This document shows positions 1 to 64,000 of a stretch of DNA of 64,000 bases, piece by piece (the first letter of the stretch is position 1; each line of letters opens with the position of its first letter). Below the pieces are notes generated by a model. That model ran no database searches. It was not told where the DNA came from and worked only from the letters and a program-made list of their open reading frames with translations. The position numbers were made by a program, and so were the translations under genes. Where the stretch lies: the IMG/VR virus record IMGVR_UViG_3300046787_000286, positions 62,001-126,000 of that record; one strand, written 5' to 3'.

Positions 1-164
1 GTCTTATCAGTGATCGCTCCCTTGCAGGAGTGAGCAGGCTTGCCTAAGTGAACTATTTTTAGTAGCGGAGTTATGTAGGCATACCTCCTTTGGCTGTGTC
101 ACCACAGTTATTCTTCACTAGATAGCAAGCTACCTAGTAGGACATTAAGCTGCCCTTATATTCT

Positions 165-193
165 ATTATAACATTGATTGCTGCACTTGTCAA
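165..193 (-). promoter_or_regulatory. sigma70-type early promoter
   Basis: TTGACA-17 bp-TATAAT on the minus strand, firing into a non-coding region at 1-155. Confidence 0.8.
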
Positions 194-222
194 CCATCAA
201 CATTACCAAATCTGTAAACAAC

Positions 223-296
223 TGCACACTTACAGGACTCGAACCTGACGACCAGGGCAATAGCCCTAGCTATGAATCCAACCATATCAGCGTGGC
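223..296 (-). pseudogene. tRNA-like element with contracted anticodon loop, no CCA
   Basis: T-arm CAGG-TTCGAGT-CCTG, D-arm-like GCTGATATGGTTGGATTCATAGC, hairpin TAGGGC-TATT-GCCCTG. Confidence 0.5.
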
Positions 297-347
297 CTAC
301 GCCTTTATGTGCATGTGTTTAAAGACTTTGTTACTGTCTAAGTATCT

Positions 348-376
348 ATTATAGCAAATTACGATATACTTGTCAA
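348..376 (-). promoter_or_regulatory. sigma70-type early promoter
   Basis: TTGACA-17-TATAAT. Confidence 0.8.
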
Positions 377-406
377 CTACTTTTTTGCATTTTGGGTAAA
401 GTGTTA

Positions 407-414
407 TATAAATA
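407..414 (+). promoter_or_regulatory. T4-type late promoter
   Basis: TATAAATA 8 nt upstream of ATG 422. Confidence 0.7.
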
Positions 415-421
415 TTCCACT

Positions 422-1600
422 ATGAATAAATCTAAAACTTTTTGTATAGCCACTCATGTTTGTATGGCAGTACAAAACGAAGTTGACTACTGTTGTTGCA
501 ACGCCAACAAAGAAAGTTGGAAAACAAATGACCACCAAGTCATGCGTGTAAACGAACACTCTCCCAAACAAGCCTGGAACAGCTATTCTCGTAAAATAAT
601 AAGAGAAGTATTAGATAATGGGCAACAACATCATTCGTGCCAGAAGTGTTGGGACATTGAGGCTGCTGGTAGCATAAGTCAACGTATGACATTGAATAAT
701 ATGTTTGTTGATGTTGAGTTACTCAACGACCAACCGCAGATTATAATTATAAAACCCGGAAATACTTGTAATTTTGCATGCCGAATGTGCAATCCTGAAA
801 CTAGCTCAAGCTGGTATTCGGATGCATACAAATTAGAAAAATCTACTTTGCCCTTTTCCGAATACACTCGTAAGTTTGAAACTATACGAAACAGTTTTAA
901 CCGTGATAATGAAAATTTTTGGAATACCTTCAAACAGTGGTTGCCAACTATAAAGTACATTGACATTTACGGCGGAGAACCATTCTTAGCTCCTGCATTG
1001 TTTGATCTACTAGAGCACGGAGTTAACATAGGTGCTGCAAAAGAAGTTTCTTTGCAACTGCATACAAATGCATCAATCATGAATCAACATTATCTTGATA
1101 TTTTAAGTCAGTACAAAAAAGTTACCTGTAAAGTAAGTATTGATTCAAGTGATCCGAAGAAAAACGATTACATACGGCATCAAGGAAACTTTGATAAAAC
1201 AATAGCTAATGCAAAATTATTCAAAACATTTTTTGATCAACATAAAAATTTAAATTTTGGAGTAACATACACACTTACGCCGTTGAATGTGTTCCATGTG
1301 GATCAAGATAAAGAACTTATTAGCGAACTATTAGAATTACCTAAAATAGATGTAAACATAGTAACTACACCAGAATACGACATACGTCACTTACCGATTC
1401 CAGTTAAGGACTTTCTAATTAATAATATTAACGATAGCTCGGTGAACAATTTTCTAAAACAAACTATACCAGGTTGCGACATTGAGTGGCCAAAATTCTG
1501 TAAAGTAACTGATGAGTTAGATGCCATACGCAACCAAAGTTTTGCCGAAACATTCCCCGAATGGTGGGAAATGCTCAAACCATACTGGGTGTCTCAATGA
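422..1600 (+). CDS. radical SAM protein with N-terminal Cys-rich (twitch/SPASM-like) segment
   Basis: GNTCNFACRMC (CxxxCxxC), GGEPF, TN, SID motifs; ATG 422 preferred to track start 392. Confidence 0.85.
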   Translation: MNKSKTFCIATHVCMAVQNEVDYCCCNANKESWKTNDHQVMRVNEHSPKQAWNSYSRKIIREVLDNGQQHHSCQKCWDIEAAGSISQRMTLNNMFVDVELLNDQPQIIIIKPGNTCNFACRMCNPETSSSWYSDAYKLEKSTLPFSEYTRKFETIRNSFNRDNENFWNTFKQWLPTIKYIDIYGGEPFLAPALFDLLEHGVNIGAAKEVSLQLHTNASIMNQHYLDILSQYKKVTCKVSIDSSDPKKNDYIRHQGNFDKTIANAKLFKTFFDQHKNLNFGVTYTLTPLNVFHVDQDKELISELLELPKIDVNIVTTPEYDIRHLPIPVKDFLINNINDSSVNNFLKQTIPGCDIEWPKFCKVTDELDAIRNQSFAETFPEWWEMLKPYWVSQ

Positions 1601-2028
1601 AACTATTACTAGGACTTAGGGGCACAGCAGAATGTAATGATGTTTGTGTTGAGGTTTTTGTAAATCAAAAATTAATTGCTCAACGCACATCTCAACTTGA
1701 CGAATTTATAACCGAACTAGTATTGCCAGAAAACCCTGCTGCTCATGTGGTAGAGATCTGCATATCTGGGAAAACAGAAAAACATACAGAAGTCGATGCA
1801 CAGGGCAACATTGTATCTGATGTAGCATTTATAATAGAAACGCTACAAATCGAAGACATAGACATGAAGCCAGTGTTCTGCCAAGGCAGACAGTGCTACT
1901 ATCACTCATCGAACATTCCCAATGGGCCAATAATTCAAGATGAGTTATACGATTATATAGGGTTTAACGGAAAAGTTCAACTCGAATTCTTTACACCTAT
2001 ATATCTATGGATGAGTGAATACTTTTGA
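1597..2028 (+). CDS. hypothetical protein
   Basis: ATGA overlap with the radical SAM stop. Confidence 0.7.
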   Translation: MKLLLGLRGTAECNDVCVEVFVNQKLIAQRTSQLDEFITELVLPENPAAHVVEICISGKTEKHTEVDAQGNIVSDVAFIIETLQIEDIDMKPVFCQGRQCYYHSSNIPNGPIIQDELYDYIGFNGKVQLEFFTPIYLWMSEYF

Positions 2029-2038
2029 ACTTTTCCTG

Positions 2039-2530
2039 TTACGCTACTTGAGCATGCCCGCGAGCATTGCCTAAGCTACGGAAGCGATCAGCTGCATAAG
2101 AAGCTGCAAACGCTTGTGGCTTAACTAAGGGTTCAACGTTGCATACGCCACGTATGTAACCGATAGCTTGGCTAACAACACAGCTTGAACCGTGCATTTC
2201 GTTAGGGTTAATATCCAAGTGAACTTCGACATCGCGACCTTCTAACACATCGGCTAACTTCAAATACAATGCTGACACTTTATAAACTTCAGTCATCAAG
2301 CGAGTGCTAGGACGGCTTGCACGTTGGTCATAATCGCGTTCGCGAGTTACTTCACCAAACAGCTTACAACCGTGGTTGCCATCGATATGAACCACAATGA
2401 CTGCTGTATAAACAGCATGCCATACGCCGTTGATTCTTGTACGTTCAGAGTCACAACCAATATAAATTTTAGTTTCTAGACTTTGTTCTACTATGAAGTC
2501 ACGGATTTCATCGATGTTAAATTTTGTCAT
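2039..2530 (-). CDS. YkuK/DUF458 RNase H-like protein
   Basis: IYIGCDSE ... EVHLDINP ... VKPQAFAASYAAD, typical of the YkuK family; AGAGG RBS. Confidence 0.75.
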   Translation of the reverse strand: MTKFNIDEIRDFIVEQSLETKIYIGCDSERTRINGVWHAVYTAVIVVHIDGNHGCKLFGEVTRERDYDQRASRPSTRLMTEVYKVSALYLKLADVLEGRDVEVHLDINPNEMHGSSCVVSQAIGYIRGVCNVEPLVKPQAFAASYAADRFRSLGNARGHAQVA

Positions 2531-2546
2531 TATTTCCTCTTTTATT

Positions 2547-2622
2547 TGGCGACCCCTGATGGATTCGAACCACCGACACGCGGCTTTGGAGACCGCTGTT
2601 CTGCCAACTGAACTAAGGAGCC
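2547..2622 (-). tRNA. trnW: tRNA-Trp(CCA)
   Basis: cloverleaf, loop CTCCAAA, encoded CCA. Confidence 0.95.
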
Positions 2623-2627
2623 ATTTT

Positions 2628-2701
2628 TGGTAGCCTGTAGAGGTTACGATCCTCTGTCGCTCGATTATCAGTCGAGTGCTCTACCATTGAGCTAACGGGC
2701 T
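2628..2701 (-). tRNA. trnI: tRNA-Ile(GAT)
   Basis: loop CTGATAA, encoded CCA. Confidence 0.9.
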
Positions 2702-2885
2702 ATTTTACTTTTACCTTTTGCAGGATATCTTTTCGCATCAAAAAGATTCTTGGGGAATTCTCTTGATGCACTGCAATATACTCTACCCCATCTATCCACT
2801 GGGAGAGTTTTGTGTTATCACATACAACACGTTCGCGATTTAGTTTATTCTCAAATGTCACGGGTTTCATCTCCTCCTCCCTTCA

Positions 2886-2960
2886 TGGCCGGTCCTGCAG
2901 GAATCGAACCCACATCTCCAAGTTCGAAGCATGGCATTCTATCCATTGAACTAAGGACCG
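2886..2960 (-). tRNA. trnR: tRNA-Arg(TCG)
   Basis: loop CTTCGAA, encoded CCA. Confidence 0.9.
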
Positions 2961-2964
2961 AAAA

Positions 2965-3144
2965 TTAATTACCTTCTAACTGCTCTATTTTATCGGCAGC
3001 TTCTTCAAGTAAGTCAGCAATGCGATCGGGCTTGCCCTCTTCTACACTCTTGCGTCCTTGAATCTGTCGCCTAATCTCTGCTCGCTTACGCAAGCGAAAG
3101 ACTAGGCTTTGTTCACTAACAGGTAGATGACTTTCGTCAATCAT
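2965..3144 (-). CDS. small hypothetical protein (59 aa, below track cut-off)
   Basis: MIDESHLPVSEQSLVFRLRKRAEIRRQIQGRKSVEEGKPDRIADLLEEAADKIEQLEGN; ATGA overlap with the ligase stop. Confidence 0.7.
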   Translation of the reverse strand: MIDESHLPVSEQSLVFRLRKRAEIRRQIQGRKSVEEGKPDRIADLLEEAADKIEQLEGN

Positions 3145-4046
3145 ACTGTTTCCATATAGTTACGTACCCACTCTAAACGAGCTTGCTCGTCCATAGCAGT
3201 ATACTCAACAATGTTAGCACGGATAGCATCCACTAGTGGATAGTATTCTTCGTCTAGTTGGTGCTTGATGTCTTTGTTCAAGTCTACTAACTTGTCTGTA
3301 CGTGGATTGCGAGCAACCCACTTTGAAGTCAAGTAGTATGGTGACTTGATTTTAGCACTCACACCTTCGTTAGTGTAGAATACAAAACCTTCGTGCTTGC
3401 ATTCCTTTGCTAAGTTCTTCAATGCAGCCATTGAAGTTGTTACACTTTCTGGCTTGTGACAGTTAAACAACAATGCTAAGTCTTGCAACACACATGGATC
3501 GTGCCCCACTTTAGATCCAAACTCGTTTTCGCGATAGCCTAAAACATACATGCCTGCCTTCTCTGGAACGATATGAGGGTCACTTGGGTGAACACACTCG
3601 AACATCACAGTCATACCGTCTAGTTCATCGTCACAAAATGCTATACGCCAATCAGCTAAAGAACCATGAGTCAACATCATTTCTTTTGCCAGGTCAACGT
3701 ATGGGCTGTCAGTGCTACCTGTAGTAGAAACTAGCACGTCGCCGTTATACCAAGTTATAGCAACCATAAAGCCGTTGACCTTACGATATGCTAGCACTTC
3801 TGTATCGTCGGCCAGCACTGGTGCTTCCTTTTCGATACCGTAGTTGTAGATCTTTGTGAATGGATATGACACTAGGTTGAAATCCTTGTCCACAATAGAC
3901 CCACGACATTCAGCAATGTATTCATTCCACAGGTTATCGTAGAACACTTTCTTCTTGTACTTTAGCACGTAGATACCGTCGCCGGCTTCCTTCATGTTAA
4001 CCAAGTTAGAAGTAGCTACATACTCCTTCAACTCATCTTTAAACAT
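3141..4046 (-). CDS. T4 Rnl1-like RNA ligase
   Basis: motif I RKVNGF, FECVHP, EGFV, KIKS; CRG and FTKIYNYG N-terminal motifs; likely start MFKDELKEY. Confidence 0.85.
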   Translation of the reverse strand: MFKDELKEYVATSNLVNMKEAGDGIYVLKYKKKVFYDNLWNEYIAECRGSIVDKDFNLVSYPFTKIYNYGIEKEAPVLADDTEVLAYRKVNGFMVAITWYNGDVLVSTTGSTDSPYVDLAKEMMLTHGSLADWRIAFCDDELDGMTVMFECVHPSDPHIVPEKAGMYVLGYRENEFGSKVGHDPCVLQDLALLFNCHKPESVTTSMAALKNLAKECKHEGFVFYTNEGVSAKIKSPYYLTSKWVARNPRTDKLVDLNKDIKHQLDEEYYPLVDAIRANIVEYTAMDEQARLEWVRNYMETV

Positions 4047-4500
4047 ACCAAATTTCCTTAAAGCCTTCTTCTTCAGTTGGCATTTCAAAATTGTTAATCA
4101 TTGAACGCATAACGTTCTCCGGAATTGCCTTACCTGGTCGGCTAGCTAATCGACGTTCGTGTTCTTCCTTTTCGGGAGTACGAAACACAACAGCAATCTT
4201 TTCATAGTTAGACAAAATTGCCAACTTAGACTTGCGAGATTTTGCGCTAGTATTAGTTTGATCCCAAATACAATCTACTTGGTTCGCGTGGCAAACTCGT
4301 GCTTGATTGTCCATCAACTTCATTGCAATAGGCGCATATTCTTTGAACACTTCGTTGTAAGTTTTACCTACACGTTCTGCATGCTCGTCAATAAAACGAT
4401 CGCTAGAGATAACCGGAACACCATCAGTCCAATTTTGTGCTTTGATCCAAGTGCTCTTACCTGAACCTGGCACACCAATTAACATGTAAACTTTTGGCAT
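4039..4500 (-). CDS. polynucleotide-kinase-like P-loop protein (AAA_33)
   Basis: GVPGSGKST, SSD, WDQTN, lid RLASR. Confidence 0.85.
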   Translation of the reverse strand: MPKVYMLIGVPGSGKSTWIKAQNWTDGVPVISSDRFIDEHAERVGKTYNEVFKEYAPIAMKLMDNQARVCHANQVDCIWDQTNTSAKSRKSKLAILSNYEKIAVVFRTPEKEEHERRLASRPGKAIPENVMRSMINNFEMPTEEEGFKEIWYV

Positions 4501-4509
4501 AATTACTCC

Positions 4510-5052
4510 TTAGTGGTGAGCTCGAATCTCACCTTTTAATGCGTCTGCAATCATGTCGTCCATGTTGCTAACCACACGACCTGTTGCGTCAAAAGCTACA
4601 TCACGGGCACGATACTTTTCCATGCCAGTCTTTGCACCATGTACATGACCGTAGAAGTGAACACTACCACGATGCATTTGGTCCCACTCCCAGATAGGGT
4701 AGTGCAACATGATAACAATTTGACCTTCATGGTTGTAACGCAAGTACTGATGCACTTCCTTAAACTCTGCACGGAATGCAGGGTCATTCAACAACTTGCG
4801 GTCATGATTGCCTTCAACCAAAATCTTACTACCATTCAACCGGCGCAAGATATCCACTGCGTCTTTTGCTGGCAAGAAAGCAAAGTCACCCAAGATGAAT
4901 GTTTCATCTTCTGGCGCAACACTTGCGTTCCATTCTTTAATCATCTTTTCTCGCATGTCAGCCACATCAGTGAAGCCTGCCCGAGTTACTGGGCAAAACT
5001 TCATAATGTTTGCGTGACCAAAATGCAAGTCACTTGTAATCCATTTTGTCAT
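4510..5052 (-). CDS. calcineurin-like metallophosphoesterase
   Basis: DLHFGH, LGDF, GNHD, HYP, GHVH motifs. Confidence 0.9.
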   Translation of the reverse strand: MTKWITSDLHFGHANIMKFCPVTRAGFTDVADMREKMIKEWNASVAPEDETFILGDFAFLPAKDAVDILRRLNGSKILVEGNHDRKLLNDPAFRAEFKEVHQYLRYNHEGQIVIMLHYPIWEWDQMHRGSVHFYGHVHGAKTGMEKYRARDVAFDATGRVVSNMDDMIADALKGEIRAHH

Positions 5053-5054
5053 TA

Positions 5055-5252
5055 TTATTCTCCGATGTATTCACGAACCCAATCAAAGTGAGCTTCGTCT
5101 GCTTTAACCCACTTGAACTGTTCTCGACGACGGTTGATTTTGTCAAAGTCAAAACAGATAAAGATCCAGCCCTTGTCCTCTGAGAACATGACGGTATTTT
5201 GGACTTTGACAATCTGTACGATTTTGTCTTTCATCTTTGCTACTATCATCAT
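5055..5252 (-). CDS. hypothetical protein
   Basis: operon position behind a sigma70 promoter. Confidence 0.6.
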   Translation of the reverse strand: MMIVAKMKDKIVQIVKVQNTVMFSEDKGWIFICFDFDKINRRREQFKWVKADEAHFDWVREYIGE

Positions 5253-5281
5253 GCTAGATCCTTTTGCTTTGTTATGTGTAT

Positions 5282-5310
5282 ATTATAGCAAATCGGGCAT
5301 TTTTGGTCAA
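5282..5310 (-). promoter_or_regulatory. sigma70-type early promoter of the RNA-repair operon
   Basis: TTGACC-17-TATAAT. Confidence 0.8.
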
Positions 5311-5330
5311 CCAAAAAATGTAGTACTTAA

Positions 5331-5813
5331 TTACACATCGCCTTCGCGGGTTGGACTATCTTCTAATCCCCACTCAACGCCATTGATTGTGTGGGGCTCT
5401 GCTTCGTCATAAGTCCAACCCAGCGCCTTCATCATCTTGTGCTTGACAAGTAAGTTAGGACTACGAAATGCTTCAGTGTCATCAAAGCCTAACATTACCC
5501 CAATTTCTGCAACTGCACCCGAACGGCACACTCCTGCGTGGCAATGAACAATAACGTTCATGCGTTGACCGTATGCTTTGAGCAACAAGTCAACCAATTG
5601 CTTGGCCTGTTCATCTGTGCATTTGCATTCGTCTGGAAAGTTATCTTTGTCCTCAGCATCCAAGAATTCAAACTGATGAACTTCACGGAATTCATACTTG
5701 GGAACAGGAAACTCGTATGCTGGATCTACAATCTGAATCAGCATAGAGTTAATGCCGGGGGTAATATGAAACCCTTGACGAATGTCACTCATGCTTACAT
5801 TTTGAATCCACAT
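5331..5813 (-). CDS. protein-tyrosine/dual-specificity phosphatase-like protein
   Basis: HCHAGVCRS (CX5R) and FLD acid loop. Confidence 0.8.
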   Translation of the reverse strand: MWIQNVSMSDIRQGFHITPGINSMLIQIVDPAYEFPVPKYEFREVHQFEFLDAEDKDNFPDECKCTDEQAKQLVDLLLKAYGQRMNVIVHCHAGVCRSGAVAEIGVMLGFDDTEAFRSPNLLVKHKMMKALGWTYDEAEPHTINGVEWGLEDSPTREGDV

Positions 5814-5835
5814 AAAAAATCTCCTTTAATGCGTT

Positions 5836-5864
5836 ATTATAACACTAAAGGAGATTTTGGTCAA
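5836..5864 (-). promoter_or_regulatory. sigma70-type early promoter
   Basis: TTGACC-17-TATAAT. Confidence 0.8.
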
Positions 5865-5889
5865 GTACTACCTTAGTACTACTTTTGTT

Positions 5890-5964
5890 TGGTACCTGGT
5901 GACGGTTTCGAACCGCCGACCCGCTGCGTGTAAAGCAGCCGCTCTCCCCCTGAGCTAACCAGGC
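5890..5964 (-). tRNA. trnV: tRNA-Val(TAC)
   Basis: loop TTTACAC, CCA. Confidence 0.95.
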
Positions 5965-5972
5965 AAATTGTT

Positions 5973-6046
5973 TGGAGCGGGGTGCGGGAATCGAACCCGC
6001 AACTTCAACTTGGAAGGATGGTGTTTTACCACTAAACTAACCCCGC
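5973..6046 (-). tRNA. trnG: tRNA-Gly(TCC)
   Basis: loop CTTCCAA, U73, CCA. Confidence 0.95.
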
Positions 6047-6054
6047 ATTAAATC

Positions 6055-6130
6055 TGGCTCCCCAGCGTGGGATCGAACCACGGACACCTTGATTAACAGT
6101 CAAGTGCAACTACCGCTGTGCTACTGGGGA
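6055..6130 (-). tRNA. trnN: tRNA-Asn(GTT)
   Basis: loop CTGTTAA, CCA. Confidence 0.95.
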
Positions 6131-6139
6131 ATATTTTTT

Positions 6140-6229
6140 TGGCGGTGCGAAAGAGACTCGAACTCTTAAAGCGGCTTTCACCACTCGACGGATTAGCAAT
6201 CCGCTCCAATACCATTATGGGACCGCACC
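6140..6229 (-). tRNA. trnS: tRNA-Ser(GCT)
   Basis: loop TTGCTAA, long variable arm, G73, CCA. Confidence 0.95.
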
Positions 6230-6233
6230 AAAC

Positions 6234-6608
6234 TTAACAAGGTATCGAACTTAGTTCATCTACCTGCTGCCTAGTAATATAATGAACTTTTTTACCGTCC
6301 ATAATACTTATAGGCATATAAACTACTCTATCTATGTCTGACAGATAAACTGCCCAACAGTCGATTAAATCTCTATTAATAGCAACACCCTTCCCGTTTA
6401 CCATAGAAGATGCTGCTATTTCATATCTATCACCTCTTCCCGGTGATCTATATTTTATTTGCAATCTAAACAATCTACCCTCTGAATCAACTGCTATACA
6501 GTCAACTGGATTATAGTCATCAAACGGTGTAAACGCGGTAAATCCTTTGGTGTATAAGTCTCCTATAACTTTAATAAGTCCTAGGTTGCCTTTTTCATTA
6601 ACATTCAT
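6234..6608 (-). CDS. free-standing PD-(D/E)XK homing endonuclease (I-Ssp6803I-like)
   Basis: GNLG...PFDD...VDCIA...LQIKY motif order; inserted between tRNA genes. Confidence 0.75.
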   Translation of the reverse strand: MNVNEKGNLGLIKVIGDLYTKGFTAFTPFDDYNPVDCIAVDSEGRLFRLQIKYRSPGRGDRYEIAASSMVNGKGVAINRDLIDCWAVYLSDIDRVVYMPISIMDGKKVHYITRQQVDELSSIPC

Positions 6609-6685
6609 GTGTATCTCCTGCTATGTTTATTTAGCAGATGATGCATCTGTTTGAATTACCGTCCTGCCCGTCTTCCAATTATTCT

Positions 6686-6714
6686 ATTATATATCCAACT
6701 GCATGTGCAGTCAA
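6686..6714 (-). promoter_or_regulatory. sigma70-type promoter inside the tRNA array
   Basis: TTGACT-17-TATAAT. Confidence 0.8.
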
Positions 6715-6720
6715 CTATTT

Positions 6721-6803
6721 TGGTACCCCTGGTCAGATTCGAACTGACATATTATACTCCTCTGTTTGAGAGAGGCGACTTTACCAAGTTTGTCCACAGG
6801 GGC
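6721..6803 (-). tRNA. trnL: tRNA-Leu(CAA)
   Basis: loop CTCAAAC, variable arm, CCA. Confidence 0.95.
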
Positions 6804-6808
6804 ATTTA

Positions 6809-6883
6809 TGGTGGATGTAGCTAGATTCGAACTAGCGGTAGGCACCGTATGAAGATGCTGCATTACCACTTTGCTATACATCC
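6809..6883 (-). tRNA. trnM: tRNA-Met(CAT), non-initiator type
   Basis: loop TTCATAC, no GGG/CCC anticodon stem, CCA. Confidence 0.85.
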
Positions 6884-7000
6884 ATATAGAAGCACTCTCA
6901 AATGCAGGCCTAGGAGGAGTCAAGCTCTGAAACCTTTGCGTATGCATCCACTAGGGTCTCTTCTCCCGCTTTGACTTATGCTAAGAATACTTCTATATGG
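6882..7000 (-). ncRNA. stem-clamped spacer RNA A (between His CCA and Met 5' end)
   Basis: about 17-bp terminal stem CCATATAGAAGTATTCT/AGAGTGCTTCTATATGG with G-U pairs on the minus strand. Confidence 0.65.
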
Positions 7001-7073
7001 GGTGTTAGATGGGGAACGATCCCATACTATCGCTTTCACAGAGCAATGTGCAGACCACTACACTACTAACACC
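6998..7073 (-). tRNA. trnH: tRNA-His(GTG)
   Basis: loop CTGTGAA, G-1/C73, CCA. Confidence 0.9.
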
Positions 7074-7085
7074 ATAAATATTTTT

Positions 7086-7250
7086 GTGAAAACTTACTAC
7101 AGTCAAACACCAGCCGGATTAGACTTTCAATTGAGTCTAAGTGATGATGGCGTGTGTTGCATTATAGTTTACGACACTTACGATTGTGAACTTGTCATGC
7201 GCTATTTCACTAACGTCAATCGAGCTCTACGCTTTATCAACAATCTCTAA
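7086..7250 (+). CDS. small antisense-orientation hypothetical protein (54 aa)
   Basis: GTG start 5 nt after the late-promoter motif ATAAATA (7074-7080); the rest of track ORF 6978-7250 overlaps tRNA-His. Confidence 0.5.
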   Translation: MKTYYSQTPAGLDFQLSLSDDGVCCIIVYDTYDCELVMRYFTNVNRALRFINNL

Positions 7251-7252
7251 TA

Positions 7253-7381
7253 CCATATAGAAACACATTCTTGACGTAAAGGGTCTTTTCATCGCGCTGG
7301 TTAGGCTGCTTCATAGTGAGACTCAACTATTAACCAAGTTGCTCGAAGTCTACTATCAATGATGAATGCATTTCTATATGG
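7253..7381 (-). ncRNA. stem-clamped spacer RNA B
   Basis: CCATATAGAAATGCATTC/GAATGTGTTTCTATATGG terminal stem. Confidence 0.65.
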
Positions 7382-7566
7382 CATTTGTAAAGCCGGCTCA
7401 CTTTGAGCACCCTCGTCCTCCACGGACGGAGTTCTATTGTCATCATCAGTAGCATCCAACAACGCAGGGCCCATTGTTATCTTACTCTACCAACTTATCG
7501 CGTCCCTTGCTCATACCCGTCGGTAATCACTCAGGCTTTCATTTAAACTACAGCTTAACAAATACC
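7379..7566 (-). ncRNA. 188-nt structured RNA closed by a GGTATTTGTTAAGC/GCTTTACAAATGCC stem
   Basis: 14-bp terminal stem ending in ...GCCA; internal hairpins; no plausible ORF. Confidence 0.5.
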
Positions 7567-7692
7567 ATATGAAAACATTCTGTTGTGCTTGAAACAGTGA
7601 CAACCCATCTTCCTGGCAACTTTTACCTGTATAGTCGACTTCAGGGTTACTCGATGAACTCCAGTGTAGTTGTTCAGAATGTTTACATATAG
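7565..7692 (-). ncRNA. stem-clamped spacer RNA C
   Basis: CTATATGTAAACATTCTG/CAGAATGTTTTCATATGG terminal stem. Confidence 0.65.
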
Positions 7693-7792
7693 CAAGCTCA
7701 TTGTAGGCAGGGCTCGAACCTGCACACAGTCCTTACGGATAATGTCGCCCCTATAACGGGGCAATGTCTACCAATTCCATCACTACGAGCTC
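7690..7792 (-). pseudogene. Leu-type class II tRNA-like RNA with non-canonical anticodon loop and a CTA end
   Basis: D-arm GTGATGGAATTGGTAGACA, T-arm GCAGG-TTCGAGC-CCTGC, GCCCC-GTTATA-GGGGC hairpin, bulged acceptor stem. Confidence 0.6.
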
Positions 7793-7840
7793 CTGGAGTT
7801 AATTACTCTCCAGCATGGGTGTTACCTGCAGATAACACTT

Positions 7841-7949
7841 ACCATATGTAAACACACTAACGAACCTGGCTGTGGGCCGCGAACCCACTGTTTTCGCGTG
7901 GCACCAGCAAGTATTGCCACAATTACTGGTTAATGTGTTTGCATATGGT
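7841..7949 (-). ncRNA. stem-clamped spacer RNA D (after Lys CCA)
   Basis: ACCATATGCAAACACATTA/TAGTGTGTTTACATATGGT terminal stem. Confidence 0.7.
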
Positions 7950-8019
7950 AGGGCTGCGGGGTAATGATCCCCGTTCTACTGGTTAAAAGCCAGTTGCTTC
8001 ACCTTAAAGCTTCAACCCC
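7946..8019 (-). tRNA. trnK: tRNA-Lys(TTT)
   Basis: loop CTTTTAA, CCA. Confidence 0.95.
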
Positions 8020-8022
8020 ATA

Positions 8023-8098
8023 TGGTCCCTCTGGTGGGAGTCGAACCCACACGTCACGGATTAAGAGTCCGGCATGCTGCCTTAACATCTCAAAGGGA
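8023..8098 (-). tRNA. trnK: tRNA-Lys(CTT)
   Basis: loop CTCTTAA, CCA. Confidence 0.95.
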
Positions 8099-8207
8099 TG
8101 GATTGTAAAAATTGTCTTTTACGTGCCATCCCGGACCATACAGGGTACAGGGATGACACTAACGTTTACCTGAACGTTTCATATCAAAGTTTCCTTATAA
8201 AAAATTT

Positions 8208-8283
8208 TGGTGCCGAAGAATGGATTTGAACCAGTGACACACGGATTTTCAATCCGCTGCTCTACCAACTGAGCTACATCGGC
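8208..8283 (-). tRNA. trnF: tRNA-Phe(GAA)
   Basis: loop TTGAAAA, CCA. Confidence 0.95.
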
Positions 8284-8290
8284 AATTGTT

Positions 8291-8364
8291 TGGTGCTCTC
8301 ACCAGGTATCGATCCTGGGTTTCTACATTACCAATGTAGTGTAATGCCTTTATACTATGAGAGC
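8291..8364 (-). tRNA. trnT: tRNA-Thr(GGT)
   Basis: loop TTGGTAA, CCA. Confidence 0.95.
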
Positions 8365-8619
8365 TTATTCTTCGTCGACTTCTTCTGAGTCGATTACTAC
8401 AATATCTTCTGCATCGATGTCTTCTTCATCGATTTCGTCGAGTACAACTTCTGCTTCTTCAACTACAGGTGCAGCCACAGGTTTCTTAGGTCTACCCCAT
8501 GCCGAGTAACTTGCACCTTCTACTCTACCGCTTACATTCGGTTCAATTTTTTGAATAGTGCCTCCACGAGCTAAGAACTCCTGGATAGCAAGGTCGGTTG
8601 AATTGTCTCTGTTACTCAT
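8365..8619 (-). CDS. hypothetical protein with acidic C-terminal tail
   Basis: AAGGA RBS, start MSNRDNST; IQEFLARGG motif; D/E-rich tail. Confidence 0.7.
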   Translation of the reverse strand: MSNRDNSTDLAIQEFLARGGTIQKIEPNVSGRVEGASYSAWGRPKKPVAAPVVEEAEVVLDEIDEEDIDAEDIVVIDSEEVDEE

Positions 8620-8637
8620 ATGTTCCTTTAAGTTAAT

Positions 8638-8713
8638 TGGTCCGGCGTGCAGGAATCGAACCCACATTCATGAGGTAGAAGCTCATTGTACTATCCATTG
8701 TACTAACGCCAGA
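8638..8713 (-). tRNA. trnR: tRNA-Arg(TCT)
   Basis: loop CTTCTAC, CCA. Confidence 0.95.
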
Positions 8714-8715
8714 TA

Positions 8716-8816
8716 TGGTAGGAGCGGTGGGAATTGAACCCACGTTAACTGCCTTATCTAGACAGTGCTTACGGCTGTATAAGGGCCGCCCTTAGGCCAA
8801 CATTAGCAACACTCCC
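8716..8816 (-). tRNA. atypical 101-nt class II tRNA with TAT anticodon
   Basis: 7-bp acceptor stem, T-arm GTGGG-TTCAATT-CCCAC, loop CTTATAC, about 28-nt variable arm, A73, CCA. Confidence 0.7.
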
Positions 8817-8907
8817 ATTGAAAAACACACTTAGACGTAGTAGTTCTTTAGTCCACTAAGATACACGACTACCACTCGTGTCATTAGTTAAATGTGTTTA
8901 TCAATGG
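8815..8907 (-). ncRNA. stem-clamped spacer RNA E (between Glu CCA and the TAT tRNA)
   Basis: CCATTGATAAACACATTT/AAGTGTGTTTTTCAATGG terminal stem. Confidence 0.65.
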
Positions 8908-8979
8908 AGTCGCATACGGGTTACGATCCCGTCTGGTCACCTTGAAAGGGTGATGACCTCACCAGAAGTCTAATGCGAC
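8905..8979 (-). tRNA. trnE: tRNA-Glu(TTC)
   Basis: loop CTTTCAA, CCA. Confidence 0.9.
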
Positions 8980-8988
8980 ATTGTTGAA

Positions 8989-9206
8989 TTTGTAAGTAGT
9001 TGAGCCACTTTTATCTCAACTTTTTTCCTGATTATACAAGTCCGGACAGGGGGCGGCATGACACTTGGGATACTAAGTCCAGCGTGGCAACCATACTGCA
9101 CCGATCCTTTCGGATCAGCCGGGAGTCGAACCCGCTTGCCTTTTACTACACAACACCTTCGAAGAATATTGAATAGCGTGACATTCTCTTGCTGACACTT
9201 ACAAAA
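8989..9206 (-). ncRNA. about 215-nt structured RNA with an internal T-arm
   Basis: terminal TTTGTAAGT/ACTTACAAA stem; GGG-TTCGACT-CCC at 9121-9133; GATCC-GAAA-GGATC hairpin. Confidence 0.55.
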
Positions 9207-9207
9207 T

Positions 9208-9281
9208 TGGTGGAGGATAACAGAATCGAACTGTTGCGAAAACCTTGCAAAGGTCCCAGGCTACCACTACATCAATCCCCC
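9208..9281 (-). tRNA. trnA: tRNA-Ala(TGC)
   Basis: loop TTTGCAA, GGG start, CCA. Confidence 0.95.
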
Positions 9282-9292
9282 GAATTTTTTAC

Positions 9293-9367
9293 TGGAGCCT
9301 TTGTAAAGAATCGAACTTCAGTTCCCGGCTTCGTAGACCAGTGTATTATCCATTATACGACAAAGGC
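9293..9367 (-). tRNA. trnR: tRNA-Arg(ACG)
   Basis: loop CTACGAA, CCA. Confidence 0.95.
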
Positions 9368-9374
9368 AAATTGT

Positions 9375-9447
9375 TAGGCCCCGGAGGGAGGAATCGAACC
9401 TCCATTGGTTGTATACGGACCGTGTTACCATTACACTACAACCGGGA
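9375..9447 (-). pseudogene. degenerate tRNA-like element
   Basis: intact D-arm GTGTAATGGTAACAC and T-arm GGAGG-TTCGATT-CCTCC; weak anticodon arm; ends in CCTA. Confidence 0.6.
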
Positions 9448-9453
9448 TATAGG

Positions 9454-9604
9454 TTTTTGAGAGTTCCAACTATCTTTCTCAAGGACTCGCCGGGCTTGTC
9501 TCGTATGAGGGAGTTTAAACTACCTTGTGTTGCTACTGGTGTGTCAGTCTCAAGAATAGGGACCTAGCGCACAAGGGACTCAACCTCTACGTCTATCTCA
9601 AAAA
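9454..9604 (-). ncRNA. about 150-nt spacer RNA closed by TTTTTGAGA/TCTCAAAAA
   Basis: 9-bp terminal inverted repeat directly after the tRNA-Thr CCA. Confidence 0.45.
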
Positions 9605-9605
9605 T

Positions 9606-9679
9606 TGGTGCCCCATAACAGAATCGAACTGCTATCCCCGGATTACAAAACCGGTGTTCTACCATTTAACTAATGGGGC
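9606..9679 (-). tRNA. trnT: tRNA-Thr(TGT)
   Basis: loop TTTGTAA, CCA. Confidence 0.95.
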
Positions 9680-9686
9680 AAATTGT

Positions 9687-9765
9687 TGGCTCCGTGTGTG
9701 AGATTCGAACTCACCTAGTCACTGATTAACAGTCAGGTCCTTGCACCTAGCTTGGATTTCACGGA
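9687..9765 (-). tRNA. trnN: tRNA-Asn(GTT), second copy
   Basis: loop CTGTTAA, CCA. Confidence 0.9.
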
Positions 9766-9772
9766 ATAAAAT

Positions 9773-9978
9773 TGGCGTTCCTTGTAGATTTTCACTACTG
9801 CTACACTAACGAGAGCGTTACAAGTCTTCCTTATCGTGCAGCTGGTTAGGCCTATTGTCAGGAGTTACGAAGCGTTTAGTATTCAGATCTGACCTGCGAC
9901 CAAGCAGCGATGCCTGTCAACTACTACTTCACCTTGCAGAGCACTGAGAGCTCGCTGTGTCATCCTTTACGGAGGAAC
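9773..9978 (-). ncRNA. 206-nt CCA-tailed RNA with acceptor/T-arm mimic
   Basis: GTTCCT/AGGAAC stem + G + CCA; GTAG-TGAAAAT-CTAC arm immediately 5' of the acceptor strand. Confidence 0.6.
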
Positions 9979-9985
9979 ATAAAAT

Positions 9986-10060
9986 TGGCGGTCCCAGGGG
10001 GTAACGATCCCCCTCCTCAGCAGTGACAGTGCTGTGTGCGTCCATGAACACCTTGAGACC
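9986..10060 (-). tRNA. trnD: tRNA-Asp(GTC)
   Basis: loop CTGTCAC, G73, CCA. Confidence 0.95.
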
Positions 10061-10065
10061 TAAAT

Positions 10066-10138
10066 TAAGAAAAACACATTGTAAGGGGTTCTCTGGTCAC
10101 CTCTACACGCTTTTGTATACGCAATGTGTCTTATATGG
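10066..10138 (-). ncRNA. stem-clamped spacer RNA F (after Tyr CCA)
   Basis: AAGACACATTG/CAATGTGTTTT stem. Confidence 0.5.
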
Positions 10139-10220
10139 TGGAGGTGGCTGGACTTGAACCAACAATGCACAAGGGCGGCGGATTTACAGTCCACTGGGGA
10201 TACCATTTTCCTACACCTCC
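10136..10220 (-). tRNA. trnY: tRNA-Tyr(GTA)
   Basis: loop CTGTAAA, variable arm, CCA. Confidence 0.95.
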
Positions 10221-10324
10221 ATAATTCTTCTGCCGACCGGACCTGCCCCGATAATATACTAGATACGTTAAATCTAGCCTTTCTAATGATACGTGCTTTC
10301 TTCACACGAATGACGACAAATTCT

Positions 10325-10408
10325 TGGTAGGACCGACCGGAATCGAACCGGTACGCATTACGCGGCAGATTTTAAGTCTGCTGTGGCTACCTATTACACC
10401 ACGGTCCC
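10325..10408 (-). tRNA. trnL: tRNA-Leu(TAA)
   Basis: loop CTTAAAA, variable arm, CCA. Confidence 0.95.
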
Positions 10409-10501
10409 ATAAATTGTTCTGGCGGTGCGAAACCATCTGCACACTTACGCCTCTTAGCTTCTCACACCCGGGTGTTTACGCTTGGGTCATCGCCTGAAAC
10501 T

Positions 10502-10592
10502 TGGTGGACAACAATGGGAATCTAACCCACTTCTCCCTCCTATGCTATTAGGAAGTTTCAGCACAGCATCAGTGCATCACGACAGTAAGTCC
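10502..10592 (-). ncRNA. CCA-tailed tRNA-like RNA with altered T-loop
   Basis: GGAC/GTCC + A + CCA; GTGGG-TTAGATT-CCCAT arm; no recognisable anticodon arm. Confidence 0.5.
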
Positions 10593-10599
10593 ATAAACT

Positions 10600-10630
10600 T
10601 GGAAGAGCGTAGGGGAGTCGAACCCCTCTA
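10600..10630 (-). pseudogene. orphan tRNA 3' fragment (T-arm, acceptor strand, U73, CCA), Cys-like
   Basis: AGGGG-TTCGACT-CCCCT-ACGCTCT-T-CCA fused to the HNH stop codon; no matching 5' half seen nearby. Confidence 0.6.
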
Positions 10631-11065
10631 CAAGTCTTCTAAATCTTTTATACTCAAACTGGCTCGGTTAGTTTTTCCACTGCCCCAGCCAGTTTGCAAT
10701 CCTTTTAGCATATTTGCTTTTGCCTCTGGGCTAGCGTTTCTGCTACCCCATGTGTCTGTTTGTGTATGACAGTTAGGACAAAGCCAAGTCACATTGTCAA
10801 TGGTATTGTTTTTTGGATCGCCGTCGATATGTTCTAACTGGAGAACTAATTTCTTGCCATTCCAATCACTAATACCACAACAACTGCACTTATACTCTGA
10901 AAATCTCTTTAGATAAGTTTTAGCATTGCCTTTATTGGCTTTGCCACTTTCCATTATAGTTTTTATCCTATAATCTTGAGTGCATTCTCTACTACAAAAA
11001 TGCCCTGATTGTTGCGAATCAAAATACTTGTATTCTGTGTTGCAACTTTTACACAATCCAATCAT
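10628..11065 (-). CDS. HNH homing endonuclease with Zn-ribbon N-terminus
   Basis: CxxC motifs; LQLEHIDGDPKNN...LCPNCH. Confidence 0.9.
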   Translation of the reverse strand: MIGLCKSCNTEYKYFDSQQSGHFCSRECTQDYRIKTIMESGKANKGNAKTYLKRFSEYKCSCCGISDWNGKKLVLQLEHIDGDPKNNTIDNVTWLCPNCHTQTDTWGSRNASPEAKANMLKGLQTGWGSGKTNRASLSIKDLEDL

Positions 11066-11107
11066 TGGTTAGTTCTCCTTGCATTTATTTAGCAAACTAA
11101 CCAATAA

Positions 11108-11182
11108 TGGTACTCCGAAGGAGAATCGAACTCCTCTTTCCGCCTTGAAAGGGCAGCGTCCTAACCGATAGACGACCGGAGC
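11108..11182 (-). tRNA. trnE: tRNA-Glu(TTC), second copy
   Basis: loop CTTTCAA, CCA. Confidence 0.95.
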
Positions 11183-11190
11183 ATAATAAA

Positions 11191-11425
11191 CACTATACAT
11201 AAACACATTGGGATGATTGACAACAACCTATCTAGGCTAACCACGCTATCGTCTAGCGACTGGCTGTCAAACACATTACAATCCTACCTGGTCCAGCGTG
11301 ACTACTGATCAAAGCCTAAGCCGATTTCCATCTTTCATGTAACATAGCACGGCTGACACGGCTGTCAACATCGCGATGCTATTGTTACCTACTGGGGCGG
11401 TAACCCAATGCGTTTGTGTATAGTG
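11191..11425 (-). ncRNA. stem-clamped RNA G (235 nt)
   Basis: CACTATACACAAACGCATTGGG/CCCAATGTGTTTATGTATAGTG, about 22-bp terminal stem. Confidence 0.65.
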
Positions 11426-11501
11426 TCCGGAACTGAATCCGGATTCACTATACAAAAATAAATTTTTAATGAACATTAGCTAGTTGCCTAACTAAGTGTC
11501 T

Positions 11502-11670
11502 AGTATAACATGATTGCCGATACTAGTCAATTTATTTGTTGCAAGTCCTTACACTTTGTAGGGTTACTTGGTATTCAGTTAGTTGCCTAACTTCCTAACT
11601 AGCCTCTAGTATAACACTCTTTTGATAAGTGGTCTACCACAAAATATTAACCCTACGCAATGTAGGGTTA
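11502..11670 (-). promoter_or_regulatory. tandem sigma70 promoters, each preceded by a palindromic box
   Basis: TTGACT-17-TATACT (11502-11530) and TAGACC-17-TATACT (11608-11636); TAACCCTAC-N5-GTAGGGTTA at 11648-11670 and a variant at about 11544-11566. Confidence 0.7.
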
Positions 11671-11691
11671 TGTAATACTTTTGTTTGTAGA

Positions 11692-11767
11692 TGGTCTCCA
11701 TAGAAGGATTTGAACCTTCACCACATGCTCCCAAAGCATGGACGCTACCAGGTTACGCCATACGGAG
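11692..11767 (-). tRNA. trnP: tRNA-Pro(TGG)
   Basis: loop TTTGGGA, CCA. Confidence 0.95.
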
Positions 11768-11772
11768 ATAAA

Positions 11773-11994
11773 TTATTTTACTTTTGGTTCTTTTGATTTG
11801 TCAAGCTCATGTGGCTCAGCAAATCTTGTAGGTGGATGGTCAAATGTTAGCCCCATCGACTTAAACCAACCTAATGGTTTCCAGTACTTGTGTATAATGT
11901 TGTTGACTATAACTAACCCAACAATGATTACAACAAAACCCATCATTGTCAATACTGACCCGGCTAAAAATACCGCTGCTTGATCCATGTCCAT
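11773..11994 (-). CDS. small single-pass membrane protein
   Basis: hydrophobic AAVFLAGSVLTMMGFVVIIVGLVIV stretch; AAGGA RBS. Confidence 0.65.
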   Translation of the reverse strand: MDMDQAAVFLAGSVLTMMGFVVIIVGLVIVNNIIHKYWKPLGWFKSMGLTFDHPPTRFAEPHELDKSKEPKVK

Positions 11995-12009
11995 AATTTT
12001 TAAAGTCCT

Positions 12010-12086
12010 TTGGAGCGGGCAAAGAGACTCGAACTCTCGACATCTTCCTTGGCAAGGAAGTGCTCTACCAACTGAGCTATACCCGC
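12010..12086 (-). tRNA. trnG: tRNA-Gly(GCC)
   Basis: loop TTGCCAA, U73, CCA. Confidence 0.95.
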
Positions 12087-12136
12087 ATTATATTTTACTT
12101 ATTATACAACACTCTTGCTGTGTTGTAAAGACATTT

Positions 12137-12213
12137 TGGTGCCGCCACGTGAACTCGAATCACGGACCTTCCGCTTATCAAGCGGATGCTCTAACCAACT
12201 GAGCTATGGAGGC
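12137..12213 (-). tRNA. trnI: tRNA-Ile(GAT), second copy
   Basis: loop TTGATAA, CCA. Confidence 0.95.
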
Positions 12214-12218
12214 ATATT

Positions 12219-12307
12219 TGGAGGAAGGATGGTAGAATCGAACTCCAACCGCTTTCGCAGTCCATCTGTTTTCAAGACAGTGCAGGGCCCAGCCCTGATA
12301 ACCTTCC
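12219..12307 (-). tRNA. trnS: tRNA-Ser(TGA)
   Basis: loop CTTGAAA, variable arm, CCA. Confidence 0.9.
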
Positions 12308-12313
12308 ATGTTG

Positions 12314-12387
12314 TGGTCTGGGTAGGAAGAATCGAACTTCCGCATCAAGTATCCAAGACTCGGAGACTACCACTATCTTATACCCAG
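12314..12387 (-). tRNA. trnP: tRNA-Pro(TGG), second copy
   Basis: loop CTTGGAT, CCA. Confidence 0.9.
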
Positions 12388-12394
12388 ATTGTTT

Positions 12395-12469
12395 TGGTGG
12401 ACCGTAGGAGAATCGAACTCCTGCTAAAGCGTTGCAAACGCCCTGTGCTACCATTATCACTAACAGCCC
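12395..12469 (-). tRNA. trnA: tRNA-Ala(TGC), second copy
   Basis: loop TTTGCAA, G3-U70, CCA. Confidence 0.95.
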
Positions 12470-12478
12470 ATAAATTGT

Positions 12479-12552
12479 TGGCACGGGAACTAGGGATCGA
12501 ACCTAGGACGACAGAGTCAAAGTCTGTTGTGTTACCTCTACACCATTCCCGA
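12479..12552 (-). tRNA. trnQ: tRNA-Gln(TTG)
   Basis: loop CTTTGAC, CCA. Confidence 0.95.
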
Positions 12553-12908
12553 ACAAATTTTTAACGCACTGTTGCCAATGCGTGTATTAAAAAGCACAGA
12601 TGTCTATGCTCTTTAATACGCTGGGTTTTTTCACACACCACAAAAGGTGCTTCTCATCCCCCAGGCCGCCCTCATTCTAGATTTTTATAGTGACTCTACG
12701 GCTCGCGTTGCCTAACCACTGTTGCTTAACCCAAGACCGGAGTCTTGCGTCTAGCCTTAAACTGTGCTGTTGCACGTTCTAGCTTCTGAGTAATGAGCGT
12801 TTGTCTTTGCTCAGAAGTTAAAGTATGCGTCCTCAACCAATCCTTCTTATCGTTGGGTATGGATTTTACTATGTCTGTCATTAATTGTCAATTCCTACTT
12901 TAGTTTTA

Positions 12909-12947
12909 CAAAACAAAAAACCCTAGGAGTTTTAGTCCTAGGGTCCT
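12909..12947 (-). terminator. intrinsic terminator (candidate attenuator)
   Basis: ACCCTAGGA-CTAAAAC-TCCTAGGGT followed by TTTTTGTTTT. Confidence 0.75.
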
Positions 12948-12969
12948 TTAGTTTGTAAGTTACTTGCTG

Positions 12970-13119
12970 TTAAGCGTAACCTGCTCCCTCGGACCCTAAG
13001 ATAATCTCTGGTGTGCGATCATTACTATTCATTCCTGATGCAAACCATACGGCGGGGCATGTGCCCAAGCCTTTAGCCTGTGTCTGGAGTGATAACGAAT
13101 AATAATGTATGTTGTTCAT
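12970..13119 (-). CDS. 49-aa leaderless leader-peptide candidate
   Basis: MNNIHYYSLSLQTQAKGLGTCPAVWFASGMNSNDRTPEIILGSEGAGYA; ATG is 6 nt after a TATAAT box. Confidence 0.55.
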   Translation of the reverse strand: MNNIHYYSLSLQTQAKGLGTCPAVWFASGMNSNDRTPEIILGSEGAGYA

Positions 13120-13125
13120 GTTAGT

Positions 13126-13154
13126 ATTATATGTGTTTATTTATACCTTGTCAA
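13126..13154 (-). promoter_or_regulatory. overlapping sigma70 and late promoter
   Basis: TTGACA-17-TATAAT with TATAAATA inside the spacer. Confidence 0.8.
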
Positions 13155-13204
13155 CCTAGTGTTGAGCTTTTATTTAGCCTTTTGGCAAAATTAGTTTGAT
13201 TATG

Positions 13205-13387
13205 TTATGATTTTCGTCTAGAACAGTTGGGATCATTGCAAACACTAATTCTCTTGCGATCACAGTGTGGACAATCTTTTGCGATCATCCATGTTTTTAA
13301 AAACATGGGTTTTTCATTCTTACCCGGTTTATCATTGCCTGAACATTGCGTGTAAATCATAATAGCCTCCTTGGCTACTATATACAA
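13205..13387 (-). CDS. small Cys-rich (Zn-finger-like) protein
   Basis: CPHC...CNDPNC. Confidence 0.45.
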   Translation of the reverse strand: MYIVAKEAIMIYTQCSGNDKPGKNEKPMFLKTWMIAKDCPHCDRKRISVCNDPNCSRRKS

Positions 13388-13421
13388 CGCCTTGCAAGTT
13401 ACTTACGTTGACACAAAAGGT

Positions 13422-13449
13422 AAAAAAGAATGCCCGCCGAAACGGGCAT
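13422..13449 (-). terminator. intrinsic terminator after the tmRNA coding piece
   Basis: ATGCCCG-TTTCGG-CGGGCAT-TCTTTTTT. Confidence 0.85.
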
Positions 13450-13835
13450 GGTTGTTTAGGTTACAAGGTAAGTCCTACCCCGGGTGCATGGGTTATTAAG
13501 CCAATACAGCAGCACGACGAGCGATTTTTACACCGCGAGCGTTGATAGCTACTTCACCTTTTGTATTTGCGTTTGCATTTACGTTTTTTTGCGTCTACGG
13601 CCGAGTTCCCCCAACCCTACGGCTTCTGCTTTGCCGAGCTGTCCACTTGTTTACTTGTTGCCCTGTCGAAACCATGGCAGGCCCATTATAAAACACACTA
13701 TTCCGTTATCCCACGTCTAGAACGATAACTGGGGCTCCGTAGAGCTAATGTGTTTTATGGTGGACCTGGCGGGAGTCGAACCCGCGTCCAGAACACTTTT
13801 CTCTTTGCTTCTTTCCTTACGGTTTTTACAGCAAT
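13450..13835 (-). ncRNA. ssrA: circularly permuted (two-piece) tmRNA
   Basis: acceptor piece ending GCGGGTTCGACTCCCGCCAGGTCCACCA (13758-13835) precedes the coding piece starting GGGCCTGCCATGGTTTCGAC (13684); G3-U70; tag ORF ANANTKGEVAINARGVKIARRAAVLA (13496-13576); promoter TTGACT-17-TATAAT at 13842-13870. Confidence 0.9.
13683..13760 (-). ncRNA. tmRNA intervening segment, equivalent to stem-clamped spacer I
   Basis: CCATAAAACACATTA/TAGTGTGTTTTATAATGG stem. Confidence 0.7.
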
Positions 13836-13872
13836 ACAACAATTATATATGACTTCTTTTAAAAAGTCAATA

Positions 13873-13895
13873 GAAAAGCCCACCGAAGTGGGCTT
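13873..13895 (-). terminator. intrinsic terminator
   Basis: AAGCCCAC-TTCG-GTGGGCTT-TTC. Confidence 0.8.
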
Positions 13896-13915
13896 AATAG
13901 TTAATCTAGTTTAGA

Positions 13916-14464
13916 TTAGAAGCCGAAACTTAGACCTAAACCAAATGCTTTCTCTTTGATATCCTGAGCAGAACGGCTTGCATTTAAGTTAACTGCAACA
14001 TTCTTTGCGACTGGCAAAGAGTATGTTGCAAATGAAACTGTTTGCTTAGTACGTGCGCCGTCTTCAGTTGAACCTACACGAGTCTTTGCACCCAACAACA
14101 AGAAGCCTGGACCGACTGGGCGACCATAAGTTGCACCAACTAAGCCATAGTTGAAACTTGCGCCACCGTTGAAGCCATTGTCATGACCAGCACCGATGAA
14201 TGGAGTAATACCTGCGATGTTAACCTTGTTGTTAGCAACAGTAGTTTCCAAACTGTTCACAACAACGCCGTCATTAAAACGTGCGGTTCGAGATTGCAAG
14301 TTGACTTGGTAGTCACCGAAGCCTTTTCCAGCACGAATATATTGGGCTGTGCTGTCAGTTGCACCTTTGCGACCTTGTACGTTTTCAACGTCAACTGATA
14401 CAAAGTCTACTGCAAAAGCAGAGCTAGAAATGGCCAAAGCCAAGATTGCGAAGATTTTTTTCAT
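13916..14464 (-). CDS. outer-membrane beta-barrel protein
   Basis: MKK signal peptide with AFA cleavage site, alternating beta-strands, C-terminal GLSFGF (BamA signal); sigma70 promoter at 14504-14532. Confidence 0.75.
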   Translation of the reverse strand: MKKIFAILALAISSSAFAVDFVSVDVENVQGRKGATDSTAQYIRAGKGFGDYQVNLQSRTARFNDGVVVNSLETTVANNKVNIAGITPFIGAGHDNGFNGGASFNYGLVGATYGRPVGPGFLLLGAKTRVGSTEDGARTKQTVSFATYSLPVAKNVAVNLNASRSAQDIKEKAFGLGLSFGF

Positions 14465-14546
14465 GTAATTTCCTTTTAGTTAAAATGACTTGCGTCACTT
14501 TACATTATATATTCGTAGCTACGTTAAGTCAAGTAAAAACGACAAA

Positions 14547-15101
14547 TTACTTGTTGGTGTCTTCTACAGGAACCCATCCTAATTTAAAAAAGTCTTCTCG
14601 GATCTCATCTGTGACACAGCTTTCACTAACATACTTGACAATGTCCATGCCTTGCTCTAGAGCCGATGCTATCTGCTGTTCAGTAAGCTCGCCTTTAATT
14701 CCTGAGCAGTACCAATCAATGTAGTCCCCAGACTCTACCATGTCAGCAACAATACCCCCGGCATAACGCCAGGAGCAAGAGTAAGTTTGCCCTTTCAGCA
14801 GCGGCCACACATCATTCTTTTGCCAGTCTTGATTGCACAAGGCAGCATAGATATTTTGTGCATAGCTTTCACGAGACTTAGCTTTGTCGCAGATCCACTC
14901 AGTGCTACGAAGATCATATTCCAAATTGTTCTGTTGCCACTCGGGCTCGGCTTCTTTTTTCTTAACCATATCACTCCACACACGCTCCCGCTCAATGGTT
15001 TGTCGAACTTCTTCATCAGTGTTGGGATCGCGCCCTTCTGCTATTACATCGTCGATGCGACACTTGCTGTGAAAGGTACCTTTAATGGGACTTGAGTTCA
15101 T
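14547..15101 (-). CDS. hypothetical phage protein
   Basis: long ORF downstream of a tRNA and promoter. Confidence 0.7.
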   Translation of the reverse strand: MNSSPIKGTFHSKCRIDDVIAEGRDPNTDEEVRQTIERERVWSDMVKKKEAEPEWQQNNLEYDLRSTEWICDKAKSRESYAQNIYAALCNQDWQKNDVWPLLKGQTYSCSWRYAGGIVADMVESGDYIDWYCSGIKGELTEQQIASALEQGMDIVKYVSESCVTDEIREDFFKLGWVPVEDTNK

Positions 15102-15119
15102 ATAGCTAAGAAAGTTAAA

Positions 15120-15194
15120 TGGTGCGACTGGAGGATTACGATACCTCGACCCAGCGATTATGAGTCGCTTGCTCTTCCTCTGAGCTACAGTCGC
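15120..15194 (-). tRNA. trnI: tRNA-Ile2(CAT), lysidine type
   Basis: AGCGA-CTCATAA-TCGCT arm typical of Ile2; CCA; promoter at 15203-15231. Confidence 0.8.
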
Positions 15195-15227
15195 TTATGT
15201 GTATTATACAACTATCCTAGATAATTG

Positions 15228-15611
15228 TCAATTGTAATTATCTAAAAACTTTTCCAAATCGCCGTATAAGTTAACTAACACAGCTTCACGGCTGCTAAAG
15301 AAAATTAGTTTAGCGACTCTTTGTTTTTCTACTTTGATGTAGTATGGCATTTGCAGCCTACGATCTAACTCTAAAATAGTTTTTTGGTTAAATCTAGACT
15401 TTGCCGGAATGTCAAATTCGTAGAACTCTATCTCTAACTCTTTAACAAATGCATCGTACCCATGTTTGGTTAAACGCATGCCACCGTTTTCTCTAAAGTT
15501 GTACCACCAAGTTATCCTTGCTTGGTCCACAGTCCAACTACCTGGTGGCAGTTTCTCCACCAGTTGTCGGGTGAGCTCTACCTTATCGCGCACCTGGGTA
15601 GATTTGTTCAC
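15228..15611 (-). CDS. hypothetical protein
   Basis: ORF in co-directional operon. Confidence 0.7.
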   Translation of the reverse strand: MNKSTQVRDKVELTRQLVEKLPPGSWTVDQARITWWYNFRENGGMRLTKHGYDAFVKELEIEFYEFDIPAKSRFNQKTILELDRRLQMPYYIKVEKQRVAKLIFFSSREAVLVNLYGDLEKFLDNYN

Positions 15612-15879
15612 CTTGTGTTAGTAACACTACAGTGAACTTGTCTGTTTTGAATTGAGTATTCAACTTCTTGGCCAAGTTAATAGCATGCCCTGGATTAGAG
15701 AATGATACCTTCTTATACTTCGGCCCTGGATATTGCACCAAAAGATTAGAAGTTTTAAGATTGATTGGCTTGTTATCATAGAACACTGCCCATACACCCT
15801 CACTGGCTAATACCTGCTCAGATTTGTATGTTGCTTTGTCTGTTAGTTCAACAAGAACTTTTGGTTTAGGTCTACTCAT
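15583..15879 (-). CDS. hypothetical protein
   Basis: late-promoter motif ATAAATA at 15885-15891. Confidence 0.75.
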   Translation of the reverse strand: MSRPKPKVLVELTDKATYKSEQVLASEGVWAVFYDNKPINLKTSNLLVQYPGPKYKKVSFSNPGHAINLAKKLNTQFKTDKFTVVLLTQGEQIYPGAR

Positions 15880-15909
15880 AACAATATTTATCCAAGAAAA
15901 CGGCGCAGT

Positions 15910-16119
15910 TTACTTAAACGTGCCGCCTTCTATGGAAACTTGTATTATTTCTTCTGCAGGCTTTGCAGCCATCTGCTCTCGGTAACTTTGTAACTCTAAC
16001 AAAATTCTTGTGATTTCAGCTGACATTGCCTTAGCATCAGACAACGGAATGCTCATGTCTCGTAGTCCACGAGCTTCCGTACCTTGTACCCTATCGATAA
16101 ACTTTTGTAAGTGTATCAT
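15910..16119 (-). CDS. hypothetical protein
   Basis: ATGA overlap with the upstream gene. Confidence 0.7.
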   Translation of the reverse strand: MIHLQKFIDRVQGTEARGLRDMSIPLSDAKAMSAEITRILLELQSYREQMAAKPAEEIIQVSIEGGTFK

Positions 16120-16478
16120 TGCTTTCTAACAAACGGTTTAAGATCAGGTGCTACCCAGCCCAGCGGCTTGAGTACTTTACCATCTTCGCGCTTGCGTACC
16201 ATACCTGTTTCACTGTCAATTTTAGCAAAGTTAGTTTTCATAACTTCTTTCCAGGCACCTTCGGCGTCTGCGCCCATTGAATGTATAGCACCAATAGTAA
16301 CAACTAAAATGTCAATCAATGCATCCAAGTCGTCTTCCATGGTAACAGAATCTTCTAATTCCTGCACTTCTTCTTTGATAAGATTAAAATAGAGTTTATA
16401 TTGCTCTATATTTTCGCCAGCAGTGGATTGACCACATGCTTGCATAAATTTTTGTTGGTCCTTAAATGGATTGGTCAT
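16116..16478 (-). CDS. MazG-like/PRA-PH nucleotide pyrophosphohydrolase
   Basis: LIKEEVQEL...DALIDILVVTIG, NFAK, GKVLKP; start MTNPFKDQ. Confidence 0.8.
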   Translation of the reverse strand: MTNPFKDQQKFMQACGQSTAGENIEQYKLYFNLIKEEVQELEDSVTMEDDLDALIDILVVTIGAIHSMGADAEGAWKEVMKTNFAKIDSETGMVRKREDGKVLKPLGWVAPDLKPFVRKQ

Positions 16479-16914
16479 TTGCTTCTTCCTTTGTATGAAA
16501 TGGTCCATGGTATTTGTAACGCTGTAGTGCAATCAACTTTGGGTTTTGAATTGTTTTCCAATTCTTGCCTCGTTGAATAGTATACCACCCGGCAGCGAAC
16601 CATGATTTAGATTTGTTAGATTTTGTAAACAACGGTAATCGATGTTTAACGTCCCAAATTGGATTGTAAATCCTACCGGCAGTTTCGTAACCGTGTACGT
16701 CACCTACCGCAGTTTTCTTTTTTGTTTTAGGAGGCTGCTCGAACACAATATTGTGTAGTTGAGTAACCATCTTGATAGATTTGTACTGCTGAATAGTATC
16801 GTTTAAACGAACTTGAAACCCGCCACTTTGACATGCTTCGACATTGCCTATTTTTTTGTCGTCTTGTTGTAGAATCCAAAACTGTTTATCAATTACTGGT
16901 TTAGCTACGATCAT
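16462..16914 (-). CDS. hypothetical protein
   Basis: coupled to the RNase H gene. Confidence 0.7.
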   Translation of the reverse strand: MIVAKPVIDKQFWILQQDDKKIGNVEACQSGGFQVRLNDTIQQYKSIKMVTQLHNIVFEQPPKTKKKTAVGDVHGYETAGRIYNPIWDVKHRLPLFTKSNKSKSWFAAGWYTIQRGKNWKTIQNPKLIALQRYKYHGPFHTKEEANDQSI

Positions 16915-17944
16915 TTAATACTCCTTTGTATGTTTCATTCATCCAGCGACTAATTGGATCAGCAAACTCACTCAACTTGTTAAGTTCGAATTTTCCACAG
17001 AACTTGAGAAAGTGCATGCCCACTTGCCCAACATCTTTGTGGCTAATTTGCTCTAAGATTGCTGCATCTACAGTTGCTTTGATGTCGTCGGGTTGAGCTG
17101 TTAAATCAATCAAGGTTCGATTGCGTTCGTAGTCGTCGAGAACTTTGTGCTCTTGTTCATTATGATCGGTCCAGCGTTGCAACATGAGATTGTTCCAAGA
17201 ATATCCTTTCTTGTCACGATCTTCAAACGCTTCTGTAAGACCTACTCGATTCTTGCTACCTTTGATAGGAGCACCAGGGTAAGCAGAAAATACATTATCG
17301 CCAGTATCACCTCGGATACATTTCAAGAACAATGCCCATTTGTGCCAGTTTGTGGGAGCCACAAAGCTGGGATCATGTTTTTCAACTTTAATCTTGCTGT
17401 CACTCTTAACTGTAAACTTCAACGAACGACCCTTGTCATCTTCTACCCCGTTGACAGTAAACAAGTGATCGGTGATACCATTATAGAGACTGACGTTTGG
17501 TGCAACCAATTGCACAAAATCAGAATCTGAACTTACAATAACATGTTCGTCTTGAGGGTGTAAAGCAATCCAACGTGCAATGATGTCATCAGCTTCTGCT
17601 GTAGCACAGCGAATAACACTACAGTTGGTTTTTGTAGACAAGTATTTAGTCATCTCGTCATACGTTTGCCAAAACAGGGTATCTTCTTCTGCTTCTGTTT
17701 CTGTCATTGCCTGGCGTGCTACTGTGCGATTGGCTTTGTAAGGCTTGTATGCGTCTTTGCGCCAGCTACGCCCTTCCAGTGCGAAAACCATGTGATCTGC
17801 GCCAAACTTGCGAGCTACTTTGTTTGCGCTCATCATTGTAACTTGCAACGAGAACCCTAATTTAGTCCAAGTATCACTAGCACGGTGCGCTGAATGACGG
17901 GCACGAAAAAACATATTGGATGTGTCAATTAGCACATATTTCAT
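16901..17944 (-). CDS. rnh: T4-type RNase H / 5'-3' exonuclease (FEN family)
   Basis: LIDTSN, EADDII, SSDSDFVQL, GDTGDN motifs. Confidence 0.9.
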   Translation of the reverse strand: MKYVLIDTSNMFFRARHSAHRASDTWTKLGFSLQVTMMSANKVARKFGADHMVFALEGRSWRKDAYKPYKANRTVARQAMTETEAEEDTLFWQTYDEMTKYLSTKTNCSVIRCATAEADDIIARWIALHPQDEHVIVSSDSDFVQLVAPNVSLYNGITDHLFTVNGVEDDKGRSLKFTVKSDSKIKVEKHDPSFVAPTNWHKWALFLKCIRGDTGDNVFSAYPGAPIKGSKNRVGLTEAFEDRDKKGYSWNNLMLQRWTDHNEQEHKVLDDYERNRTLIDLTAQPDDIKATVDAAILEQISHKDVGQVGMHFLKFCGKFELNKLSEFADPISRWMNETYKGVLNDRS

Positions 17945-17952
17945 TAGAAGCC

Positions 17953-18657
17953 TTAGATTATCTGGTTACGAACAATGTATTGTAGCATATAATTTGCCCA
18001 AAAGCAATGAGCGTCTTTACCAAAATGCCAAGAATCGGGCGCTACAGTTTGAAACCCGTTTTGTTGTAATACAGAAGTGTACGTTCCTGCACTGCTGTAA
18101 GGATCAATGTAACTTGTGCCCCAATCATGCTGATCTGAGATGGTGCTAAAGTCGTTGTTACCGTTAAAGAAAATGTGCGGGATTCCTTGATCTTCTAACT
18201 CAAGATGGAACTCCCAGATATTCTTGTGCCACTGCTGTGTACAAATATGCCAGTCTACGTTGGCAACAAAGTTTTTATAACGAAGTTTCATGCTATCAGG
18301 AACATCGTCAATTCCTGATGCATTGACTTGAAAATACGTACCGTTTTCGTCTTGCCATTCTTCTCGTTCCCATGTGCTCCATTGTATAACAACTAGTGCA
18401 TCTTGATTACGTGCATGATTTAACCATTCGCGTGTGGTACGTAGAATACGATGATTAGAACTTGCTGATTCAGCACCGCAATGAAAACTTGCTTTCAATG
18501 GCGTGCTTAATACTTTGCCCCAACTAACTGCTAGATTAGCAGGATGTGGGCTTCGTCCTAGATAAAATAATGCACCATCGTCCATTGCAAACGCATGGTT
18601 ATTCATTGCTTCTGCTGCGGCAGTGTGGCTATCACCATTGACGTATAGTATTGTCAT
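17953..18657 (-). CDS. SGNH-like hypothetical protein
   Basis: NGDSH block I, C-terminal HFGKDAH. Confidence 0.55.
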   Translation of the reverse strand: MTILYVNGDSHTAAAEAMNNHAFAMDDGALFYLGRSPHPANLAVSWGKVLSTPLKASFHCGAESASSNHRILRTTREWLNHARNQDALVVIQWSTWEREEWQDENGTYFQVNASGIDDVPDSMKLRYKNFVANVDWHICTQQWHKNIWEFHLELEDQGIPHIFFNGNNDFSTISDQHDWGTSYIDPYSSAGTYTSVLQQNGFQTVAPDSWHFGKDAHCFWANYMLQYIVRNQII

Positions 18658-18953
18658 TCTTGTTTTGCTAATTTTACAACAACTTCAAGGCGTCCTAACA
18701 TATCTGCTACTGCCGGCACATGGCGAAGTTTAAATGCTTCCTCTAGCATGCCGACTGTGTCATGCTCAAAGTCGTTCATAAACTGAAACAAGTAGGTAGA
18801 TCCGTCGCTGCATATATTGGCTAACACACCATTTCTACCGCGAATACTTACAGTAGTACCAGCGGCTGGCGGTGTTGAGAAGCTGATAGAGTTCTGCGTA
18901 GCGTGATAATCCGCACCAGGGCACTGCATAATCCCATTGACGTAAACTAGCAT
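18654..18953 (-). CDS. hypothetical protein
   Basis: overlapping start/stop junctions on both sides. Confidence 0.65.
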   Translation of the reverse strand: MLVYVNGIMQCPGADYHATQNSISFSTPPAAGTTVSIRGRNGVLANICSDGSTYLFQFMNDFEHDTVGMLEEAFKLRHVPAVADMLGRLEVVVKLAKQE

Positions 18954-19336
18954 TAGCTAACTTCTTTGCGACCGTTACCTAAATCTGTTGTTCTAACATA
19001 AATGCCCGAGTTACGCATAGCTTCTTCTTGTTCCCATGTTTCCATTACAACATGCCTACACACATTCTGGAACCAACGATCAACAATATCAGATTCGGTA
19101 TCGTCTGCTTTCATTTGATACCCGGCACGAACTAAATTGCTAACAAACTTATCATTCCAGTCTAGCTCAAACGCACCTTGGTGTAAGTTGTCGGGATCGA
19201 TTTCCATGCTAACCATACTTACATATGGTTCACCACGTTCGTTAGCCAACTCTTTTTCTGTTTTCTTTTTAGGCTTTGGTAAGTCAACTACTTTGGCCTC
19301 TGGCTTCTTCTTTTTAAATCTATCAAATATTCCCAT
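18953..19336 (-). CDS. conserved hypothetical phage protein
   Basis: AGGAG RBS 7 nt before MGIFDRF. Confidence 0.7.
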   Translation of the reverse strand: MGIFDRFKKKKPEAKVVDLPKPKKKTEKELANERGEPYVSMVSMEIDPDNLHQGAFELDWNDKFVSNLVRAGYQMKADDTESDIVDRWFQNVCRHVVMETWEQEEAMRNSGIYVRTTDLGNGRKEVS

Positions 19337-19802
19337 TGTCATTCTCCTTAATTTCTTGCCAGGTGTAATCACCTAACCACTTAACCCGGGTTATGTATTC
19401 ATAACCTTCAGGGATACCGGTGGTCCAATCAGATGGACCCAGGATGCTCAATCTAGTAATATTCTTTCGATGATCGCATATTAGCCAGTATATATTACCA
19501 TGCGCAATTTGAAAGTCGTATTTGGCTGCATGTACCATGTCAGTAACAGCTAATCTATGTTTAATATCGTCTGCTTGTTTTTGTAACACAGAAACTAGAT
19601 CCATAATACGGTTGTATTCTTGCTCGGCATGCATACGAGCAACATTGATCATGATATCTTTTTGCTGCTCAACAGGAACTAGATCAAATTTAACACTACC
19701 TGCTTCCGTAGGGTACGGCGACACATTTCTATTAAAAAACGCAACCAGTGTATTACCACTGGTTATGTCAAAACTTTCTCTGCCCTTGGATACATTGGAC
19801 AC
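19323..19802 (-). CDS. DUF2452-like hypothetical protein
   Basis: PYPTEAGSVKF...AKYDFQ...GNIYWL pattern. Confidence 0.6.
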   Translation of the reverse strand: MSNVSKGRESFDITSGNTLVAFFNRNVSPYPTEAGSVKFDLVPVEQQKDIMINVARMHAEQEYNRIMDLVSVLQKQADDIKHRLAVTDMVHAAKYDFQIAHGNIYWLICDHRKNITRLSILGPSDWTTGIPEGYEYITRVKWLGDYTWQEIKENDNGNI

Positions 19803-19813
19803 TATATTTACTC

Positions 19814-20602
19814 TTACTTTTTAAACACAGGAATTGGATTCATCTTGTGTATGTTGCGAGCACGAATCTCTCGATACTTCTTGAGTTGTGCTTTTTCTGT
19901 CTTGGTCAATGCTAGTGGATCCCATACACAGTTATCAGCTTGATCTAGTGCCATTGCATGTTCTAACTCTGGGTAAGTCATTCCTAACTGTGACTCGTCT
20001 GTGCGGTCGTCGTCCCATAACCCATCTGTTGGCGGTGCGTTAATGATCTCTTGCTCGATGCCCAATTCTCGAGCTATAGCCCACACTTCAGTTTTTAAGC
20101 AGTCGCCAATTGGGCTGATGTCTACACCGCCGTCGCCATACTTGGTAAAGAAGCCAACACCAAAGTCTTCTACTTTATTGCCAGTGCCTACAACAATACC
20201 GTTATGGCATTGTGCAATTTGATACAGCGTCATCATACGTAAACGAGCACGTGAGTTTGCTGATGCTAGCTTGTATGTATCATATGTGTCATCCTCGATT
20301 CCACAGAAAGGATCTACTTTCTTTTCGAATGCAGAAAACACTGGAGTTAAATCCATGCTCATGTGTGTAACGTTGTCAAACCGCTCTACTAGCCAACCGG
20401 CATGCAATGAGCTACGTTTGTCTAGCTTTTTATTCTGACGAATTGGCATTTGCACAACAATAGTTTTCAGCCCGGTCTTGGCACATAAAGTGCTAACAAC
20501 TGAGCTATCGATGCCGCCGGAGATACCAACAACTAGTGTAGTGACCTTTGCCTTCTTGGCATAGTCTTTGATCCATTTTGTAATTTGTGCGTGTAATTTC
20601 AT
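19814..20602 (-). CDS. nadE: NH3-dependent NAD+ synthetase
   Basis: SGGIDS PP-loop, NSRARLRM, GTGNKVE, FFTKYGDG, PTDGL...TDE...LG..Y; start MKLHAQ overlaps the queE stop. Confidence 0.88.
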   Translation of the reverse strand: MKLHAQITKWIKDYAKKAKVTTLVVGISGGIDSSVVSTLCAKTGLKTIVVQMPIRQNKKLDKRSSLHAGWLVERFDNVTHMSMDLTPVFSAFEKKVDPFCGIEDDTYDTYKLASANSRARLRMMTLYQIAQCHNGIVVGTGNKVEDFGVGFFTKYGDGGVDISPIGDCLKTEVWAIARELGIEQEIINAPPTDGLWDDDRTDESQLGMTYPELEHAMALDQADNCVWDPLALTKTEKAQLKKYREIRARNIHKMNPIPVFKK

Positions 20603-21459
20603 TATTTCCCCCAACCATTTCCCCACAAGTCGACGTGTAGTCGTGGACTGTAGTTGTAACCTTTGCTTAGTGCCCAATCTGCAACCTTAACACGGTTAGC
20701 AGCATAAGGAGTAACAACACCGCCTTGTGGCATTACATATACAACCCCAGTAAAGCCACCTGCTCTAAATTCTTTCACAGCACGTTCGACTTCGGCAAAG
20801 TGTTCTTCTGTTTCAACAACGAACTTAAGATACGTTGTACCATAGTCTTGATACATGCGTACAATTTCTGGGCGAATAGCTTCTTCCCACAGTTCACCAC
20901 TTGCACTTAGTTTAGCACTAACACTAAATGTAATTTCATTACCAGGACGATCACCCCAGTCTAACAAGTAGTCAATGAACTTAGGTTGCAAAGTTTGTGT
21001 GCCATTTGTTTCAAATGTAATATTCTTCAAGTCTGCCATATCCGGATGATCCAGCAGCTCTTGGTAAGCACGTTGCCAGCCTAACAAAGGCTCGCCACCT
21101 GTGATAACCAAATGTACATCGTTGCCGTTATCCTGTACCCAATGTTTGTTGGGAGTCAACGCCAACATTTGATCCACTAGGTCTTTGGTCTCAACCATCG
21201 GACTCAGTTCTTTAAACGCAGGATGCCAACTTGCGTAGCTGTCGCATCCAGTATTAACAAGGGGTAGACTAGTAAAATCCTTATACATCTCGATGTTCTT
21301 CGCCACGTCGTCTGCCTCTTTCGAAGTCTCGCCCGGCTTGCAACCGAAGCCCGAACAAGTAAAGTTACATCCGAAGGTTCGTAAGAATACTGAAGGAACG
21401 CCAACAAAGCGTCCTTCGCCCTGGGCAGAGTAAAAGAGTTCACTGATTTTTAATTTCAT
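20602..21459 (-). CDS. queE: 7-carboxy-7-deazaguanine synthase
   Basis: ELFYSAQGEGRFVGVPSVFLRTFGCNFTC...CDS, ITGGEP, ETNGT, RLHVDLWG. Confidence 0.92.
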   Translation of the reverse strand: MKLKISELFYSAQGEGRFVGVPSVFLRTFGCNFTCSGFGCKPGETSKEADDVAKNIEMYKDFTSLPLVNTGCDSYASWHPAFKELSPMVETKDLVDQMLALTPNKHWVQDNGNDVHLVITGGEPLLGWQRAYQELLDHPDMADLKNITFETNGTQTLQPKFIDYLLDWGDRPGNEITFSVSAKLSASGELWEEAIRPEIVRMYQDYGTTYLKFVVETEEHFAEVERAVKEFRAGGFTGVVYVMPQGGVVTPYAANRVKVADWALSKGYNYSPRLHVDLWGNGWGK

Positions 21460-21512
21460 AGTGTATTTAGACAAGATATTTTATATGCTATTATAATGGT
21501 TAAATAGATTTT

Positions 21513-22211
21513 ATGCAACCATTAAATTTACCAAAACTTATTGACAGTCCAGGCTTCATGTTAGCAGCCGATACTGTGTACTTTCAAAAATGGACAAAGT
21601 ATTTGTTCTTCAGTATTAAGAAACATGCACCTTGGGCGCACGTACATTTTCATGTGTTTGATCCAACTGCGGAAGATTTAGCCTGGTTGTCGGCAGCAGA
21701 TTGTAGTTATACATTTGAAACAACCCCATTAGATTATTGCCAGTCACACCAGGACAAGGTTGTGTATTGGTGCGCTGCAAGATATATTCGAACTACTGAA
21801 ATATACACTGATTCAACTCCTGTGATTAACCTAGATGCCGATAGCATTATGGTTTCTAGTTTAAGTCAAGAGCAATTTTTAAAAGACCTTGAACATAGCT
21901 GGGTACCAGTTGCTCCAAAGAGAGAAACTAGAAGTTTGTGTAGTGCGTTAGGTCTAGGGACTGATAACGGACGCTACGATGTTAGAAATGTATTACTAGA
22001 GGTATATAACAACTCTAGATTAACCTGGGCATTAGACCAACGACTATGCGATCAACTGCTAGACTCAGGCAAACTACAAGCAATGGACTTACGATACACA
22101 GATTTCAAAATGAAAGATACCTCTTACATCTGGACTGGTAAAGGAGACAGAGTTGATAAGTCTAGTTTCCAAAATGCACTGCGCCCGTATATAGGGTTAG
22201 TATCTCGCTAA
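21513..22211 (+). CDS. glycosyltransferase-like protein (GT-A, DAD motif)
   Basis: INLDADSI, DQ near the C-terminus, WTGKG; TTAAATA late motif upstream. Confidence 0.5.
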   Translation: MQPLNLPKLIDSPGFMLAADTVYFQKWTKYLFFSIKKHAPWAHVHFHVFDPTAEDLAWLSAADCSYTFETTPLDYCQSHQDKVVYWCAARYIRTTEIYTDSTPVINLDADSIMVSSLSQEQFLKDLEHSWVPVAPKRETRSLCSALGLGTDNGRYDVRNVLLEVYNNSRLTWALDQRLCDQLLDSGKLQAMDLRYTDFKMKDTSYIWTGKGDRVDKSSFQNALRPYIGLVSR

Positions 22212-22994
22212 TGATTCTTTAAGTCCTAGCAACGGAAGTTTATATTTTTCTAATTTGTCACCGTTGCCTGTGTAACTCATTCCTTGCTCAGTAACTTCGA
22301 TAAGAGATTTGTCTAGATTGTGTGTGTCGCAGTAGATACCTAATGTCTCGCTAAGGGTATACTTTTCAGCATACACACAGTTAATGTCTCGATCGATTAT
22401 GTTTCCATTGAGTACTGCATTAATGACCGTAGTAAAATCTTCGGCGCTGATCATATCAAATTTTCTATCAGTGATACTGAACTTATTGCCTTGCGCTAGA
22501 GAGGAATGTAATTTTTTAAGTAATCTAGCATTGTCTTCAGACGAGTCGAAACACCCAAACAATCGCAAATTATAACACATAGAATGTGTCCACAAGCATC
22601 TAGATATAAGATTTTTACTCATCCCGTAACTTTGTTGCGGTGAACAAGTGAATATGCTAGATTCTCTAGCACAATCAATTGGCTGACTAATATCAAACTC
22701 TGCACCTGTGCCGATATTAATTAATGTATCAAACTCACGACTATTAGACATGAGATTCATCACAGACAGAAGATTACTATTAACTATGTTACGATCTTCG
22801 GCCCATGGTGTGTTGCGACCAGCTGCACCACAATGGATTACTGCATCATATCTATTATGTTGAAAATGATTGTGTGTTGCTTCTGCGTCAGACAAGTCAA
22901 GTTCCTGTCGCGTAAGTGCAACGACATTGTATTGTAAATGTCTAGCAAGGTACGAGCCGAGGAATCCCCCGGCCCCTGTAATCAAAACCTTCAA
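22197..22994 (-). CDS. NAD-dependent sugar epimerase/reductase (extended SDR; YerF-like position)
   Basis: TGAGGFLG, YGMSK. Confidence 0.85.
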   Translation of the reverse strand: MKVLITGAGGFLGSYLARHLQYNVVALTRQELDLSDAEATHNHFQHNRYDAVIHCGAAGRNTPWAEDRNIVNSNLLSVMNLMSNSREFDTLINIGTGAEFDISQPIDCARESSIFTCSPQQSYGMSKNLISRCLWTHSMCYNLRLFGCFDSSEDNARLLKKLHSSLAQGNKFSITDRKFDMISAEDFTTVINAVLNGNIIDRDINCVYAEKYTLSETLGIYCDTHNLDKSLIEVTEQGMSYTGNGDKLEKYKLPLLGLKESLARY

Positions 22995-24751
22995 CGAATT
23001 CTTTCGTAGTTAAAGTAAGGATTGCCAGCTGCAAATTCTTCGTCGCTAACTAGTGGTGATTGATCGTTGATTGGGCGACCTTTCTCTAGCTTGGGCTCAA
23101 TTTGCACACCTGGGTGAATCTTGATTTCGATGATCCTACGTCCAGGTGCAAGCAATTCTGCGTTAATTTGATCTAGTGATGTAACTAGTTTGTAATCAAA
23201 GTCGAATGCTTCAGCAATTTTCTTAAAGTTAGGACGCCCCGGACCATTTTCTGTAGCAGCGTGTCGCCCATCCATGTAAGCATCTTGGAATTGACAAATC
23301 ATGCCTAGGCGATTGTTGTTAAACACAATGACTTTAATGTCTAGATCATATTCTTTGACTGTTTGCAATTCTTGCAAGTTCATCTGAATGCCGCCGTCAC
23401 CGTTAGAACAAATGTGTTGACGGTCTGGCGCTACTAATGCTGCACCAATTGATGCTGGCAACGCATATCCCATTGCATAATGCCCGGAACTTGTCATTAA
23501 CAACTGATCTTGGTCGCGATGGAAAGACTGGTAAACCCAACAGTGGTTGGCACCTGCATCCGTAGTAATAACAGCATTGGGTTCTGCTACTTTTTGTAAT
23601 TTTTCAACAACAAGATACGGACTCATTGTATCGTATTGCTTGCTATTTGAACTTGTATCTTTGTTAAAATACTTTGCTTTAAGTCCTTGACAATACTTTG
23701 GCCAGTCAGCATCAAACTTAGGCTTCTCTACTCCACGCAAGGCTTTCGAAAGATTGCGCAAATCAAAATGTAATCCTTTATAGTTTGCAGGATCTAGCTT
23801 TTCTAACTCGGCAGGATCGAGATCAACACACAATATTTCTGCATTGGGTGCAAAGTTTGCAGGGTTACCTGAACGCTGACGGTTGTCTAAACGTGATCCT
23901 AGCACAAGGATCTTGTCTGCGTTTTGAATTGCATTATTGCCTCCACGATTACCATATACACCAAAGTGACCAATGTAGTTAGGTGCTTCGTGATTAAAGT
24001 AGTTGAGTGCTGCCCAGGTAGCAACAAACGGAATTTTATTTGATTGCAACCAGCGTTCGAGTTCTACTTGTTGACCAGCAAGTCCAACACCTGCACCAAA
24101 GATAATCAATGGGCGATGTGCGCCTCCCAGGAATTGTTGGATTACTTTTCCTACTTGTTCAGGGGAGATACCTGTATCAACTGCTAACCACTTATCAGAG
24201 TCTGGCAATAACATAGTGCTATCTTCCATTTCTGCATTTTGCAAGTTCATTGGAATGTCAACTAGCACTGGGCCCATGCGACCTGAATATGCTTCTTCTA
24301 CTGCACGTTTTAATTCACGACGCATATCGTCATGTGTGGTTACGTTAACAGCATATTTGCAAACAGGTTTAACCATGCTAACAATATCCATTTGTTGGAA
24401 ACCTGCTTGACGCACAGCAGCACCACGATAGAGCTTTTGTTCTTCGTAGTTGACTTGTCCAGTAATATGCAAGCTAGGAATAGAATCATAATAACCACAC
24501 GCAATACCTGTGATTAAGTTAGATGCTCCTGGCCCTGATGTTGCCATTGACACACCTAGTTGCCCATTGGTACGCCATAATGCATCAGCTGCCATTGCTG
24601 CGGCTTGTTCGTGCTGGAAGCAAATAACATCCATGCCCTCCTCTAGTGCAATTTGATCAATTAAGAATGTGATTGCACCACCTTGCACTTGGAACACTTT
24701 GTTTGCACCAATTGCTTTTAAAAACTTAGCTACGTATTGACTACCTTTCAT
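22991..24751 (-). CDS. ThDP-dependent acetolactate-synthase-like enzyme (YerE-like)
   Basis: HEQAAAMAADA, TSGPGASN, GDGGIQMNLQEL...NN ThDP motif; sits among NDP-sugar genes. Confidence 0.88.
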   Translation of the reverse strand: MKGSQYVAKFLKAIGANKVFQVQGGAITFLIDQIALEEGMDVICFQHEQAAAMAADALWRTNGQLGVSMATSGPGASNLITGIACGYYDSIPSLHITGQVNYEEQKLYRGAAVRQAGFQQMDIVSMVKPVCKYAVNVTTHDDMRRELKRAVEEAYSGRMGPVLVDIPMNLQNAEMEDSTMLLPDSDKWLAVDTGISPEQVGKVIQQFLGGAHRPLIIFGAGVGLAGQQVELERWLQSNKIPFVATWAALNYFNHEAPNYIGHFGVYGNRGGNNAIQNADKILVLGSRLDNRQRSGNPANFAPNAEILCVDLDPAELEKLDPANYKGLHFDLRNLSKALRGVEKPKFDADWPKYCQGLKAKYFNKDTSSNSKQYDTMSPYLVVEKLQKVAEPNAVITTDAGANHCWVYQSFHRDQDQLLMTSSGHYAMGYALPASIGAALVAPDRQHICSNGDGGIQMNLQELQTVKEYDLDIKVIVFNNNRLGMICQFQDAYMDGRHAATENGPGRPNFKKIAEAFDFDYKLVTSLDQINAELLAPGRRIIEIKIHPGVQIEPKLEKGRPINDQSPLVSDEEFAAGNPYFNYERIR

Positions 24752-24760
24752 GGTATCTCC

Positions 24761-26080
24761 TTATTTGTATAAACTTAAGAAACCGCGAACAATTTTACCA
24801 ATGTAGGCAATTTGTTCGGGTGTGATTACAGGGCTAGTACCATGGAAGTAAGTATGGGTCATAGCATGTGTTGCGTTAGGGAAATTGTCCTTGGCCAGCT
24901 GCGGGTCCATTAAATGGCTATAAGCAGGCTGCAACATAATATTGCCAGCAAAGTAAGGACGAGTCTGGATCAAGTTCTCTTCTAGGTAATCCACAATGTC
25001 ACTGCGAGTAAACGGTGCATCTTTTCTAATAGTTAACGGGAACGCAAACCAGCTGGGATCACTCTTGGCAGTTGCTCTTGGCAAGTGGAAGAACTCTTCA
25101 TAGTCCTTGTAAATGTCAAACAGCAGTTGATAGTTACGTCGACGCAATGCGTGAATTTCTGGTAACTTTTTCAACTGTTCAAGACCCATAGCACACTGAA
25201 CTTCAATTGGTTTCATGTTGTAACCAATTTCGTCGTATACGTATTTGTGATCAAAAATTTCATCAGGTAAAGTAGGAATCCAGTTATTAAAACGATTGCC
25301 ACAAGTACCACACTTCAATTTGTTTGCTTCTGGCCCAACACAATAGCAGCCACGCCCCCATTCACGGAAGCTACGCAAGATAACATCTGTATTGGCATCG
25401 TTAGTTGCAACGTATCCACCTTCGCCCATGGTCATGTGATGTGCTGGATAGAAACTGCACGATGCCATTAAACCGTAACTGCCCAATGGCTTGCCATCAT
25501 ATGTGCTACCTAACGCATCACAGCAATCTTCTAGAAGAATCAAATTGTGTTGTTTCACTAATTCCATTAATCGATCCATTACTGGAGGATTACCTAGCAC
25601 GTGAGCAAACGTAATAACACGAATATCAGGGTTAGCTAATAAGGTTGACTCAACTTGATCTAAATCTAAGTTAAGTGTATCAAGTTCAATGTCTACAAAC
25701 ACTGGCTCAAAACCAACTTGCAATGTTGGGTTTAACGTTGTTGGAAATCCAGCAATAGGCATTAGAACTTTAGTGCCCTTGGGTAGGTTGTAGCCACGCT
25801 TGGATGTCAACGCTGACATCATTAATAAGTTACTAGATGATCCTGAGTTTGTTAAGATACCTTTGTCTTTACCAAAATACTTCGGAAACTCACGTTCAAA
25901 CTTTAGGCCATCGTCGCCCATAACAAGCCAACCCTTGAGCAAACTTGCGACCCCTGCTACAAATTCTTTTTCGTCAAAATATGACCCGGCATAGTTGACA
26001 AAATCTTTGCCAGCTACCCATGTTTTATTTTCTTGCTTTTGTTTAATGTGCTCTTGCACTAATTTAAGAATTTCTTCCAT
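24761..26080 (-). CDS. rfbH: CDP-4-keto-6-deoxyglucose 3-dehydratase (E1, RfbH/DdhC)
   Basis: NSGSSSNLL, SFYPAHHMTMGEGG (His in place of Lys), RDC-like GRGCYC...C, DHKYVYDEIGYN. Confidence 0.88.
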   Translation of the reverse strand: MEEILKLVQEHIKQKQENKTWVAGKDFVNYAGSYFDEKEFVAGVASLLKGWLVMGDDGLKFEREFPKYFGKDKGILTNSGSSSNLLMMSALTSKRGYNLPKGTKVLMPIAGFPTTLNPTLQVGFEPVFVDIELDTLNLDLDQVESTLLANPDIRVITFAHVLGNPPVMDRLMELVKQHNLILLEDCCDALGSTYDGKPLGSYGLMASCSFYPAHHMTMGEGGYVATNDANTDVILRSFREWGRGCYCVGPEANKLKCGTCGNRFNNWIPTLPDEIFDHKYVYDEIGYNMKPIEVQCAMGLEQLKKLPEIHALRRRNYQLLFDIYKDYEEFFHLPRATAKSDPSWFAFPLTIRKDAPFTRSDIVDYLEENLIQTRPYFAGNIMLQPAYSHLMDPQLAKDNFPNATHAMTHTYFHGTSPVITPEQIAYIGKIVRGFLSLYK

Positions 26081-26802
26081 TAGATAATACCTACTTCTTT
26101 ACTGATAAATTGCATTAAATTGATAACTTGTTGACTGCCACGGCTAGCATGGAAGTGTAAGATACGAGCGTCTTTAAGATTGATCCCATTCCAGTTATTG
26201 TGTTCAATAACTTCTTCAGGAGACAATGTTCTGAGTTTCATTGCCTGGTACGCCAGCCACGGATGTAAACGATCAGTGTCCGGTATGTCTTGTTTCCAGA
26301 ACATAGTGTTGTGTCGTAGTTGATCAAACCCCCAGTGTTGATCAGGATGACCTTCTCGTTGTTCCCACAACTGATCCCCTAGATCCCAAATATCCTGGCT
26401 CATAGTATGAGGGTAGTACTGAATGTCATCATTAAAGTAATTTGTAAATTCTTTATATGATTTGGGGTCCGTGTAATTGAATAAGCGATATTCCTTGAAC
26501 TTACTATCAAACAATTTAGTAGGTTGGGTCATCAGTGTATCGGCACCAGCCCAGAAAATATTACACGGCTCTTTGTGCCAAAGTTCCTTGATTGCATTCC
26601 AGTTTGCTACTGTATACTCATCGTTGTTTTTTACAGGTTCTGTCCAAAGCACTGCTTCAAACGGCTCCTCAACAAACTTCTGAAAGCTAGCCACACTTAG
26701 GTCATACATTTGCCTGTAGAACGTATAAAGATCAGTTCGTTTTTGATGTAGCCATCCGTCCTCAATTGGACGGACAGCGCAAACTAGATAATTTTTTACC
26801 AT
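26080..26802 (-). CDS. glycosyltransferase-like hypothetical protein
   Basis: in the sugar operon; FWAGADT and ILHFHASR motifs resemble GT-A enzymes. Confidence 0.5.
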   Translation of the reverse strand: MVKNYLVCAVRPIEDGWLHQKRTDLYTFYRQMYDLSVASFQKFVEEPFEAVLWTEPVKNNDEYTVANWNAIKELWHKEPCNIFWAGADTLMTQPTKLFDSKFKEYRLFNYTDPKSYKEFTNYFNDDIQYYPHTMSQDIWDLGDQLWEQREGHPDQHWGFDQLRHNTMFWKQDIPDTDRLHPWLAYQAMKLRTLSPEEVIEHNNWNGINLKDARILHFHASRGSQQVINLMQFISKEVGII

Positions 26803-27776
26803 ACAAAGTTCTCAATGTAATATTGTACTATCTCTTCTAGGGCTGTGTCAAAGACTGATTGCGGGTACCATCCCAGCCCCTTGAGTTTCGAGTCATCGAT
26901 TGCGTACCTTACATCTTGCCCCATACGCTGACTATCAAAAATATAATCTTCCCAATTATCCGAAGCATCTTCACCTTTGTAGATTTTTAGAAGCTTCTTG
27001 ATAACTTCTCGGTTGGGCATTTCGGCATTTCCTGAAATATTGTATATCTCATTAGTAACACCTGATTTGATAATAGTTACAACAGCAGTAGCAGTATCAG
27101 CAGCATGCAACCAAGTACGCACAGGTTTTCCTTGATCGTGAAGATCAATTTTCTTACCTAGCGTTAGGTATTTGATTGACTTAGGGATAAGTTTTTCAAC
27201 ATACTGTCCTGTGCCATAGTTATTGGTTGGTCGGACAATAACATACTTTAAGCCATATGTTCTAGCCCACGCAGTAATAAGCATGTCGGCAGCAGCTTTA
27301 CTTGCTGAGTATGGATTACTAGGCTTTAACAAATCTGTTTCTGAATGAGTACCTGCTTCAATGTCGCCGTAAACTTCGTCTGTTGAGAAATGTAAAAATA
27401 CAGGTTGCTTGTGTCGCGGCTGTTCTTTGATTAGTTCTAGTAGATGATGCACACCATTTACATTACTGTGCAAAAATACTCCACTGCTCATAATACTATT
27501 ATCAACGTGAGTTTCTGCAGCCATGTTAATAACATAGTCGCAATCGTGTAACCGATCTAGTTCATTGATATCAGTCTTGATAAACTTAAATGTTTTGTAT
27601 TTTTTAAATTTTTCTAAGAAGTGTTCATTACTAGCATAGGTACATTTATCTACACCTATAACATACCAACCCCGAGCTAGTAATTCGTGAGTCACATGCG
27701 ACCCCATAAACCCAAGGCATCCAGTTACATAAACTATCTTCTTCAAATCTTTCTCGCTTTGACTAATAAATGCCAT
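26796..27776 (-). CDS. rfbB: NDP-glucose 4,6-dehydratase (RmlB-like)
   Basis: TGCLGFMG, AAETHVDNSI, STDEVYG, PYSASKAA, NNYG. Confidence 0.9.
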   Translation of the reverse strand: MAFISQSEKDLKKIVYVTGCLGFMGSHVTHELLARGWYVIGVDKCTYASNEHFLEKFKKYKTFKFIKTDINELDRLHDCDYVINMAAETHVDNSIMSSGVFLHSNVNGVHHLLELIKEQPRHKQPVFLHFSTDEVYGDIEAGTHSETDLLKPSNPYSASKAAADMLITAWARTYGLKYVIVRPTNNYGTGQYVEKLIPKSIKYLTLGKKIDLHDQGKPVRTWLHAADTATAVVTIIKSGVTNEIYNISGNAEMPNREVIKKLLKIYKGEDASDNWEDYIFDSQRMGQDVRYAIDDSKLKGLGWYPQSVFDTALEEIVQYYIENFVW

Positions 27777-28522
27777 CCGAGATATTCTCGAACAGCTTCA
27801 CGCATTGCATCTGGCATAGCAGCAAACCATGGCTCTAATTCATAGCGGCCTGCCTTATACGCATCTACATTATACATAAAGCAATGATCCTGACGTACAC
27901 GTTCTATATGCCAGCCTGGACCCAACAACTCAGGAATTTCTTCTTTGGTGAAACTTTTAGCATACGGGCAACCAGCTTGTGCTTCGTATTGGTCAAGCCC
28001 TTTATAAATCATTGCTTGCTTCCAGGAATTCTTCGCGTATACCATGAAGCGGAACTCTCCACCAGGATTAAGCAACGAGTGTACATTGTTGATTATAGTA
28101 TTGATTGCTGGAAAGTGATGAATAACACCATAGCTGTAAACAAGATCAAATTTTCCCAGGTTTGCAGTGTCGGTGCTATTACTTGCATCAATGTTATGGA
28201 ATTCTCCATCGAGCCCTAGTACTTCAAAACGTTGTCGAGCAATTTCCACACTTTGGTCACTGTAGTCAATGCCTACATATTCTGCACCGTGCTTGGCAAA
28301 TTCTTCGCCGTCGCTAGCAATACCACATCCAACTTCTAAAACACGTTTGCCTTGCCACAAATGAAATCCAGCAAATTCTGGAATGTGCGGCTCCACTTGA
28401 TATCGACGTTCGCTAACTTGATGGAAAAACTTTGGTGTTCCAAACTCAGCTGTGCCGTGTTTGATATTACAAGGCTGTGCATTCCAATATTTTTTAATTC
28501 GTGCCTCTAACTCGTCACTCAT
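27743..28522 (-). CDS. class I SAM-dependent methyltransferase
   Basis: VLEVGCGIASDG, FDLVYSYGVIHH, LNPGG. Confidence 0.85.
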   Translation of the reverse strand: MSDELEARIKKYWNAQPCNIKHGTAEFGTPKFFHQVSERRYQVEPHIPEFAGFHLWQGKRVLEVGCGIASDGEEFAKHGAEYVGIDYSDQSVEIARQRFEVLGLDGEFHNIDASNSTDTANLGKFDLVYSYGVIHHFPAINTIINNVHSLLNPGGEFRFMVYAKNSWKQAMIYKGLDQYEAQAGCPYAKSFTKEEIPELLGPGWHIERVRQDHCFMYNVDAYKAGRYELEPWFAAMPDAMREAVREYLGWHLLVKARKI

Positions 28523-29349
28523 GCTGCACCCATCTTTGTCATTGGTATTTGGAATTGTTTGCATTGATTATTGGTATCATTTTCTTGTAGTTTAATCCAC
28601 GGGTCTTGTTTACCAGACTTGACGTTTGCCCACCAGGTGATATCCAAGTTCTTAGATGCCATGTAATCAGATAGCTTTTCAACGTCTTGCATTCTACGCA
28701 AGTGCCAACTCACGTGATGAAAATCTCTCGAGTCTGATGGATTGCCTTCGTACATAACACGATTTTTGTAAGTGTCATCATTGTTATTGCCAGTGAGATC
28801 ATGACGATCGTGTGTGACCCAAACAGGAACCCTTTCGAAAATATCCAACAAGTAAGCCTGTTGACTTAGCCAAGCATCAGAAATCTGATGTGGACTTAGA
28901 TATCCCAAATGGTCTAACCATTCTCGAGGGACGATAGGGAAAATTGAATATGGATGATCGTTGTGTGTATGAACAGCCAAACATTTAAACTCCCCTGTGT
29001 GTTTAGCAATAACCTTGTCCCACCCAGCGGTGTCCATCATTGCATCGTCGTTCCAGAACATTAACCAATCAGCGTCAGACGACACTGCAAGAGCGTTAAC
29101 ATATTCGTTTAATCTATTGTATCCAAGTCTTTCAAAAACTTGTGCATCATAGTTGACTTTTTTCTCAATTAACCACGGCTCCAATTCGTTTTGGAAATGT
29201 TCGATGCCAGGTGTATCATCGTGATCGAACCCTAGTAATAGTTGAACTGTGTTTAAATCAACTGCTCGGTTAATTAAACTCATTACGCTGCGGCTTAGCG
29301 CATCTGTGCGTCCTCGTGTGGGTAGTAAAATTGCAATGCTATATTTCAT
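28519..29349 (-). CDS. GT2-family glycosyltransferase
   Basis: LLPTRGR, FDHDD, WNDD motifs. Confidence 0.75.
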   Translation of the reverse strand: MKYSIAILLPTRGRTDALSRSVMSLINRAVDLNTVQLLLGFDHDDTPGIEHFQNELEPWLIEKKVNYDAQVFERLGYNRLNEYVNALAVSSDADWLMFWNDDAMMDTAGWDKVIAKHTGEFKCLAVHTHNDHPYSIFPIVPREWLDHLGYLSPHQISDAWLSQQAYLLDIFERVPVWVTHDRHDLTGNNNDDTYKNRVMYEGNPSDSRDFHHVSWHLRRMQDVEKLSDYMASKNLDITWWANVKSGKQDPWIKLQENDTNNQCKQFQIPMTKMGAA

Positions 29350-29386
29350 ATCATTATGTATCTATAAAATGAAGTACCGGCAATTT

Positions 29387-29884
29387 TTACGCAAATAGAT
29401 CTTCGTTCCATTCACGGTGGCCTTCTCGATACGCCATGTTGCTTTGTGTTTCGCGCACTTCAACACGATAGCACCATAAACGATCTGCTTCGCCAGGTCC
29501 CCACATCTCAGGAATGTAAACACCATTTACATACTTGTACAGCATGTCGCTTAGTGCTTCACAACCTAGTGCAGGTAGCACAACGATCTTGGCCATGTTC
29601 TTCTCTTGTAGCAGTTTAAATGTTTCCAACTCTGGATCATCTTGTGCAACAATAAGCGTATGGTCGAATTGGTCTTCCAGTGTCTTCTTTAGTTCCTTGA
29701 GACCGCCGTAGTCTGCGGCCCAGTTACGAACGTCTAGATCATTGGTTCCAAAATAGAACTTCATTGAAAAAGCGTAGCCGTGGATTAAGTTACAGTGACT
29801 ATCAGCACGCCATTGTCTGTAAGCAACAGGGAAGGCGTTGTGATACTCTTTTGTAGAGGTGTATTTGTATTGGATGGGTGTCAT
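29387..29884 (-). CDS. queD: 6-carboxy-5,6,7,8-tetrahydropterin synthase
   Basis: HCNLIHGY (CxxxHG), FDHT, VEVRET. Confidence 0.88.
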   Translation of the reverse strand: MTPIQYKYTSTKEYHNAFPVAYRQWRADSHCNLIHGYAFSMKFYFGTNDLDVRNWAADYGGLKELKKTLEDQFDHTLIVAQDDPELETFKLLQEKNMAKIVVLPALGCEALSDMLYKYVNGVYIPEMWGPGEADRLWCYRVEVRETQSNMAYREGHREWNEDLFA

Positions 29885-29894
29885 GCTTGTTTCT

Positions 29895-29957
29895 CCTATG
29901 TTAATTTTAGCATAGGCAGCAGAATTTGTATAGCGGGATGATGCTCTAAAGGCCGCT
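29895..29957 (-). promoter_or_regulatory. preQ1-I-like riboswitch candidate upstream of queD
   Basis: AGCGG-CCTTTAGAGCATCATC-CCGCT-ATACAAATTCTG, followed by a CCTATG/CATAGG hairpin over the RBS. Confidence 0.55.
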
Positions 29958-30081
29958 TAGAGAAATACTTATGCTAGTTCCACTAGATGGTATTTAGAAG
30001 CCGGATAATGTTCCTGTAGCCACTCCAATAACCCTTCTTGGTTTGGCAACTGAATTTCTCCAGTTTTGTTTGTTATCACAA

Positions 30082-30483
30082 TCATTTTGGTAACTGATAG
30101 CCGCCACTTTTGTAGTTTGCTTGCCCGTGAATAACACCACGCACACCGCCGATTGGGTTAGCACAGTCACCGGTTTTGCGAGGAATCAGATGCACATGCG
30201 GATACATTACTGTTTGGCCAGCAGCTTCGCCCATGTTGATTCCAACGTTGAATGCATCACACATGCCTTCATCAACTAGTTTCTGGCCATGATAAAATGC
30301 ACGTTTAAAACAGTGTTCGATTGTGGCGCCATTGTTTGTTACAGGCACAAACAACAAGTGTCCCTTAGCAACAGGAAATCTATCTTGAAATACTGCGACT
30401 TGTAGATCACTAAGTTCGTGAACTTTTAAATCCCAAGGCGCTACACCTGCTTGTGCGGCCTTGTCTAATGTATTGTATTTCAT
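30082..30483 (-). CDS. HIT-family hydrolase
   Basis: PVAKGHLL, AAGQTVMYPHVHLIPR (HxH triad region). Confidence 0.9.
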   Translation of the reverse strand: MKYNTLDKAAQAGVAPWDLKVHELSDLQVAVFQDRFPVAKGHLLFVPVTNNGATIEHCFKRAFYHGQKLVDEGMCDAFNVGINMGEAAGQTVMYPHVHLIPRKTGDCANPIGGVRGVIHGQANYKSGGYQLPK

Positions 30484-30486
30484 AGT

Positions 30487-31704
30487 TTATAATTCCTTTG
30501 TATAATATTTTCCATTAAGATATTGTAGCACATAGACCTTGTTGTTAGTAGTGTTTTGATAAACTGTGCCGTGCCCAATGTTCCAACTTCCTCGACCTGC
30601 CCCTGCTGTTGCAGCCATTGCATCTAATACGTCTTGTTTATAAGGAACCCATGAACCATTGACAATTTGATAAATTTTCATATGGCCATTATCGGCGCCG
30701 AACAATACAGTTGTATGCCCAGCTGTGAAGATAGTATGTGAATAATAAGCATTATTATTTTGGTTGTCAAACGCAGCCTGTGCTGTGAAGTTGCCTTGCC
30801 CGTCACCTAATAATACTTGCTTCGCCCCAGGCACGCCGGAAACAACATCGTTAAACACCGCTACAAAATCTGTGTGTCCATCATTGTTGATGTCCATTGC
30901 CCGACTATTAATCAAGTCAAATTCGGCGCCATTATTTGGTGCAGTGATACCTATGTTAGATAGCACACCAAGATTGTTGTCCAAATTAACAATGGAAGAT
31001 TTATAGCCAGCAACTAATCCTGACTGTCCCATTATGATAGAAATTGTATTATTTTGATTGTGAACTACACTACATGTAGCAAAATGATCGTTGGGTAATA
31101 CTGTTGTTTGGATTGTAAAGTTACGATTGCCATTATTAACGTATAAGCCACCATTGGCGCCACTTACTAATAAGTCAATATCGCCGTCGCGGTCAATATC
31201 GTCGTAGCAGGCACCATGTGCATACACTTGATCAGACAAGTCTTGTCGAATAAACTGTCCTGAATTGTTCCAGAAGAACACACTGTTAGCAAGCGGTTGA
31301 CCAGCACCGTCGTCAAACGCTGGAAAGAAAATATCATTGCGGCCATCGTTGTCAAAGTCTGCAATAAAAATACGTTGACTACCGCTGTAAGTGTTCGACG
31401 GAAGAACCTCAGTTGTTTTTTCAGTCAACGAGCCATCTGTGTTTTGATAAAATACATAGATGCGAGCAGTGTGAGTGCCGTCATTAACCCATCCACCTAC
31501 TACAATGTCATCAAGCCCGTCGTTGTTTAAGTCTCCTACTGCTAAAGTATTAACAAGATTTAGGCCTGTATTAGTTGTTCGCAATACTGTGTTTAGTCCA
31601 GCTGCTGGCACAACGCCAGTGGAAGACGATGACCCTCCGCCACCACCTCCGCAGCCAGTTAATACTAAAGTTAACAGAATAATAGTTACAGTACTTTTGA
31701 TCAT
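30487..31704 (-). CDS. FG-GAP/VCBS-repeat lipoprotein
   Basis: lipobox LTGC, Gly/Ser linker, repeated DxNxDGxxD motifs; promoter TTGACC-17-TATAAT at 31711-31739. Confidence 0.8.
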   Translation of the reverse strand: MIKSTVTIILLTLVLTGCGGGGGGSSSSTGVVPAAGLNTVLRTTNTGLNLVNTLAVGDLNNDGLDDIVVGGWVNDGTHTARIYVFYQNTDGSLTEKTTEVLPSNTYSGSQRIFIADFDNDGRNDIFFPAFDDGAGQPLANSVFFWNNSGQFIRQDLSDQVYAHGACYDDIDRDGDIDLLVSGANGGLYVNNGNRNFTIQTTVLPNDHFATCSVVHNQNNTISIIMGQSGLVAGYKSSIVNLDNNLGVLSNIGITAPNNGAEFDLINSRAMDINNDGHTDFVAVFNDVVSGVPGAKQVLLGDGQGNFTAQAAFDNQNNNAYYSHTIFTAGHTTVLFGADNGHMKIYQIVNGSWVPYKQDVLDAMAATAGAGRGSWNIGHGTVYQNTTNNKVYVLQYLNGKYYTKEL

Positions 31705-32288
31705 GCATGTATTATAACAGTTTGGGATTTATTGGTCAAACTATTCCAAAAGTATCAATGTTACACTATCAGATGTCTAAGCGACATCTTCTCTTTCGTC
31801 TTTGACTCAGAGAGTTTTGTAGCAAACGAAGTTGAGATATTTTCGCTAGATGCTTGATCCATACGACACCCTGATAAAGGGCGCAGTAAAAAGAATGTTG
31901 AGACATTCGCTGAGTGTTTCACTCACACTGACAATAGGTATTTGTGTTGTTCACGCTTCTGGGCTCTGTACCTTACCCCACCTACTACGATTTTTAAGAG
32001 AACCTCGGTGCCAATGTTCTCATGAGCGTATTAAACAATAAGTTGGATTACTCCACACTCAACCTGTTCCGACTACGCAAACGTAAAACCCACAGGGGCA
32101 ACATTTTAAGGCATCTCTAGTCAAGGCTAGAGGTAGTGCATAGAAGTCCTACTACAGCGGTAGGATTTGGTTGCCGTCACACATCAGAACGGATTCGCCA
32201 GCGGTATTACAATCGGCCCGCCACCCTTGGAGCTGTATTAAATGTCAAGTGAAAGCACGGGCGAACCGTGCTTACGCAAGTAGATTAA

Positions 32289-32990
32289 TTAACGTGGTGC
32301 AAACTCTTGTTGAAGTTTGATGTTGTCAAAGAACTCTTTCTTTACCGAAGCATCTGTCTTAAATGCACCATTAAGAACTGTCGTCTGGGTGAGACTAGAG
32401 TGAGCCATAATACCACGATTCTCACAGCATCCATGGGTAGCTTGGATATAAACTGCAACATCTTTGGATCCAGTTGCAAATTCAATTTCACGAGCGATGT
32501 CCATACAGAGTTCTTCTTGTAGTGTTCCTCGTCGAGCACACCATTGCGCAATTCGAGTGTATTTCGAAAGGCCAATGAGTTTTGGTCCAGCAATAATGCC
32601 AATATAAGCCACACCCGTAACAGGCTGGTGATGATGCGAACACATGCTCTTAAGCTCTGAACGCACAACCAACATACCATCGTAGGCTCCTTCTGTATCA
32701 TTGGGGAAAGCCGTAGCATTAGGGCTCTCCTCGTATCTGCCAGCCATGATTTCATATACATACATCTTTGCTAAACGGCGTGCTGTACCCATTGAGTTTG
32801 GATCGTTTTGTCGATCAATAATCAAACTGTCTAGCACACCTTCAAACTTGCCTGTGAGCTCATCCACTAGCAAGTCTTTTTCTTTATCAGTAATAAAGTC
32901 ACTGATGTTATCACCTGCCCAGTAACGCTTGTCTGCGTCAGTTAATCGTTTGCGAATTACTTGTGATAGGTTTAAACTGTTGTCTGTCAT
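32289..32990 (-). CDS. folE: GTP cyclohydrolase I
   Basis: SMCSHHHQP, GLSKYTR, QEEL, HGCCENRG. Confidence 0.95.
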   Translation of the reverse strand: MTDNSLNLSQVIRKRLTDADKRYWAGDNISDFITDKEKDLLVDELTGKFEGVLDSLIIDRQNDPNSMGTARRLAKMYVYEIMAGRYEESPNATAFPNDTEGAYDGMLVVRSELKSMCSHHHQPVTGVAYIGIIAGPKLIGLSKYTRIAQWCARRGTLQEELCMDIAREIEFATGSKDVAVYIQATHGCCENRGIMAHSSLTQTTVLNGAFKTDASVKKEFFDNIKLQQEFAPR

Positions 32991-32991
32991 A

Positions 32992-33585
32992 TTAGTCCTT
33001 AATTGTGATGGTTCTTAAATCTGGGTATTCAACTAGCTTGGGTTTAACTGGAAACTCTTTAATACCTTGCAGTAGTGCAATTCCTTTGACTGCTTCTTCT
33101 GGTGTAGGTTTATAGTGATAACCAACCCTAAACTCTTTCTGTTGTTCCCACGGTGATATATTTAGATCGCGACCGTCGTATCGCATACGAATTATTACAT
33201 CATACGCTGCTTTGTCATCTAACAGTATAGCACCACCACGGCCTATATGTAAAGGCTTTGTGTGCCCAAAGCTCAAACATTGCATTTGCCCTTCGCGATA
33301 CATGTTCTTTTCTAGTCTACGTGCTGAATCCCAAATTCGAGTTTTTCTAAACTTGTATTCGCCTACCCACTGTTCATTACCTTCGTAGTAGTATTGAATT
33401 TTCAACTTGTGCATTAGCATCGGAATACTCAAGTAAGTAAAAGGTGTGAACGCACAAAACTCAACCTTGTCATATCTCATACAAAGCTCAATAGCGTGAG
33501 TGCAACAATCGGTCATGATTGCATACGGTGCGCCAGTATATTCTGCTAGTGCGATTTCAAATCGATTAATATCGTCAAATGTCAT
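32992..33585 (-). CDS. short DegT/DnrJ-type PLP aminotransferase-like protein
   Basis: DCCTHAIEL, DSA, SFGHTKPL..GRGGAIL. Confidence 0.75.
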   Translation of the reverse strand: MTFDDINRFEIALAEYTGAPYAIMTDCCTHAIELCMRYDKVEFCAFTPFTYLSIPMLMHKLKIQYYYEGNEQWVGEYKFRKTRIWDSARRLEKNMYREGQMQCLSFGHTKPLHIGRGGAILLDDKAAYDVIIRMRYDGRDLNISPWEQQKEFRVGYHYKPTPEEAVKGIALLQGIKEFPVKPKLVEYPDLRTITIKD

Positions 33586-34532
33586 TTGTTATACCAATTC
33601 CATGCATGTTGAATCATTGCATCTAAATCGTGGTGACGCCAAGCTCCAGCTACTAAATCGAACTTAGCCGAAGTAGCAGTTAACGTTGCAGGATCTCCAG
33701 ACCGTGCTGCACTGATATGAATATTAGGACGCTTACCGGTAATTTCTGTTGCACGTAGTATCACCTGCTGAACTGAGTGTCCATGATTTGATCCAAGATT
33801 ATAGATACCTGCAGGAATCTTGTGATAGATCGCCAAAGCATGTGCTCTAGCAATGTCTTCAACATGAACATAATCACGAACGCAGGTACCGTCAGCAGTA
33901 GGGTAATCCATCCCATAAACCTCAAATGTAGATCCATCCTTTGCAGCCTCTAAGAATTTAGCAATTAAATGAGTAGCACCTGGCTCTTGTCCATGGCAGC
34001 CCTTTGGGTCAGCACCACAGGCATTAAAATAACGAAAGCTAACGTAGTCCAAGCCATATGCTCGATGATATGACTTTAGAATCATGTCAATCATATACTT
34101 GCTTTCGCCATAAGGACTAATAGGTAATTCCGGGAACGATTCGTCTATTGGATTCAGCACTGGCTCGCCGTATGTAGCTGCTGAAGAACTAAAAATAAAT
34201 TTAGTCTTAGGTAAACTCTTGCGAACAATGTCCAACAACTTTAGAGTTTTAACCACATTGTTGTTGTAGTATTCACTAGGATCTTTTACACTTGGTCCAA
34301 CAAGACTAGTGCCAGCACAGTGAATAATAGCATCAGGTTGTTTTGCAATAATCCAGCTTAGAGCCACATCGCTAGCAAAGTCCTGGTACAAGTATCCGTC
34401 GCACACGCCTAACAAATGCTTAGGCGGATCTCTACGATCGATGCCGTACACCACGTGCCCTGCGTCTTTCAACAACAGGGCAGTTTGTCCGCCAATGTAG
34501 CCGGCTGAGCCAGTAACAATTACAGTTGACAT
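33582..34532 (-). CDS. galE: UDP-glucose 4-epimerase
   Basis: GSAGYIG, SSSAATYG, PYGESK, RYFNACG, DGTCVRDYVHV. Confidence 0.9.
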   Translation of the reverse strand: MSTVIVTGSAGYIGGQTALLLKDAGHVVYGIDRRDPPKHLLGVCDGYLYQDFASDVALSWIIAKQPDAIIHCAGTSLVGPSVKDPSEYYNNNVVKTLKLLDIVRKSLPKTKFIFSSSAATYGEPVLNPIDESFPELPISPYGESKYMIDMILKSYHRAYGLDYVSFRYFNACGADPKGCHGQEPGATHLIAKFLEAAKDGSTFEVYGMDYPTADGTCVRDYVHVEDIARAHALAIYHKIPAGIYNLGSNHGHSVQQVILRATEITGKRPNIHISAARSGDPATLTATSAKFDLVAGAWRHHDLDAMIQHAWNWYNK

Positions 34533-35723
34533 TTAGTACTTTGCCCCAGCAACGTGGTCACGATAGCGGTTGCCCGATCGATCCCATTGAGTACCGTAAC
34601 CAGTGATGATATCAACAATGCGACCAACAGTTCCGTCGTTCCAATCACTAATCTTTCCAGCATCTGGGTGTAGTCCTGACATTAACATTTCAAGTTTTCT
34701 GATTGCGTCTGACTGACTCCATGGGATATATAAACGGTCAGGGCAGTTTGCAAATGTTTCAGGGAAACTGCGATAAGCAGGATACAGAACATTGCTTCCC
34801 AGAGTGTCAGCTTCTGAGACTGTGTTAGAGACCCAATCTTGTAAAGCACAATTAAAAAGCACACGGGTATCATTGAGTAGATTATAGTAATCATTTTTGC
34901 TCAGGTTGTCGTAGATCTTGATCTTACCTTGCTCTGCTAAAGTTCTTGCTCTTGAGACATACTCCGGATTGTTAGATCTTAACTCACCACCTTGAAAGAT
35001 AGCAAACTCCACGCCAGGAAATCTTTCTTGATATGCTTCAGCAAGATCCATAAAGAAGCCAGGTTGCTTTTCTTGGTCGAACCTGGCCGCAAAGCCAACA
35101 CGTAGAGACCGTTCTCCAAACGGCTTTTTATTTGCTTCGCCGCCGATGCGCTCAAGAACTTCTGCTTTTCCGAATGCAAGACCGGAAATGTTGTAGATTG
35201 GAGCAGTCCATCCAGCAATTCGCATATGGGCAACCATCTCTTCGTTGGTAGCAAGAACTGCACCACCGGATGTTTTAACCAGTTCATTAACCATCTGCTC
35301 ATACAAGCCCATCCATTTACTCATGCCCCATACATGGACAAAATCGTCTGGATCAATAGCTTGAGCCAAACAACGCACAAACACCCTTGGTCGCATACTA
35401 GCAGGAACTTGGTCCATGATGTACGGCAAGGATTCAATACCTGGTTGAAACATGTCTTCGAAGTAGATGACATCTTCATTAGTGACTTCGCCTTCGCGCA
35501 TCATCTTGACCAAGTTCATAAGTTGACTCATGCCAAAGTATGAGCGACCGTGTGCATCTAGCACTTGGCCCACAACAATGCTCTTTGAGTTATCTAGTGT
35601 GTTGCCGGGAACGTACACAACGTCTAGTCCACGTGAGTCAAACACACGCTTGTTCCATTCTGTTAGCTGTAGCGTATAACGGGCTTCGTAGCTCTCTAGG
35701 CCCATATAAAATAGTTTTCTCAT
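34533..35723 (-). CDS. GT-B (GT1/GT4-like) glycosyltransferase
   Basis: ARFDQEKQP, NCALQDWVSNTVSEA donor-binding pattern. Confidence 0.75.
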   Translation of the reverse strand: MRKLFYMGLESYEARYTLQLTEWNKRVFDSRGLDVVYVPGNTLDNSKSIVVGQVLDAHGRSYFGMSQLMNLVKMMREGEVTNEDVIYFEDMFQPGIESLPYIMDQVPASMRPRVFVRCLAQAIDPDDFVHVWGMSKWMGLYEQMVNELVKTSGGAVLATNEEMVAHMRIAGWTAPIYNISGLAFGKAEVLERIGGEANKKPFGERSLRVGFAARFDQEKQPGFFMDLAEAYQERFPGVEFAIFQGGELRSNNPEYVSRARTLAEQGKIKIYDNLSKNDYYNLLNDTRVLFNCALQDWVSNTVSEADTLGSNVLYPAYRSFPETFANCPDRLYIPWSQSDAIRKLEMLMSGLHPDAGKISDWNDGTVGRIVDIITGYGTQWDRSGNRYRDHVAGAKY

Positions 35724-35746
35724 ATAAGTTCTCTCATGTAAAAGTT

Positions 35747-36658
35747 TTAAATTTTATCTAATAACTGATGAAGTAATTTAGAATCAGTTGGGAAGGTATT
35801 TAGACTGTCGCAGCGGATTTCGTATCCAAGAGATCTTAGTCTTTGCTGTACAATAGCTTCTGCAATGATGTTAATCGGTTCCCATGCTAACGATTGATTG
35901 TTAATTGAACAGTCAACTATCTGGGATAATAAATTAAATTCATCTACAATGTACTGTTGTGCTACTCGCCATTGCTCGGCAAACTCTATTAGATTGCCTT
36001 GCAAAGTAAAGTTGCAATAGTTGATAATTTTGTTAAACGAGTCTAATGTGTTAGACAGTAATTCACCATTAGTTAACACCAGCCACTCAGGACCTGACAC
36101 ATGATCCGGCGCAGTAATAAACTCAGTAACAACCCCTGGATAGAACATACTAAACCATTCACGCAGTTCCCAAGATTGCATTTGCGACCAATGTGTATAA
36201 CTGCTATTCCATCCCGACAGATTGTTTCTGTTATCACCAATGATCAGTTCGATGCTATTACCTTCTATAGGGTTAACACATAATTTATGATACTTAAACA
36301 ACAAATTTAATTCTGCTTGCTCAATGTTGGGTTGATAAATTAATATTTTTTTATCTGTATTCCAAGTTGGAATAGTTGAAAAGTATTTTATGATTTCCGG
36401 TAGTTTACATTCTTTGAATGGATATGTCGGAGTTGTGATCGCATCTGTAGATCTATCAGTACCTAAAAAGTAATCGAGCTCAGCAAGGCTAGATATATGG
36501 CATTCTTTTTTAAACGAATGCATGGAGCCATTGGGCATAATATAGCCATCGATCTTGTTTTTATGATTGGTGTAGTTATGTAACACATATTCGATTGTGC
36601 TACCGAACGAACCACTATCATAAAATACATGTATCATTATAGTGTTCCTCTTGGCCAC
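35747..36658 (-). CDS. hypothetical protein, possibly sulfotransferase-like
   Basis: N-terminal beta-strand + SGSFGST loop; AT-rich. Confidence 0.45.
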   Translation of the reverse strand: MAKRNTIMIHVFYDSGSFGSTIEYVLHNYTNHKNKIDGYIMPNGSMHSFKKECHISSLAELDYFLGTDRSTDAITTPTYPFKECKLPEIIKYFSTIPTWNTDKKILIYQPNIEQAELNLLFKYHKLCVNPIEGNSIELIIGDNRNNLSGWNSSYTHWSQMQSWELREWFSMFYPGVVTEFITAPDHVSGPEWLVLTNGELLSNTLDSFNKIINYCNFTLQGNLIEFAEQWRVAQQYIVDEFNLLSQIVDCSINNQSLAWEPINIIAEAIVQQRLRSLGYEIRCDSLNTFPTDSKLLHQLLDKI

Positions 36659-37059
36659 TTGCCGCCGTTGAATGACATTGCAGTTTTTTGCGAAAGCTCA
36701 CGCACGAGATCTCGATCAATAGATTGTGCCATGTTTTGAGCAGCAGTCATGGTGTATTTGTCGTTCCAATCATATGCCTGGCGCGGTTCATATAGTTTGT
36801 TAGTAACATTACGAAGCTCTTCATCCATGCGACTCATACGTTGATTTAGATGATGCATGTCCTCAAACATTCTACGCAACGGTCCATGATTGCGATCGTG
36901 CCGTCCTGATGATTCAGGAGCAGTTAACGCAACAATCATCATTAACTTGCGTAGTGTTTCCACCACGCGAGGATCGCTACTGGTCATTGCAGTATCGAAC
37001 ATGTCGATAAAGCGTTCCAGGTCAAAGTCGGCCTGGTCCGACTCTCTTGCAGCACTCAT
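36637..37059 (-). CDS. hypothetical protein
   Basis: start MSAARES directly after the upstream stop. Confidence 0.65.
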   Translation of the reverse strand: MSAARESDQADFDLERFIDMFDTAMTSSDPRVVETLRKLMMIVALTAPESSGRHDRNHGPLRRMFEDMHHLNQRMSRMDEELRNVTNKLYEPRQAYDWNDKYTMTAAQNMAQSIDRDLVRELSQKTAMSFNGGKWPRGTL

Positions 37060-37061
37060 GA

Positions 37062-37283
37062 TTAGATCAAGCGACCAAGTCTGCGGGCATCTTCTTCCCA
37101 CATGTTCTTTGCGTACTTGCCTGACGTGTATTTAGAATACTGTTGCCATGCATAACTTTTAAAGTTATACAAGTCTGCTTCGTTGAAGCGGTAGCCGTAA
37201 CTGGCTACAAACTCTCGGAAGTTATCTAAATCCTCGAGGATTTGTTGGACTTTAGCATTATGCTTGATTTGAGGTTTGGACAT
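37062..37283 (-). CDS. hypothetical protein
   Basis: AAGGA RBS. Confidence 0.7.
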   Translation of the reverse strand: MSKPQIKHNAKVQQILEDLDNFREFVASYGYRFNEADLYNFKSYAWQQYSKYTSGKYAKNMWEEDARRLGRLI

Positions 37284-37294
37284 TGTTTTTCCTT

Positions 37295-37891
37295 TCAGTA
37301 GTAATTAATGTCGTTATTGATATGCCAGTGGTTGTGTAAAACTTGTGCTTGTTCCTGATCTACATTCTTATTTAGAAAAGTGTTAAGACCGGGAATAATA
37401 TCATGTGCGGTTAAGTTGGGATGCCAGAAGTCATTTAATGCTATAGTATAAATGTTTTCTGGTAGTCCTGTAAAGTACGTTTGGTAAAAGTAAGGCTGAT
37501 AAAGGTAAAGTTGCTCTTCGTCAAGATAGTACGGATGGCTCATTTGGCCTAATCTATTTTGTCGAATGTTAAGTAGATATCTATCTCGAGCGGTATCAAT
37601 AGTTACAACAATAAATTTTTTATCAACGATTGCGTTAATCTGATCTCTTTGGGTTGCTAACTCTCCAAAATGACCATGTATAATGTATTCACGATGAGGA
37701 TCTTGCGCCGCAGCTTCTACTCGAAACGGTTGCACGTTTCTGCCCGAGGTAGAATGAACCTCACGTTCGCCACAGGTGTACACTTCGATGTTGAGATCAC
37801 TACTGTTGCCAAAACTTTTATCAAGGCACAGTATATTTTTAAGATGATTACCTCCGCCGCTTGGCGGGTAGGCAATTACAAGTGCAGTCAT
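37295..37891 (-). CDS. hypothetical protein, possibly sulfotransferase-like
   Basis: IAYPPSGGGNHL loop. Confidence 0.45.
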   Translation of the reverse strand: MTALVIAYPPSGGGNHLKNILCLDKSFGNSSDLNIEVYTCGEREVHSTSGRNVQPFRVEAAAQDPHREYIIHGHFGELATQRDQINAIVDKKFIVVTIDTARDRYLLNIRQNRLGQMSHPYYLDEEQLYLYQPYFYQTYFTGLPENIYTIALNDFWHPNLTAHDIIPGLNTFLNKNVDQEQAQVLHNHWHINNDINYY

Positions 37892-38334
37892 TAGATTTTG
37901 ATATTGTTAGCAGGCTGTGTTAGTTCGTATTTGATTAATGCGCCGTTTTCGCCATCTTCGGCAACTTCGATCCATACTGCACGATTAGGAAAACGTTCTG
38001 CAATCTTTACATACAAGTCGTCACTCATCATTTCACATGACTTGAAGTCGAGTTGGAGAGTTCCGTCTCTGTAAAGATTTTCAAGCCATCGTTTAAACTG
38101 GATGAACTCGACATCTCTATCGTTGTGGAATACATCGAGCCAGACTCGAAAATGGAATATATGGCGGTGAGGCACACCAAGAAAACTAACATCATACTCA
38201 TCACCGGTCGCCAGTAATGGATCAGTAGCTGCGGCAGGATATTTGTGTATTCCTTCTTTGCGGAATGTAACCCAGATCTTTCGTTCTGCATGTTGCTTAA
38301 TTCTTTCAATTTGTTCTCGTTCTGCTTGTATCAT
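37891..38334 (-). CDS. dpdL: QueD-paralog T-fold protein, DpdL-like (CDG decarboxylase candidate)
   Basis: FLGVPHRHIF fits the LxxxHRHxF signature as recalled for DpdL; DRDVEFI, SCEM. Confidence 0.62.
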   Translation of the reverse strand: MIQAEREQIERIKQHAERKIWVTFRKEGIHKYPAAATDPLLATGDEYDVSFLGVPHRHIFHFRVWLDVFHNDRDVEFIQFKRWLENLYRDGTLQLDFKSCEMMSDDLYVKIAERFPNRAVWIEVAEDGENGALIKYELTQPANNIKI

Positions 38335-38600
38335 AATGCTTTCATACTTTCTGCTGTGATAATTTTACTAAGTTCTTCGCCGAGCTTGGCATCGTCGTGT
38401 ACAATGTAAAACCCGATAAAGCTCATGTCTTTAACTTTGTTGTATGTGGTTGTTTCGATTGCAACACCACCTGCACCTTTGTACACGTCAATGCGTATAG
38501 AGTTTGATTCTAGTACTCTGCCATCACGCCCTACTTCAATTGGATCTTCGTCAATTGACCAAGCCCAGTGCAATACTTTGCGTTTTAACCATTTGATCAT
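38331..38600 (-). CDS. hypothetical protein
   Basis: ATGA-coupled. Confidence 0.65.
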   Translation of the reverse strand: MIKWLKRKVLHWAWSIDEDPIEVGRDGRVLESNSIRIDVYKGAGGVAIETTTYNKVKDMSFIGFYIVHDDAKLGEELSKIITAESMKAL

Positions 38601-39106
38601 AATAGACTGTCTTTACTGTATTGATCCCATGACGTAAATGTTTCACGACTCATCAAGCTGTGTAGACTATGTGTCCATACCCCAGGATTAGTTGCATCGA
38701 AATCGTTGTCGTCAATCTTGATCATTGTGTTGTAGTTCCACAATTTAACGTAAGGGATACTTACACGAATTTGTGGGATGAAGTTGTTATATTCACACAA
38801 GCCAGAATCGTTAAACGTTTCTACGTGTGTAATTGGAATGTCTAGACTGCACATATACCCGCGATCTAAGAAGGCGGTAATCATGGTTTCCCAGCGTTGC
38901 CATTCTAGTGCGTTCTCGGGATGGAAGCTGTGATTAGCACCAAAGAAGATATGTTCAACTCCCCTAGGGTTCATATCGAAGTGATGCGCAATATCATCAA
39001 TTGACTGTACGCCAACCACGAACAAAGTTTGTTTTCCAAAAGCAGGAGTACGCTCTACCTCTTCACCAAAAAAGAAGTTAACGTTGTCATGGCCTTCACG
39101 ATTCAT
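38597..39106 (-). CDS. hypothetical protein between dpdA and dpdL
   Basis: coupled to dpdA; GANHSF motif. Confidence 0.7.
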   Translation of the reverse strand: MNREGHDNVNFFFGEEVERTPAFGKQTLFVVGVQSIDDIAHHFDMNPRGVEHIFFGANHSFHPENALEWQRWETMITAFLDRGYMCSLDIPITHVETFNDSGLCEYNNFIPQIRVSIPYVKLWNYNTMIKIDDNDFDATNPGVWTHSLHSLMSRETFTSWDQYSKDSLL

Positions 39107-40769
39107 TGTGTATATCCTCTTCCATTTTGTCTAGTGCTGTTGTATCTAATTGTACAGTATCATCTGTGGTTTCTGCAACCTCAGGTTCTTCTAAATCAAA
39201 CAATGCATTAAATTGAGTTCGGGCATTTAGAGCTTTTTTACCTTTGAAGCCTCGTGTGCCTACAATTTCCATCCAATATGTCGAGTATGTTTCAATGATA
39301 GCTTCAGCACTATCGCGATCTGGTGCAGCAAAGATAGCTTCTACAATGTCTTGAAAGCGAGCATAATCGCCAGTGCTGCGTCGCATCATCTTTGGATGTT
39401 GACCGGCGTCAAATCGTCGATTGGCTTCTTGTACAGCAGTCAGATGCATCCAAACATTATGGCCCATTAGTAATGCGTAGCTAAAACTATCCCAAGAAGT
39501 TTTACCTTCCTTGCCATTCTTATTTAGATCACCGGGCTTGTAGATACAGATGTCCTTCATTGTGAGCATATCACTAATTGGGCTATCTTCCCAACGAGGA
39601 TACACACCATCTGCAACTACTCCGTCCGACCATTTGCGTGTGTCTGTTGCGTACTTTTTGTCGTCTGCTGATGGGGCCATTCTGTAGCTCCACTTTTCGT
39701 CGTGTTCGTATACGTTCTCGAAGTAGACCTGCCCATTCGCAGTCGCCAGAAACGGACTGGCACAATCAAAAGAAATAGTAAAAGCAGGATTGACATATTT
39801 TCTTACAGCTCTCTGAATAACAGTGAGCAATACTGCCCACTCTAGTTTACTTGTACCCAAGAAGTGCATCCAATCATGCTTGCCCTCTTGTAACAAGTTA
39901 TCGTAACGCAATGCTACTAGGCGCTTTAACACCAAGTGTACGTCACACATGTTCTGGCCTCCCATTGACCAACCATCAAAATGCGTGTCGGGATACTTTA
40001 CAGGATCACAAAACTCTTTCATTTCGTGATACCATGCATCGGCAGAGCCGTGATTATCGCCCTGTAGCACGTTTAAGAATTTTGCACCGCCATTGGCAAC
40101 ACCTTTACGATGAGCCATAAAGTACAGGTTATTGTACTTTGTTGCAGCCACAGCTTCTTCTAATGTGGTAATGCCACAAGCGTTAGATGCTTTTTTATCA
40201 TGAATAACCCATGTAGGAATATCCAAGATCATGCCATAGTCGGCAATGTTGTCTAACCATTTAAGAACACCGTCGCGTTTTTTCTGAGCAGCGTCGATTA
40301 GTTTTTGATACTCAGCCGCAGGATCTTTCTTGGTTGTTTTGCCTTTGGCATTAACAGACTCAATTGGTCCAGCTGCTTTTAACGCAGAAAGTTTATCTTG
40401 AACTTCTTTACTTCCTGGATCTCGCCACTCGCCTTCCCAAAGACCTTTTGCGATCTGGAAACCGCCCGAGTCTCCTAAGATGAATGTGCCTGGTTCGCGG
40501 GAGCGTACCATATCCTCTGACCAGTCTTGTTTGGCAAGATCGAGGTTAGCATGTCCTCCAGAGTAGAGTGACCACTTATATGGAAAGAGTCCCTTAGTTG
40601 AGTTGAGCCAATTAAGCTGTTCCATGTCCGTAAGGCCTTGCGGAAATCTTGCTGGATCCACATACTGTTCATTTCTCTGTTTGCCTATAAATGTTCCGTA
40701 GAAGCCAGAGATAGCTGGTAAGAAAACAGCGTAGTCATTCTGCTTGGCAGTTAAGTTATCTTGTGTCAT
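39096..40769 (-). CDS. dpdA: TGT-fold deazapurine transglycosylase (DpdA-like)
   Basis: LGDSGGFQ, LDIP, LNVLQG, HFLG, SFDCASP motifs; co-located with folE/queD/queE. Confidence 0.8.
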   Translation of the reverse strand: MTQDNLTAKQNDYAVFLPAISGFYGTFIGKQRNEQYVDPARFPQGLTDMEQLNWLNSTKGLFPYKWSLYSGGHANLDLAKQDWSEDMVRSREPGTFILGDSGGFQIAKGLWEGEWRDPGSKEVQDKLSALKAAGPIESVNAKGKTTKKDPAAEYQKLIDAAQKKRDGVLKWLDNIADYGMILDIPTWVIHDKKASNACGITTLEEAVAATKYNNLYFMAHRKGVANGGAKFLNVLQGDNHGSADAWYHEMKEFCDPVKYPDTHFDGWSMGGQNMCDVHLVLKRLVALRYDNLLQEGKHDWMHFLGTSKLEWAVLLTVIQRAVRKYVNPAFTISFDCASPFLATANGQVYFENVYEHDEKWSYRMAPSADDKKYATDTRKWSDGVVADGVYPRWEDSPISDMLTMKDICIYKPGDLNKNGKEGKTSWDSFSYALLMGHNVWMHLTAVQEANRRFDAGQHPKMMRRSTGDYARFQDIVEAIFAAPDRDSAEAIIETYSTYWMEIVGTRGFKGKKALNARTQFNALFDLEEPEVAETTDDTVQLDTTALDKMEEDIHNES

Positions 40770-41449
40770 TTGGTAAATGCTTTGTTGATTAAATTATAGT
40801 CCTCTTTGTACGCTTCTTTAACACGTAGTAGTAGATCGGGTCTACTATCCAATAACTTTTTAAAAAAATCCTGGAGAACTTTTGTTTCGTTATTTGTTGC
40901 ACCATAATTGCGATCGAGGTCGACGCCGGGCAAAAGGCCATGGGGTGGAGCAAAATTTTTGTCAAAATTTTGATCTAGCATAAAATACTTTCTTTCCACA
41001 TATGGTCGAATATCTTGAATGAATGCATACTGTGGCCATACATGATCATCGAATCTATAGATATTATCAAATATCAATCTCTCAGTTGACAGATTGTAAA
41101 AATTAATAAATTCTTGTGCTGAAAGTGAAGCATTTGCATCGATGTTTGCCCAGGGAGAATTGGGCAGTATTGGGCCGTTTGGACCAATTGGGCATAACAC
41201 ATACGTTGTTAAATATTGTGCAATGCCGCTGATCCAGCGATCGACTGGATCTCTTAAAATAACGCTAATCTGATTAACGTTAGCCCAATTATCGCCGGTT
41301 AACTCTGCGGTTATCCATTCATATTGTCTTGCCCAGCTATGTACATAGCTACTGGCATTTTTTGGAATGTTAAGTATGAATTTTGTTTTGCTAGGACTTA
41401 GCAACCCAGAAGCCATCCCATACCCGCGATCCTTGAGCGTTACATTCAC
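40766..41449 (-). CDS. sulfotransferase family protein
   Basis: IPKNASS (5'-PSB) and RDPVDRWISG (3'-PB). Confidence 0.75.
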   Translation of the reverse strand: MNVTLKDRGYGMASGLLSPSKTKFILNIPKNASSYVHSWARQYEWITAELTGDNWANVNQISVILRDPVDRWISGIAQYLTTYVLCPIGPNGPILPNSPWANIDANASLSAQEFINFYNLSTERLIFDNIYRFDDHVWPQYAFIQDIRPYVERKYFMLDQNFDKNFAPPHGLLPGVDLDRNYGATNNETKVLQDFFKKLLDSRPDLLLRVKEAYKEDYNLINKAFTK

Positions 41450-42168
41450 TTGCTTTGTGCCGGAAGAATGAAGTTGTATGTAGCAATGCCTGAGTTAACA
41501 GTAATCATTGCAGCGCCATCGTCACTAACTTTCATGACCTTGTCACCTGTTAAGCTCAAAATTGAGATAACGGTGTTAATTGGCCATGACCATGCACGTT
41601 TGAGTTGGCCTTTAACGCCAGGTTCAAACACAAAACTACCTGAGTGGGTAGAATGGTCGCCGAAGCTAAACTTCAAGTCGCCGTTTTCTGTTTTTGCTTG
41701 GAACACAGTTTCTTCTGCGTTAGCTTGGGCCTGCATTTTTAAACGCATGATGCTAGCGGCACTAGGTTCGAATTCAATATGCCAGTTAACGCCTTTGAAC
41801 TTAACAGTTTTTAACTTTTCATTGATAATTTCACTAGACATGAAACGGTAGTTGTTCTTGAAGTCGCCTACGGCATTTTCAAAGTTGATACCATCTGGTT
41901 GTGCATCTGCTCGCTTGGTAATGCTTAACTTGGCATTCTCTTTATACTCTTGGATGTTAAGTAAGATTTTAAGTTTGTTCAAGTTCGGCATACCAAATGT
42001 GCCAATAAACTCTGGCACAGGTCCGGCATATTGCCCTTCGATAACAACACTTCGATCTTCTGCAAGACCAGCGATAGTAGTTGTAGTGTCGTCTCCGACA
42101 ATTTTAACTAGGTCAATACAGCCTAGGTCGTATGTGTGACTTACTAAGTCAAGTAAATGATCTCTCAT
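41446..42168 (-). CDS. probable sliding clamp (gp45-like)
   Basis: 240 aa, two-domain alpha/beta pattern, FGMPNLNKL, close to PolB. Confidence 0.5.
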   Translation of the reverse strand: MRDHLLDLVSHTYDLGCIDLVKIVGDDTTTTIAGLAEDRSVVIEGQYAGPVPEFIGTFGMPNLNKLKILLNIQEYKENAKLSITKRADAQPDGINFENAVGDFKNNYRFMSSEIINEKLKTVKFKGVNWHIEFEPSAASIMRLKMQAQANAEETVFQAKTENGDLKFSFGDHSTHSGSFVFEPGVKGQLKRAWSWPINTVISILSLTGDKVMKVSDDGAAMITVNSGIATYNFILPAQSK

Positions 42169-42211
42169 AATTTTCTCCTATTAATTAGTATACACGAAGT
42201 ATTTAGATTTT

Positions 42212-43156
42212 TCAAGTCTTATGGACAACTTTTGCAAGAGCTTGTCCTCCTCTTAAGCTACTTAATGTACCGGGCTTTTGTAGCTCGATCCATGTAGTTG
42301 GTAGATTGTCATTCCAGATAAAATAAATTTCGTATCCGATCTGACGAGCAATATCCTTTACTAGTTTTCCCGGAGTGTAGCATGCATAGTAACTTTCTGC
42401 TAACCTAACTGCTTTTTCATTGTCGCAGTCATTGAAGGTCATCATTAGTCTACCGCCAGGCTTTAGTTTGGAAAAGATTTCTTGTAACCATCTTTCGATT
42501 ACTTGCACAGGAGTAAACTCAAAAAAGTTATAAGCAACACATACTGCAAATTGCGAATCTGGTAACCGTTCTAGTATAGGTCTTGAATGATCACGATCGT
42601 CAACAATTACAGGGCGCAATCGACGCTGGTACTGATCCGGGAACCCAAGGGTACAAGGAAACAACATGTCATTGCTACGATCTATTAGATACAACGGATC
42701 AAAACTAACCATATGTTCAACAAATGTTTCTAGTCCAGGACGTATGATCATACCTGGATGTAAATTTGTACTGAAATTTTTAATACGTGCTCGGATAATG
42801 CTATCGTGCTCGGCTGTTAACACAGGTCTACGATTGAGTATATGCTCGTCTGTGTCGTTTACCATTTCTTGATCATACAAGCGATACGTTTCGTCGAGCC
42901 AGTACTGTTCTTTAAGATCGATTTCTTGCTGTGCTTCTGCTTTAGCTTGCGCAACAAGATCTACAAACCGATCAAACTCGTGATGCATCGATTGGTGAAC
43001 ATCGGCCATTTGTTGTTTAAGATTAGTTGGATCAAAGTCCTTGCTGTTAACAAGATGTTTAATTTGACTTAGATCTGTATCAACTTGAGACCGTGCTTCC
43101 TCGACATGAAGACGATTTAATTGATTGCGGTAAGCAACTAGTTCACTTAGTTTCAT
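42212..43156 (-). CDS. coiled-coil + methyltransferase-like protein
   Basis: YNFFEF...LKPGGRLMMTF Rossmann end. Confidence 0.6.
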   Translation of the reverse strand: MKLSELVAYRNQLNRLHVEEARSQVDTDLSQIKHLVNSKDFDPTNLKQQMADVHQSMHHEFDRFVDLVAQAKAEAQQEIDLKEQYWLDETYRLYDQEMVNDTDEHILNRRPVLTAEHDSIIRARIKNFSTNLHPGMIIRPGLETFVEHMVSFDPLYLIDRSNDMLFPCTLGFPDQYQRRLRPVIVDDRDHSRPILERLPDSQFAVCVAYNFFEFTPVQVIERWLQEIFSKLKPGGRLMMTFNDCDNEKAVRLAESYYACYTPGKLVKDIARQIGYEIYFIWNDNLPTTWIELQKPGTLSSLRGGQALAKVVHKT

Positions 43157-45816
43157 GTGAAATCAAACAAAGAAGTAAATGTATTATCTGTGTTAGTAGC
43201 AGACGCAAGATCCCACTCTAACACACCCAGCAAGTTATCAACTTTGCCATCAATAACAGTAGCTTCCATTAGCGAATCATCAAACGGCAACTCAGAGAAC
43301 CATTGTGGTAGACGTTGCTCGTCAGTAGGATAACCAATCGAAGTCCACCCTAGTGGATTATCCCGTAGTTTACATACAATAGTTTTCATGCCGTCAACAA
43401 TTTGCATCGAATAGTTGTCGCTATTCATGCGGCGCAACGTATTCCAGTTTAGTGCAGCTCTAACGTGCCCTGGCATGTTTGCTCGTCCTAGTCGTGCTTC
43501 TTCTGCACCGTACTTGGTCAAGTTGTTTACACGCTTGGGAGAACCCTTTTCCCAACCTGGGCGCTCTTTGAACTCGTATTTGAATTTGCGAATTTTCTCA
43601 ATGATATCGTCTCGCGACACACCGGTTAGAACGTCATACAAAATTCCACTCAAGAAGTCTTGAATAACTTTGGGAGTATCCGAACGTTTCAAGTCCAAGC
43701 CCATGGCTTTTACTTTGCCAGGCTTGCCGTCTGTGTCGACTCGTTTGCCTTCTTTGTCGATGATCATTACAGCATAACGCTTTTTAGTAATAAACAAACC
43801 TTTACTTGCAACTACTTCGCGCCCGCCCTTGATTACTGATCCCATTTCCCGTGGAACGTGGAAGGCTTGTTCCATAAAGCCCGGAAAACTAATATTAACC
43901 TGATCTGCAATAGAGTCATATAGCTGGATAGCAATATCTTTGCTCCACGCCATGCGCCCTTCTTCAACTTCCTTTTGGAGAACTGGCCAGGCTGAGAAAT
44001 AGCACGAATCGGTATCACCGTAGATGATCGTGTCACCAACATGATCATATTTGCCGGTAATGCATTCGTTGACATACGCATCCATGTGTTTCGCGATGCT
44101 ACGCCCAGTAAGAGTGGTTGATTGACCAATACGCTTGTCAAAGAAACGACAGCCCGCATTAAGGATGGCGCCATAAAGTGAGTTAAGGTTAATTTTCTTA
44201 ACCAGTTGTCGTTTGTCCCAGTATTCTTCATCTTCTTTAGTCTCGCACTGTTTGAGCTTGGCCTGCATTTCCTTACGTTCGGCATACCAACGCTTTAACA
44301 AGCCGGGGATAACACCTTCTTTTTCATAAGTGAAGATAGTACCGTTAGCACTGATACCCCAAGGTTGGTTTGAGTCAAAGATCATGTGCCAAACTTCGGC
44401 AGCACTGTGAACAGTTGATTCTCCGCCTTCCCAGTCGATTGTGATCTCTGTGCCTCGTTGTTGCTCCATTACAGCAGTATACTCTAATGTAGCAAACAAT
44501 CCTTCCCAGGCAGCAGCAAAGCTCATCTTCTGCTTTTCCATACGCTCTTTAATGAGCCTATCTGTCATTGTGAGTCTAAGCTGTCCGACAATCGTTTCCG
44601 GTCCCATGTTAAGAGCACGGATTGTTGACGGGTAGAGCGAGTTAATGTCAATGGACCCGACATACTCGTGGACTCCTTTTTTGGGATAAGCAACATAGGC
44701 ACCTGCGGCTTGTGTGTCTTCATCATTGAGTCTTTCTTTACGGTTGGGAACTACCATGCCACGTTCGTGGGCTTCGTTAATGATTGCTTGCTCTGTTACT
44801 GCTACAGCACCCATTGTGGTTTGTAGCAACACAGTGTTTTCGTGTGCCAGTGTATTGGCCAAGTCAAGGAACTTGAGTTTCTTGTCTAGCTTGGCTAACA
44901 ACACAGTATCTTGACGGTTGTAGTCAATGAACGTTTTGAAGTTCTGATTGTAAAGTTGATCCAGAGTACCTTCGTACTGCGTCTTACGCTCGTCGAGTTC
45001 GTACTCGCCGATAGCATCTAGTGAATAACTGTGACGCTCTTCGTATGTGTATTTGCGATACAGTTGCATATAGTCCAAATGCACACGACCTACTAGATCA
45101 AATGTTAGACTTTCTGTGCCGTAGCGTTCAAACATACGTTGTTTAGGTAACTGCCCCCACAAGCAAAAACGTCGAGTGTCGTCCTTGCTCAAGATTCGAG
45201 TAATACGCATCACAGTGTATGGAATATCGAAACCTTCTGAGTTCCAGCCACTAAGTGCATCTGCATCTTCGATTAGATCAAGGAATGTTTTTAACATATC
45301 CTCTTCCTTCTCAAACACCAGAGTGTTTTCAAACTCGCTAGCAATTTCTTGTGCTGTTTCCATACTCATGTGTCGAGGTGGAATAACCAAAGTGACTAGC
45401 TGTTCGAGCCAGTCAAGGTATACAGAGATAGCAGTGATTTTGTTAAAGGGATCGTCAGGTCGACTGTAACCCTTTACTGGATCAAAGTCGACCTCAATGT
45501 CGAAAAATGCTGTTTGCAGTTTCGGAGCATCCTGTCCTTTGAAGTTGTCTTCTAAACAACGAAAGATAGGATTGATGTCTGATTCATAAAGTTGCTTGCC
45601 GGAATGCATGCGAACTTCTTTGCGGAATTCCTTGTTAGTACGTGTACTAAATCTAGCAACTGGATTGCCAAAAATGTTTTGAAATTTACCGCGTGGGTCG
45701 TCGTAATAGAACACATAGTTAGCAGGGAACTCTTGATAGATTCTCTTGCCGTTCTTGCGTTCTACAACATGGATGCGATCGTGCTCACGATCAAATAGTG
45801 CGTCTACGTAACTCAT
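43153..45816 (-). CDS. family B DNA polymerase
   Basis: exo DIEVD, GWNSEGFDIPY, YNRQD; pol DINSLYPS, KINLNSLYG, YGDTDS; no intein. Confidence 0.97.
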   Translation of the reverse strand: MSYVDALFDREHDRIHVVERKNGKRIYQEFPANYVFYYDDPRGKFQNIFGNPVARFSTRTNKEFRKEVRMHSGKQLYESDINPIFRCLEDNFKGQDAPKLQTAFFDIEVDFDPVKGYSRPDDPFNKITAISVYLDWLEQLVTLVIPPRHMSMETAQEIASEFENTLVFEKEEDMLKTFLDLIEDADALSGWNSEGFDIPYTVMRITRILSKDDTRRFCLWGQLPKQRMFERYGTESLTFDLVGRVHLDYMQLYRKYTYEERHSYSLDAIGEYELDERKTQYEGTLDQLYNQNFKTFIDYNRQDTVLLAKLDKKLKFLDLANTLAHENTVLLQTTMGAVAVTEQAIINEAHERGMVVPNRKERLNDEDTQAAGAYVAYPKKGVHEYVGSIDINSLYPSTIRALNMGPETIVGQLRLTMTDRLIKERMEKQKMSFAAAWEGLFATLEYTAVMEQQRGTEITIDWEGGESTVHSAAEVWHMIFDSNQPWGISANGTIFTYEKEGVIPGLLKRWYAERKEMQAKLKQCETKEDEEYWDKRQLVKKINLNSLYGAILNAGCRFFDKRIGQSTTLTGRSIAKHMDAYVNECITGKYDHVGDTIIYGDTDSCYFSAWPVLQKEVEEGRMAWSKDIAIQLYDSIADQVNISFPGFMEQAFHVPREMGSVIKGGREVVASKGLFITKKRYAVMIIDKEGKRVDTDGKPGKVKAMGLDLKRSDTPKVIQDFLSGILYDVLTGVSRDDIIEKIRKFKYEFKERPGWEKGSPKRVNNLTKYGAEEARLGRANMPGHVRAALNWNTLRRMNSDNYSMQIVDGMKTIVCKLRDNPLGWTSIGYPTDEQRLPQWFSELPFDDSLMEATVIDGKVDNLLGVLEWDLASATNTDNTFTSLFDFT

Positions 45817-45869
45817 TTAACTCCGTTTGTGGCTGGAAAGCCGTGATACATGCCCGTAACGTGGGCGAT

Positions 45870-46496
45870 TCATTGATATTTATATTGGTTGCCACGGTGA
45901 TTCTCTTTTATATTTTTCAAATCACTCTCGACATTTTTTATAAAAAAATCATAGTCTTGAGCAGTAATACCTTTGGTACTAAGGTCAGAATACAAATCTC
46001 TCAAATGATCGATGTTAGCAATGAATAAATTAGCATCATACGGGGATTTTATTAATAAATTTTTAATATCGTAGTTGTGACCAAATTTAGAAAAAAGATA
46101 TTTTGGATCAGCTAGTAACTCTTCATATACAATTTCAACTGAGTTACCAAATTGTCTTGATTCTATGGCTTGGTAAAATGCTGTTTGAAAAATAAACATA
46201 TCTGTAAACTCTGTATTATTAATTTCAAATGAGTCAACATTGATATTTGAATCCACAGAGGTCCAATGGAATTTGTCTAGCTTAGACGCTACAAACATGC
46301 TTATTATAGCATCAAACATACTTCTTCGTCGACTGATTACAGGGATGGTATTCTCATCGGGCAACTCTAATAGAGGATTATGTGTTTGTGTTACACAAGT
46401 AGATTTAAAATAATGCGCTAGATTATTCTTAATCAAATGAGACCCAGTTCTCCCTGCACCAAACACTACAGCCGAAAACATCGAAGAGTTTTTCAT
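45870..46496 (-). CDS. Stf0-like sulfotransferase
   Basis: GAGRTGSHL, RRSMFDAIIS, YEEL. Confidence 0.6.
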   Translation of the reverse strand: MKNSSMFSAVVFGAGRTGSHLIKNNLAHYFKSTCVTQTHNPLLELPDENTIPVISRRRSMFDAIISMFVASKLDKFHWTSVDSNINVDSFEINNTEFTDMFIFQTAFYQAIESRQFGNSVEIVYEELLADPKYLFSKFGHNYDIKNLLIKSPYDANLFIANIDHLRDLYSDLSTKGITAQDYDFFIKNVESDLKNIKENHRGNQYKYQ

Positions 46497-46551
46497 AAAA
46501 TTGCCAAGATAGCCCTTGTATGTAACGTGACTACGGAATTATAATTTACAA

Positions 46552-47154
46552 TCATGATGCATCTCGTTTACTAATCACAGTGTCGATCAAACCGTATGCT
46601 AGTGCTTGTTCAGCTGACATGAATGTATCACGATCCATATCCTTCTCAAACTCTGCATAAGTCTTGCCTGCACTGTTATGGCTAACATAGATTTCAGTCA
46701 GTCGCTTTTTCAAGTAGGTGATTTCTTTGTAAGAAATTTCAATGTCACTTTGCATACCACGTGCGCCACCGGAGGGTTGGTGAATCATGTGTCGTGCATT
46801 TGGTAACATTTTACGTTTGCCCGGTGCACCTGCTTGTGCCAGCAGTGAGCCCATTGAGCAGGCCTGTCCCATTACAATAGTTTGCACATCGGGACGAATA
46901 AACTGCATGGTATCATAAATTGCCATGCCAGCAGTTACTGAACCACCTGGGCTATTGATATACATGTAGATATCGCTTTTTGGATCTTCGCTTTCGAGAT
47001 ACAACATCTGGGCAACAATCAAGTTTGCCATCTGATCATGCACTTCGCCTTCTAGCAAAATAACACGATCACGAAGCAAGCGTGAATAGATATCGTAGCT
47101 ACGTTCGCCTTTGCTGGTTTGTTCCAGCACCATTGGGACTAATGCCATATTCAA
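46552..47154 (-). CDS. clpP: ClpP protease subunit
   Basis: [26 protein letters not shown]. Confidence 0.97.
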
Positions 47155-47156
47155 CC

Positions 47157-47417
47157 TTACAGAGTTTTACCGACAGTTTCGAGGATTGTTTCGAGCAATT
47201 CGTGATCTTGCTTTTCTTTGCCAAACTCAGCTTTGTGTGCTAGCTTGATAGCCTTTTTAAGCACAGCTGGCTTGATTTCGAGTTCTTCTGCTACAGCTTT
47301 GATAGTGTCACTCAAGCCGCCTTGTAACGTATCAATCTCGTGCATGACTTGCATACCTTCGTTGATGATTTGGGTGAGTTTGATCTTTTGATCGCCGTTA
47401 AAAGTTTTTTCGCTCAT
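47157..47417 (-). CDS. DsbA/GapR-like dsDNA-binding protein
   Basis: coiled coil + [20 protein letters not shown]; sigma70 promoter at about 47438-47466. Confidence 0.55.
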
Positions 47418-47574
47418 AGAGTTCTCCGTAAAATTACTATTATACAGAGATAGTTTGCAAATGCAATAGCTTTGGTGAAAGTGCTACACTTTTGGATTCC
47501 CGGTAGCGAATCGGGCCGTCCAGGGCAGTAGCCTCCCCACACTACGGTAACTTAATACCGGTCCTAAGGTGTGT

Positions 47575-48153
47575 TCATTTTCGACCTATAACCATATATC
47601 TTGTGTACGTGGTTTCTGGGTCTTGTAAATCGATTTCCCCTTGATACAATACGTCATTCAACGGAAACTTTTTTAATATATCTTGTGTGCTATAAAACGG
47701 TGTGCGATCGACATTGTCGCGAGCTTGCATTACTACTAGAGTATCATCGGGAATGTTATCAAACCATTCGGTACCAGACATGTCTGTAAGGCTGTTGTTG
47801 ACCACAACGCTATCGGTATCAACTTGACGATAATCAAGTTTGTTCGCGTCCTGATTCATGTATTCTACATTTCGGGCACTAATATGATCCATCATGCGAC
47901 GACTTTGATCCAACATGCCTTTGTTAGTTTCGACGTTAATAAACTTGTTAACGTTTACTACAGGATCGAGAGTCATATACAGTGCAAGATTGCCATACCA
48001 CGATCCTAATATGTACATTGTAGAAATTTCTGGCTGCACCTTTGCTAATTCTTGCATCAACCAAACTTTACTTTTAGTTAAGTCGTGTGTGAAACTACCT
48101 TTAAGGCTGTGGCCACTAGACTCTGCTATTGCATAAAGTTCGTTGAGTATCAT
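47575..48153 (-). CDS. methyltransferase-fold protein with an N-terminal targeting-like peptide
   Basis: MILNELYAIAES leader; YILGSWYG, INVETN, VVVNNS. Confidence 0.6.
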   Translation of the reverse strand: MILNELYAIAESSGHSLKGSFTHDLTKSKVWLMQELAKVQPEISTMYILGSWYGNLALYMTLDPVVNVNKFINVETNKGMLDQSRRMMDHISARNVEYMNQDANKLDYRQVDTDSVVVNNSLTDMSGTEWFDNIPDDTLVVMQARDNVDRTPFYSTQDILKKFPLNDVLYQGEIDLQDPETTYTRYMVIGRK

Positions 48154-48162
48154 TACAACTAC

Positions 48163-51100
48163 TTAATCTTTTTTACTAGCCTCAATGGCAGCTAGGCGGC
48201 GTGCTAGGTCTGCAATATCAACTGGCTTAGACTTTTCTTGCTCTCTAGCTTTTTGTCCCATACGTTTGACCATGTCTTGATACTTGTTGCTGTAATTGGC
48301 TTCTTGCTCTTCGTCGTCGCCTTCGTGAACACGGTATGCTGATTGTGCTGCTTCTGGATCTTGGATTGCTTTTTTTGCAATTTTAGATGTTAAGTCGGCA
48401 TAGTAGCGTGGATCGGCATCACTCGCATTTGCCCTAGCAGCAGCGAATCGAGGATTTTGTTGTGATTGTGGAATAACAGGTTCTAGTACATTGTCACTTG
48501 GTTCAAACGATAATGCGTGTTGTCCGGACACTTTATCTGTAATAGAAGAATCGCCTTTGGTAATTCGTTGTGTCATTGCTGACATCGGATCAGCTTTAGG
48601 TGCTGCCAATTGTGTCGCGGTAGATTTCATGCTGGACTTAGCAGGTTGAGCTTTGGGGGTGGGCTTGTTTTTTGTCTTGGGTGCTGCTGGTTCAACAGTT
48701 GTTGTTGACACTGTTGTAGGGGCAACAGATGTATCAGCATCGGCAGCACTAGATTTTTTCTCCGATTTACGACCAGACATTGATGCAAGTTTCTTTTCCA
48801 GCTGACTATTAACATTTTGAAGTTGTCGTAGTCGTGAGCTCAGTGTTGAATTCTGATTTTCTAAGTCGCTGATCTCAGTGTTTTGTTCTTGGTCAATTTG
48901 ATCAATCTGTGCTAGCATTTGATCTTGCTTGCGTTCAGCTTGACGCATTTGATCAAACGCTTGCTGATCTTGATCTTGACTGCGCATAAAATCTTTAGCA
49001 AGTGCTTCAATCCCTGAGCCTGCTGTAGGGAAATCGGCTTTAGCACGACTAATTGCTCGTTGCAGGCCAACGTCTTTTACATCGGGCTCTGCTTCGCCGT
49101 CTTTTTTATCAGCTTCGACTACGCCTTGTTGTGGTACCATATTCGCCGCTGGCGCAGGTTGTGCGGCCATTCTACGTGCAACTTCTCTACGACCAACATA
49201 GTCACCGCTCTTGGGATCTGCCCAGCTTGGTGTAGCTGCTGGTTGTGCTGCCTGTTTTGTAGGTTGAGGGATGCCCGATGCATTAGCTGCGCCGCTATAA
49301 TTCCAGGCCGCTGCATTTGCCGGCATTTGACTTTTGACACTCGACGGAGATGTTGTGCTTGCAGCAGGGCGGCTAGTGGCAGCAGGTGTTGCAGTCATTG
49401 TTGGTTCGACTCTACCTTGTGGGCCAGTTTGTTGTGTAGGTATCTTCATAGAAGAATACACACTATTAATAACTTCTGGCGATACACCAGCGGCTACTAA
49501 TACTTGTCTGACTCCTTCTGAGTCCATTGGTTTTCTTGCTTTGTTCCAGGCTTGCAACAACTTGTCTAACGTAATCTTAGTTGTTAAGTTATGGCCTTTA
49601 GTTTGTGCCCAATTGCCTGCTTTGGCAGCAGCACCCTTAACTGAATCCCACATGCCTTCATTGAGTTTCTTTTGACCAGCAACCACTGAGTCAAACACCA
49701 TATAAATTTGACTTTCTTTTAACTTAGGTGCATTGAATTTCAAGAACCCAGGCTTCTCGGGATCATCTTTCCATCCTGGCATTAAGTTGCCGTCTTGGTC
49801 ATAAGGCACAGGTGATCCAGGATTCTTTGCTAACCAATCAGAATACTCTGCTGATGCTTTGACATTTTGTGTATTGATCTCTGCATTTTGTGCAGCAACG
49901 TCTGCATCAACCTTAGCATTGGCTCTATCCCAAGGATTGGTTTTAGAAGAAGCATAATCAACTTCGTTGCCCTTTGGTGTTATTGTTGGTCTATCGCTAG
50001 CATTGCCGCCCATTTTCATAAATTCTGAATCGGGCTTTAGCAGTGATGCACCATCGTCGAATGCAGGATCTTGTGGACGTCTCTCTCCGCCATCTGGGTC
50101 ATACATCGGAGCTTGATCAGCAGGAATTCTACCACTAGTTGGAACACTTGCTGTTCCACTTGACCCGCTAGGTGCGTTGTATTCTCCTGCACCAGGCAAG
50201 TTCCATTTTGCAGCTTGATTGCGGCTAATCTCACTTGGGGTGTATGCTCCACTCTTAACCTTATCCCATGTGTCGGCTGCTGTGCCTACACCGTCTGCAT
50301 AAGTTTGTGTTGGGCCCAAGCTGCCTGGCACATTTAATTTTTGTCCTGGTTGTAATACATCGGGGTTTGTGAGTTTTGTGCGAACATCATATGTTGGTTC
50401 AGATCCTGTGCCCGGAGGAACAGCATCGCCCATTGGGTTAATGTCAGTGAATGCATTTGGATCGTTCCAGGTTATACGATCACCAGTAGGAACAGTTTGA
50501 CCAGAGTTGGCGGCCATTAAATCTTTTACGCTAACACCATTCTTCTGAGCAATTTGACTTAGTGTGTCTCCCTTTTGCACAACATAATCAGTGCCGTCTG
50601 GTAATTTAGCAGGTGTACCAGTAGGAATTTGTGCATTCGGATTCTTGAAGTAATCAGCAATTGAATGAGCTGCCATTGCCAATGCGCCAGTTTTAGCGCC
50701 CTTGTATAGAGCAGAACTTGCTTTGTCACCTTGCAACAAACGATCTGTCATTTTTAACAGTCCAATTGCGCCAGCTCCGCCTAGCCCTGCGCCACTTAAC
50801 CCTGCGGCAGCAATTAGAGCAGCGTATACGGCGCTTTGAATATAAGGATGTTTTTTAGCAAAGTCACGATACTTGTTGACATATTGCATCACACCTTCGT
50901 CACCACCAGTTGCTGTTTTTAATTTAGCAGCAGCAGTGTCGTATAAATCATCAAATCCTTTAACTGGATGAGATTTCTGTATTTGGTCTTTTAGGCCTTC
51001 CCACGCTGCGTTGAGTTCTGATGCTTTATCAACGCCACGACCAGCTAATGTTCTGTTGTTGCCAGCTTGGGTAGCTGATTGTTCAACTCGTGAAAAAATG

Positions 51101-51807
51101 TCTTGAATTTGCTGAGGTGTTAAACGATACTCAACAAGTTGTGTACCTACTCGATTCCACTGTTCGTAGATCTGTTGGCGGTCTTCCTTAAGAAAGACAC
51201 TTTCATTTACTTTTTTTTTATTTTCTTGTTCTGCTTTCTTAGCAGCTTCACGCTTCTTGCGGAAGATTTCACGGAAGTAATCTTCATCGTCTGGGTTAAC
51301 ACCAGGTGTTTGTTGGCCACGATGTCTTGGCTTGGCTGGCGTATCACCTGGACGAGGATAATCGATTCCCGGTAAGTCGTATGGGCCACCTTCTGCTACA
51401 CTTTTTTTCTTGGCAGCATTCTTTTGACGCTCTTTTTCTAGCCTAGCATCGTCACGCTTGCTTTGCTTTTCTTGTTGTTCTTTGTCGTGGGCTCGACGCT
51501 CTTCGTCGCTCATGTCATTTAGCTCAGCACGTTTTTTATTGCCGGATCTAAATGATGCTGAAGCAGCACGGGCTTCTGACATACCTTGCTTGTGTAATTG
51601 CTTGTAAGCAGTGATTAAATCACTTTCAAAATCATCATCTATGAACTTATTACGGGCTACTGTGCGACCTAAATCTTTAACAACGATTTCCCACGCTGCA
51701 TCTAAAATATCATCATTGGACTGCAATCCTGCTGTTAATTTTTCTGCTACTTGTTCGTAGTAGTGGTGACTTGGGTTTGTGTTCTCATACAAGTTTGTGA
51801 TAATCAT
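48163..51807 (-). CDS. large probable virion-internal protein with Gly/Ala hydrophobic segment and LysM domain
   Basis: YVVQKGDTLSQIAQKNG...PDVLQPGQKLNVP; AALIAAAGLSGAGLGGAGAIG; many V/L-x-E sites. Confidence 0.7.
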   Translation of the reverse strand: MIITNLYENTNPSHHYYEQVAEKLTAGLQSNDDILDAAWEIVVKDLGRTVARNKFIDDDFESDLITAYKQLHKQGMSEARAASASFRSGNKKRAELNDMSDEERRAHDKEQQEKQSKRDDARLEKERQKNAAKKKSVAEGGPYDLPGIDYPRPGDTPAKPRHRGQQTPGVNPDDEDYFREIFRKKREAAKKAEQENKKKVNESVFLKEDRQQIYEQWNRVGTQLVEYRLTPQQIQDIFSRVEQSATQAGNNRTLAGRGVDKASELNAAWEGLKDQIQKSHPVKGFDDLYDTAAAKLKTATGGDEGVMQYVNKYRDFAKKHPYIQSAVYAALIAAAGLSGAGLGGAGAIGLLKMTDRLLQGDKASSALYKGAKTGALAMAAHSIADYFKNPNAQIPTGTPAKLPDGTDYVVQKGDTLSQIAQKNGVSVKDLMAANSGQTVPTGDRITWNDPNAFTDINPMGDAVPPGTGSEPTYDVRTKLTNPDVLQPGQKLNVPGSLGPTQTYADGVGTAADTWDKVKSGAYTPSEISRNQAAKWNLPGAGEYNAPSGSSGTASVPTSGRIPADQAPMYDPDGGERRPQDPAFDDGASLLKPDSEFMKMGGNASDRPTITPKGNEVDYASSKTNPWDRANAKVDADVAAQNAEINTQNVKASAEYSDWLAKNPGSPVPYDQDGNLMPGWKDDPEKPGFLKFNAPKLKESQIYMVFDSVVAGQKKLNEGMWDSVKGAAAKAGNWAQTKGHNLTTKITLDKLLQAWNKARKPMDSEGVRQVLVAAGVSPEVINSVYSSMKIPTQQTGPQGRVEPTMTATPAATSRPAASTTSPSSVKSQMPANAAAWNYSGAANASGIPQPTKQAAQPAATPSWADPKSGDYVGRREVARRMAAQPAPAANMVPQQGVVEADKKDGEAEPDVKDVGLQRAISRAKADFPTAGSGIEALAKDFMRSQDQDQQAFDQMRQAERKQDQMLAQIDQIDQEQNTEISDLENQNSTLSSRLRQLQNVNSQLEKKLASMSGRKSEKKSSAADADTSVAPTTVSTTTVEPAAPKTKNKPTPKAQPAKSSMKSTATQLAAPKADPMSAMTQRITKGDSSITDKVSGQHALSFEPSDNVLEPVIPQSQQNPRFAAARANASDADPRYYADLTSKIAKKAIQDPEAAQSAYRVHEGDDEEQEANYSNKYQDMVKRMGQKAREQEKSKPVDIADLARRLAAIEASKKD

Positions 51808-52655
51808 TATGCTTCCTCAATATAGTCTGCTGACTGGTCTGTTTTTTTACAATGTGCCATATACATTTCCATGGCCATACTAGCGTGATCTAAGTTTTTA
51901 AAGCGACTAGGCAAACGTCTGTTGCCGTGGCGAATTTCAAAGCCTGAACGTTCGTCGCCGTGAATTTCACAAATGCGACCATCTTCTAGTGCAATAGTTT
52001 TTACTGGGGCACTTGTTGCCGCAGCGTATGTGGGTTCTTGTATTGGTGCAACTGGTGTATCAGCAGCTGGTTCTGTCTCGGTTGGATCTTCGTCGAGTTC
52101 GTCTTGAACTGCTGAACCGGCAGCATGACCTGCAAGGCCAGCTAGCCCTCTTGTTACTGCACCTGCTCCGGCACCTGCTAATGCTCTGCCAGTTATAGCA
52201 CCTAGTGCAGGCAAAAACTCATCGAGTTGTTCTTCATCTAAATCGGGATTTTTAGAAATAATATCTTTGTCCGTAGCTTTTTTACCGATGTCACGATTCT
52301 TGGGCTTGTCTCCAATATCACGATCTTTCTTTTTAGCAACTGTGTCTTCGACTGAATCCAAGTAGTCAATAAAAGATTTTTTAACTTTATCTAACAACTT
52401 CTCTTCGTTGGCCACAGCCTCTTCGATTGATTCTTCGTTTTTTTCTTCTGACTCTGCGCCAACAAAGTAACCTTTGGTTACAGCAGGCTTGTCAGGATTG
52501 CCACCTAGTATAGGGCCACCTTTGCCTGGCTTGAATAGAGCAGGCAATTGATGCACTGACTTTTGTTGTGCATTTTGACTGCCACTAGGTTCAGCGGGAG
52601 TAATACGCCCTTCTAAAATAGCTAGTCTTTTGACTATGTCGTGCATGTTATTCAT
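51807..52655 (-). CDS. probable virion-internal protein
   Basis: AILEG, IEEA, LDEF, LDED, YIEEA motifs; Gly/Ala segment. Confidence 0.65.
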   Translation of the reverse strand: MNNMHDIVKRLAILEGRITPAEPSGSQNAQQKSVHQLPALFKPGKGGPILGGNPDKPAVTKGYFVGAESEEKNEESIEEAVANEEKLLDKVKKSFIDYLDSVEDTVAKKKDRDIGDKPKNRDIGKKATDKDIISKNPDLDEEQLDEFLPALGAITGRALAGAGAGAVTRGLAGLAGHAAGSAVQDELDEDPTETEPAADTPVAPIQEPTYAAATSAPVKTIALEDGRICEIHGDERSGFEIRHGNRRLPSRFKNLDHASMAMEMYMAHCKKTDQSADYIEEA

Positions 52656-52656
52656 A

Positions 52657-53100
52657 TTATGCTCTCTGATCTTTCAAGAAACTTCTCAACATCCAGCCGT
52701 GCTTGCCATGTGCGTCGATGCGTTCTGCTATAAAGTTAGCAATACCTTGTTGGTTTTCTTGTTCAGATACGGCAAATGTTTCGTTTAGAAGTTCGATCAT
52801 TTGTTCATTGTTGGCCAAAAGTTCTTCAATCATGAGTCGTGCGCGAGGAATCTTTGTTTGACCTGATATACGTGATAGTTCCATGAATCGTTCAAAACTA
52901 CCAGGAGCATAGTCATCTAGTGTACGAATGTATTCGGCTGTGCGGTCAATGGAGTTGTCATATACTTCTTCGTAGAGATCTCCGAAAAACTCGTGCAATT
53001 GTGCAAAGTCTGGCCCTTCTACATTCCAGTGAAACAACTGGGCCTTGATACTGAATGCATATTCAGTTGCTAATAGAGTTTTTAAACTGTCCGCGAGCAT
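52657..53100 (-). CDS. dps: Dps-family ferritin-like protein
   Basis: FHWNVEGPDF..LHEFF..LYE, D..AE.IR, HGWML. Confidence 0.9.
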   Translation of the reverse strand: MLADSLKTLLATEYAFSIKAQLFHWNVEGPDFAQLHEFFGDLYEEVYDNSIDRTAEYIRTLDDYAPGSFERFMELSRISGQTKIPRARLMIEELLANNEQMIELLNETFAVSEQENQQGIANFIAERIDAHGKHGWMLRSFLKDQRA

Positions 53101-53275
53101 TTTTATTCCTTTTATATTCCTTGGGCGTGTTAGGCGTAGGATCTGTAGTATATTTACCTGCCATTAAGTTTGCGCCATTTCTTGACACTATGCCCAACGA
53201 CGACTCTACTGGGGCCATGCCGCCAGCACAAGTGGCACCAACTGATGCAGATTCAACAATTTCACGCCATCTCAT
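53063..53275 (-). CDS. small protein with a targeting-like leader
   Basis: MRWREIVESA. Confidence 0.6.
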   Translation of the reverse strand: MRWREIVESASVGATCAGGMAPVESSLGIVSRNGANLMAGKYTTDPTPNTPKEYKRNKNARGQFKNSISN

Positions 53276-53558
53276 CTCTAATCCTTAGTAAATTACTGCC
53301 TTTGATATTAGCAGGGCCGTATTCTACACGCAAGTTTTCCATGCGCAAACTAGCTATTGCAGGTGGTACAAGTTCACAACGAATTGCGTATTTGCCTGCA
53401 GGCGCTTCGATTTGCAGCATTTCTTCTAGATATGCGTCAGTAAAATTAAATGTGCGCTCTGTAAAAAGTTCGTCGTTGACAAAAACACGATAGTCGGGCG
53501 CTTGCCCTGCCCACTCGCAATGCACATCAAATAAAACTTTAACAAAATGCCTAGTCAT
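53262..53558 (-). CDS. hypothetical protein
   Basis: late motif CTAAATA at 53564-53570. Confidence 0.7.
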   Translation of the reverse strand: MTRHFVKVLFDVHCEWAGQAPDYRVFVNDELFTERTFNFTDAYLEEMLQIEAPAGKYAIRCELVPPAIASLRMENLRVEYGPANIKGSNLLRIRDEMA

Positions 53559-53592
53559 GAATATATTTAGTTATTATGACAAAGGCGGTGAG

Positions 53593-53787
53593 TTACTTGA
53601 CTTGGCGGATACTTCCTATATGCCAGTCTTCTACTCCGTACTGTGCCTTCATTAGTTGTCGTGCTTGATTGGCATTGTTGGCAGTAACAGTAACGTCTAT
53701 ACGGCCAACATAGTTAGGGTGTTGAATACGAACAGATGCTGTCCATAGTAGGCTTTTTATCTTGGGTAAAACTTCTTTTGCTTTCAT
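53593..53787 (-). CDS. small protein (MKAKEVL start)
   Basis: overlap junction with the upstream gene; ANNANQARQLM motif resembles repeats in 55691-60649. Confidence 0.6.
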   Translation of the reverse strand: MKAKEVLPKIKSLLWTASVRIQHPNYVGRIDVTVTANNANQARQLMKAQYGVEDWHIGSIRQVK

Positions 53788-54188
53788 GTTACAGGGCCAC
53801 CTTCTACCCAGGCATCGCATGTTCGTTTTGCAGCACATTTAAACTTTAAAAATTTGCAATATCCCAATTGCCCAGCATCTATAGTATCGTGTGGATCCGA
53901 CCCAGGCTCTTCTCCAATGCCCTTGGCAATGCAATCTTGCATGTCTTCAGAGATGTCAAATGCTGCACAATTGCCACAACGATTTTGTTTTACTGATTCA
54001 ATATCATCTGTGTTCCATTTATCGGCAAGTTCTGCCCAGTACTCGTCGTTGGGCTCGTTGGGGTTAAGTGGGCCATAGTGATATTCGTCTATGGCCTTTT
54101 GACGATTTTTTAAATTTAGTTCAATGCTTTGTGTAGCAGGTGGACAGCCTTTTTCGATGGCTTCTAATAGATTAATAAAGTTTCTCAT
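53784..54188 (-). CDS. HiPIP-like Cys-rich protein
   Basis: CGNCAAF...GYCKF...TCDAW; leader MRNFINLLEA. Confidence 0.5.
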   Translation of the reverse strand: MRNFINLLEAIEKGCPPATQSIELNLKNRQKAIDEYHYGPLNPNEPNDEYWAELADKWNTDDIESVKQNRCGNCAAFDISEDMQDCIAKGIGEEPGSDPHDTIDAGQLGYCKFLKFKCAAKRTCDAWVEGGPVT

Positions 54189-55219
54189 TTTTTCTTCCCT
54201 GATTTCATGTTCGCGCACCAATGGTACATTCTAGCCTTTTCGCCTGACGCATTTTTAGCACGTTGACGTAAATCTGTAACTGATCCATTGCAACTAGCAC
54301 CTGCACGTTTTACACGTCCGGGGCGACTCTTGCCTTTGACTTTTCCATCTGCAAAGTTTTCTGCTACTGAGTTTGCTCTAGTTAATTTGTATCTAACTGC
54401 ATCACCATCGTCTTGGTGCTGGGCACTATATCCCCAAGCGGCCGCATATCGTTGAACTAGTCTGTTATATAACTTAGCACGACTTTCTGGATTTGGAACA
54501 GGATCGTCGGGTCCGTAGTATGTAGTTGGGTCAACTTCTTTACTGGCTGAAAAGATTAAGTTTTGGGGTTTGTATTTTTTAATGTATTTTTGTATAGCAG
54601 CTAATACAGTGGCAAATATTCTTTGTGCGTCACCTTCGCCTGTTACTTCTTGGCTGTTGTTTCTATGAAAGTCGACCTGTATAACTTCATTACCTTCGCC
54701 ATCGTATTCTTGATTGAACATGATGTTGAGATATGTGCCGTCTGGTAGTTTTGTATTTGCATCAACATCACCGTACTCTGACGTTTCCCATTTGGATTTG
54801 TAAGGTTGATCAAATGCTTCGTCTACGCTTTGTTTCACGGGTATGTTCTTGAGTGCAGCAGCGACACCTGGGTGCATCGGTGCAGGCCAATCGCCAGCTT
54901 CTACCCAGCAATAGTCTTGCCATTCTGGATTGGCACGTGGCTCAAACTCACTTGGTACCGTACCCAAGAATGTAACATACTTGGCGTTTTCGCCAATGCG
55001 CTTTAGCTTGATAGGTCCAGTGTATCCACCTTCTTCGGCTAGTTCTCTGCGAGCGCATTGCTCCAGTGATTCACCAGGCTCTCTGCCACCGCCCCATGCT
55101 GCCCATAGCCCGGGATCGTTAATATCGTTGCTACGCTGTTGCAAGCCATAACGACCCGTGTCTTCTGCGTAGAGCACAATGCCTGCGGCACCTTGGTCTG
55201 TAAATTCGTGTGCTCTCAT
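54185..55219 (-). CDS. Nudix hydrolase + two further domains
   Basis: Nudix box GGREPGESLEQCARRELAEEGG; VDEA and VAEN junctions. Confidence 0.85.
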   Translation of the reverse strand: MRAHEFTDQGAAGIVLYAEDTGRYGLQQRSNDINDPGLWAAWGGGREPGESLEQCARRELAEEGGYTGPIKLKRIGENAKYVTFLGTVPSEFEPRANPEWQDYCWVEAGDWPAPMHPGVAAALKNIPVKQSVDEAFDQPYKSKWETSEYGDVDANTKLPDGTYLNIMFNQEYDGEGNEVIQVDFHRNNSQEVTGEGDAQRIFATVLAAIQKYIKKYKPQNLIFSASKEVDPTTYYGPDDPVPNPESRAKLYNRLVQRYAAAWGYSAQHQDDGDAVRYKLTRANSVAENFADGKVKGKSRPGRVKRAGASCNGSVTDLRQRAKNASGEKARMYHWCANMKSGKKK

Positions 55220-55686
55220 ATTTTTTTAACTACCTTAATCTGTGCTTTTCTAGGATCGACAATTCTAACTTCTTGTTCGTGATGTTGCTGGGCAAAGTTA
55301 ACACCGTGATTGGTAATGTTATTAGGACCAACAGTGGCAGACAATATGTATGCGTGTGGCTGCTCATCTAAGTCCATGTCCATAGCCGCATACTCACCAG
55401 CTTCTGATTGCAAATATTCCTCAGCCGATTTTGGAGTTAAAGTCCAGTGCAATCCGGGCTGTTGTAGATTTGGCTGCTGGCCAGGGACTACCCAGATAGC
55501 ACGATATACTATACCACCTTGTGCTACTAACTTATCTACCGCAGCCATATACGCATCCAGTATTTGGTGTGCTTCTTTTTCGGAATCGTAATAGTCTGTT
55601 AGATAGGCAATTGCATCGACTATGCGCTCTGGCTCGTGCAGCGTATTCAGTTGAACATTTTCTACAACAAACTCGTTTGCTCTCAT
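55216..55686 (-). CDS. ADP-ribosyltransferase-like protein
   Basis: VYRA, GLHWT, EQEVR order fits the R-S/T-E ART fold; leader MRANEFVVE. Confidence 0.5.
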   Translation of the reverse strand: MRANEFVVENVQLNTLHEPERIVDAIAYLTDYYDSEKEAHQILDAYMAAVDKLVAQGGIVYRAIWVVPGQQPNLQQPGLHWTLTPKSAEEYLQSEAGEYAAMDMDLDEQPHAYILSATVGPNNITNHGVNFAQQHHEQEVRIVDPRKAQIKVVKKI

Positions 55687-55690
55687 AGTA

Positions 55691-58600
55691 TTATCCCATC
55701 TCCGGTACTACTGTAACACCATCTACTAGTTGTTGTGGATTCTGTGTTAGCCAAGCCATTGCAATACGGTTAGCATCGCTTTGAGCATTGCCGATACCGC
55801 CAAATCTATAAATCACTTGATTGTTGGGATTTAATATCAACCACTGTCCAGTAAATGATCCTGTGCCCGATGGATTGTAAGTTTGCCCAACCTGGCTACC
55901 TGTCGCAGGTTCGTTTGCTGTAGTAATGATGCCACCTTGTGCTGCATCGGCTCCAGACCCAATTGATTGAACTGTATAGTTATCACCCACAAAATCGTTA
56001 TCGTCGTAAAAATCGCCTGCTATGATAGCAGCTTCTTGGCGGTCGGGTGCATAAAACTGATGCACTAAACGATTAGTGCTGCCGTCTCGAATTTCCCAGT
56101 TAGGGGCTTGTTGTGAAACACTTTCGCGAGTTCTTACAACAAATTCAGCAGGATCGAGCCCTGTTTGTTGTATCCAAGCTCTTGCTTCGGTTTCGGCTGT
56201 TTGACGATCTGTGCTTGTGGGATTAAAGTAAACTTGGTTGTTGGCCATACTAGCAAGTTCCCACGGGCCCGGGCCATGTGGGATTAAATTGTTTACTCCA
56301 GACGATTGCTGTGCAGGTTCAATTTCGCGAACTTCGATATCGGTGCGCATGTTAGGACGCTCAGCACGTTGTTGTTCTATCCAAGATTCAGCAGCTTCTT
56401 GGCTTGGGAATCTATACAATGGTGGCGTTTCACCTCTTGAGTATGTGCCAGGCTGATTAGCAAAGCGGTCGTTTGCGTTGATCCAAATACCCCAGTTGCC
56501 TTGATTTTGTTGTGCCGGTGGTTGTGCAGTTGGTGTAATTTCGCCGGATGCTGATACTCTACCAACTTCTTGACCTTGCGGGTTTCTAACAACAACATCA
56601 ACATCACGGCGTTGTGCCCAATATTGTGCTCTTTGCAATGCTGTCTGATCATTGCCATACTCATCACCTGCAATCAGTCCACCGCCTGTGGTAGTTATTC
56701 TGTAAGTCCCGCCACCTTGTGGTGTGGGTTCAGCACGACCGTGTCCATACATAGCATTGATGTTGCTGTTGGGGTTCTCTTGTTTCCATTGCTGTAATAC
56801 GCCGTATGCGTCTGCATAATCAGAAGCATTAAATCTATAGAAGATCTCATTGGTATCACCATTCTTCAAATACCAATCGCCATCGGGATTGTTTGGACGG
56901 CCTGCTACTGTTGTGCCTTGCGTCTGTGGCTTCTCTTCGTATGGACGAAGTGGCTCAGCAGTCATGCTGTTGATTGCAGTAGGACCTGGTGCAAGTCCCC
57001 ACTCTCGTGCGGCTGTTGTTTTAGCTTCGCTTTCATTGTCAGCAACAACTTCCATACGCTGGCCGTTGTATTTTACATTCCACCACATCTTGCCGGTGTT
57101 TTCGCCCTTGGCCACTTTGCGTTGTAATTGTGCTTGTCTAAGGAAACTCTTTAGTGCAGCCTTGGGCATTTCGCCAGCAGCATAACGACTAAAGATATTC
57201 AACAAGTCTTTATCACCCGGAGTTGCGATCTTATTAGGTGTGATGCTATATTCAGACTGAGTTGAATCGGCTGGCAAGTTTGCTTTAACTTTTTCCCATG
57301 CTTCCTTGGCAGTTTTTGCTTCAACGTTGGTCTTGAACGCAGGCATTTGTCTGCGAGTATCTTTGTCCCACACAGTAGCATTGGATGTAACAGTCCATTC
57401 TACTTCGCCAGTCTTTCCTCTACGTGATCCTATGTCACCAGTTAATACTTTGTAGAGTTTCTTTTGATACTCTTCCTTATACTTGTTAGGATCCATAGCA
57501 GCATCCATTGCCACAACCATACGATTGATTGTGTCCTGCATCTTTTTAGGATTTTCGGCAATGTCAGTTAGGTAGTCGCCACCCGGGGAACGGAACTCAA
57601 TACGATTGTCCTTGGTATTGATACTGGTGAACTTGTCTGTGACGCCAGAGTGTAATATCTTAGATGCCGCAGCGTCAAGGTGAGACTTCATCTTGTCTAA
57701 CAACTCTTTGGCTTTTTCTGGCTTGTCTCTTGCTAATTGCTTAACTTTTTCAATAGCAGGTTTAGCGTATGAGTTTCCAATACGATCAAACTGGCGTAAT
57801 ACGTGTTCGTCGCCTAGTAATAATGCAGCCTTTAAGTAATCTAGTTTGTCAAGATCGTAGCCTGGAATTGAAATGTTTGTGTGCATACTAGTCTTGTTGT
57901 TCTTGCCGGTATACACGCCATTGTCAGCGGCCCAGGCTTGTACCTTTTTCATTACTGTGCCAATATCTTCTAGAGGGATAGGCGGACTTACAAATTCCAA
58001 TCCAGTGTCGCCCTCGTTATCAGGAGTGTCTAAACTGCCGTCCGGTTCGATAGTAAAGCAATCGTCTGGCTTGTTGCTGCCAACCGATACCCACCCGTTG
58101 CCCACCCACTTTTTATAGCCACCGCCGTAGCCGTGGTAGTTAGAGCTGTATGCTACACTATCCATGCCCATGGCATTCATAAAGTCTAACGCAACATTTT
58201 CAATATCGCCTGCTGAGTCACTGCTGCTGGTATAATACGGCCAGACCACATTACCGTAATTGCCTTCGACGTCAGACGCATAACTAATGCTAATACTGTC
58301 TAGCCAGTCACTTTCAGAGTACTCGTCTCTTTTTTCGGCTTCAAATTCTTCCTGGGCATAGTCATAACTGCGACCTTGTGCTTCCCAAGTCTCTACATAG
58401 TATTCTGCGTTGATTTCGCGTAACTTTTCTGCTACTAACTCTCCAAACTCTTCTGATGTAGGGTCTAGATCAGGGTAATCGGCCTTTACTTCATCTTCGG
58501 CTCGTTCTTGGTAGTCCTCAGGATCAAAAGGTTCTTCACGGTCTAAGTATTCCTGGAAGAACTCAAAACCGTTGTTGTGCCAGTCTTGATCTATTTGTTC

Positions 58601-60649
58601 CGTTTGCCAGTCAAAGTAATCAGATTCCATTTGCTCACGAAGTCTGCGGATTTCATTGCGTCCGTTGTAATCACCATCATCAAAAAAGTTCACAGCATCA
58701 TCAATATCACGAACACGCTCGTCCTGATCGTAGTCAGGTTCCTGGTCGCGGTCTTCATCGTTGCTTACGTTGGGAACATACATTTCAAACTCTAAACCAA
58801 CTTTAGCACCTTTGATATCTTTGGCTAGATTAGCCAAGTTTTTAGAAGTCATCTTGACTTCAAACAAGTCTTGTTCCTTGAATGCTTGTAACTCTTCAGC
58901 CAGTGCCTTGTTTAAATGCTTGCCTGTAACATCTTCCCCGCCTTCAACATCAGGATCTAGATCATGTGTTTTTAATCCAAGACGTTTGAATTGTTTTAGA
59001 TAGCCTTGTTCAGCTTCGTCTGATGGAAAAGTAATAACTGTTTGCGGTGGCCCTTGATTGTAGTCCTTTGGATCAGCATCATCCATGTCTGAAATATCCA
59101 TGCCCAGTCTATACCAATCAGTTAAGTCGGTAACATCTACTTTGGTTGTGCCTGCTGGCATCTGTGGCTCAAACTCTGGCCCCGTAGCTTCTTGATTTCC
59201 GAGCTCGTCTTCTTGCTCGCCGGGTGCTTGACTTAATGGAGTTGAATTGTAACCATAACTCTTTTTAGCAGTGGCTTCCTGTAAGTTTGCTGACTTGATC
59301 AACAACTCTGGCTTGCCTTGCTTGTCTGTTTTAAGAGCCATCTTGTTGGCTTCTTTGCCTGTTTGACCAGGATGCACATCCACAGTTAGTGCCATATTGA
59401 AACGTGGATCTTTTGCTTGGGCTCGAGTAGGAATATATCCTGATGCTTCGTTAACAGCTACATCTTCGAAGTATTCTGGGTGCATGCCTGCATAGTCACG
59501 CATTAACACACCAGCACGGGCATTTGCTTCGTTTTCATAGGCAGAACCTGTTTCGCCTGCATCCAGGGGCATAGATTCTGTTTCGTCTTGTTTGCGATGA
59601 GTAAGTTCGTGTGCTAGGGTGCGCAATATGTCCATGATATGACGGTTGCCTAGAGCTACTATTAATTCACCTGTAGCTGCATCGTAACGACCAAAACTCT
59701 TGTTGCGAATTGACCACTCGGGATCTTTCTTGAGGCGCAACTTTGGAACATTGTCGATTTCTAATTCTTCAACAGCAAAGTTTAAAAAATCTCTAATAAT
59801 CTCTTCTTGTGTAGGGGTAGGCTTCTCACTCAAGAACATTCTAGTACTAGCACCGACTCCGTCTGGGGTAGCAGTGGCATCTTCGGCCACGTGCTTGTAT
59901 CCGTAAATAAAAGGCTTTTTAACTTTAACTTTGTTTTGTTCTGCTAAACTCAGTTCAGCATCTCTTGCAGCGGCCTTTGCATCGTATAACTTTGTGATGT
60001 AACCTTGTGTGCGCAACATTTTGTAAGCAAGATTCTCTGGGCCTAGTTCTCCGTGTGCATCTAGGCCTGCTTGGCGATATGTTTTGATCTTTCGAGCTAG
60101 ACTATCAATACGCTCCATGTCGTTGCTTTTTACAGCATCGTCAATTCTGTGCTTAAAATCTTCGTACTTGCTGCGAACTGCATCGTCATCTACTGTGGAC
60201 TTGCGATATCTAGGAATGTTGATCCAGTCGTTGTTTAGTACAGAGAACACACCTTGGCTTACTGGAGGCTTGTTTGCATTTTCTACATACAACTCTACAT
60301 CATAACCGCCAATTTTGATATTGTGCAAGTCGTTATATTGATATTTCTTTGCGTCAAACAATTCACGATAAACATCATCAGAGTCTGCTTGTGGAATATC
60401 AACCACTAGGTGTAAGTCGATGTCTGAATATGGTGTATATGTGTAGCCTGCATTTGATCCTGATACAGTTATGTCTTTTACTTCTAAATCAGAAAGTCCC
60501 AGGAACTCTTTGAAATCGGCAGCAATTTCAAGTAACTTGTCACGTACTTCAGGGCGCATCTGTTCTTTTTGCCACAGGCGTGGGTTCAACTGTTTGTTGA
60601 ATTTAACTGCATCAGCAAGGTTATAGGAATCAAGTTCTTGTAAGTTCAT
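55691..60649 (-). CDS. 1652-aa polyvalent protein: Pol-beta NTase + HExxH metallopeptidase + amidoligase + C-terminal repeats
   Basis: SGSNAGY...SDIDLH; LAHELTH; GLEFEM, EPDGSL, LEFVSPP, SMHTNIS, RIEFRSPG; about 8 short A-x3-EA repeats; late motif at 60675-60681. Confidence 0.8.
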   Translation of the reverse strand: MNLQELDSYNLADAVKFNKQLNPRLWQKEQMRPEVRDKLLEIAADFKEFLGLSDLEVKDITVSGSNAGYTYTPYSDIDLHLVVDIPQADSDDVYRELFDAKKYQYNDLHNIKIGGYDVELYVENANKPPVSQGVFSVLNNDWINIPRYRKSTVDDDAVRSKYEDFKHRIDDAVKSNDMERIDSLARKIKTYRQAGLDAHGELGPENLAYKMLRTQGYITKLYDAKAAARDAELSLAEQNKVKVKKPFIYGYKHVAEDATATPDGVGASTRMFLSEKPTPTQEEIIRDFLNFAVEELEIDNVPKLRLKKDPEWSIRNKSFGRYDAATGELIVALGNRHIMDILRTLAHELTHRKQDETESMPLDAGETGSAYENEANARAGVLMRDYAGMHPEYFEDVAVNEASGYIPTRAQAKDPRFNMALTVDVHPGQTGKEANKMALKTDKQGKPELLIKSANLQEATAKKSYGYNSTPLSQAPGEQEDELGNQEATGPEFEPQMPAGTTKVDVTDLTDWYRLGMDISDMDDADPKDYNQGPPQTVITFPSDEAEQGYLKQFKRLGLKTHDLDPDVEGGEDVTGKHLNKALAEELQAFKEQDLFEVKMTSKNLANLAKDIKGAKVGLEFEMYVPNVSNDEDRDQEPDYDQDERVRDIDDAVNFFDDGDYNGRNEIRRLREQMESDYFDWQTEQIDQDWHNNGFEFFQEYLDREEPFDPEDYQERAEDEVKADYPDLDPTSEEFGELVAEKLREINAEYYVETWEAQGRSYDYAQEEFEAEKRDEYSESDWLDSISISYASDVEGNYGNVVWPYYTSSSDSAGDIENVALDFMNAMGMDSVAYSSNYHGYGGGYKKWVGNGWVSVGSNKPDDCFTIEPDGSLDTPDNEGDTGLEFVSPPIPLEDIGTVMKKVQAWAADNGVYTGKNNKTSMHTNISIPGYDLDKLDYLKAALLLGDEHVLRQFDRIGNSYAKPAIEKVKQLARDKPEKAKELLDKMKSHLDAAASKILHSGVTDKFTSINTKDNRIEFRSPGGDYLTDIAENPKKMQDTINRMVVAMDAAMDPNKYKEEYQKKLYKVLTGDIGSRRGKTGEVEWTVTSNATVWDKDTRRQMPAFKTNVEAKTAKEAWEKVKANLPADSTQSEYSITPNKIATPGDKDLLNIFSRYAAGEMPKAALKSFLRQAQLQRKVAKGENTGKMWWNVKYNGQRMEVVADNESEAKTTAAREWGLAPGPTAINSMTAEPLRPYEEKPQTQGTTVAGRPNNPDGDWYLKNGDTNEIFYRFNASDYADAYGVLQQWKQENPNSNINAMYGHGRAEPTPQGGGTYRITTTGGGLIAGDEYGNDQTALQRAQYWAQRRDVDVVVRNPQGQEVGRVSASGEITPTAQPPAQQNQGNWGIWINANDRFANQPGTYSRGETPPLYRFPSQEAAESWIEQQRAERPNMRTDIEVREIEPAQQSSGVNNLIPHGPGPWELASMANNQVYFNPTSTDRQTAETEARAWIQQTGLDPAEFVVRTRESVSQQAPNWEIRDGSTNRLVHQFYAPDRQEAAIIAGDFYDDNDFVGDNYTVQSIGSGADAAQGGIITTANEPATGSQVGQTYNPSGTGSFTGQWLILNPNNQVIYRFGGIGNAQSDANRIAMAWLTQNPQQLVDGVTVVPEMG

Positions 60650-60717
60650 AGGTATATATTAGAATATCAACTTGTATTTATTCATAGCATAGTTTACAGG
60701 ATATAGATGCTGAAGTC

Positions 60718-60742
60718 AAAAAAAAGCCCCTTGCGGGGCTTT
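60718..60742 (-). terminator. intrinsic terminator
   Basis: AAGCCCC-GCAA-GGGGCTT-TTTTT. Confidence 0.85.
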
Positions 60743-60744
60743 AG

Positions 60745-61674
60745 TTATGCTTCCTTCTTCAAGGACTTGCCTTTAACAGGAGCAGGAGGTTCTGCTGGTG
60801 CACCACTTGTGGCAACCACTTGTGGCGTAGGGGATGAATTAACCGGTAACGTATATTGAGTTGTTGCTTGTCCTGCTGCATCTACAGGTGCAACCGGTGC
60901 ATTAGCCAGGGCCATTGCATGCAATTCACGATACACGTTTTCTTGTGCTTGATAGTCAAACACATAAGTGCCTGTGTGACGCAATAACACACGCTTGTCT
61001 ACCCATACTTTACCACCAACATCGCGCCAGTTTTCGCAGAAGCTCCAGTCTTCTGAGTAGTAACGATTTTCACGCACACCTGTGTCAAAGTAGGTTTTCA
61101 TATGAGGATCCAAGTCTGCTGACAATCCAATGTCGTTCTTGAACGATTTAACATTGGGATGCGAGTTCATCTTTTCAAACACATGCTTCTTGATTAACAA
61201 GAAACCTGTACCTGTTTTAGTAACTTCTTGTAGGCCTTCTGGGCCTTCTTCTGCACCTTCGAATCCGTTAACACACCATTTGATTGGCAAGGATTTCATT
61301 GGGTATAAGCCACCAATAACATCAACGTCGCGATTCAACAATACCAACAAGTGCCATGGTTCCCAGCCAATGTCTGCATCAATAAACATCAAGTGAGTTG
61401 AGTCTGGGTTTGTTAAGAACTTGGCTGTTAGTGTATTACGAGCACGAGTAATTAGCGACTCGTTTGTCATTGTTTCCATGGTCCATTCGATACCCAATTG
61501 ACGAGCGGTGTTACTCCATTTAATAAAGCTCATAAAGGTAGATTCAGTAAGCATGCCGCCGTAGCATGGCATACAAATATGAACACGGGTAGTACGTAGA
61601 TAATCTACATTGACTTGAATTTGTTGTTGCCCAGGTGCTGCTGGGGCTTCGGTTGTGGGTTGGTTATCAGCCAT
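60745..61674 (-). CDS. GT-A glycosyltransferase-like protein
   Basis: CMPCYGG, ESLITRARN, FIDADI, GTGFLLI, SEDWSFC; late motif TTAAATA at 61701. Confidence 0.75.
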   Translation of the reverse strand: MADNQPTTEAPAAPGQQQIQVNVDYLRTTRVHICMPCYGGMLTESTFMSFIKWSNTARQLGIEWTMETMTNESLITRARNTLTAKFLTNPDSTHLMFIDADIGWEPWHLLVLLNRDVDVIGGLYPMKSLPIKWCVNGFEGAEEGPEGLQEVTKTGTGFLLIKKHVFEKMNSHPNVKSFKNDIGLSADLDPHMKTYFDTGVRENRYYSEDWSFCENWRDVGGKVWVDKRVLLRHTGTYVFDYQAQENVYRELHAMALANAPVAPVDAAGQATTQYTLPVNSSPTPQVVATSGAPAEPPAPVKGKSLKKEA

Positions 61675-61725
61675 TGTTTCCTCTTAAGTATTAAGTGAAA
61701 TATTTAAGAGGAATTTACTAGTGGC

Positions 61726-63729
61726 TTATTTTTTCTCGTCTACGTAGTCTTCGTCAACGGATTGTTGCACAGGGCTTGTGCCCAAAACGGTTGCATTTTT
61801 ACTATCGGCCCAGGCGTGTGCAGCTTCAGCTGATGGGAACGTCTTGCGCCACATCACACGTTGGTCACGGCGGTCGTAAACATAACCATATGCTTCCACT
61901 GGTCCTGCTTCCTCTGCTACTTGTTCTGGTTTGAATTCCAAAGCACCTTGTGTATTGCCCATAATGATATTGGCAATCTTGTAGATGTTGTCAAACGTCA
62001 AATCAAAGTGACGCTCAAACGGATGTCCTTTTAGTAAACTAAATGTAGTAAGTAGTTTACCTTTTATTTGTCCGGTAAGGCCGCCTCCGGTATACTTGCC
62101 AACTTGAATACTACCGCGTGTGCTTACTGCACCTTTGTTACGTCCACCCGCTCTAGTCTCATAGTATGAGTAAAGCATTGTTGGGCCATACTCCATTGGG
62201 TCGTGTGGAACAAAGCGGGCTTTGATTGTTGTCTTTACAACGTTTTCTACACAGTCGAAGTCTTTGGCTACAATTTGTTTTACTTGTTCAATGAATTCGG
62301 GCCATGGAATAAACTTACGTGATCCACCACCTTCATCCGGAACAAATTCGGTTAAGTGGGCTTCGTTCATTTTACCATCACTACTAAATCCATAATATTT
62401 CGCTACATCTTGTAAATCACTAGGACGGTACTTGTTGAGAAAGTCTGATATTAAATCGTGGATGTGTCCGGAGTTCCCTGCTTGGTCTAATGCACCGGGC
62501 AAAGGTATTTCACCATATTTCCATCTAATATGCACACCACCAGGACTGTCTATGTACCAACGTCTTCCGTCCCAGTCTAAACCAAATTTATCTACTGTTA
62601 CTTTTAGTTGTATGTCTTTGGCCGGAGTACCTGGCACAGTCTCGCACCATATGTCAAATTGATTGTTGCGTAGATATCTTGATTTGTATGGCTTGCCGAA
62701 GTTTGGCGGCACATATCTGTCTCCATCATCGCCATTACCTGGAGCGAACTCGTTTAGTTGGTCAGCTAGTTGTTCTTCACTCCAGCCAATGTAGCTATCA
62801 CTATCATCGTCGCCGATACGCATAACATACGCACCGCCTTCCTCGCTTTCAAGCTCGCCAATTTCCCAACCGACTTTGGCTAAGGCTTGTTCTACTCGAC
62901 GTTGTGTAGCTACATCTGGGGCAGAATACCACATTTTAGCAAATCGAAGTAACACATCTTCGGGGTCATTTTCTCTGTCGTTACCACTGCCGGGTGCAAA
63001 TTCGTTTAGTTCTTCATCTTCAGTCATGCTAAAGTCCTTCTTCATGAAGTCCTTGGTTCTAGACACTGCTGGCTGTATTTTTTTAAGTTTAGGTGGCTTG
63101 CTTCTAAACATCACAGAACCTAGCATATTACTTTCGTCTAGCGTGGTACCCATGGCTGCGTCTAGCATTTTAACAACAGTAGCAGCAAGTTTAGGATTTA
63201 TTTGTGTTTTTGGGTACAAACTCATTACAAGAGCTGTCTTACGTCTAGTATCCAATGTGGGCCATGCTGTGCGTATTTCTGTAGCACTAGTCATACCAGG
63301 ACCAAACTCCACTGTGGGCAAGTAAGCCATGTAAGCATGCTTATTCATCGGAGCAAGTTCATCTTGTCCTTCATAAGGTTGCAAGTATGCAGGGTTGCCA
63401 TCTTTTTTAACGCCGCCTGCTTGTGGTGGTTTGTTTGCGTCCTTTTCCGAACGTACAAAAATTAATTGGGTGGTTTCGGGATCAAAGTGATCTGTAACTT
63501 CTCGTGCTTGAAACGGTGACTTAACTTGTATGAATTTACCAGGATTAACGCCTGCTAGTTTAGCAAGTTTTTCTTTAACAGCAAACGGGAATGGTCTAGC
63601 GGATGTGTCGTTGGTTGCAGCCACATAGACATCTGCGCCGGGGAAAGCATCTTGTGCTTGTTGGTATAGTGCGTAATGGCCAGCGTGGAACGGATGAAAT
63701 CCGCCTGGCATGATAATAACTTGCTTCAT
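61726..63729 (-). CDS. HIGH-motif cytidylyltransferase-family domain + modular C-terminal segments
   Basis: PGGFHPFHAGH, SATEIR; three L(N/T)EF(A/V)P-headed segments; late motif CTAAATA at 63736. Confidence 0.75.
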   Translation of the reverse strand: MKQVIIMPGGFHPFHAGHYALYQQAQDAFPGADVYVAATNDTSARPFPFAVKEKLAKLAGVNPGKFIQVKSPFQAREVTDHFDPETTQLIFVRSEKDANKPPQAGGVKKDGNPAYLQPYEGQDELAPMNKHAYMAYLPTVEFGPGMTSATEIRTAWPTLDTRRKTALVMSLYPKTQINPKLAATVVKMLDAAMGTTLDESNMLGSVMFRSKPPKLKKIQPAVSRTKDFMKKDFSMTEDEELNEFAPGSGNDRENDPEDVLLRFAKMWYSAPDVATQRRVEQALAKVGWEIGELESEEGGAYVMRIGDDDSDSYIGWSEEQLADQLNEFAPGNGDDGDRYVPPNFGKPYKSRYLRNNQFDIWCETVPGTPAKDIQLKVTVDKFGLDWDGRRWYIDSPGGVHIRWKYGEIPLPGALDQAGNSGHIHDLISDFLNKYRPSDLQDVAKYYGFSSDGKMNEAHLTEFVPDEGGGSRKFIPWPEFIEQVKQIVAKDFDCVENVVKTTIKARFVPHDPMEYGPTMLYSYYETRAGGRNKGAVSTRGSIQVGKYTGGGLTGQIKGKLLTTFSLLKGHPFERHFDLTFDNIYKIANIIMGNTQGALEFKPEQVAEEAGPVEAYGYVYDRRDQRVMWRKTFPSAEAAHAWADSKNATVLGTSPVQQSVDEDYVDEKK

Positions 63730-63757
63730 AGCAAGTATTTAGTTTACATGGTTTCTA

Positions 63758-64000
63758 TTAGTACACGACTGTGATTGAATCAATTTGCCCGGCACTAAAG
63801 TCTGTAATTTTAACACGCAGCCAAGTATAGTTGCCAGTTAGTGACACAGGGTAAACACCTGACACAATAGTAGATGCATCGCCGAATGTGTTTACATCTA
63901 CCCAGTTTGCTACTTCCCAGTTTTGATCAAGCGTGGCTTGAACAGTAATCACACCCTGGAATCCAGTGATGCGTTGATAAACTGTTTGTATTGCACCCTG
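63758..64000 (-). CDS. partial hypothetical (probably structural) protein
   Basis: open frame continues past the window edge. Confidence 0.5.
   Translation of the reverse strand, partial: QGAIQTVYQRITGFQGVITVQATLDQNWEVANWVDVNTFGDASTIVSGVYPVSLTGNYTWLRVKITDFSAGQIDSITVVY

What the first reader, a model, noticed from the sequence alone, without database searches (positions are those of the whole stretch)
13450..13835. Phage-encoded circularly permuted two-piece tmRNA with a long basic tag
Seen: the acceptor/T-arm piece (ending GGTCCACCA) lies upstream of the GGGCCTG...GGTTTCGAC coding piece, with its own promoter and terminator. The reading frame after TAAAT gives ANANTKGEVAINARGVKIARRAAVLA (26 aa). 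Established: permuted tmRNAs occur in alphaproteobacteria, some betaproteobacteria and cyanobacteria; typical tags are about 10 aa and end in LAA, which ClpX reads. Inference: the long Arg/Lys-rich tag ending in VLA may redirect or weaken degradation of rescued proteins.
Basis: partly seen in the sequence, partly recalled or inferred. Interest (0 to 1): 0.8.

Follow-up and report, generated by a model that had tools for sequence, protein, structure and literature searches.

The report
Phage two-piece tmRNA, long tag
A giant freshwater phage carries its own split (circularly permuted) ribosome-rescue RNA with an unusually long, basic tag; the gene is real and belongs to a large mosaic family found here only in viral contigs, but phage two-piece tmRNAs are already known and the function of the odd tag is untested.

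Summary
On the minus strand, 13870-13422, lies a complete circularly permuted tmRNA gene (ARAGORN; Rfam tmRNA_permuted 91.1 bits against a cut-off of 47). The window is part of a 214-kb freshwater jumbo-phage contig.

The RNA resembles the betaproteobacterial type but scores below that model's cut-off. The exact 24-base start of its coding piece occurs in more than 120 viral contigs and in none of 185,579 bacterial species genomes.

In this family long tags (22-34 aa) outnumber 10-aa tags. They are conserved as peptides, and the genes are mosaics: this same tag cassette sits on other tRNA-like domains. The helices that join the two pieces show compensatory changes. The tag-coding part occurs in two metatranscriptomes.

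The window also encodes a cellular-type ClpP.

Not shown: cleavage into two pieces, charging with alanine, tagging, and the fate of tagged proteins.

Phage two-piece tmRNAs were reported in 2022, so this is a new variant of a known kind. Interest is moderate.

The parts
13842..13870 (-). Sigma-70-type promoter: TTGACT (13870-13865), 17-nt spacer, TATAAT (13847-13842). The expected start is about 13837-13835, only 3-5 nt before the first helix strand.
   Evidence: 11 of 12 consensus positions. About 20 of 35 relatives have a promoter-like pair at the same distance from the helix.
13758..13837 (-). Acceptor piece (3' part of the tRNA-like domain). It contains the P2-distal 5' strand GCUGU (13832-13828), the P2-proximal 5' strand UGUUCUG (13795-13789), the T-arm (13785-13769), the acceptor 3' strand CAGGUCC (13768-13762), and discriminator A plus encoded CCA (13761-13758).
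   Evidence: The 5' end is inferred from the promoter position, not mapped.
13685..13757 (-). Intervening segment of 73 nt, presumed to be removed from the precursor. It folds into an extension of the acceptor stem and contains no ORF.
   Evidence: Fold of 13800-13661: -50.3 kcal/mol, z = -3.1. Identical over 73 of 73 nt in L069; L089 matches the window as L069 does. Depth is 0 over 13704-13739 in all four runs laid; this is weak evidence, because relatives differ in this segment.
13599..13684 (-). 5' part of the coding piece. It contains the acceptor 5' strand GGGCCUG (13684-13678, with G3 pairing to U), the D-loop analogue (13677-13665), the P2 3' strands (13665-13659 and 13642-13638), and two covarying hairpins in the PK1 position (13636-13620 and 13616-13599).
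   Evidence: The pseudoknot pairing itself was not established.
13493..13576 (-). Tag reading frame: resume codon GCA at 13576-13574, 26 codons to 13499, then UAA UAA at 13498-13493. The preceding context is GUAAAU.
   Evidence: The same peptide occurs in L383. L386 differs by one synonymous and one replacement change. L140 differs by an in-frame 3-nt indel.
13422..13492 (-). 3' trailer. A weak helix closes over the stop codons. A conserved hairpin lies at 13482-13464, and the terminator hairpin at 13449-13430 is followed by a T run.
   Evidence: The Rfam beta_tmRNA alignment places its terminal hairpin on 13449-13430.
46552..47154 (-). Cellular-type ClpP protease subunit (200 aa). It is a candidate partner for tagged proteins; no link to the tmRNA has been shown.
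   Evidence: Pfam PF00574 at 268.6 bits, full length. NCBIfam PRK00277 at 312 bits against a cut-off of 249, while the head-maturation protease model scores 101.7 against a cut-off of 120. The alignment to solved ClpP retains the conserved Ser, His and Asp motifs; I placed the catalytic residues from knowledge of E. coli ClpP.

Best explanation
This is a working, phage-encoded ribosome-rescue RNA of the circularly permuted kind.

Proposed pathway:
1. Host RNA polymerase transcribes a precursor of about 410 nt from the near-consensus promoter to the terminator (inferred).
2. The tRNA-processing enzymes remove the 73-nt intervening segment. This leaves an acceptor piece of about 78 nt ending in CCA and a coding piece of about 225-260 nt. 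The two pieces are held together by the acceptor stem and the two P2 helices. Gene order and covariation are shown; cleavage is inferred by homology with bacterial two-piece tmRNA.
3. The G3:U70 pair and discriminator A allow charging by the host alanyl-tRNA synthetase. With host SmpB and EF-Tu the RNA enters ribosomes stalled on broken messages. Such messages should be abundant in an infected cell whose mRNA is being degraded or cut by defence nucleases. This step is inferred.
4. Translation resumes at GCA 13576 and adds the 26-residue tag.

Fate of the tag: I commit to the view that it is still a proteolysis signal, read through its small non-polar C-terminus by ClpP-based or C-terminus-specific proteases, possibly including the phage's own ClpP core. 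The long basic N-terminal part would change which adaptor or unfoldase reads it. That last step is the least certain.

The gene is one mosaic member of a large tmRNA family that was found here only in viral contigs. In this family, tag cassettes are exchanged between different tRNA-like domains.
For: - Identity: ARAGORN and Rfam RF04321 at 91.1 bits against 47. The beta_tmRNA model aligns end to end.
- Alanine identity elements and CCA are read directly from the sequence. G3:U70 is invariant in 34 of 34 relatives.
- Structure: 96.7% canonical pairs against 38-48% for slid partners. Compensatory changes occur in both helices that join the pieces, in the T and acceptor stems, and in the PK1-position hairpins.
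- Expression signals. The promoter sits at a fixed distance in relatives.
- RNA: a 128-nt metatranscriptome contig with no differences lies on 13461-13588. A 153-nt contig from another study lies on 13486-13639. The flanks have zero depth in the three metatranscriptome runs (X23, X24, X25).
- Tag translated: in the largest long-tag class pN/pS is 0.29, and the variable columns by codon position are 8, 10 and 23 of 31. Serine codons switch between TCT, AGT and TCA in the basic class. All indels are in frame.
- Tag kept as a unit: L383 shares the PK1 region, tag and trailer at 99-100% identity on a different tRNA-like domain. L082 and L070 share the tRNA-like domain at 100% but carry a 10-aa tag.
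- Viral-contig-only family: the 24-mer occurs in more than 120 viral contigs and in 0 of 185,579 species genomes.
- ClpP.
Against: - No processed ends, charging or tagged peptide has been observed. The RNA data are assembled contigs from mixed communities, and the matching contigs cover a module shared with at least one other phage (L383).
- The beta_tmRNA score (62.4) is below that family's cut-off of 84, and part of P2 differs from the model.
- PK1 was seen only as hairpins, not as a proven pseudoknot.
- No SmpB gene was found among 59 window ORFs or near the fetched phage tmRNA loci, so function depends on an unknown host's SmpB.
- The VLA ending departs from the LAA that ClpX reads in E. 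coli, so a role in degradation is an inference.
- For the window's own tag family only four sequences exist, which is too few for a selection test of its own.
Confidence: 0.7

Rival explanations
1. Rescue without the usual destruction. The phage tmRNA frees ribosomes, but its tag has been altered so that host adaptors and ClpX no longer read it. Rescued products are then spared, or routed to another fate such as a phage-specific adaptor, aggregation or membrane association.
For: The basic class lacks the N-D-E motif found in all 10-aa tags of bacterial relatives. It ends in VLA, FAV or LAV rather than LAA. Net charge is +2 to +5, against -2 to 0 for the short tags. The long N-terminal part is conserved as a peptide.
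Against: Every ending in the family stays small and non-polar. If escape from proteolysis were the aim, charged endings would serve better, and none is seen. The phage adds a ClpP rather than lacking one. The last codons are also constrained by the helix around the stop codons.
Confidence: 0.2
2. A decoy. The RNA mainly titrates host SmpB or competes with host tmRNA in order to blunt host trans-translation, as was proposed for the tRNA-like-domain-only molecule of mycobacteriophage DS6A.
For: PMC4131195 reports that a domain-only molecule inhibits tmRNA. The strong promoter would give high copy number.
Against: The whole coding piece, the resume context, the frame and the stop codons are conserved, and tags evolve under peptide-level constraint. 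A decoy needs none of these.
Confidence: 0.05
3. A passenger or remnant: a host ssrA copy picked up by chance, or an attachment-site fragment, now drifting, with the long frame arising by accident.
For: Fragments of ssrA are common at prophage ends. My SmpB scan of viral contigs returned mostly prophage borders.
Against: Both pieces are complete. The exact 24-mer is in more than 120 viral contigs and in no bacterial genome scanned. Only 41 nt of the T-arm resemble bacterial relatives. Covariation, the conserved promoter and the conserved tag cassette all argue for selection.
Confidence: 0.03
4. The tag is shorter than predicted, because translation resumes at an internal codon.
For: ARAGORN mis-places the resume codon in several relatives, namely L001, L083 and L109. 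Many long acidic tags end in what looks like a complete 10-11-aa canonical tag.
Against: In the window the GUAAAU-GCA context matches the family and the Rfam consensus at 13581-13574 only. There is no canonical tag inside this frame. Third-position variation begins at the first codons in the large class.
Confidence: 0.05

Closest known systems
Betaproteobacterial two-piece tmRNA (Rfam RF01850; here Azonexus/Dechloromonas, Thauera, Accumulibacter and Propionivibrio of the Rhodocyclaceae)
   Same: Same gene order (acceptor piece, intervening segment, coding piece). Same D-loop and P2-proximal sequence. Same resume context UAAAUGC-AAC. Terminal hairpin at the 3' end. Of the three lineage models, this is the only one that still aligns.
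   Different: Scores 62.4 bits against a cut-off of 84. Only about 41 nt of the T-arm are alike at 90%. The P2-distal region is rebuilt. The intervening segment is 73 nt against about 18 in the model, and the gene is 446 nt against a median of 328. The tag is 26 aa and basic, whereas 83 of 86 bacterial calls have 10-aa ANDE[RQ]FA[LIV]AA tags.
Phage-encoded two-piece tmRNA of OM43 phage Melnitz and pelagimyophages (PMC9004378)
   Same: A permuted ssrA carried by a lytic, T4-like aquatic phage and placed behind an early-type promoter. That paper counted 53 two-piece forms among 133 distinct phage tmRNAs.
   Different: Those are reported as alphaproteobacterial in type, and one carries a glutamine riboswitch. 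No long or basic tags, tag cassettes or phage-specific clade are described there. No Rfam riboswitch match was found in the window.
One-piece tmRNAs of mycobacteriophage Bxz1 relatives and Bacillus phage G; the domain-only RNA of phage DS6A (PMC4131195)
   Same: A phage-borne ribosome-rescue RNA in large phages that also carry many tRNAs.
   Different: Those have the standard, unpermuted gene order, or no tag frame at all.
Unannotated permuted tmRNA of Xanthomonas phage X1 (OQ427096, 200 kb)
   Same: A cultured large phage with a permuted tmRNA (Rfam RF04321 at 76.6 bits) and an acceptor arm 83% identical to the window's over 65 nt.
   Different: The rest of the gene is unrelated. ARAGORN predicts a 14-aa tag. 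The host genus is a gammaproteobacterium.

Membership tests
tmRNA, circularly permuted form (Rfam RF04321) | Score at or above the curated gathering score, full-length match | tested here: met
   91.1 bits against 47, model positions 1-213 of 213.
tmRNA, circularly permuted form (Rfam RF04321) | tRNA-like domain with a 7-bp acceptor stem, G3:U70, discriminator A, a CCA end and a T-arm | tested here: met
   Read from the sequence. G:U is invariant in 34 of 34 relatives, and the T and acceptor stems covary.
tmRNA, circularly permuted form (Rfam RF04321) | The 3' half of the tRNA-like domain is encoded upstream of the 5' half, and the two halves are joined by helices between the pieces | tested here: met
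   Gene order. Helices 13832-13828 with 13642-13638, and 13795-13789 with 13665-13659, show G-C to A-U and C-G to U-A exchanges.
tmRNA, circularly permuted form (Rfam RF04321) | Tag frame that opens with an alanine codon in the conserved upstream context and ends at a stop codon | tested here: met
   GUAAAU-GCA at 13581-13574 and UAA UAA at 13498-13493. Frame and peptide are conserved in L383, L386 and L140.
tmRNA, circularly permuted form (Rfam RF04321) | Pseudoknot PK1 upstream of the resume codon | tested here: inconclusive
   Two covarying hairpins occupy the position. No pseudoknot pairing was established.
tmRNA, circularly permuted form (Rfam RF04321) | The precursor is cleaved into two stable RNAs | tested here: inconclusive
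   RNA-library contigs cover both pieces, and nothing covers 13704-13739. However, only contigs were available, and relatives differ in that segment.
tmRNA, circularly permuted form (Rfam RF04321) | Charging with alanine, binding of SmpB, and tagging of stalled nascent chains | not testable with these tools
   These need biochemistry or genetics.
Betaproteobacterial tmRNA (Rfam RF01850) | Score at or above the curated gathering score | tested here: not met
   62.4 bits against 84. Several P2-distal pairs are non-canonical in that alignment. The gene is therefore beta-like, but is not filed as a member of RF01850.
Phage-encoded gene | Lies on a contig with phage hallmark genes and is not a bacterial flank | tested here: met
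   IMG/VR contig of 214 kb. T4-type DNA polymerase. Homologues in PA5oct-like and Sinorhizobium jumbo phages. 30 tRNAs. No bacterial genome holds the 24-mer.

The most novel reading that the evidence does not exclude
Freshwater jumbo phages maintain their own lineage of two-piece tmRNAs in which the tag is an exchangeable effector cassette. Long tags of 22-34 aa, in at least three peptide families including this basic one, would reprogramme the fate of every protein rescued during infection. One possible route is hand-over to the phage's own ClpP through an adaptor other than the host's. In some relatives the segment cut out of the precursor also doubles as the mRNA of a small protein.
Probability: 0.25. 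Interest if true: 0.75.

Novelty: new variant of a known kind. Interest (0 to 1): 0.55.

Why it matters
Trans-translation is usually treated as host housekeeping, and very little has been written on phage tmRNAs (four papers matched my phrase search).

This case would show three things if confirmed:
- A large group of uncultured giant phages keeps a private, recombining set of rescue RNAs.
- The tags differ sharply from those of the nearest bacterial relatives.
- The tags are conserved as peptides.

If the long tags change how rescued proteins are handled, they would be a natural library of degradation or targeting signals. They would also show that phages tune protein quality control, not only tRNA supply.

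The tags are short and easy to test as fusions in laboratory strains.

Tried and rejected
- GenBank phages: no close relative of the gene or of 20 kb around it. Only short T-arm matches were found.
- Host assignment through the tmRNA: the exact 24-mer is in no bacterial genome. A degenerate pattern retrieves mostly Rhodocyclaceae, whose genes share only the T-arm. The host therefore remains unknown. The outer-membrane barrel gene next door points to a Gram-negative host.
- SmpB: not among 59 window ORFs. Not in any fetched viral locus by tblastn with E. coli SmpB. A profile scan of viral contigs was swamped by enterobacterial prophage borders. The other 150 kb of the contig could not be read.
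- ClpX: no matching family appeared among the 25 of 50 matched families that the Pfam scan of window ORFs listed, so its absence is only inferred.
- Metagenome scan for the start of this tag: no match.
The joints across the intervening segment come from relatives with other segments, not from processing.
- A first all-family alignment mixed several RNA chassis types and was discarded in favour of the window-type subset.
- A selection test on the basic tag class alone is saturated (pN/pS 0.77), so I rely on close pairs and on the larger class.
- A pseudoknot between the 3' hairpin loop and downstream bases was examined by eye and could not be established.
- A protein-coding reading of the locus was rejected. 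Only short, unconserved ORFs overlap it.

Full report
**1. The observation**

The feature lies on the minus strand. ARAGORN reports a permuted tmRNA at 13405-13850 with the tag ANANTKGEVAINARGVKIARRAAVLA and two stop codons. Rfam's tmRNA_permuted model (RF04321) matches 13812-13528 over its whole length at 91.1 bits, against a gathering score of 47.

Reading the reverse strand gives this layout:
- Promoter TTGACT-17-TATAAT at 13870-13842.
- An acceptor piece with the T-arm (13785-13769) and the 3' acceptor strand, ending in discriminator A plus CCA at 13761-13758.
- A 73-nt intervening segment (13757-13685).
- A coding piece that begins GGGCCUG at 13684.
- Resume codon GCA at 13576-13574, behind GUAAAU.
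- 26 sense codons, then UAA UAA at 13498-13493.
- A hairpin at 13482-13464.
- A terminator hairpin at 13449-13430, followed by a T run.

The third acceptor pair is G:U, which is the alanine identity element. Only short, unconserved ORFs overlap the locus.

**2. Genomic context**

The window equals bases 62001-126000 of IMG/VR contig 3300046787_000286, which is 214 kb long. The sample is a freshwater metagenome.
- ARAGORN finds 30 tRNA genes, all on the minus strand, around the tmRNA.
- The window encodes a T4-type DNA polymerase.
- A 557-aa protein is 34% identical to one of Pseudomonas jumbo phage PA5oct and its relatives, and 28% identical to one of a Sinorhizobium jumbo phage.
- No GenBank phage is close at the DNA level.

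The element is an uncultured jumbo phage.

**3. Which kind of tmRNA**

With relaxed thresholds, beta_tmRNA (RF01850) is the only one of the three older lineage models that is listed. It aligns from 13856 to 13427, including the promoter-like leader and the terminal hairpin. It reaches only 62.4 bits against a cut-off of 84. The gene is beta-like but is not a member of the curated family.

At least 12 of the tmRNA-bearing viral contigs fetched here exceed 200 kb. The same 24 bases occur in none of the 185,579 species genomes scanned.

A degenerate version of the pattern retrieves bacterial permuted genes almost only from Rhodocyclaceae. In that bacterial set:
- 83 of 86 calls have 10-aa tags of the form ANDE[RQ]FA[LIV]AA.
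- The median gene length is 328 nt.
- Only about 41 nt of the T-arm resemble the window.

The window's gene thus belongs to a clade seen so far only in viral contigs.

*Caveat:* both sets were gathered with sequence patterns. They are not unbiased samples.

**4. Structure**

I aligned 34 distinct relatives of the window's chassis type, joining the acceptor piece to the coding piece up to the resume codon.
- The predicted pairs are canonical in 96.7% of cells, against 38-48% when the 3' partner is slid by one to three columns.
- Compensatory exchanges occur in both helices that would hold the two pieces together: GCUGU 13832-13828 with ACAGC 13642-13638, and UGUUCUG 13795-13789 with CAGGGCA 13665-13659.
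- They also occur in the T stem, in the acceptor stem, and in two hairpins at the PK1 position.
- The G:U pair never varies.

The intervening segment folds as an extension of the acceptor stem (z = -3.1). This is the shape expected of a substrate for the tRNA-processing enzymes.

In about 20 of 35 relatives a sigma-70-type promoter sits at the same short distance from the first helix. The primary 5' end is therefore probably the 5' end of the acceptor piece.

**5. RNA data**

Four runs labelled RNA (one of them probably DNA) were laid on 13380-13900.
- One freshwater metatranscriptome holds three contigs without a single difference from the window: 128 nt on 13461-13588 (tag and trailer), part of an 81-nt contig on 13658-13700, and part of a 63-nt contig on 13751-13792.
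- A riverine metatranscriptome from another study holds a 153-nt contig on 13486-13639, with one difference and one gap.
- Depth is zero on both flanks in the three metatranscriptome runs (X23, X24, X25), and zero over 13704-13739 in all four.

This shows that the coding module is present in RNA libraries. It does not prove processing, for three reasons: contigs carry no ends, the matching module is shared with at least one other phage (L383), and the intervening segment varies among relatives.

**6. The tags**

Among 121 permuted tmRNA calls in the viral loci there are 88 distinct tag-coding sequences. The lengths are bimodal: 31 of the sequences encode 10 aa, and 49 encode 22-34 aa.

The long tags fall into peptide families:
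- An acidic-aromatic family, for example ANADTFDFSAMSFTGNTVRGAANESRFALAA.
- A second acidic family that starts A-[NK]-x-x-T-F-[EK]-[YF].
- A basic family that includes the window. Its members share T-x-G-E-V, then G-[KR]-[GN]-[VI]-K-[FIL]. Net charge is +2 to +5, and the endings are VLA, FAV or LAV. One divergent member (L063) ends in LAA.

In the largest family pN/pS is 0.29, and the variable columns by codon position number 8, 10 and 23 of 31. The long frame is therefore read as protein from its first codons.

In the basic family, close relatives differ by serine codon switches (TCT, AGT, TCA) and other silent changes.

A search with the start of this tag found the window's own tag family:
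- L383 has the identical peptide.
- L386 differs by one silent change and one replacement change.
- L140 replaces RRA with GLGS through an in-frame indel, so the arginine pair is not essential.

**7. Mosaic genes**

Segment-by-segment comparison gives the following.

| Relative | Shares with the window | Differs from the window |
|---|---|---|
| L383 | PK1 region, tag and trailer, 99-100% identical | Different acceptor piece and 5' tRNA-like domain |
| L069, L089 | Acceptor piece, all 73 nt of the intervening segment, most of the 5' domain | Unrelated 10-aa tag |
| L082, L070 | Acceptor arm and 5' domain, 100% identical | Tag is AND[SE]QFLMVA |

L122, a phage with an 86% identical neighbouring gene, has ANDEQFALAA.

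Tag cassettes are thus exchanged between chassis, and this cassette has been kept intact through such exchanges. I take this as the best evidence that the tag itself is under selection.

**8. Mechanism**

- *Shown:* a complete, conserved, covarying, promoter-driven permuted tmRNA gene whose tag frame evolves as a peptide.
- *Inferred by homology:* cleavage into two pieces, alanylation, entry into stalled ribosomes with host SmpB, and addition of the tag.
- *Inferred from comparison:* the tag still serves proteolysis. Every ending in the family is small and non-polar, and the phage encodes a cellular-type ClpP.

That ClpP lies at 46552-47154.
- It matches the Pfam model over its full length.
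- It passes the NCBIfam ClpP subfamily cut-off and fails the head-maturation protease model.
- Its alignment to solved ClpP retains the conserved Ser, His and Asp motifs; I placed the catalytic residues from knowledge of E. coli ClpP.
- Close homologues occur in at least 600 viral stretches. Two of them lie on contigs related to this one, 3300043418_000114 (tmRNA with a 10-aa tag) and 3300046779_001123 (L386, this tag family).

From established work on E. coli, cited from memory and not tested here:
- ClpX reads the terminal LAA.
- SspB reads the N-D-E-N-Y part of the tag.
- A second class of ClpX signals has basic residues before a non-polar end, as in MuA.

The basic class has lost the N-D-E part, so a change of adaptor or unfoldase is plausible.

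The rival view, that the tag weakens degradation, cannot be excluded.

No SmpB was detected, and no ClpX family appeared among the families listed, for the window ORFs. No SmpB lies next to the phage tmRNAs.

**9. Comparison with what is known**

- Phage tmRNAs have been listed since 2014 (PMC4131195).
- Huge phages were noted to carry tmRNA and SmpB (PMC7162821).
- Buchholz et al. 2022 described the two-piece ssrA of phage Melnitz. They counted 53 two-piece forms among 133 distinct phage tmRNAs, mostly aquatic (PMC9004378).
- The 2025 tmRNA database holds 79 phage sequences and gives 10 aa as the commonest tag length (PMC11915505).
- I also found an unannotated permuted tmRNA in the cultured Xanthomonas phage X1.

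None of the texts I could search describes a beta-like clade confined to viral contigs, long tag families or tag-cassette exchange. Only four papers matched my phrase search for phage tmRNA.

**10. Verdict**

The identification is right, and the functional inference remains open. I class this as a new variant of a known kind, of moderate interest (0.55). The interest comes mostly from the family-level picture, not from the existence of the gene.

Noticed in passing
window 46552-47154 (-): A cellular-type ClpP proteolytic subunit that retains the conserved catalytic-site motifs; it is not the ClpP-like head-maturation protease. Homologues at 75-97% identity occur in at least 600 IMG/VR stretches.
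   Followed up: partly
L001, L003, L010, L012, L054, L060, L068, L124 and others (intervening segments of relatives): In 19 of 31 distinct phage tmRNA genes whose intervening segment is 100 nt or longer, that segment holds a small ORF of 38-83 codons. The ORF starts just after CCA, behind a conserved ribosome-binding site (CCA-UAAGGA...AUG). Peptide families recur, and one of them (cysteine-rich) reads into the tmRNA 5' end. The window's own 73-nt segment has no ORF.
   Followed up: partly
window 13916-14464 (-): A 182-aa protein with a signal peptide and a C-terminal ...SFGF. It resembles phage outer-membrane beta-barrel proteins. Homologues down to 25-30% identity lie next to a tmRNA in many relatives, on either side of it.
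   Followed up: partly
L010, L025, L048, L071, L077, L095, L110, L123, L125, L135, L139, L141: A tRNA with anticodon CUA (amber-suppressor type; ARAGORN labels it Pyl) lies within a few kb of the tmRNA in related jumbo-phage contigs. There is none in the window.
   Followed up: no
window 224-312, 7699-7789, 8719-8816, 9379-9445 (-): Odd members of the tRNA array. ARAGORN makes two calls with undetermined anticodons. Rfam reports two tRNA matches that ARAGORN does not, one of them 98 nt long.
   Followed up: no
L302 1153-1603 (Xanthomonas phage X1, OQ427096, about 120.98-121.43 kb): A permuted tmRNA (Rfam 76.6 bits) that is not annotated in the GenBank record. In phage BUDD the matching stretch lies under a 'hypothetical protein'.
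   Followed up: partly
window about 22000-37000 (-): The window ORFs match sugar-nucleotide and modification families: GDP-mannose dehydratase and epimerase family (3 ORFs), DegT-type aminotransferases (2), radical SAM (2), and a thiamine-pyrophosphate enzyme. Only three were placed: an aminotransferase at 24761-26080, a DegT fragment at 32992-33585 and GTP cyclohydrolase I at 32289-32990. NAD synthase, ferritin-like and NUDIX matches also occur at unlocated positions.
   Followed up: no
window 12500-15300 (-): Perfect or near-perfect sigma-70 consensus promoters: 12 of 12 at 15231-15203 and 13154-13126, and 11 of 12 at 14532-14504, 13870-13842 and 12891-12863. The scan found eleven promoter-like sites where shuffles give five.
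   Followed up: no
L301, L240, L298: Permuted tmRNA calls in unexpected bacterial records. One is a 1071-base contig binned as Flavobacteriaceae, carrying a 402-nt gene of the phage type (probably a mis-binned phage fragment). Others are copies in Cupriavidus numazuensis and Herbaspirillum sp. YR522.
   Followed up: no

What the first reader, a model, noticed from the sequence alone, without database searches (positions are those of the whole stretch)
19814..21459. NadE translationally coupled to queE: NAD+ rescue or CDG amidation?
Seen: nadE starts on the queE stop (TAATG) and keeps the NaAD-binding motifs. Established: the described phage NAD+ reconstitution pathways use Adps/Namat or Nampt/Nmnat, not NadE. 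NadE and QueC both adenylate a carboxylate and add NH3. Inference: either an additional NAD+ restoration route (with the HIGH-motif enzyme at 61726) against NAD-depleting defences, or a QueC substitute converting CDG to 7-amido-7-deazaguanine. The retained motifs favour the first.
Basis: partly seen in the sequence, partly recalled or inferred. Interest (0 to 1): 0.6.

Follow-up and report, generated by a model that had tools for sequence, protein, structure and literature searches.

The report
Ordinary phage NAD synthetase beside queE
The gene after queE in this freshwater jumbo phage is a standard ammonia-dependent NAD+ synthetase of a type already annotated in marine phages, and its place next to queE is a local gene-order accident of one phage lineage, not evidence that it stands in for QueC.

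Summary
On the minus strand a QueE-like radical SAM gene (20602-21459) ends in TAATG on the start of a 262-aa NadE (19814-20602). The NadE scores well above family cut-offs and folds like solved NadE enzymes. It matches 83 of 84 positions that are at least 95% conserved in its nearest cellular relatives. Those relatives are the sole NadE of SAR11 and flavobacterial genomes that also carry NadD.

Stop/start overlap is the rule in this genome: 49% of same-strand neighbours overlap. The queE-nadE adjacency is confined to two sublineages. Three near-complete relatives keep both genes 75-81 kb apart. Cyanophages carry this NadE without any QueE, and Synechococcus phage BUCT-ZZ01 carries the QueC-less QueE module without NadE.

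No Nampt/NaPRT and no clear NMNAT was found, so a dedicated NAD+ rescue pathway is not shown. The most likely function is NaAD + ATP + NH3 -> NAD+, as an auxiliary metabolic gene.

Two things remain unexplained. NadE is very often paired with a UDP-glucose-dehydrogenase-like gene in phages. No QueC and no TGT-type DpdA was found in complete relatives that make CDG.

The parts
19814..20602 (-). nadE: single-domain, NH3-dependent-type NAD+ synthetase, 262 aa (P0001)
   Evidence: PF02540 177.9 bits, TIGR00552 183.1 bits, phrog_11189 281.7 bits. Best PDB sequence hit is 3FIU at 131.7 bits. The AlphaFold model has pLDDT 81.9 and all listed top Foldseek PDB hits are NadE, TM 0.78 to 3FIU. 83/84 cellular-conserved columns are identical.
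20602..21459 (-). queE-like radical SAM enzyme, probable 7-carboxy-7-deazaguanine synthase, 285 aa (P0002)
   Evidence: phrog_2076 'QueE-like radical SAM domain' 175.7 bits. Weak hits to five QueE NCBIfam models, 34-40 bits. The N-terminal ELFYSAQGEG...GC motif aligns to solved QueE structures 6NHL and 4NJG. 36-47% identical to the QueE of KVP40/nt-1-like vibriophages and BUCT-ZZ01.
20600..20604 (-). TAATG stop/start overlap between queE and nadE
   Evidence: Read directly from the sequence. This kind of overlap is common in the genome. One related contig in a freshwater metagenome carries a TT insertion behind 20601.
20608..20612 (-). GGGGG Shine-Dalgarno-like run, 5 nt upstream of the nadE ATG and inside the queE 3' end
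   Evidence: Sequence reading; its role is inferred.
21558..21587 (-). sigma-70-like promoter match about 100 nt upstream of queE
   Evidence: Consensus scan: TTGAAA-18-TAACAT with TG, 9 of 12. Fewer matches were found than in shuffles, so this is weak evidence.
19742..19765 (-). terminator-like hairpin plus T-run, 49 nt downstream of the nadE stop
   Evidence: Consensus scan. It lies inside the longest reading of the next ORF (GTG start at 19802), so either that ORF starts later (ATG at 19652) or the hairpin is not a terminator.
29387..29884 (-). QueD/PTPS-family protein (P0123), upstream step of CDG synthesis
   Evidence: PF01242 55.3 bits; TIGR03367 32.8 bits, below cut-off; motif CNLIHGY.
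32289..32990 (-). FolE, GTP cyclohydrolase I, first step of CDG synthesis
   Evidence: PF01227 131.7 bits; NF006824 134.9 bits.
61726..63729 (-).
   Evidence: PF01467 17.5 bits, below cut-off. Atlas neighbours are virus-only CTP_transf_like clusters. More than 2300 phage homologues of the N-terminal domain exist. The fold ties PPAT (Z 10.4) with NadD/NadM (Z 9.4). No link to nadE is shown.

Best explanation
P0001 is a functional ammonia-dependent NAD+ synthetase. It adenylates the nicotinate carboxylate of NaAD with ATP, ammonia then displaces AMP, and NAD+ results.

[quoted passage not shown] In this phage it is probably co-transcribed and translationally coupled with queE only because both sit in a densely packed, shuffled block of metabolic genes.

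Shown: family membership, fold, intact conserved residues, closest kinship to housekeeping NadE, and non-conservation of the queE linkage. Inferred: the substrate (NaAD), the physiological benefit, and the operon structure.
For: Family, fold and motifs.

Kinship with housekeeping enzymes. The nearest cellular homologues (52-58% identity) are mostly Pelagibacteraceae, in a conserved core context with no QueE or UGDH next to them. In complete SAR11 and flavobacterial genomes this is the only true NadE: it scores 160-173 bits, while the other hits at 33-37 bits fall in longer ORFs that are probably other PP-loop enzymes such as GMP synthase. NadD is present over its cut-off. Those homologues should therefore be NaAD-using NAD synthetases.

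Residues. 83/84 columns conserved in the cellular enzymes are identical in the window protein. No phage clade shows convergent or radical substitutions. In the tree the jumbo-phage NadEs sit in a well-supported (SH-aLRT 98) clade with SAR11, Chloroflexota and HTVC008M NadEs.

Gene order. Of 80 viral relatives, 35 have QueE within a few genes upstream, only 16 abut it, and 39 have neither QueE nor UGDH nearby. G003, G004 and G005 keep single copies of both genes 75-81 kb apart.

Independent distribution. There are NadE-positive, QueE-negative isolates and 77 such contigs. BUCT-ZZ01 is QueE-positive and NadE-negative.

Overlapping starts are the norm here. Cyanomyovirus NAD synthetase is already listed as an expressed AMG in field metatranscriptomes (PMC7238727).
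Against: No biochemical data exist for any phage NadE.

The best PDB match is the Francisella enzyme that prefers NaMN (3FIU), so NaAD versus NaMN is not settled.

The phage encodes no other recognisable NAD pathway gene, so the benefit of a lone last-step enzyme is unclear.

The very frequent pairing of phage NadE with a UDP-glucose-dehydrogenase-like gene inside glycan clusters (72 of 77 within three genes) is not explained by general NAD+ supply.

Complete relatives make CDG but lack QueC, which leaves a gap that a carboxylate amidase could fill.

The cellular comparison set is dominated by SAR11, which inflates the count of conserved columns.
Confidence: 0.7

Rival explanations
1. Francisella-type route. 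P0001 is an NMN synthetase (NaMN -> NMN), and a phage HxGH nucleotidyltransferase such as the 667-aa protein at 61726 adenylates NMN to NAD+. This would give a two-step phage NAD+ pathway.
For: The best sequence and structure match in the PDB is the F. tularensis NMN synthetase 3FIU: 131.7 bits against 94.9 for the next hit, TM 0.78/0.85. All five jumbo genomes carry the phage-specific HxGH nucleotidyltransferase. Its relative in G001 has archaeal NMNAT as its best NCBIfam hit, at 34 bits over the N-terminus only. NadD/NadM structures are among the top fold matches.
Against: The closest cellular homologues are the sole NadE of genomes that have NadD, the standard NaAD route. The nucleotidyltransferase fold ties with PPAT, Z 10.4 against 9.4. 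All family scores for it are below cut-offs. It is 41 kb from nadE. No NaMN-forming enzyme was found.
Confidence: 0.1
2. Sugar-acid amidation. The phage NadE family adenylates and amidates the carboxylate of an NDP-uronic acid made by the UDP-glucose-dehydrogenase-like enzyme, giving a uronamide for a phage-directed glycan.
For: A UGDH-like gene is the immediate neighbour in HTVC008M, P-TIM68 and S-SSM7, and one gene away in Bellamy. It is the neighbour in 24 jumbo 'group B' loci. In cyanophage-type loci it is adjacent in 51 of 77 and within three genes in 72 of 77, in the order epimerase-NadE-(MTase)-UGDH-GT-GT-GT. The pairing appears in three separate NadE lineages and never in 80 cellular loci. 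All five jumbo genomes have one UGDH. The chemistry, carboxylate adenylation followed by NH3 attack, fits.
Against: No substitutions distinguish UGDH-linked NadEs from housekeeping ones. N116, R120, R122 and H252-K253 are all kept, and the only changes are conservative, such as F147Y and S163A. In this phage UGDH lies 126 kb away, and in G003-G005 it is also far from nadE. As far as I know there is no precedent for a NadE-family enzyme acting on sugars; the known uronate amidases are asparagine-synthetase-like or ATP-grasp enzymes.
Confidence: 0.1
3. QueC substitute. P0001 amidates CDG, or a CDG ribonucleotide made by the phosphoribosyltransferase found next to queE in relatives, to the 7-amido form. 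This would supply an ADG-type base in phages that lack QueC.
For: FolE, QueD and QueE are present, but QueC is absent from this record and from a complete 337-kb relative with terminal repeats; the only PF06508 hit is NadE's own PP-loop. In this phage queE and nadE overlap. G001 has PRT-QueE-(small ORF)-NadE in a row. A 7-carboxy-7-deazapurine nucleotide resembles NaMN in the spacing of carboxylate and ribose (inference).
Against: NadE occurs without QueE in P-TIM68, S-SSM7 and Bellamy and in 77 of 77 cyanophage-type loci, where no QueE lies within the fetched flanks. The QueC-less QueE-PRT-QueD-FolE module occurs without NadE in BUCT-ZZ01. The linkage is broken in G003-G005. NaAD-site residues are unchanged. 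No TGT/DpdA was detected to put a base into DNA, although the DpdA3 and DpdA4 subfamilies were first recognised by HHpred (PMC10516641) and may also escape the Pfam TGT model. Host QueC could finish the pathway.
Confidence: 0.05
4. Dedicated counter-defence. The canonical NadE activity is kept specifically to refill NAD+ after Thoeris, SIR2 or other NADase defences.
For: NAD+ depletion is a common defence, and phages carry NAD+ rebuilding pathways: NARP1/2 (bioRxiv 10.1101/2024.02.11.579819) and NARP3 (PMC13464706). NadE is a near-core gene of this jumbo-phage group: 5 of 5 genomes and 421 IMG/VR relatives.
Against: NADases yield ADP-ribose plus nicotinamide, and NadE needs NaAD. No Nampt/NaPRT, Adps/Namat or PnuC/NadR-type partner was found. 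The term NadE does not occur in the NARP1/2 or NARP3 papers (occurrence counts). The closest kin are housekeeping genes.
Confidence: 0.12

Closest known systems
NH3-dependent NAD+ synthetase NadE (PF02540 / TIGR00552), in particular the housekeeping NadE of Pelagibacteraceae and Flavobacteriales
   Same: Single PP-loop synthetase domain of about 250-260 aa. SGGxDS loop and all family motifs present. 52-58% identity. 83 of 84 conserved columns identical. Same fold.
   Different: Encoded by a jumbo phage and placed behind queE. Two clade-specific conservative changes, Y152F and A166G. Scores below the equivalog-level cut-offs of NCBIfam (NF010587: 186.8 against 255).
Phage NAD synthetase AMG (phrog_11189): Pelagibacter phage HTVC008M gp161, Prochlorococcus phage P-TIM68 gp179, Synechococcus phages S-SSM7 and Bellamy
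   Same: Same protein family, 46-57% identity, in a hypervariable block of sugar and metabolic genes of large marine or freshwater myovirus-like phages.
   Different: In those phages the neighbour is a UDP-glucose-dehydrogenase-like gene and QueE is absent (weak radical-SAM hit only in HTVC008M). Here the neighbour is queE and UGDH is 126 kb away.
Francisella tularensis NMN synthetase (PDB 3FIU)
   Same: Best solved-structure match by sequence (131.7 bits) and by fold (TM 0.78/0.85). Compact single-domain form.
   Different: Only 29% identity. The closest cellular kin of the phage enzyme live in genomes with NadD, not the NadM-only Francisella arrangement. Substrate preference was not testable here.
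QueC, 7-cyano-7-deazaguanine synthase (PF06508)
   Same: Same PP-loop ATP-pyrophosphatase superfamily and the same chemistry on a carboxylate. It would act next after QueE.
   Different: Similarity is limited to the PP-loop: 13.5 bits over model positions 3-41, cut-off 22. There is no CxxC-type cysteine cluster; the cysteines are at 40, 100, 132, 168 and 226. No QueC structure is among the listed top fold matches.
Phage NAD+ reconstitution pathways NARP1 (Adps/Namat), NARP2 (Nampt/Nmnat) and NARP3 (PnuC/NadR)
   Same: Phage-encoded NAD+ synthesis.
   Different: Those pathways start from NADase products or nicotinamide riboside. NadE needs NaAD. No NAPRTase/Nampt-family gene and no clear NMNAT or NadR-like match was found here; Adps/Namat and PnuC were not searched for.

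Membership tests
NAD+ synthetase NadE (PF02540 / TIGR00552) | Score above the curated family cut-offs over the whole domain | tested here: met
   PF02540 177.9 bits (cut-off 21), residues 5-255. TIGR00552 183.1 bits (cut-off 63.65).
NAD+ synthetase NadE (PF02540 / TIGR00552) | Equivalog-level NCBIfam cut-offs (NF010587, NF001979) | tested here: not met
   186.8 against 255 and 109.9 against 250. The protein belongs to a subfamily these equivalog models do not represent, so the family-level call stands.
NAD+ synthetase NadE (PF02540 / TIGR00552) | PP-loop SGGxDS, plus the Asn/Arg motif, the TK.GDG loop, the P-T-x-x-L loop and the C-terminal HK pair, which line the ATP and NaAD sites (site roles from my own knowledge of the B. 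subtilis and E. coli structures) | tested here: met
   S28GGIDS33, N116/R120/R122, T153-K154, G156DG, P191TDGL, H252-K253. 83 of 84 cellular-conserved columns are identical.
NAD+ synthetase NadE (PF02540 / TIGR00552) | NadE fold | tested here: met
   Model pLDDT 81.9, pTM 0.83. All listed Foldseek PDB hits (to rank 45) are NadE or NMN synthetase, TM 0.64-0.78 for the single-domain enzymes.
NAD+ synthetase NadE (PF02540 / TIGR00552) | Catalyses NaAD + ATP + NH3 -> NAD+ + AMP + PPi | not testable with these tools
   Needs an enzyme assay or complementation.
QueC (PF06508) | Family score above cut-off beyond the PP-loop | tested here: not met
   13.5 bits, model positions 3-41 only, cut-off 22. 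The same picture holds in five relatives.
QueC (PF06508) | Zinc-binding cysteine cluster (my own knowledge of QueC structures) | tested here: not met
   P0001 has five scattered cysteines and no CxxC motif.
Phage 7-deazaguanine DNA modification system | DpdA/TGT-family transglycosylase, the signature protein according to PMC10516641 | tested here: inconclusive
   No PF01702 match in this record, in four near-complete relatives or in BUCT-ZZ01. However, the DpdA3 and DpdA4 subfamilies were first recognised by HHpred and may be missed by the Pfam model, and this record is only 62% complete.
Phage 7-deazaguanine DNA modification system | FolE, QueD and QueE present | tested here: met
Phage NAD+ reconstitution pathways (NARP1/2/3) | Nampt/NaPRT, Adps/Namat or PnuC/NadR gene pair | tested here: not met
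   PF04095 is absent from 5 of 5 genomes. The cytidylyltransferase-like genes are RfaE/TagD-like. Adps/Namat and PnuC were not searched for specifically.

The most novel reading that the evidence does not exclude
In QueC-less jumbo phages with no TGT-type DpdA detected, CDG made by FolE-QueD-QueE is turned into a ribonucleotide by the phosphoribosyltransferase that sits next to queE in relatives. NadE, whose normal substrate is also a ribonucleotide carrying an aromatic carboxylate, then moonlights as the amidase that makes a 7-amido-7-deazaguanine nucleotide. This would be a pre-replicative, QueC-independent route to ADG-type bases.
Probability: 0.05. Interest if true: 0.8.

Novelty: new member of a known kind. 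Interest (0 to 1): 0.3.

Why it matters
If the ordinary reading is right, this adds a freshwater jumbo-phage lineage to the marine phages already known to carry a host-like NAD+ synthetase. There are hundreds of IMG/VR relatives and thousands of metagenomic proteins. It also shows that a lone last-step NAD+ enzyme is a widespread viral auxiliary gene, distinct from the described NARP counter-defence pathways. It is a caution as well: stop/start overlap in a densely packed phage genome is not evidence of a shared pathway.

Two side observations could matter more than the finding itself. First, phages pair NadE with a UDP-glucose-dehydrogenase-like gene almost invariably. Second, a CDG-making module occurs with a phosphoribosyltransferase but without QueC or a recognisable DpdA.

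Tried and rejected
- **Partner genes for an NAD+ pathway.** No NAPRTase/Nampt and no NAD-dependent DNA ligase as an NAD+ sink. The small cytidylyltransferases are RfaE/TagD-like.
- **The 667-aa HIGH-motif protein.** I folded its N-terminal domain and searched the PDB twice. PPAT and NadD/NadM tie, so no function can be assigned.
- **QueC and TGT/DpdA.** None found in the own record, four near-complete relatives and BUCT-ZZ01. DpdA3 and DpdA4 may be missed.
- **The phosphoribosyltransferase of G001.** No homologue in this record's 214 kb; the record is incomplete.
- **Residue-shift test** for UGDH-linked against unlinked NadEs: nothing convergent.
- **Residue-level NaAD versus NaMN determinants.** The Francisella paper (PMC2651253) is not held, so this was not done.
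- **Literature on NadE with 7-deazaguanine in phages.** The hits I opened were reference-list or AMG-list mentions.
- **Public reads**. Only fragmentary contigs of relatives from freshwater and wetland metagenomes. The one RNA run gave 33-48-nt pieces with mismatches, so there is no evidence on transcription.
- **The first word search with P0001** returned only close metagenomic relatives. Cellular kin came from the genome-contig scan instead.
- **Not used.** The big representative search and the complex predictor were not needed.
Full report
**What is there.**
The window is bases 62001-126000 of a 214,006-bp IMG/VR virus record. It is linear, CheckV estimates 62% completeness, and GC is 42%. 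Near-identical DNA occurs in freshwater and wetland metagenomes.

The finding's coordinates hold two minus-strand genes. One is a QueE-like radical SAM gene, 21459->20602 (285 aa, P0002). The other is a NadE gene, 20602->19814 (262 aa, P0001). The queE stop and the nadE start share one base (TAATG, 20604-20600). A GGGGG run lies 5 nt upstream of the ATG.

A promoter-like match lies about 100 nt upstream of queE. A terminator-like hairpin with a T-run lies 49 nt after nadE. Together they would make a two-gene unit, but both are consensus matches only.

**Identity of the two proteins.**
P0001 matches PF02540 at 177.9 bits, TIGR00552 at 183.1 bits and phrog_11189 'NAD synthetase' at 281.7 bits. 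Its best solved relatives are all NadE enzymes, led by the Francisella NMN synthetase 3FIU. An AlphaFold model (pLDDT 81.9) matches only NadE structures at the top of the PDB list.

P0002 is weak against cellular QueE models but strong against the phage QueE-like family phrog_2076, at 175.7 bits. It is 36-47% identical to the QueE of KVP40/nt-1-type vibriophages and of Synechococcus phage BUCT-ZZ01.

FolE (32289-32990) and a QueD-family gene (29387-29884) lie upstream. They are interspersed with sugar-nucleotide genes: an ALS-like TPP enzyme, a DegT aminotransferase, epimerases/dehydratases, a methyltransferase and a glycosyltransferase.

**Is the overlap meaningful?**
In this record 124 of 252 same-strand neighbouring ORF pairs overlap, 20 by one base and 56 by four. 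The overlap is therefore the genome's normal packing.

I fetched 80 viral relatives of NadE, at 59-96% identity, out of 421 in IMG/VR. They fall into three context groups:
- **Group A**, the window's own clade: QueE-NadE-(DUF2452)-hyp-DUF6071-FEN. QueE abuts NadE in 11 of 14 loci and is separated by a 157-185-nt spacer in 3.
- **Group B**, 24 loci: QueE-(0-3 small ORFs)-NadE-UGDH-hyp-DUF6071-FEN. QueE abuts NadE in only 5.
- **Group C**, 39 loci: NadE among unrelated genes (a cell-wall hydrolase, a 480-aa radical SAM, MoxR/DUF2201, a methyltransferase, a cytidylyltransferase), with no QueE or UGDH nearby.

Five related genomes, four of them 92-100% complete at 320-344 kb, each have one NadE, one QueE and one UGDH-like gene. 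In G003, G004 and G005, NadE and QueE are 75-81 kb apart. In this record UGDH is 126 kb from nadE. On the NadE tree, group A nests inside group C, and group B is a separate clade.

**Independent distribution.**
The isolate phages P-TIM68, S-SSM7 and Bellamy carry this NadE (46-48% identity) but no QueE-like gene. HTVC008M (57% identity) has only a weak radical SAM hit. In 77 further cyanophage-type NadE loci, QueE is never within the fetched flanks.

Conversely, BUCT-ZZ01 has the closest isolate QueE in a QueE-XGPRT-hyp-QueD-FolE cluster. It has neither NadE nor QueC nor a TGT match. So neither gene needs the other.

**What the NadE looks like at residue level.**
The nearest cellular homologues (52-58% identity) are mostly Pelagibacteraceae. 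There are also Flavobacteriales, marine group II archaea, Chloroflexota and Marinimicrobia. All sit in conserved cellular contexts without QueE or UGDH.

In complete SAR11 and flavobacterial genomes this is the only real NadE. NadD is present over its cut-off, which is the standard NaMN->NaAD->NAD+ route.

Of 84 columns that are >=95% conserved in those 80 cellular proteins, 83 are identical in the window protein. These include the PP-loop, the Asn/Arg motif, the TK.GDG loop and the C-terminal HK pair.

I compared cellular, jumbo-phage (UGDH-linked and unlinked), cyanophage and HTVC008M NadEs column by column. Only conservative, lineage-specific changes appear, and nothing is convergent among the UGDH-linked enzymes. 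This is the main reason to read P0001 as a canonical NAD+ synthetase.

**The NAD+ rescue idea.**
No NAPRTase/Nampt family gene exists in any of the five genomes. The small cytidylyltransferases are RfaE-domain-II/TagD-like. There is no NAD-dependent ligase.

More than 2300 phage proteins with variable C-termini share this domain. Its model resembles PPAT (Z 10.4) and NadD/NadM (Z 9.4) about equally. A NadD- or NadM-like role is possible but unsupported.

The described phage pathways are NARP1/2 (bioRxiv 10.1101/2024.02.11.579819) and NARP3 (PMC13464706). The term NadE does not occur in either text, and NARP3 consists of a PnuC-like transporter and a NadR-like enzyme. NadE alone cannot use the NADase products.

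**The QueC-substitute idea.**
The record and a complete relative with terminal repeats do lack QueC; the only PF06508 hit is NadE's own PP-loop. No TGT-type DpdA was found either, though DpdA3/4 may escape the Pfam model (PMC10516641).

G001 has a phosphoribosyltransferase just upstream of queE, as does BUCT-ZZ01. This hints that CDG is made into a nucleotide there.

That keeps a small opening for NadE acting on a carboxy-deazapurine nucleotide. The independent distribution and the unchanged active site argue against it.

**Unexplained.**
Phage NadE is strikingly often paired with a UDP-glucose-dehydrogenase-like gene: adjacent in 51 of 77 cyanophage-type loci, within three genes in 72 of 77, and also in HTVC008M and in group B. 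The pairing occurs across three NadE lineages and never in cells.

Either NAD+ supply is coupled to this NAD+-consuming step, or the enzyme has a second role in uronate amidation. The sequence data favour the first.

**Verdict.**

This is a new member of an already annotated kind of phage auxiliary gene. A cyanomyovirus NAD synthetase is listed among expressed AMGs in PMC7238727.

Public reads added nothing on transcription.

Noticed in passing
L185-L264, L001-L004 and group B loci such as L070:10001-12300; in this genome UGDH is at G000:C1:208643-209884 (outside the window): Phage NadE is paired with a UDP-glucose-dehydrogenase-like gene. It is adjacent in 51 of 77 cyanophage-type loci and within three genes in 72 of 77. 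The typical order is epimerase-NadE-(MTase)-UGDH-GT-GT-GT. The pairing is never seen in 80 cellular loci. No active-site shift accompanies it.
   Followed up: partly
window 20602-21459, 29387-29884, 32289-32990; G001 (L096:8353-8883); L184:8995-11775: FolE-QueD-QueE module without QueC and without a Pfam-detectable TGT/DpdA, both in a complete 337-kb relative and in Synechococcus phage BUCT-ZZ01. In both, a xanthine/guanine-type phosphoribosyltransferase sits next to queE, which suggests a CDG-nucleotide route. No such PRT was found in this record's 214 kb.
   Followed up: partly
window 61726-63729 (-): 667-aa protein whose first ~200 residues form an HxGH nucleotidyltransferase domain. More than 2300 phage proteins share the domain at 68-88% identity, with very variable C-termini, some fused to P-loop kinase domains. 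The fold ties PPAT with NadD/NadM.
   Followed up: partly
window 22197-29349 and 32992-34532 (-): Sugar-nucleotide cluster: SDR epimerase/reductase, acetolactate-synthase-like TPP enzyme (586 aa), DegT aminotransferase, GDP-mannose-dehydratase-like enzyme, SAM methyltransferase, glycosyltransferase, and further on a short DegT-like ORF and another epimerase. A TPP enzyme in such a cluster suggests a branched or otherwise unusual sugar.
   Followed up: no
window 34533-35723 (-): 396-aa protein with no Pfam or PHROG match, yet 64-65% identical to a hypothetical protein of BUCT-ZZ01 and of G001. That is unusually conserved for an unannotated phage protein. In BUCT-ZZ01 its homologue lies about 3 kb from FolE.
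   Followed up: no
window 21340-21370 (codons 31-40 of queE) and 29780-29800 (QueD-like): The QueE cysteines are spaced C31-x3-C35-x4-C40, not the CxxxCxxC seen in E. coli QueE. The QueD-family protein has CNLIHGY where QueD has CxxxHGH.
   Followed up: no
window 19323-19802 (-): DUF2452-family ORF directly after nadE, in the place where group B relatives have UGDH. The terminator-like hairpin at 19765-19742 falls inside its longest reading, so its true start may be the ATG at 19652.
   Followed up: no
window 20601: One contig of a related phage in a freshwater metagenome (run X4) has TT inserted behind 20601, which alters the stop/start overlap.
   Followed up: no
L002:1-60 (P-TIM68 gp170): P-TIM68 has a second short gene (435 nt) annotated 'NAD synthetase', about 5 kb upstream of its NadE.
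   Followed up: no

What the first reader, a model, noticed from the sequence alone, without database searches (positions are those of the whole stretch)
22197..29349. Yersiniose-type branched-chain 3,6-dideoxysugar pathway in a phage
Seen: contiguous GT2, methyltransferase, 4,6-dehydratase, GT-like protein, RfbH (3-dehydratase E1), ThDP AHAS-like enzyme and SDR reductase. Established: in Yersinia, DdhB, DdhC/E1 (with E3), YerE (ThDP two-carbon transfer from pyruvate) and YerF make CDP-yersiniose A. Inference: the phage makes a rare branched, possibly methylated sugar for virion, DNA or host-surface glycosylation. The ALS-like gene is unlikely to serve amino-acid synthesis. E3 and the nucleotidyltransferase are not in the window.
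Basis: partly seen in the sequence, partly recalled or inferred. Interest (0 to 1): 0.75.

Follow-up and report, generated by a model that had tools for sequence, protein, structure and literature searches.

The report
Phage branched deoxysugar and glycosyltransferase cassette
A freshwater jumbo-phage-like virus carries a conserved seven-gene cassette that most likely builds a rare carbon-branched 3,6-dideoxy sugar (yersiniose-like, but probably not on CDP) and transfers it with its own glycosyltransferases; this chemistry has so far been described only in bacteria.

Summary
Seven overlapping or abutting minus-strand genes fill 22197-29349. They are a GT2-like protein, a SAM methyltransferase, an NDP-hexose 4,6-dehydratase, a GT8/GT34-like protein, an E1/RfbH 3-dehydratase, a ThDP enzyme and a short RmlD-like reductase.

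The ThDP enzyme sits in a clade (100/99 support) with every bacterial homologue that lies beside an E1 gene. That clade includes the yerE-position gene of a Yersinia ddhDABC locus and excludes IlvB, IlvI and IlvG. E1 keeps the His-for-Lys change and all four Fe-S cysteines.

The cassette order is kept in 16 IMG/VR contigs. The core (dehydratase, E1, ThDP, RmlD-like SDR) is also kept in two more distant phage contigs.

The "Yersinia-type" label is only partly right. The dehydratase is RmlB-like, not CDP-type. Bacterial YerE-like loci almost always carry DdhA and DdhB. One phage relative adds RmlC, so the carrier is probably dTDP (or UDP).

No nucleotidyltransferase, E3, ferredoxin or flavodoxin lies in the 214-kb record, so the host must supply them. 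The acceptor is unknown. Both glycosyltransferases are soluble, and the GT8-like one resembles protein-glycosylating enzymes.

Verdict: a new viral variant of a known bacterial pathway, of moderate to high interest.

The parts
28519..29349 (-). GT2-like glycosyltransferase (276 aa), soluble. Accessory: absent from the distant relatives L106 and L107.
   Evidence: phrog_14945 at 4e-12. Atlas neighbours carry PF00535. ILLPTRGR and FWNDDA (DXD) motifs are invariant in 9 homologues. The N-terminal half matches TarP/TarS/SpsA by Foldseek, from a model of only pLDDT 59. No hydrophobic segment.
27743..28564 (-). Class I SAM-dependent methyltransferase (273 aa). Acceptor unknown. Accessory: absent from L002, L106 and L107.
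   Evidence: Methyltransf_12/31/23/25/11 at 1e-15 to 1e-19. phrog_22502, 215 bits. Only generic small-molecule methyltransferases in the PDB. No homologue in 80 bacterial YerE-like or AHAS loci.
26796..27776 (-). NDP-glucose 4,6-dehydratase of the RmlB (dTDP-glucose) type.
   Evidence: TIGR01181 310 bits (cut-off 365) against TIGR02622 82 bits. The ten best PDB relatives are all dTDP-glucose 4,6-dehydratases, best 2hun at 242 bits. 35%/164 bits to E. coli RfbB, 22%/54 bits to Yersinia DdhB.
26080..26802 (-). GT-A fold, GT8/GT34-like (retaining-type) glycosyltransferase (240 aa), soluble. It keeps its place between the dehydratase and E1 in all close relatives and in L106.
   Evidence: AF2 pLDDT 75. 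Foldseek: glycogenin E 9e-6, TM 0.57; PBCV-1 A64R TMt 0.61-0.65. Atlas: GT8/Nucleotid_trans phage clusters. Invariant FWAGADT and HFHASRG motifs. 59% homologue in L106.
24761..26080 (-). E1/RfbH-type PMP- and [2Fe-2S]-dependent NDP-4-keto-6-deoxyhexose 3-dehydratase.
   Evidence: NF011936 446.5 bits, above the 423 cut-off. 330 bits to Yersinia E1 structures 3bcx/3bb8, against 195 for ColD. His214/His215 and Cys186/187, 245, 247 and 260 are invariant across phage homologues and Yersinia DdhC.
22991..24751 (-). YerE-like ThDP-dependent carboligase (586 aa), inferred to add a 2-oxoacid-derived acyl branch to the C4 keto group.
   Evidence: TPP_enzyme_N/M/C. Catalytic Glu48, GDG451-453 and NN478-479 are conserved. 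The best PDB hit is 5ahk (314 bits), above E. coli IlvB 6lpi (260). IQ-TREE places it in the 100/99 clade with all E1-linked homologues. The AU test rejects grouping with AHAS, p = 4e-7.
22197..22994 (-). Short extended SDR, RmlD-like (265 aa). Inferred ketoreductase of the acyl side chain (YerF role).
   Evidence: Epimerase 1e-19, RmlD_sub_bind 7e-14. It overlaps the ThDP gene by 4 nt. Homologues at 24-31% identity (56-93 bits) lie in nine bacterial YerE-like loci, directly beside the ThDP gene in six, and never together with the Yersinia yerF-position type. Only E = 0.004 to that Yersinia protein.

Best explanation
The cassette is a virus-encoded deoxysugar factory with its own transferases.

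1. Inferred: a host-made NDP-glucose, most likely dTDP-glucose and possibly UDP-glucose, is oxidised and dehydrated by the RmlB-like enzyme to NDP-4-keto-6-deoxyglucose.
2. Family assignment shown, activity inferred: the E1/RfbH enzyme (PMP and a [2Fe-2S] cluster) removes the 3-OH. Electrons come from a host ferredoxin or flavodoxin system, because the record encodes no E3.
3. Inferred from clade and context: the YerE-like ThDP enzyme decarboxylates a 2-oxoacid and adds the acyl anion to the C4 ketone. Pyruvate is the simplest donor, since no aldolase or other donor-making gene lies nearby. The product is a 4-C-acetyl-3,6-dideoxyhexose with a tertiary alcohol.
4. Inferred: the RmlD-like SDR reduces the side-chain ketone to a 1-hydroxyethyl branch, giving a yersiniose-like sugar.
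5. Fold shown, acceptor unknown: the soluble GT8/GT34-like transferase, which travels with the core genes, transfers the sugar. In this lineage the GT2-like transferase and the methyltransferase elaborate the glycan further.

The most likely acceptor is a virion protein, but this is the weakest step.
For: - Gene identities.
- E1 catalytic His and four Cys ligands are invariant.
- Careful tree of 52 ThDP proteins: a 40-row clade (100/99, branch length 0.65) holds all 21 loci with an E1 neighbour and the phage family. One of those loci is Yersinia vastinensis L053, whose context is ddhD-ddhA-ddhB-ddhC-ThDP. IlvB, IlvI and IlvG lie outside. Forcing phage and AHAS together costs 116 lnL units, AU p = 4e-7. 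A FastTree of 232 proteins gives the same split (99*).
- 26 of 78 bacterial relatives have E1 within 10 kb; none of the AHAS-clade loci does.
- No IlvN or IlvH homologue in the record.
- The cassette order is conserved in 16 viral contigs. The dehydratase, E1, ThDP and RmlD-like SDR core persists at 56-62% ThDP identity in L106 and L107.
- L107 adds PF00908 RmlC and a second RmlD-like SDR, which argues for dTDP chemistry.
- SDRs of the phage type lie next to YerE-like genes in nine bacterial loci and are mutually exclusive with the Yersinia yerF-position type.
- E3 is also missing from most bacterial E1-YerE loci, so its absence is not disqualifying.
- The glycosyltransferases have no transmembrane segment.
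- PDB fold neighbours of the 240-aa transferase include the protein glycosylators glycogenin, PBCV-1 A64R, GlyE and UGGT.
Against: - There are no biochemical data.
- No nucleotidyltransferase, E3, Fer2 or flavodoxin lies in the 214 kb, though the record is only 62% complete.
- The 4,6-dehydratase scores below the RmlB equivalog cut-off (310 against 365). The record also encodes GalE and a UDP-glucose dehydrogenase, so UDP is a live alternative carrier.
- All bacterial E1-YerE loci examined are CDP-based, so an E1 working on a dTDP or UDP sugar alongside a YerE-like enzyme has no characterised precedent here.
- Pairwise identity does not discriminate: 34% to the Yersinia YerE-position protein and 33% to the IlvG-like L055. 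The assignment rests on the tree and the context.
- The phage clade has no characterised member. The review read notes that some predicted YerE-like enzymes (RhopE, SpirE) showed no ketone acceptance in vitro.
- The SDR could instead be a C4 ketoreductase.
- The AU group was named after the tree had been seen.
- I found no capsid or terminase gene in the record, so 'phage' rests on the IMG/VR class, PHROG hits and viral-only neighbour clusters.
Confidence: 0.6

Rival explanations
1. The ThDP gene is an auxiliary acetohydroxyacid synthase that boosts host branched-chain amino-acid synthesis, and its position next to sugar genes is coincidental.
For: Its best NCBIfam matches are all AHAS large-subunit models, e.g. 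PRK08978 at 381 bits. JGI annotates homologues as acetolactate synthase. It is 31-34% identical to Salmonella, E. coli and Staphylococcus AHAS genes.
Against: Every AHAS model scores at about half its cut-off or less. The tree and AU test place it apart from IlvB, IlvI and IlvG. No regulatory subunit is present in the record. The E1-ThDP-SDR adjacency, with 4-nt and 9-nt junctions, is kept in every relative examined.
Confidence: 0.04
2. The cassette makes an unbranched 3,6-dideoxyhexose (abequose-, paratose- or ascarylose-like). The RmlD-like SDR reduces C4 directly, and the ThDP enzyme acts on a different substrate or on only part of the flux.
For: The SDR's nearest solved relatives are the 4-ketoreductases RmlD and GDP-6-deoxy-4-hexulose reductase, at weak scores of 22-29 bits. 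It is not orthologous to the Yersinia yerF-position protein. L107 holds two RmlD-like SDRs.
Against: The ThDP gene sits between E1 and the SDR and overlaps the SDR, as in ddhC-yerE-yerF. The same SDR type lies next to YerE-like genes in nine bacterial loci and replaces the Yersinia-type reductase there. The ThDP gene is retained in all relatives.
Confidence: 0.12
3. The pathway and product are as in the best explanation, but the acceptor is the host envelope (LPS, capsule or S-layer glycan), so that infected cells exclude other phages. The virion is not the acceptor.
For: In bacteria YerE-like sugars are LPS components. The neighbourhood encodes a lipoprotein with FG-GAP repeats. GT2 fold neighbours include the wall-teichoic-acid glycosylators TarP and TarS, of which TarP is prophage-encoded by my own recollection, not checked here.
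Against: No flippase, polymerase, undecaprenyl-phosphate transferase or membrane-bound glycosyltransferase was seen in the cassette, and both transferases are soluble. The record shows no integrase in the parts sampled. The GT8-like fold neighbours are mainly protein glycosylators.
Confidence: 0.15
4. The sugar is attached to phage DNA, for example to a modified base, to protect against restriction.
For: The cassette is interleaved with GTP cyclohydrolase I, QueD and a QueE-like radical SAM gene. The nearby GT4-like protein has a tRNA-queuosine mannosyltransferase cluster among its language-model neighbours, at rank 34 of 100.
Against: The record has no DpdA/TGT and no QueC. Its ThyA is a bona fide thymidylate synthase above the equivalog cut-off, so there is no sign of hydroxymethyl-pyrimidine DNA. 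To my knowledge the known DNA glucosyltransferases of T-even phages are GT-B enzymes using UDP-glucose, not GT-A ones.
Confidence: 0.07

Closest known systems
CDP-yersiniose A pathway of Yersinia (ddhD-ddhA-ddhB-ddhC-yerE-yerF), seen here in Y. vastinensis locus L053
   Same: It has the same E1 then ThDP carboligase then reductase order. E1 has conserved His and Cys ligands. The ThDP enzyme falls in the same 100/99 clade.
   Different: The phage has an RmlB-type instead of a CDP-type 4,6-dehydratase. It has no cytidylyltransferase and no E3. Its reductase is non-orthologous. Two soluble GT-A transferases and a methyltransferase are embedded in the cassette. E1 is only 40% identical to DdhC, whereas bacterial E1s in YerE loci are 47-69% identical.
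YerE-like ThDP lyases (YpYerE, PpYerE, ErwE, JanthE, MMAR_2332; reviewed in PMC12247030 and PMC9306805)
   Same: Same three-domain decarboxylase-superfamily architecture, the same linkage to deoxy-keto-sugar genes, and the same clade separate from AHAS. The best PDB relative, 5ahk, is PpYerE by my recollection. JanthE (8rph, identity confirmed) also scores highly.
   Different: The viral lineage is distinct (100/100, branch length 0.96) and has no characterised member. Donor and acceptor are unknown. The characterised sequences themselves could not be placed in my tree.
dTDP-deoxysugar pathways that use E1 homologues without a dedicated E3 (e.g. SpnQ in forosamine synthesis; from my own knowledge, not checked here)
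   Same: An RmlB-type dehydratase is followed by an Fe-S/PMP 3-dehydratase that borrows general cellular ferredoxin or flavodoxin reductases. This matches the missing E3.
   Different: Those pathways are actinomycete secondary metabolism and lack a YerE-like branching step. No sequence comparison with SpnQ was possible.
Virus-encoded glycan synthesis (chlorovirus PBCV-1 A64R capsid glycosylation; giant-virus fibril sugars; mycobacteriophage virion glycosylation; the last two from my own knowledge)
   Same: The virus carries both sugar-nucleotide tailoring enzymes and soluble GT-A transferases. The 240-aa protein's fold matches A64R (TMt 0.61-0.65).
   Different: As far as my literature searches show, no C-branched or 3,6-dideoxy sugar pathway has been reported for a virus.

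Membership tests
YerE-like ThDP carboligases | ThDP enzyme of the decarboxylase superfamily with N, M and C domains, a catalytic Glu and a GDG...NN ThDP-Mg motif | tested here: met
   PF02776, PF00205 and PF02775 are present. Glu48, G451-D452-G453 and N478-N479 are invariant or nearly so in 20 sequences.
YerE-like ThDP carboligases | Phylogenetic placement with sugar-linked YerE-type enzymes and apart from AHAS | tested here: met
   Clade support is 100/99 with all 21 E1-linked loci, including the Yersinia locus. AU p = 4e-7 against grouping with AHAS. Caveat: the characterised YerE, ErwE, PpYerE and JanthE sequences were not in the tree.
YerE-like ThDP carboligases | Gene adjacent to deoxy-keto-sugar genes (E1/ddhC), with no AHAS regulatory subunit | tested here: met
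   E1 ends 9 nt upstream. This is conserved in 16 viral loci plus L106 and L107. The record has no IlvN or IlvH hit.
YerE-like ThDP carboligases | Carboligation of a 2-oxoacid onto a ketone acceptor (NDP-4-keto-3,6-dideoxyhexose) | not testable with these tools
   This needs an enzyme assay.
E1 / RfbH (NDP-6-deoxy-4-hexulose 3-dehydratase) | Score above the curated equivalog cut-off | tested here: met
   NF011936 scores 446.5 bits against a cut-off of 423.
E1 / RfbH (NDP-6-deoxy-4-hexulose 3-dehydratase) | His in place of the aminotransferase Schiff-base Lys, and four Cys ligands of the [2Fe-2S] cluster (C-X57-C-X-C-X7-C in Yersinia E1; motif recalled from the literature) | tested here: met
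   His214 aligns with E1 His220. Cys187, 245, 247 and 260 align with E1 Cys193, 251, 253 and 261. All are invariant in 9 sequences.
E1 / RfbH (NDP-6-deoxy-4-hexulose 3-dehydratase) | Dedicated E3 reductase (Fer2 plus FNR-like) encoded alongside | tested here: not met
   The 214 kb has no PF00111, PF00175 or DdhD homologue. Most bacterial E1-YerE loci also lack it within 10 kb.
CDP-yersiniose A pathway (ddhABCD plus yerEF) | Glucose-1-phosphate cytidylyltransferase (DdhA) | tested here: not met
   The record has no PF00483 and no DdhA homologue. The record is 62% complete.
CDP-yersiniose A pathway (ddhABCD plus yerEF) | CDP-glucose 4,6-dehydratase (DdhB, TIGR02622) | tested here: not met
   TIGR02622 scores 82 bits against a cut-off of 278. 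Identity to Yersinia DdhB is 22%. The enzyme is RmlB-like instead.
CDP-yersiniose A pathway (ddhABCD plus yerEF) | YerF-type side-chain reductase | tested here: inconclusive
   Only E = 0.004 over 99 residues to the Yersinia yerF-position protein. However, the phage-type SDR occupies the same position in nine bacterial YerE-like loci.
RmlB (dTDP-glucose 4,6-dehydratase) | Equivalog-level similarity | tested here: inconclusive
   TIGR01181 scores 310 bits, below the 365 cut-off. All ten PDB hits at E <= 1e-40 are dTDP-glucose 4,6-dehydratases. RmlC co-occurs in relative L107. UDP-glucose use is not excluded.
Glycosyltransferase family 2 (276-aa protein) | PF00535-type GT-A domain with a DXD motif | tested here: inconclusive
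   No Pfam hit at 1e-3. It does hit a PHROG glycosyltransferase family, has GT2 atlas neighbours and has an invariant NDD motif. Only the N-terminal ~100 residues of a model with pLDDT 59 superpose on GT2 structures.
GT8/GT34-like retaining GT-A (240-aa protein) | GT-A fold with a DXD-type metal site and a C-terminal His motif | tested here: inconclusive
   The fold is met: TM 0.57 to glycogenin at E 9e-6. There is no Pfam hit. The DXD position reads G-A-D-T, with a single Asp. hhalign to the GT34-annotated protein of L107 gives only 18% probability, though both share the WAG[AT]DT motif.

The most novel reading that the evidence does not exclude
This freshwater jumbo-phage lineage makes a previously undescribed sugar nucleotide: a dTDP- or UDP-linked (not CDP-linked), C4-acyl-branched, possibly O-methylated 3,6-dideoxyhexose. 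It uses soluble GT-A enzymes to decorate its own virion proteins with it. This could form part of a much larger virus-encoded glycan programme, given the GT4-like protein, GalE, UDP-glucose dehydrogenase, carbamoyltransferase, eight or more radical SAM enzymes and a 4775-aa ORF in the same record. It would be the first branched-chain sugar pathway known in any virus. It would also be the first E1/YerE pair found working off the RmlB branch.
Probability: 0.3. Interest if true: 0.75.

Novelty: new variant of a known kind. Interest (0 to 1): 0.58.

Why it matters
C-branched 3,6-dideoxyhexoses are rare bacterial surface sugars. The YerE-like enzymes that make them are valued biocatalysts for chiral tertiary alcohols. 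A widespread, well-conserved viral clade of these enzymes enlarges that enzyme pool: more than 100 protein clusters and 16 or more viral contigs, from many lake metagenomes.

It also shows that phages can carry the demanding Fe-S, PMP and ThDP steps of deoxysugar chemistry while leaving sugar activation and electron supply to the host. The E1/YerE chemistry may not be confined to CDP-sugars.

If the sugar ends up on virions, it would be a bacterial-virus counterpart to the self-made glycans of giant viruses. That would bear on phage adsorption, on grazing or immune recognition, and on stability in freshwater.

Tried and rejected
- Megablast of the region against 50,697 GenBank phage records found no match.
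- tblastn of the ThDP enzyme against those records gave only hits of 34% identity or less. These were ordinary AHAS genes, mostly on bacterial-like or unannotated records, so no cultured relative exists there.
- A promoter and terminator scan of 19.5-32.5 kb found no more sites than shuffled sequence, so transcription-unit borders could not be defined.
- Contexts of the nearest non-family representatives, P0121 and P0122, lie on contigs of 2.6-3.8 kb and are uninformative. P0122 is followed by an SDR.
- RNA evidence is ambiguous. No RNA run holds the window's own sequence. Four freshwater metatranscriptome libraries hold contigs 80-90% alike over the ThDP, E1, dehydratase and methyltransferase genes. 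One is a 2785-nt contig spanning ThDP and E1. DNA carry-over cannot be excluded, so I do not count this as proof of expression.
- Searches of the 214-kb record for PF00483, PF00111, PF00175, PF00258, PF00908, PF06508, PF01702, PF02511, PF17289 and PF07068 were all negative. The record is 62% complete, and the Gp23 control rang nowhere.
- Literature searches found no viral YerE-like or 3,6-dideoxy pathway. '5AHK' could not be tied to PpYerE in the held library, so that identity rests on my memory.
- I considered DNA glycosylation and rated it unlikely: ThyA is genuine, and there is no TGT or QueC.
- I considered the AHAS-as-AMG reading and rejected it.

Full report
**What is there.** The window is bases 62001-126000 of a 214,006-base IMG/VR virus record, linear and 62% complete by CheckV. 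Between 22197 and 29349 lie seven minus-strand ORFs with gaps of -46 to +9 nt. In order of transcription they are:

- a 276-aa GT2-like protein
- a 273-aa class I SAM methyltransferase
- a 326-aa NDP-hexose 4,6-dehydratase
- a 240-aa protein with no family hit
- a 439-aa E1/RfbH 3-dehydratase
- a 586-aa ThDP enzyme
- a 265-aa RmlD-like SDR

- The 240-aa protein folds (pLDDT 75) into a GT-A domain. Its nearest solved structures are glycogenin (E 9e-6, TM 0.57) and the PBCV-1 capsid glycosyltransferase A64R. Its language-model neighbours are viral GT8/Nucleotid_trans clusters.
- The 276-aa protein has the N-terminal ILLPTRGR and FWNDDA motifs and GT2 neighbours. It gave only a poor model (pLDDT 59), of which only the first ~100 residues superpose on TarP, TarS and SpsA.
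- Neither has a hydrophobic segment.

**Is the ThDP enzyme YerE-like or an AHAS?** Pairwise identity cannot tell. The enzyme is 34% identical to the ThDP gene of a Yersinia locus and 33% to an IlvG-like gene. All AHAS equivalog models score at about half their cut-offs or less.

I collected several sets of sequences:

- 150 cluster representatives
- 80 named genome loci with 10-kb flanks
- E. coli IlvB and IlvI as references, with Gcl and PoxB as outgroups

Twenty-six of the 78 bacterial loci used have an E1 homologue within 10 kb. One is Yersinia vastinensis L053. Its context is E3-like reductase, glucose-1-P cytidylyltransferase (467 bits), CDP-glucose 4,6-dehydratase (516 bits), RfbH (744 bits), ThDP gene, then a 310-aa ORF. 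That is the classical ddhDABC-yerE-yerF layout.

- A FastTree of 232 proteins splits the IlvB/IlvI/IlvG clade from everything else at 99*.
- A careful IQ-TREE (LG+C20+F+G4 PMSF, 52 rows) puts all 21 E1-linked loci, the Yersinia gene and the phage family in one clade with 100/99 support and a branch length of 0.65.
- Forcing the phage family together with AHAS costs 116 log-likelihood units, AU p = 4e-7. The group was named after the tree had been seen.
- Among solved structures the best match is 5ahk (314 bits), which I recall to be PpYerE. It scores above E. coli IlvB (260 bits) and JanthE 8rph (245 bits; its identity was confirmed).
- No IlvN or IlvH homologue is in the record.

The amino-acid-synthesis reading is therefore rejected.

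**E1.** The protein passes the RfbH equivalog cut-off. It scores 330 bits against Yersinia E1 structures, compared with 195 for the Fe-S-free ColD. In that alignment His214 matches E1 His220, the residue that replaces the aminotransferase lysine. Cys187, 245, 247 and 260 match the [2Fe-2S] ligands Cys193, 251, 253 and 261. All are invariant in eight phage homologues (the window's own among them) and Yersinia DdhC. It is therefore an E1-type enzyme that needs an external electron source.

**Where the Yersinia analogy breaks.**

- The 4,6-dehydratase is RmlB-like. TIGR01181 scores 310 bits and the CDP model 82 bits. Its ten best PDB relatives are all dTDP-glucose 4,6-dehydratases. It is 35% identical to E. 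coli RfbB and 22% to Yersinia DdhB.
- In contrast, most bacterial loci with a YerE-like gene beside E1 carry DdhA- and DdhB-type (CDP) genes, and none of them shows only an RmlB-type dehydratase.
- The phage E1 is also an outlier, at 40% identity to DdhC against 47-69% for the bacterial ones.
- The record has no nucleotidyltransferase, Fer2, FNR-type, flavodoxin or DdhD homologue.
- E3 is also missing near most bacterial E1-YerE pairs, so general host reductases are a reasonable source of electrons.
- The SDR is not an orthologue of the Yersinia yerF-position protein. Homologues of the phage SDR do occur in nine bacterial YerE-like loci, directly beside the ThDP gene in six. They never co-occur with the Yersinia type, which is found in three loci. 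This suggests non-orthologous replacement of the same step.

**Conservation and the core.**

- Sixteen IMG/VR contigs keep the order QueD, GT2-like, MT, dehydratase, GT8-like, E1, ThDP, SDR, radical SAM, NadE at 47-95% identity. One of them lacks the methyltransferase.
- L106 (ThDP 56% identical) has only SDR, dehydratase, GT8-like homologue (59%), E1 and ThDP.
- L107 (ThDP 62% identical) has RmlC (PF00908), GT34, E1, ThDP, SDR, GT34, GT17, a second RmlD-like SDR and the dehydratase.
- The core is therefore the dehydratase, E1, the ThDP enzyme, an RmlD-like SDR and a retaining-type GT-A transferase. The GT2-like gene and the methyltransferase are lineage-specific extras.
- The RmlC in L107 argues for dTDP chemistry. 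The GalE (288.6 bits, above the 262.3 cut-off) and a UDP-glucose dehydrogenase in this record keep UDP open as an alternative.

**Ecology.** The stretch, or close relatives of it, occurs in about twenty freshwater, lake and wetland metagenomes. More than 100 protein clusters are 50-98% identical to the ThDP enzyme. Four freshwater metatranscriptome libraries hold relatives 80-90% alike, including one contig spanning ThDP and E1. DNA carry-over is not excluded.

**Mechanism proposed.**

1. Host NDP-glucose (dTDP favoured over UDP) is converted to the 4-keto-6-deoxy sugar.
2. E1 removes the 3-OH, using host electrons.
3. The ThDP enzyme adds an acyl branch, most simply acetyl from pyruvate, at C4.
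4. The SDR reduces the side chain.
5. The GT8/GT34-like enzyme transfers the sugar, with optional further glycosylation and methylation.

Family assignments, clade membership and synteny are shown. Every catalytic step, the nucleotide, the donor acid and the acceptor are inferred.

I favour virion proteins as the acceptor, for three reasons: the transferases are soluble, the fold neighbours are protein glycosylators, and no lipid-carrier or export genes are present. This preference is weak. DNA is less likely, because ThyA is a genuine thymidylate synthase and no TGT/DpdA or QueC is present.

**Comparison and novelty.** The module works like the ddhC-yerE-yerF part of the yersiniose pathway. 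It fails the membership test for the CDP pathway on DdhA, DdhB and DdhD. My literature searches found YerE-like enzymes only in bacterial LPS and natural-product contexts, and no viral example. I class it as a new variant of a known kind: viral, grafted onto an RmlB-type dehydratase, and dependent on the host for sugar activation and electrons.

**Caveats.**

- No capsid or terminase gene was found in the parts of the record I sampled.
- The viral nature rests on the IMG/VR class, a phage-type DNA polymerase (phrog_262, 646 bits), many PHROG hits, and neighbour clusters that are 100% viral.

Noticed in passing
window 32289-32990, 29387-29884, 20602-21474: GTP cyclohydrolase I, a QueD-like PTPS and a weakly QueE-like radical SAM gene flank and interleave the sugar cassette, and this layout is conserved in relatives. 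The 214-kb record has no QueC and no TGT/DpdA, so it is unclear whether a 7-deazaguanine (or a pterin) is made or where it would go.
   Followed up: partly
window 32992-35723: A second sugar module: a GalE above its equivalog cut-off (33582-34532), a 396-aa GT4-like (GT-B) phage protein (34533-35723) and a conserved truncated 197-aa DegT-like protein (32992-33585). A tRNA-queuosine mannosyltransferase cluster appears among the GT4-like protein's language-model neighbours, at rank 34 of 100.
   Followed up: partly
window 30487-31704: A 405-aa FG-GAP repeat protein starts with a lipoprotein-type signal (…LTLVLTGCGGGG). It may be a phage-encoded envelope lipoprotein.
   Followed up: no
window 30082-30483: A small HIT-family (HinT-like) protein is conserved next to QueD in relatives. 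HIT enzymes can act as nucleotidyl hydrolases or transferases, and this is the only nucleotide-handling candidate near the cassette.
   Followed up: no
window 19814-20677: A genuine NAD+ synthetase (NadE, TIGR00552 184 bits, above its cut-off) lies directly downstream of the cassette region. It is also adjacent to the cassette in the distant relative L106.
   Followed up: no
window 21513-22211 (+ strand): A 232-aa plus-strand ORF with no family hit interrupts the minus-strand block between the SDR and the radical SAM gene. Among the 16 related contigs it is found only in L002, which looks like a mobile insertion.
   Followed up: no
G000:C1 1239-34885 (outside the window; L101): A 4775-aa ORF is followed by at least six tandem radical SAM genes (21.8-32.3 kb) and a Nol-like carbamoyltransferase (33404-34885). 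Two further radical SAM genes lie at 167.7 and 193.8 kb. This is an unusually large modification arsenal for a phage.
   Followed up: partly
G000:C1 208643-209884, 126988-129231, 39994-40962: A UDP-glucose dehydrogenase (phrog_9148, 301 bits), a Lon-like ATP-dependent protease (807 bits) and a further RmlB-like SDR (25% identical to E. coli RfbB) are encoded elsewhere in the record.
   Followed up: no
window 40766-41449 and 42212-43156: There are weak sulfotransferase (PF03567, 1e-3) and methyltransferase-like hits in ORFs just upstream of the DNA polymerase. These may be further glycan- or metabolite-tailoring genes.
   Followed up: no
L107 1-3737: The related phage contig carrying the RmlC-containing version of the cassette also encodes two guanylate/adenylate-cyclase-domain proteins, one with a CHASE2 sensor domain.
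   Followed up: no
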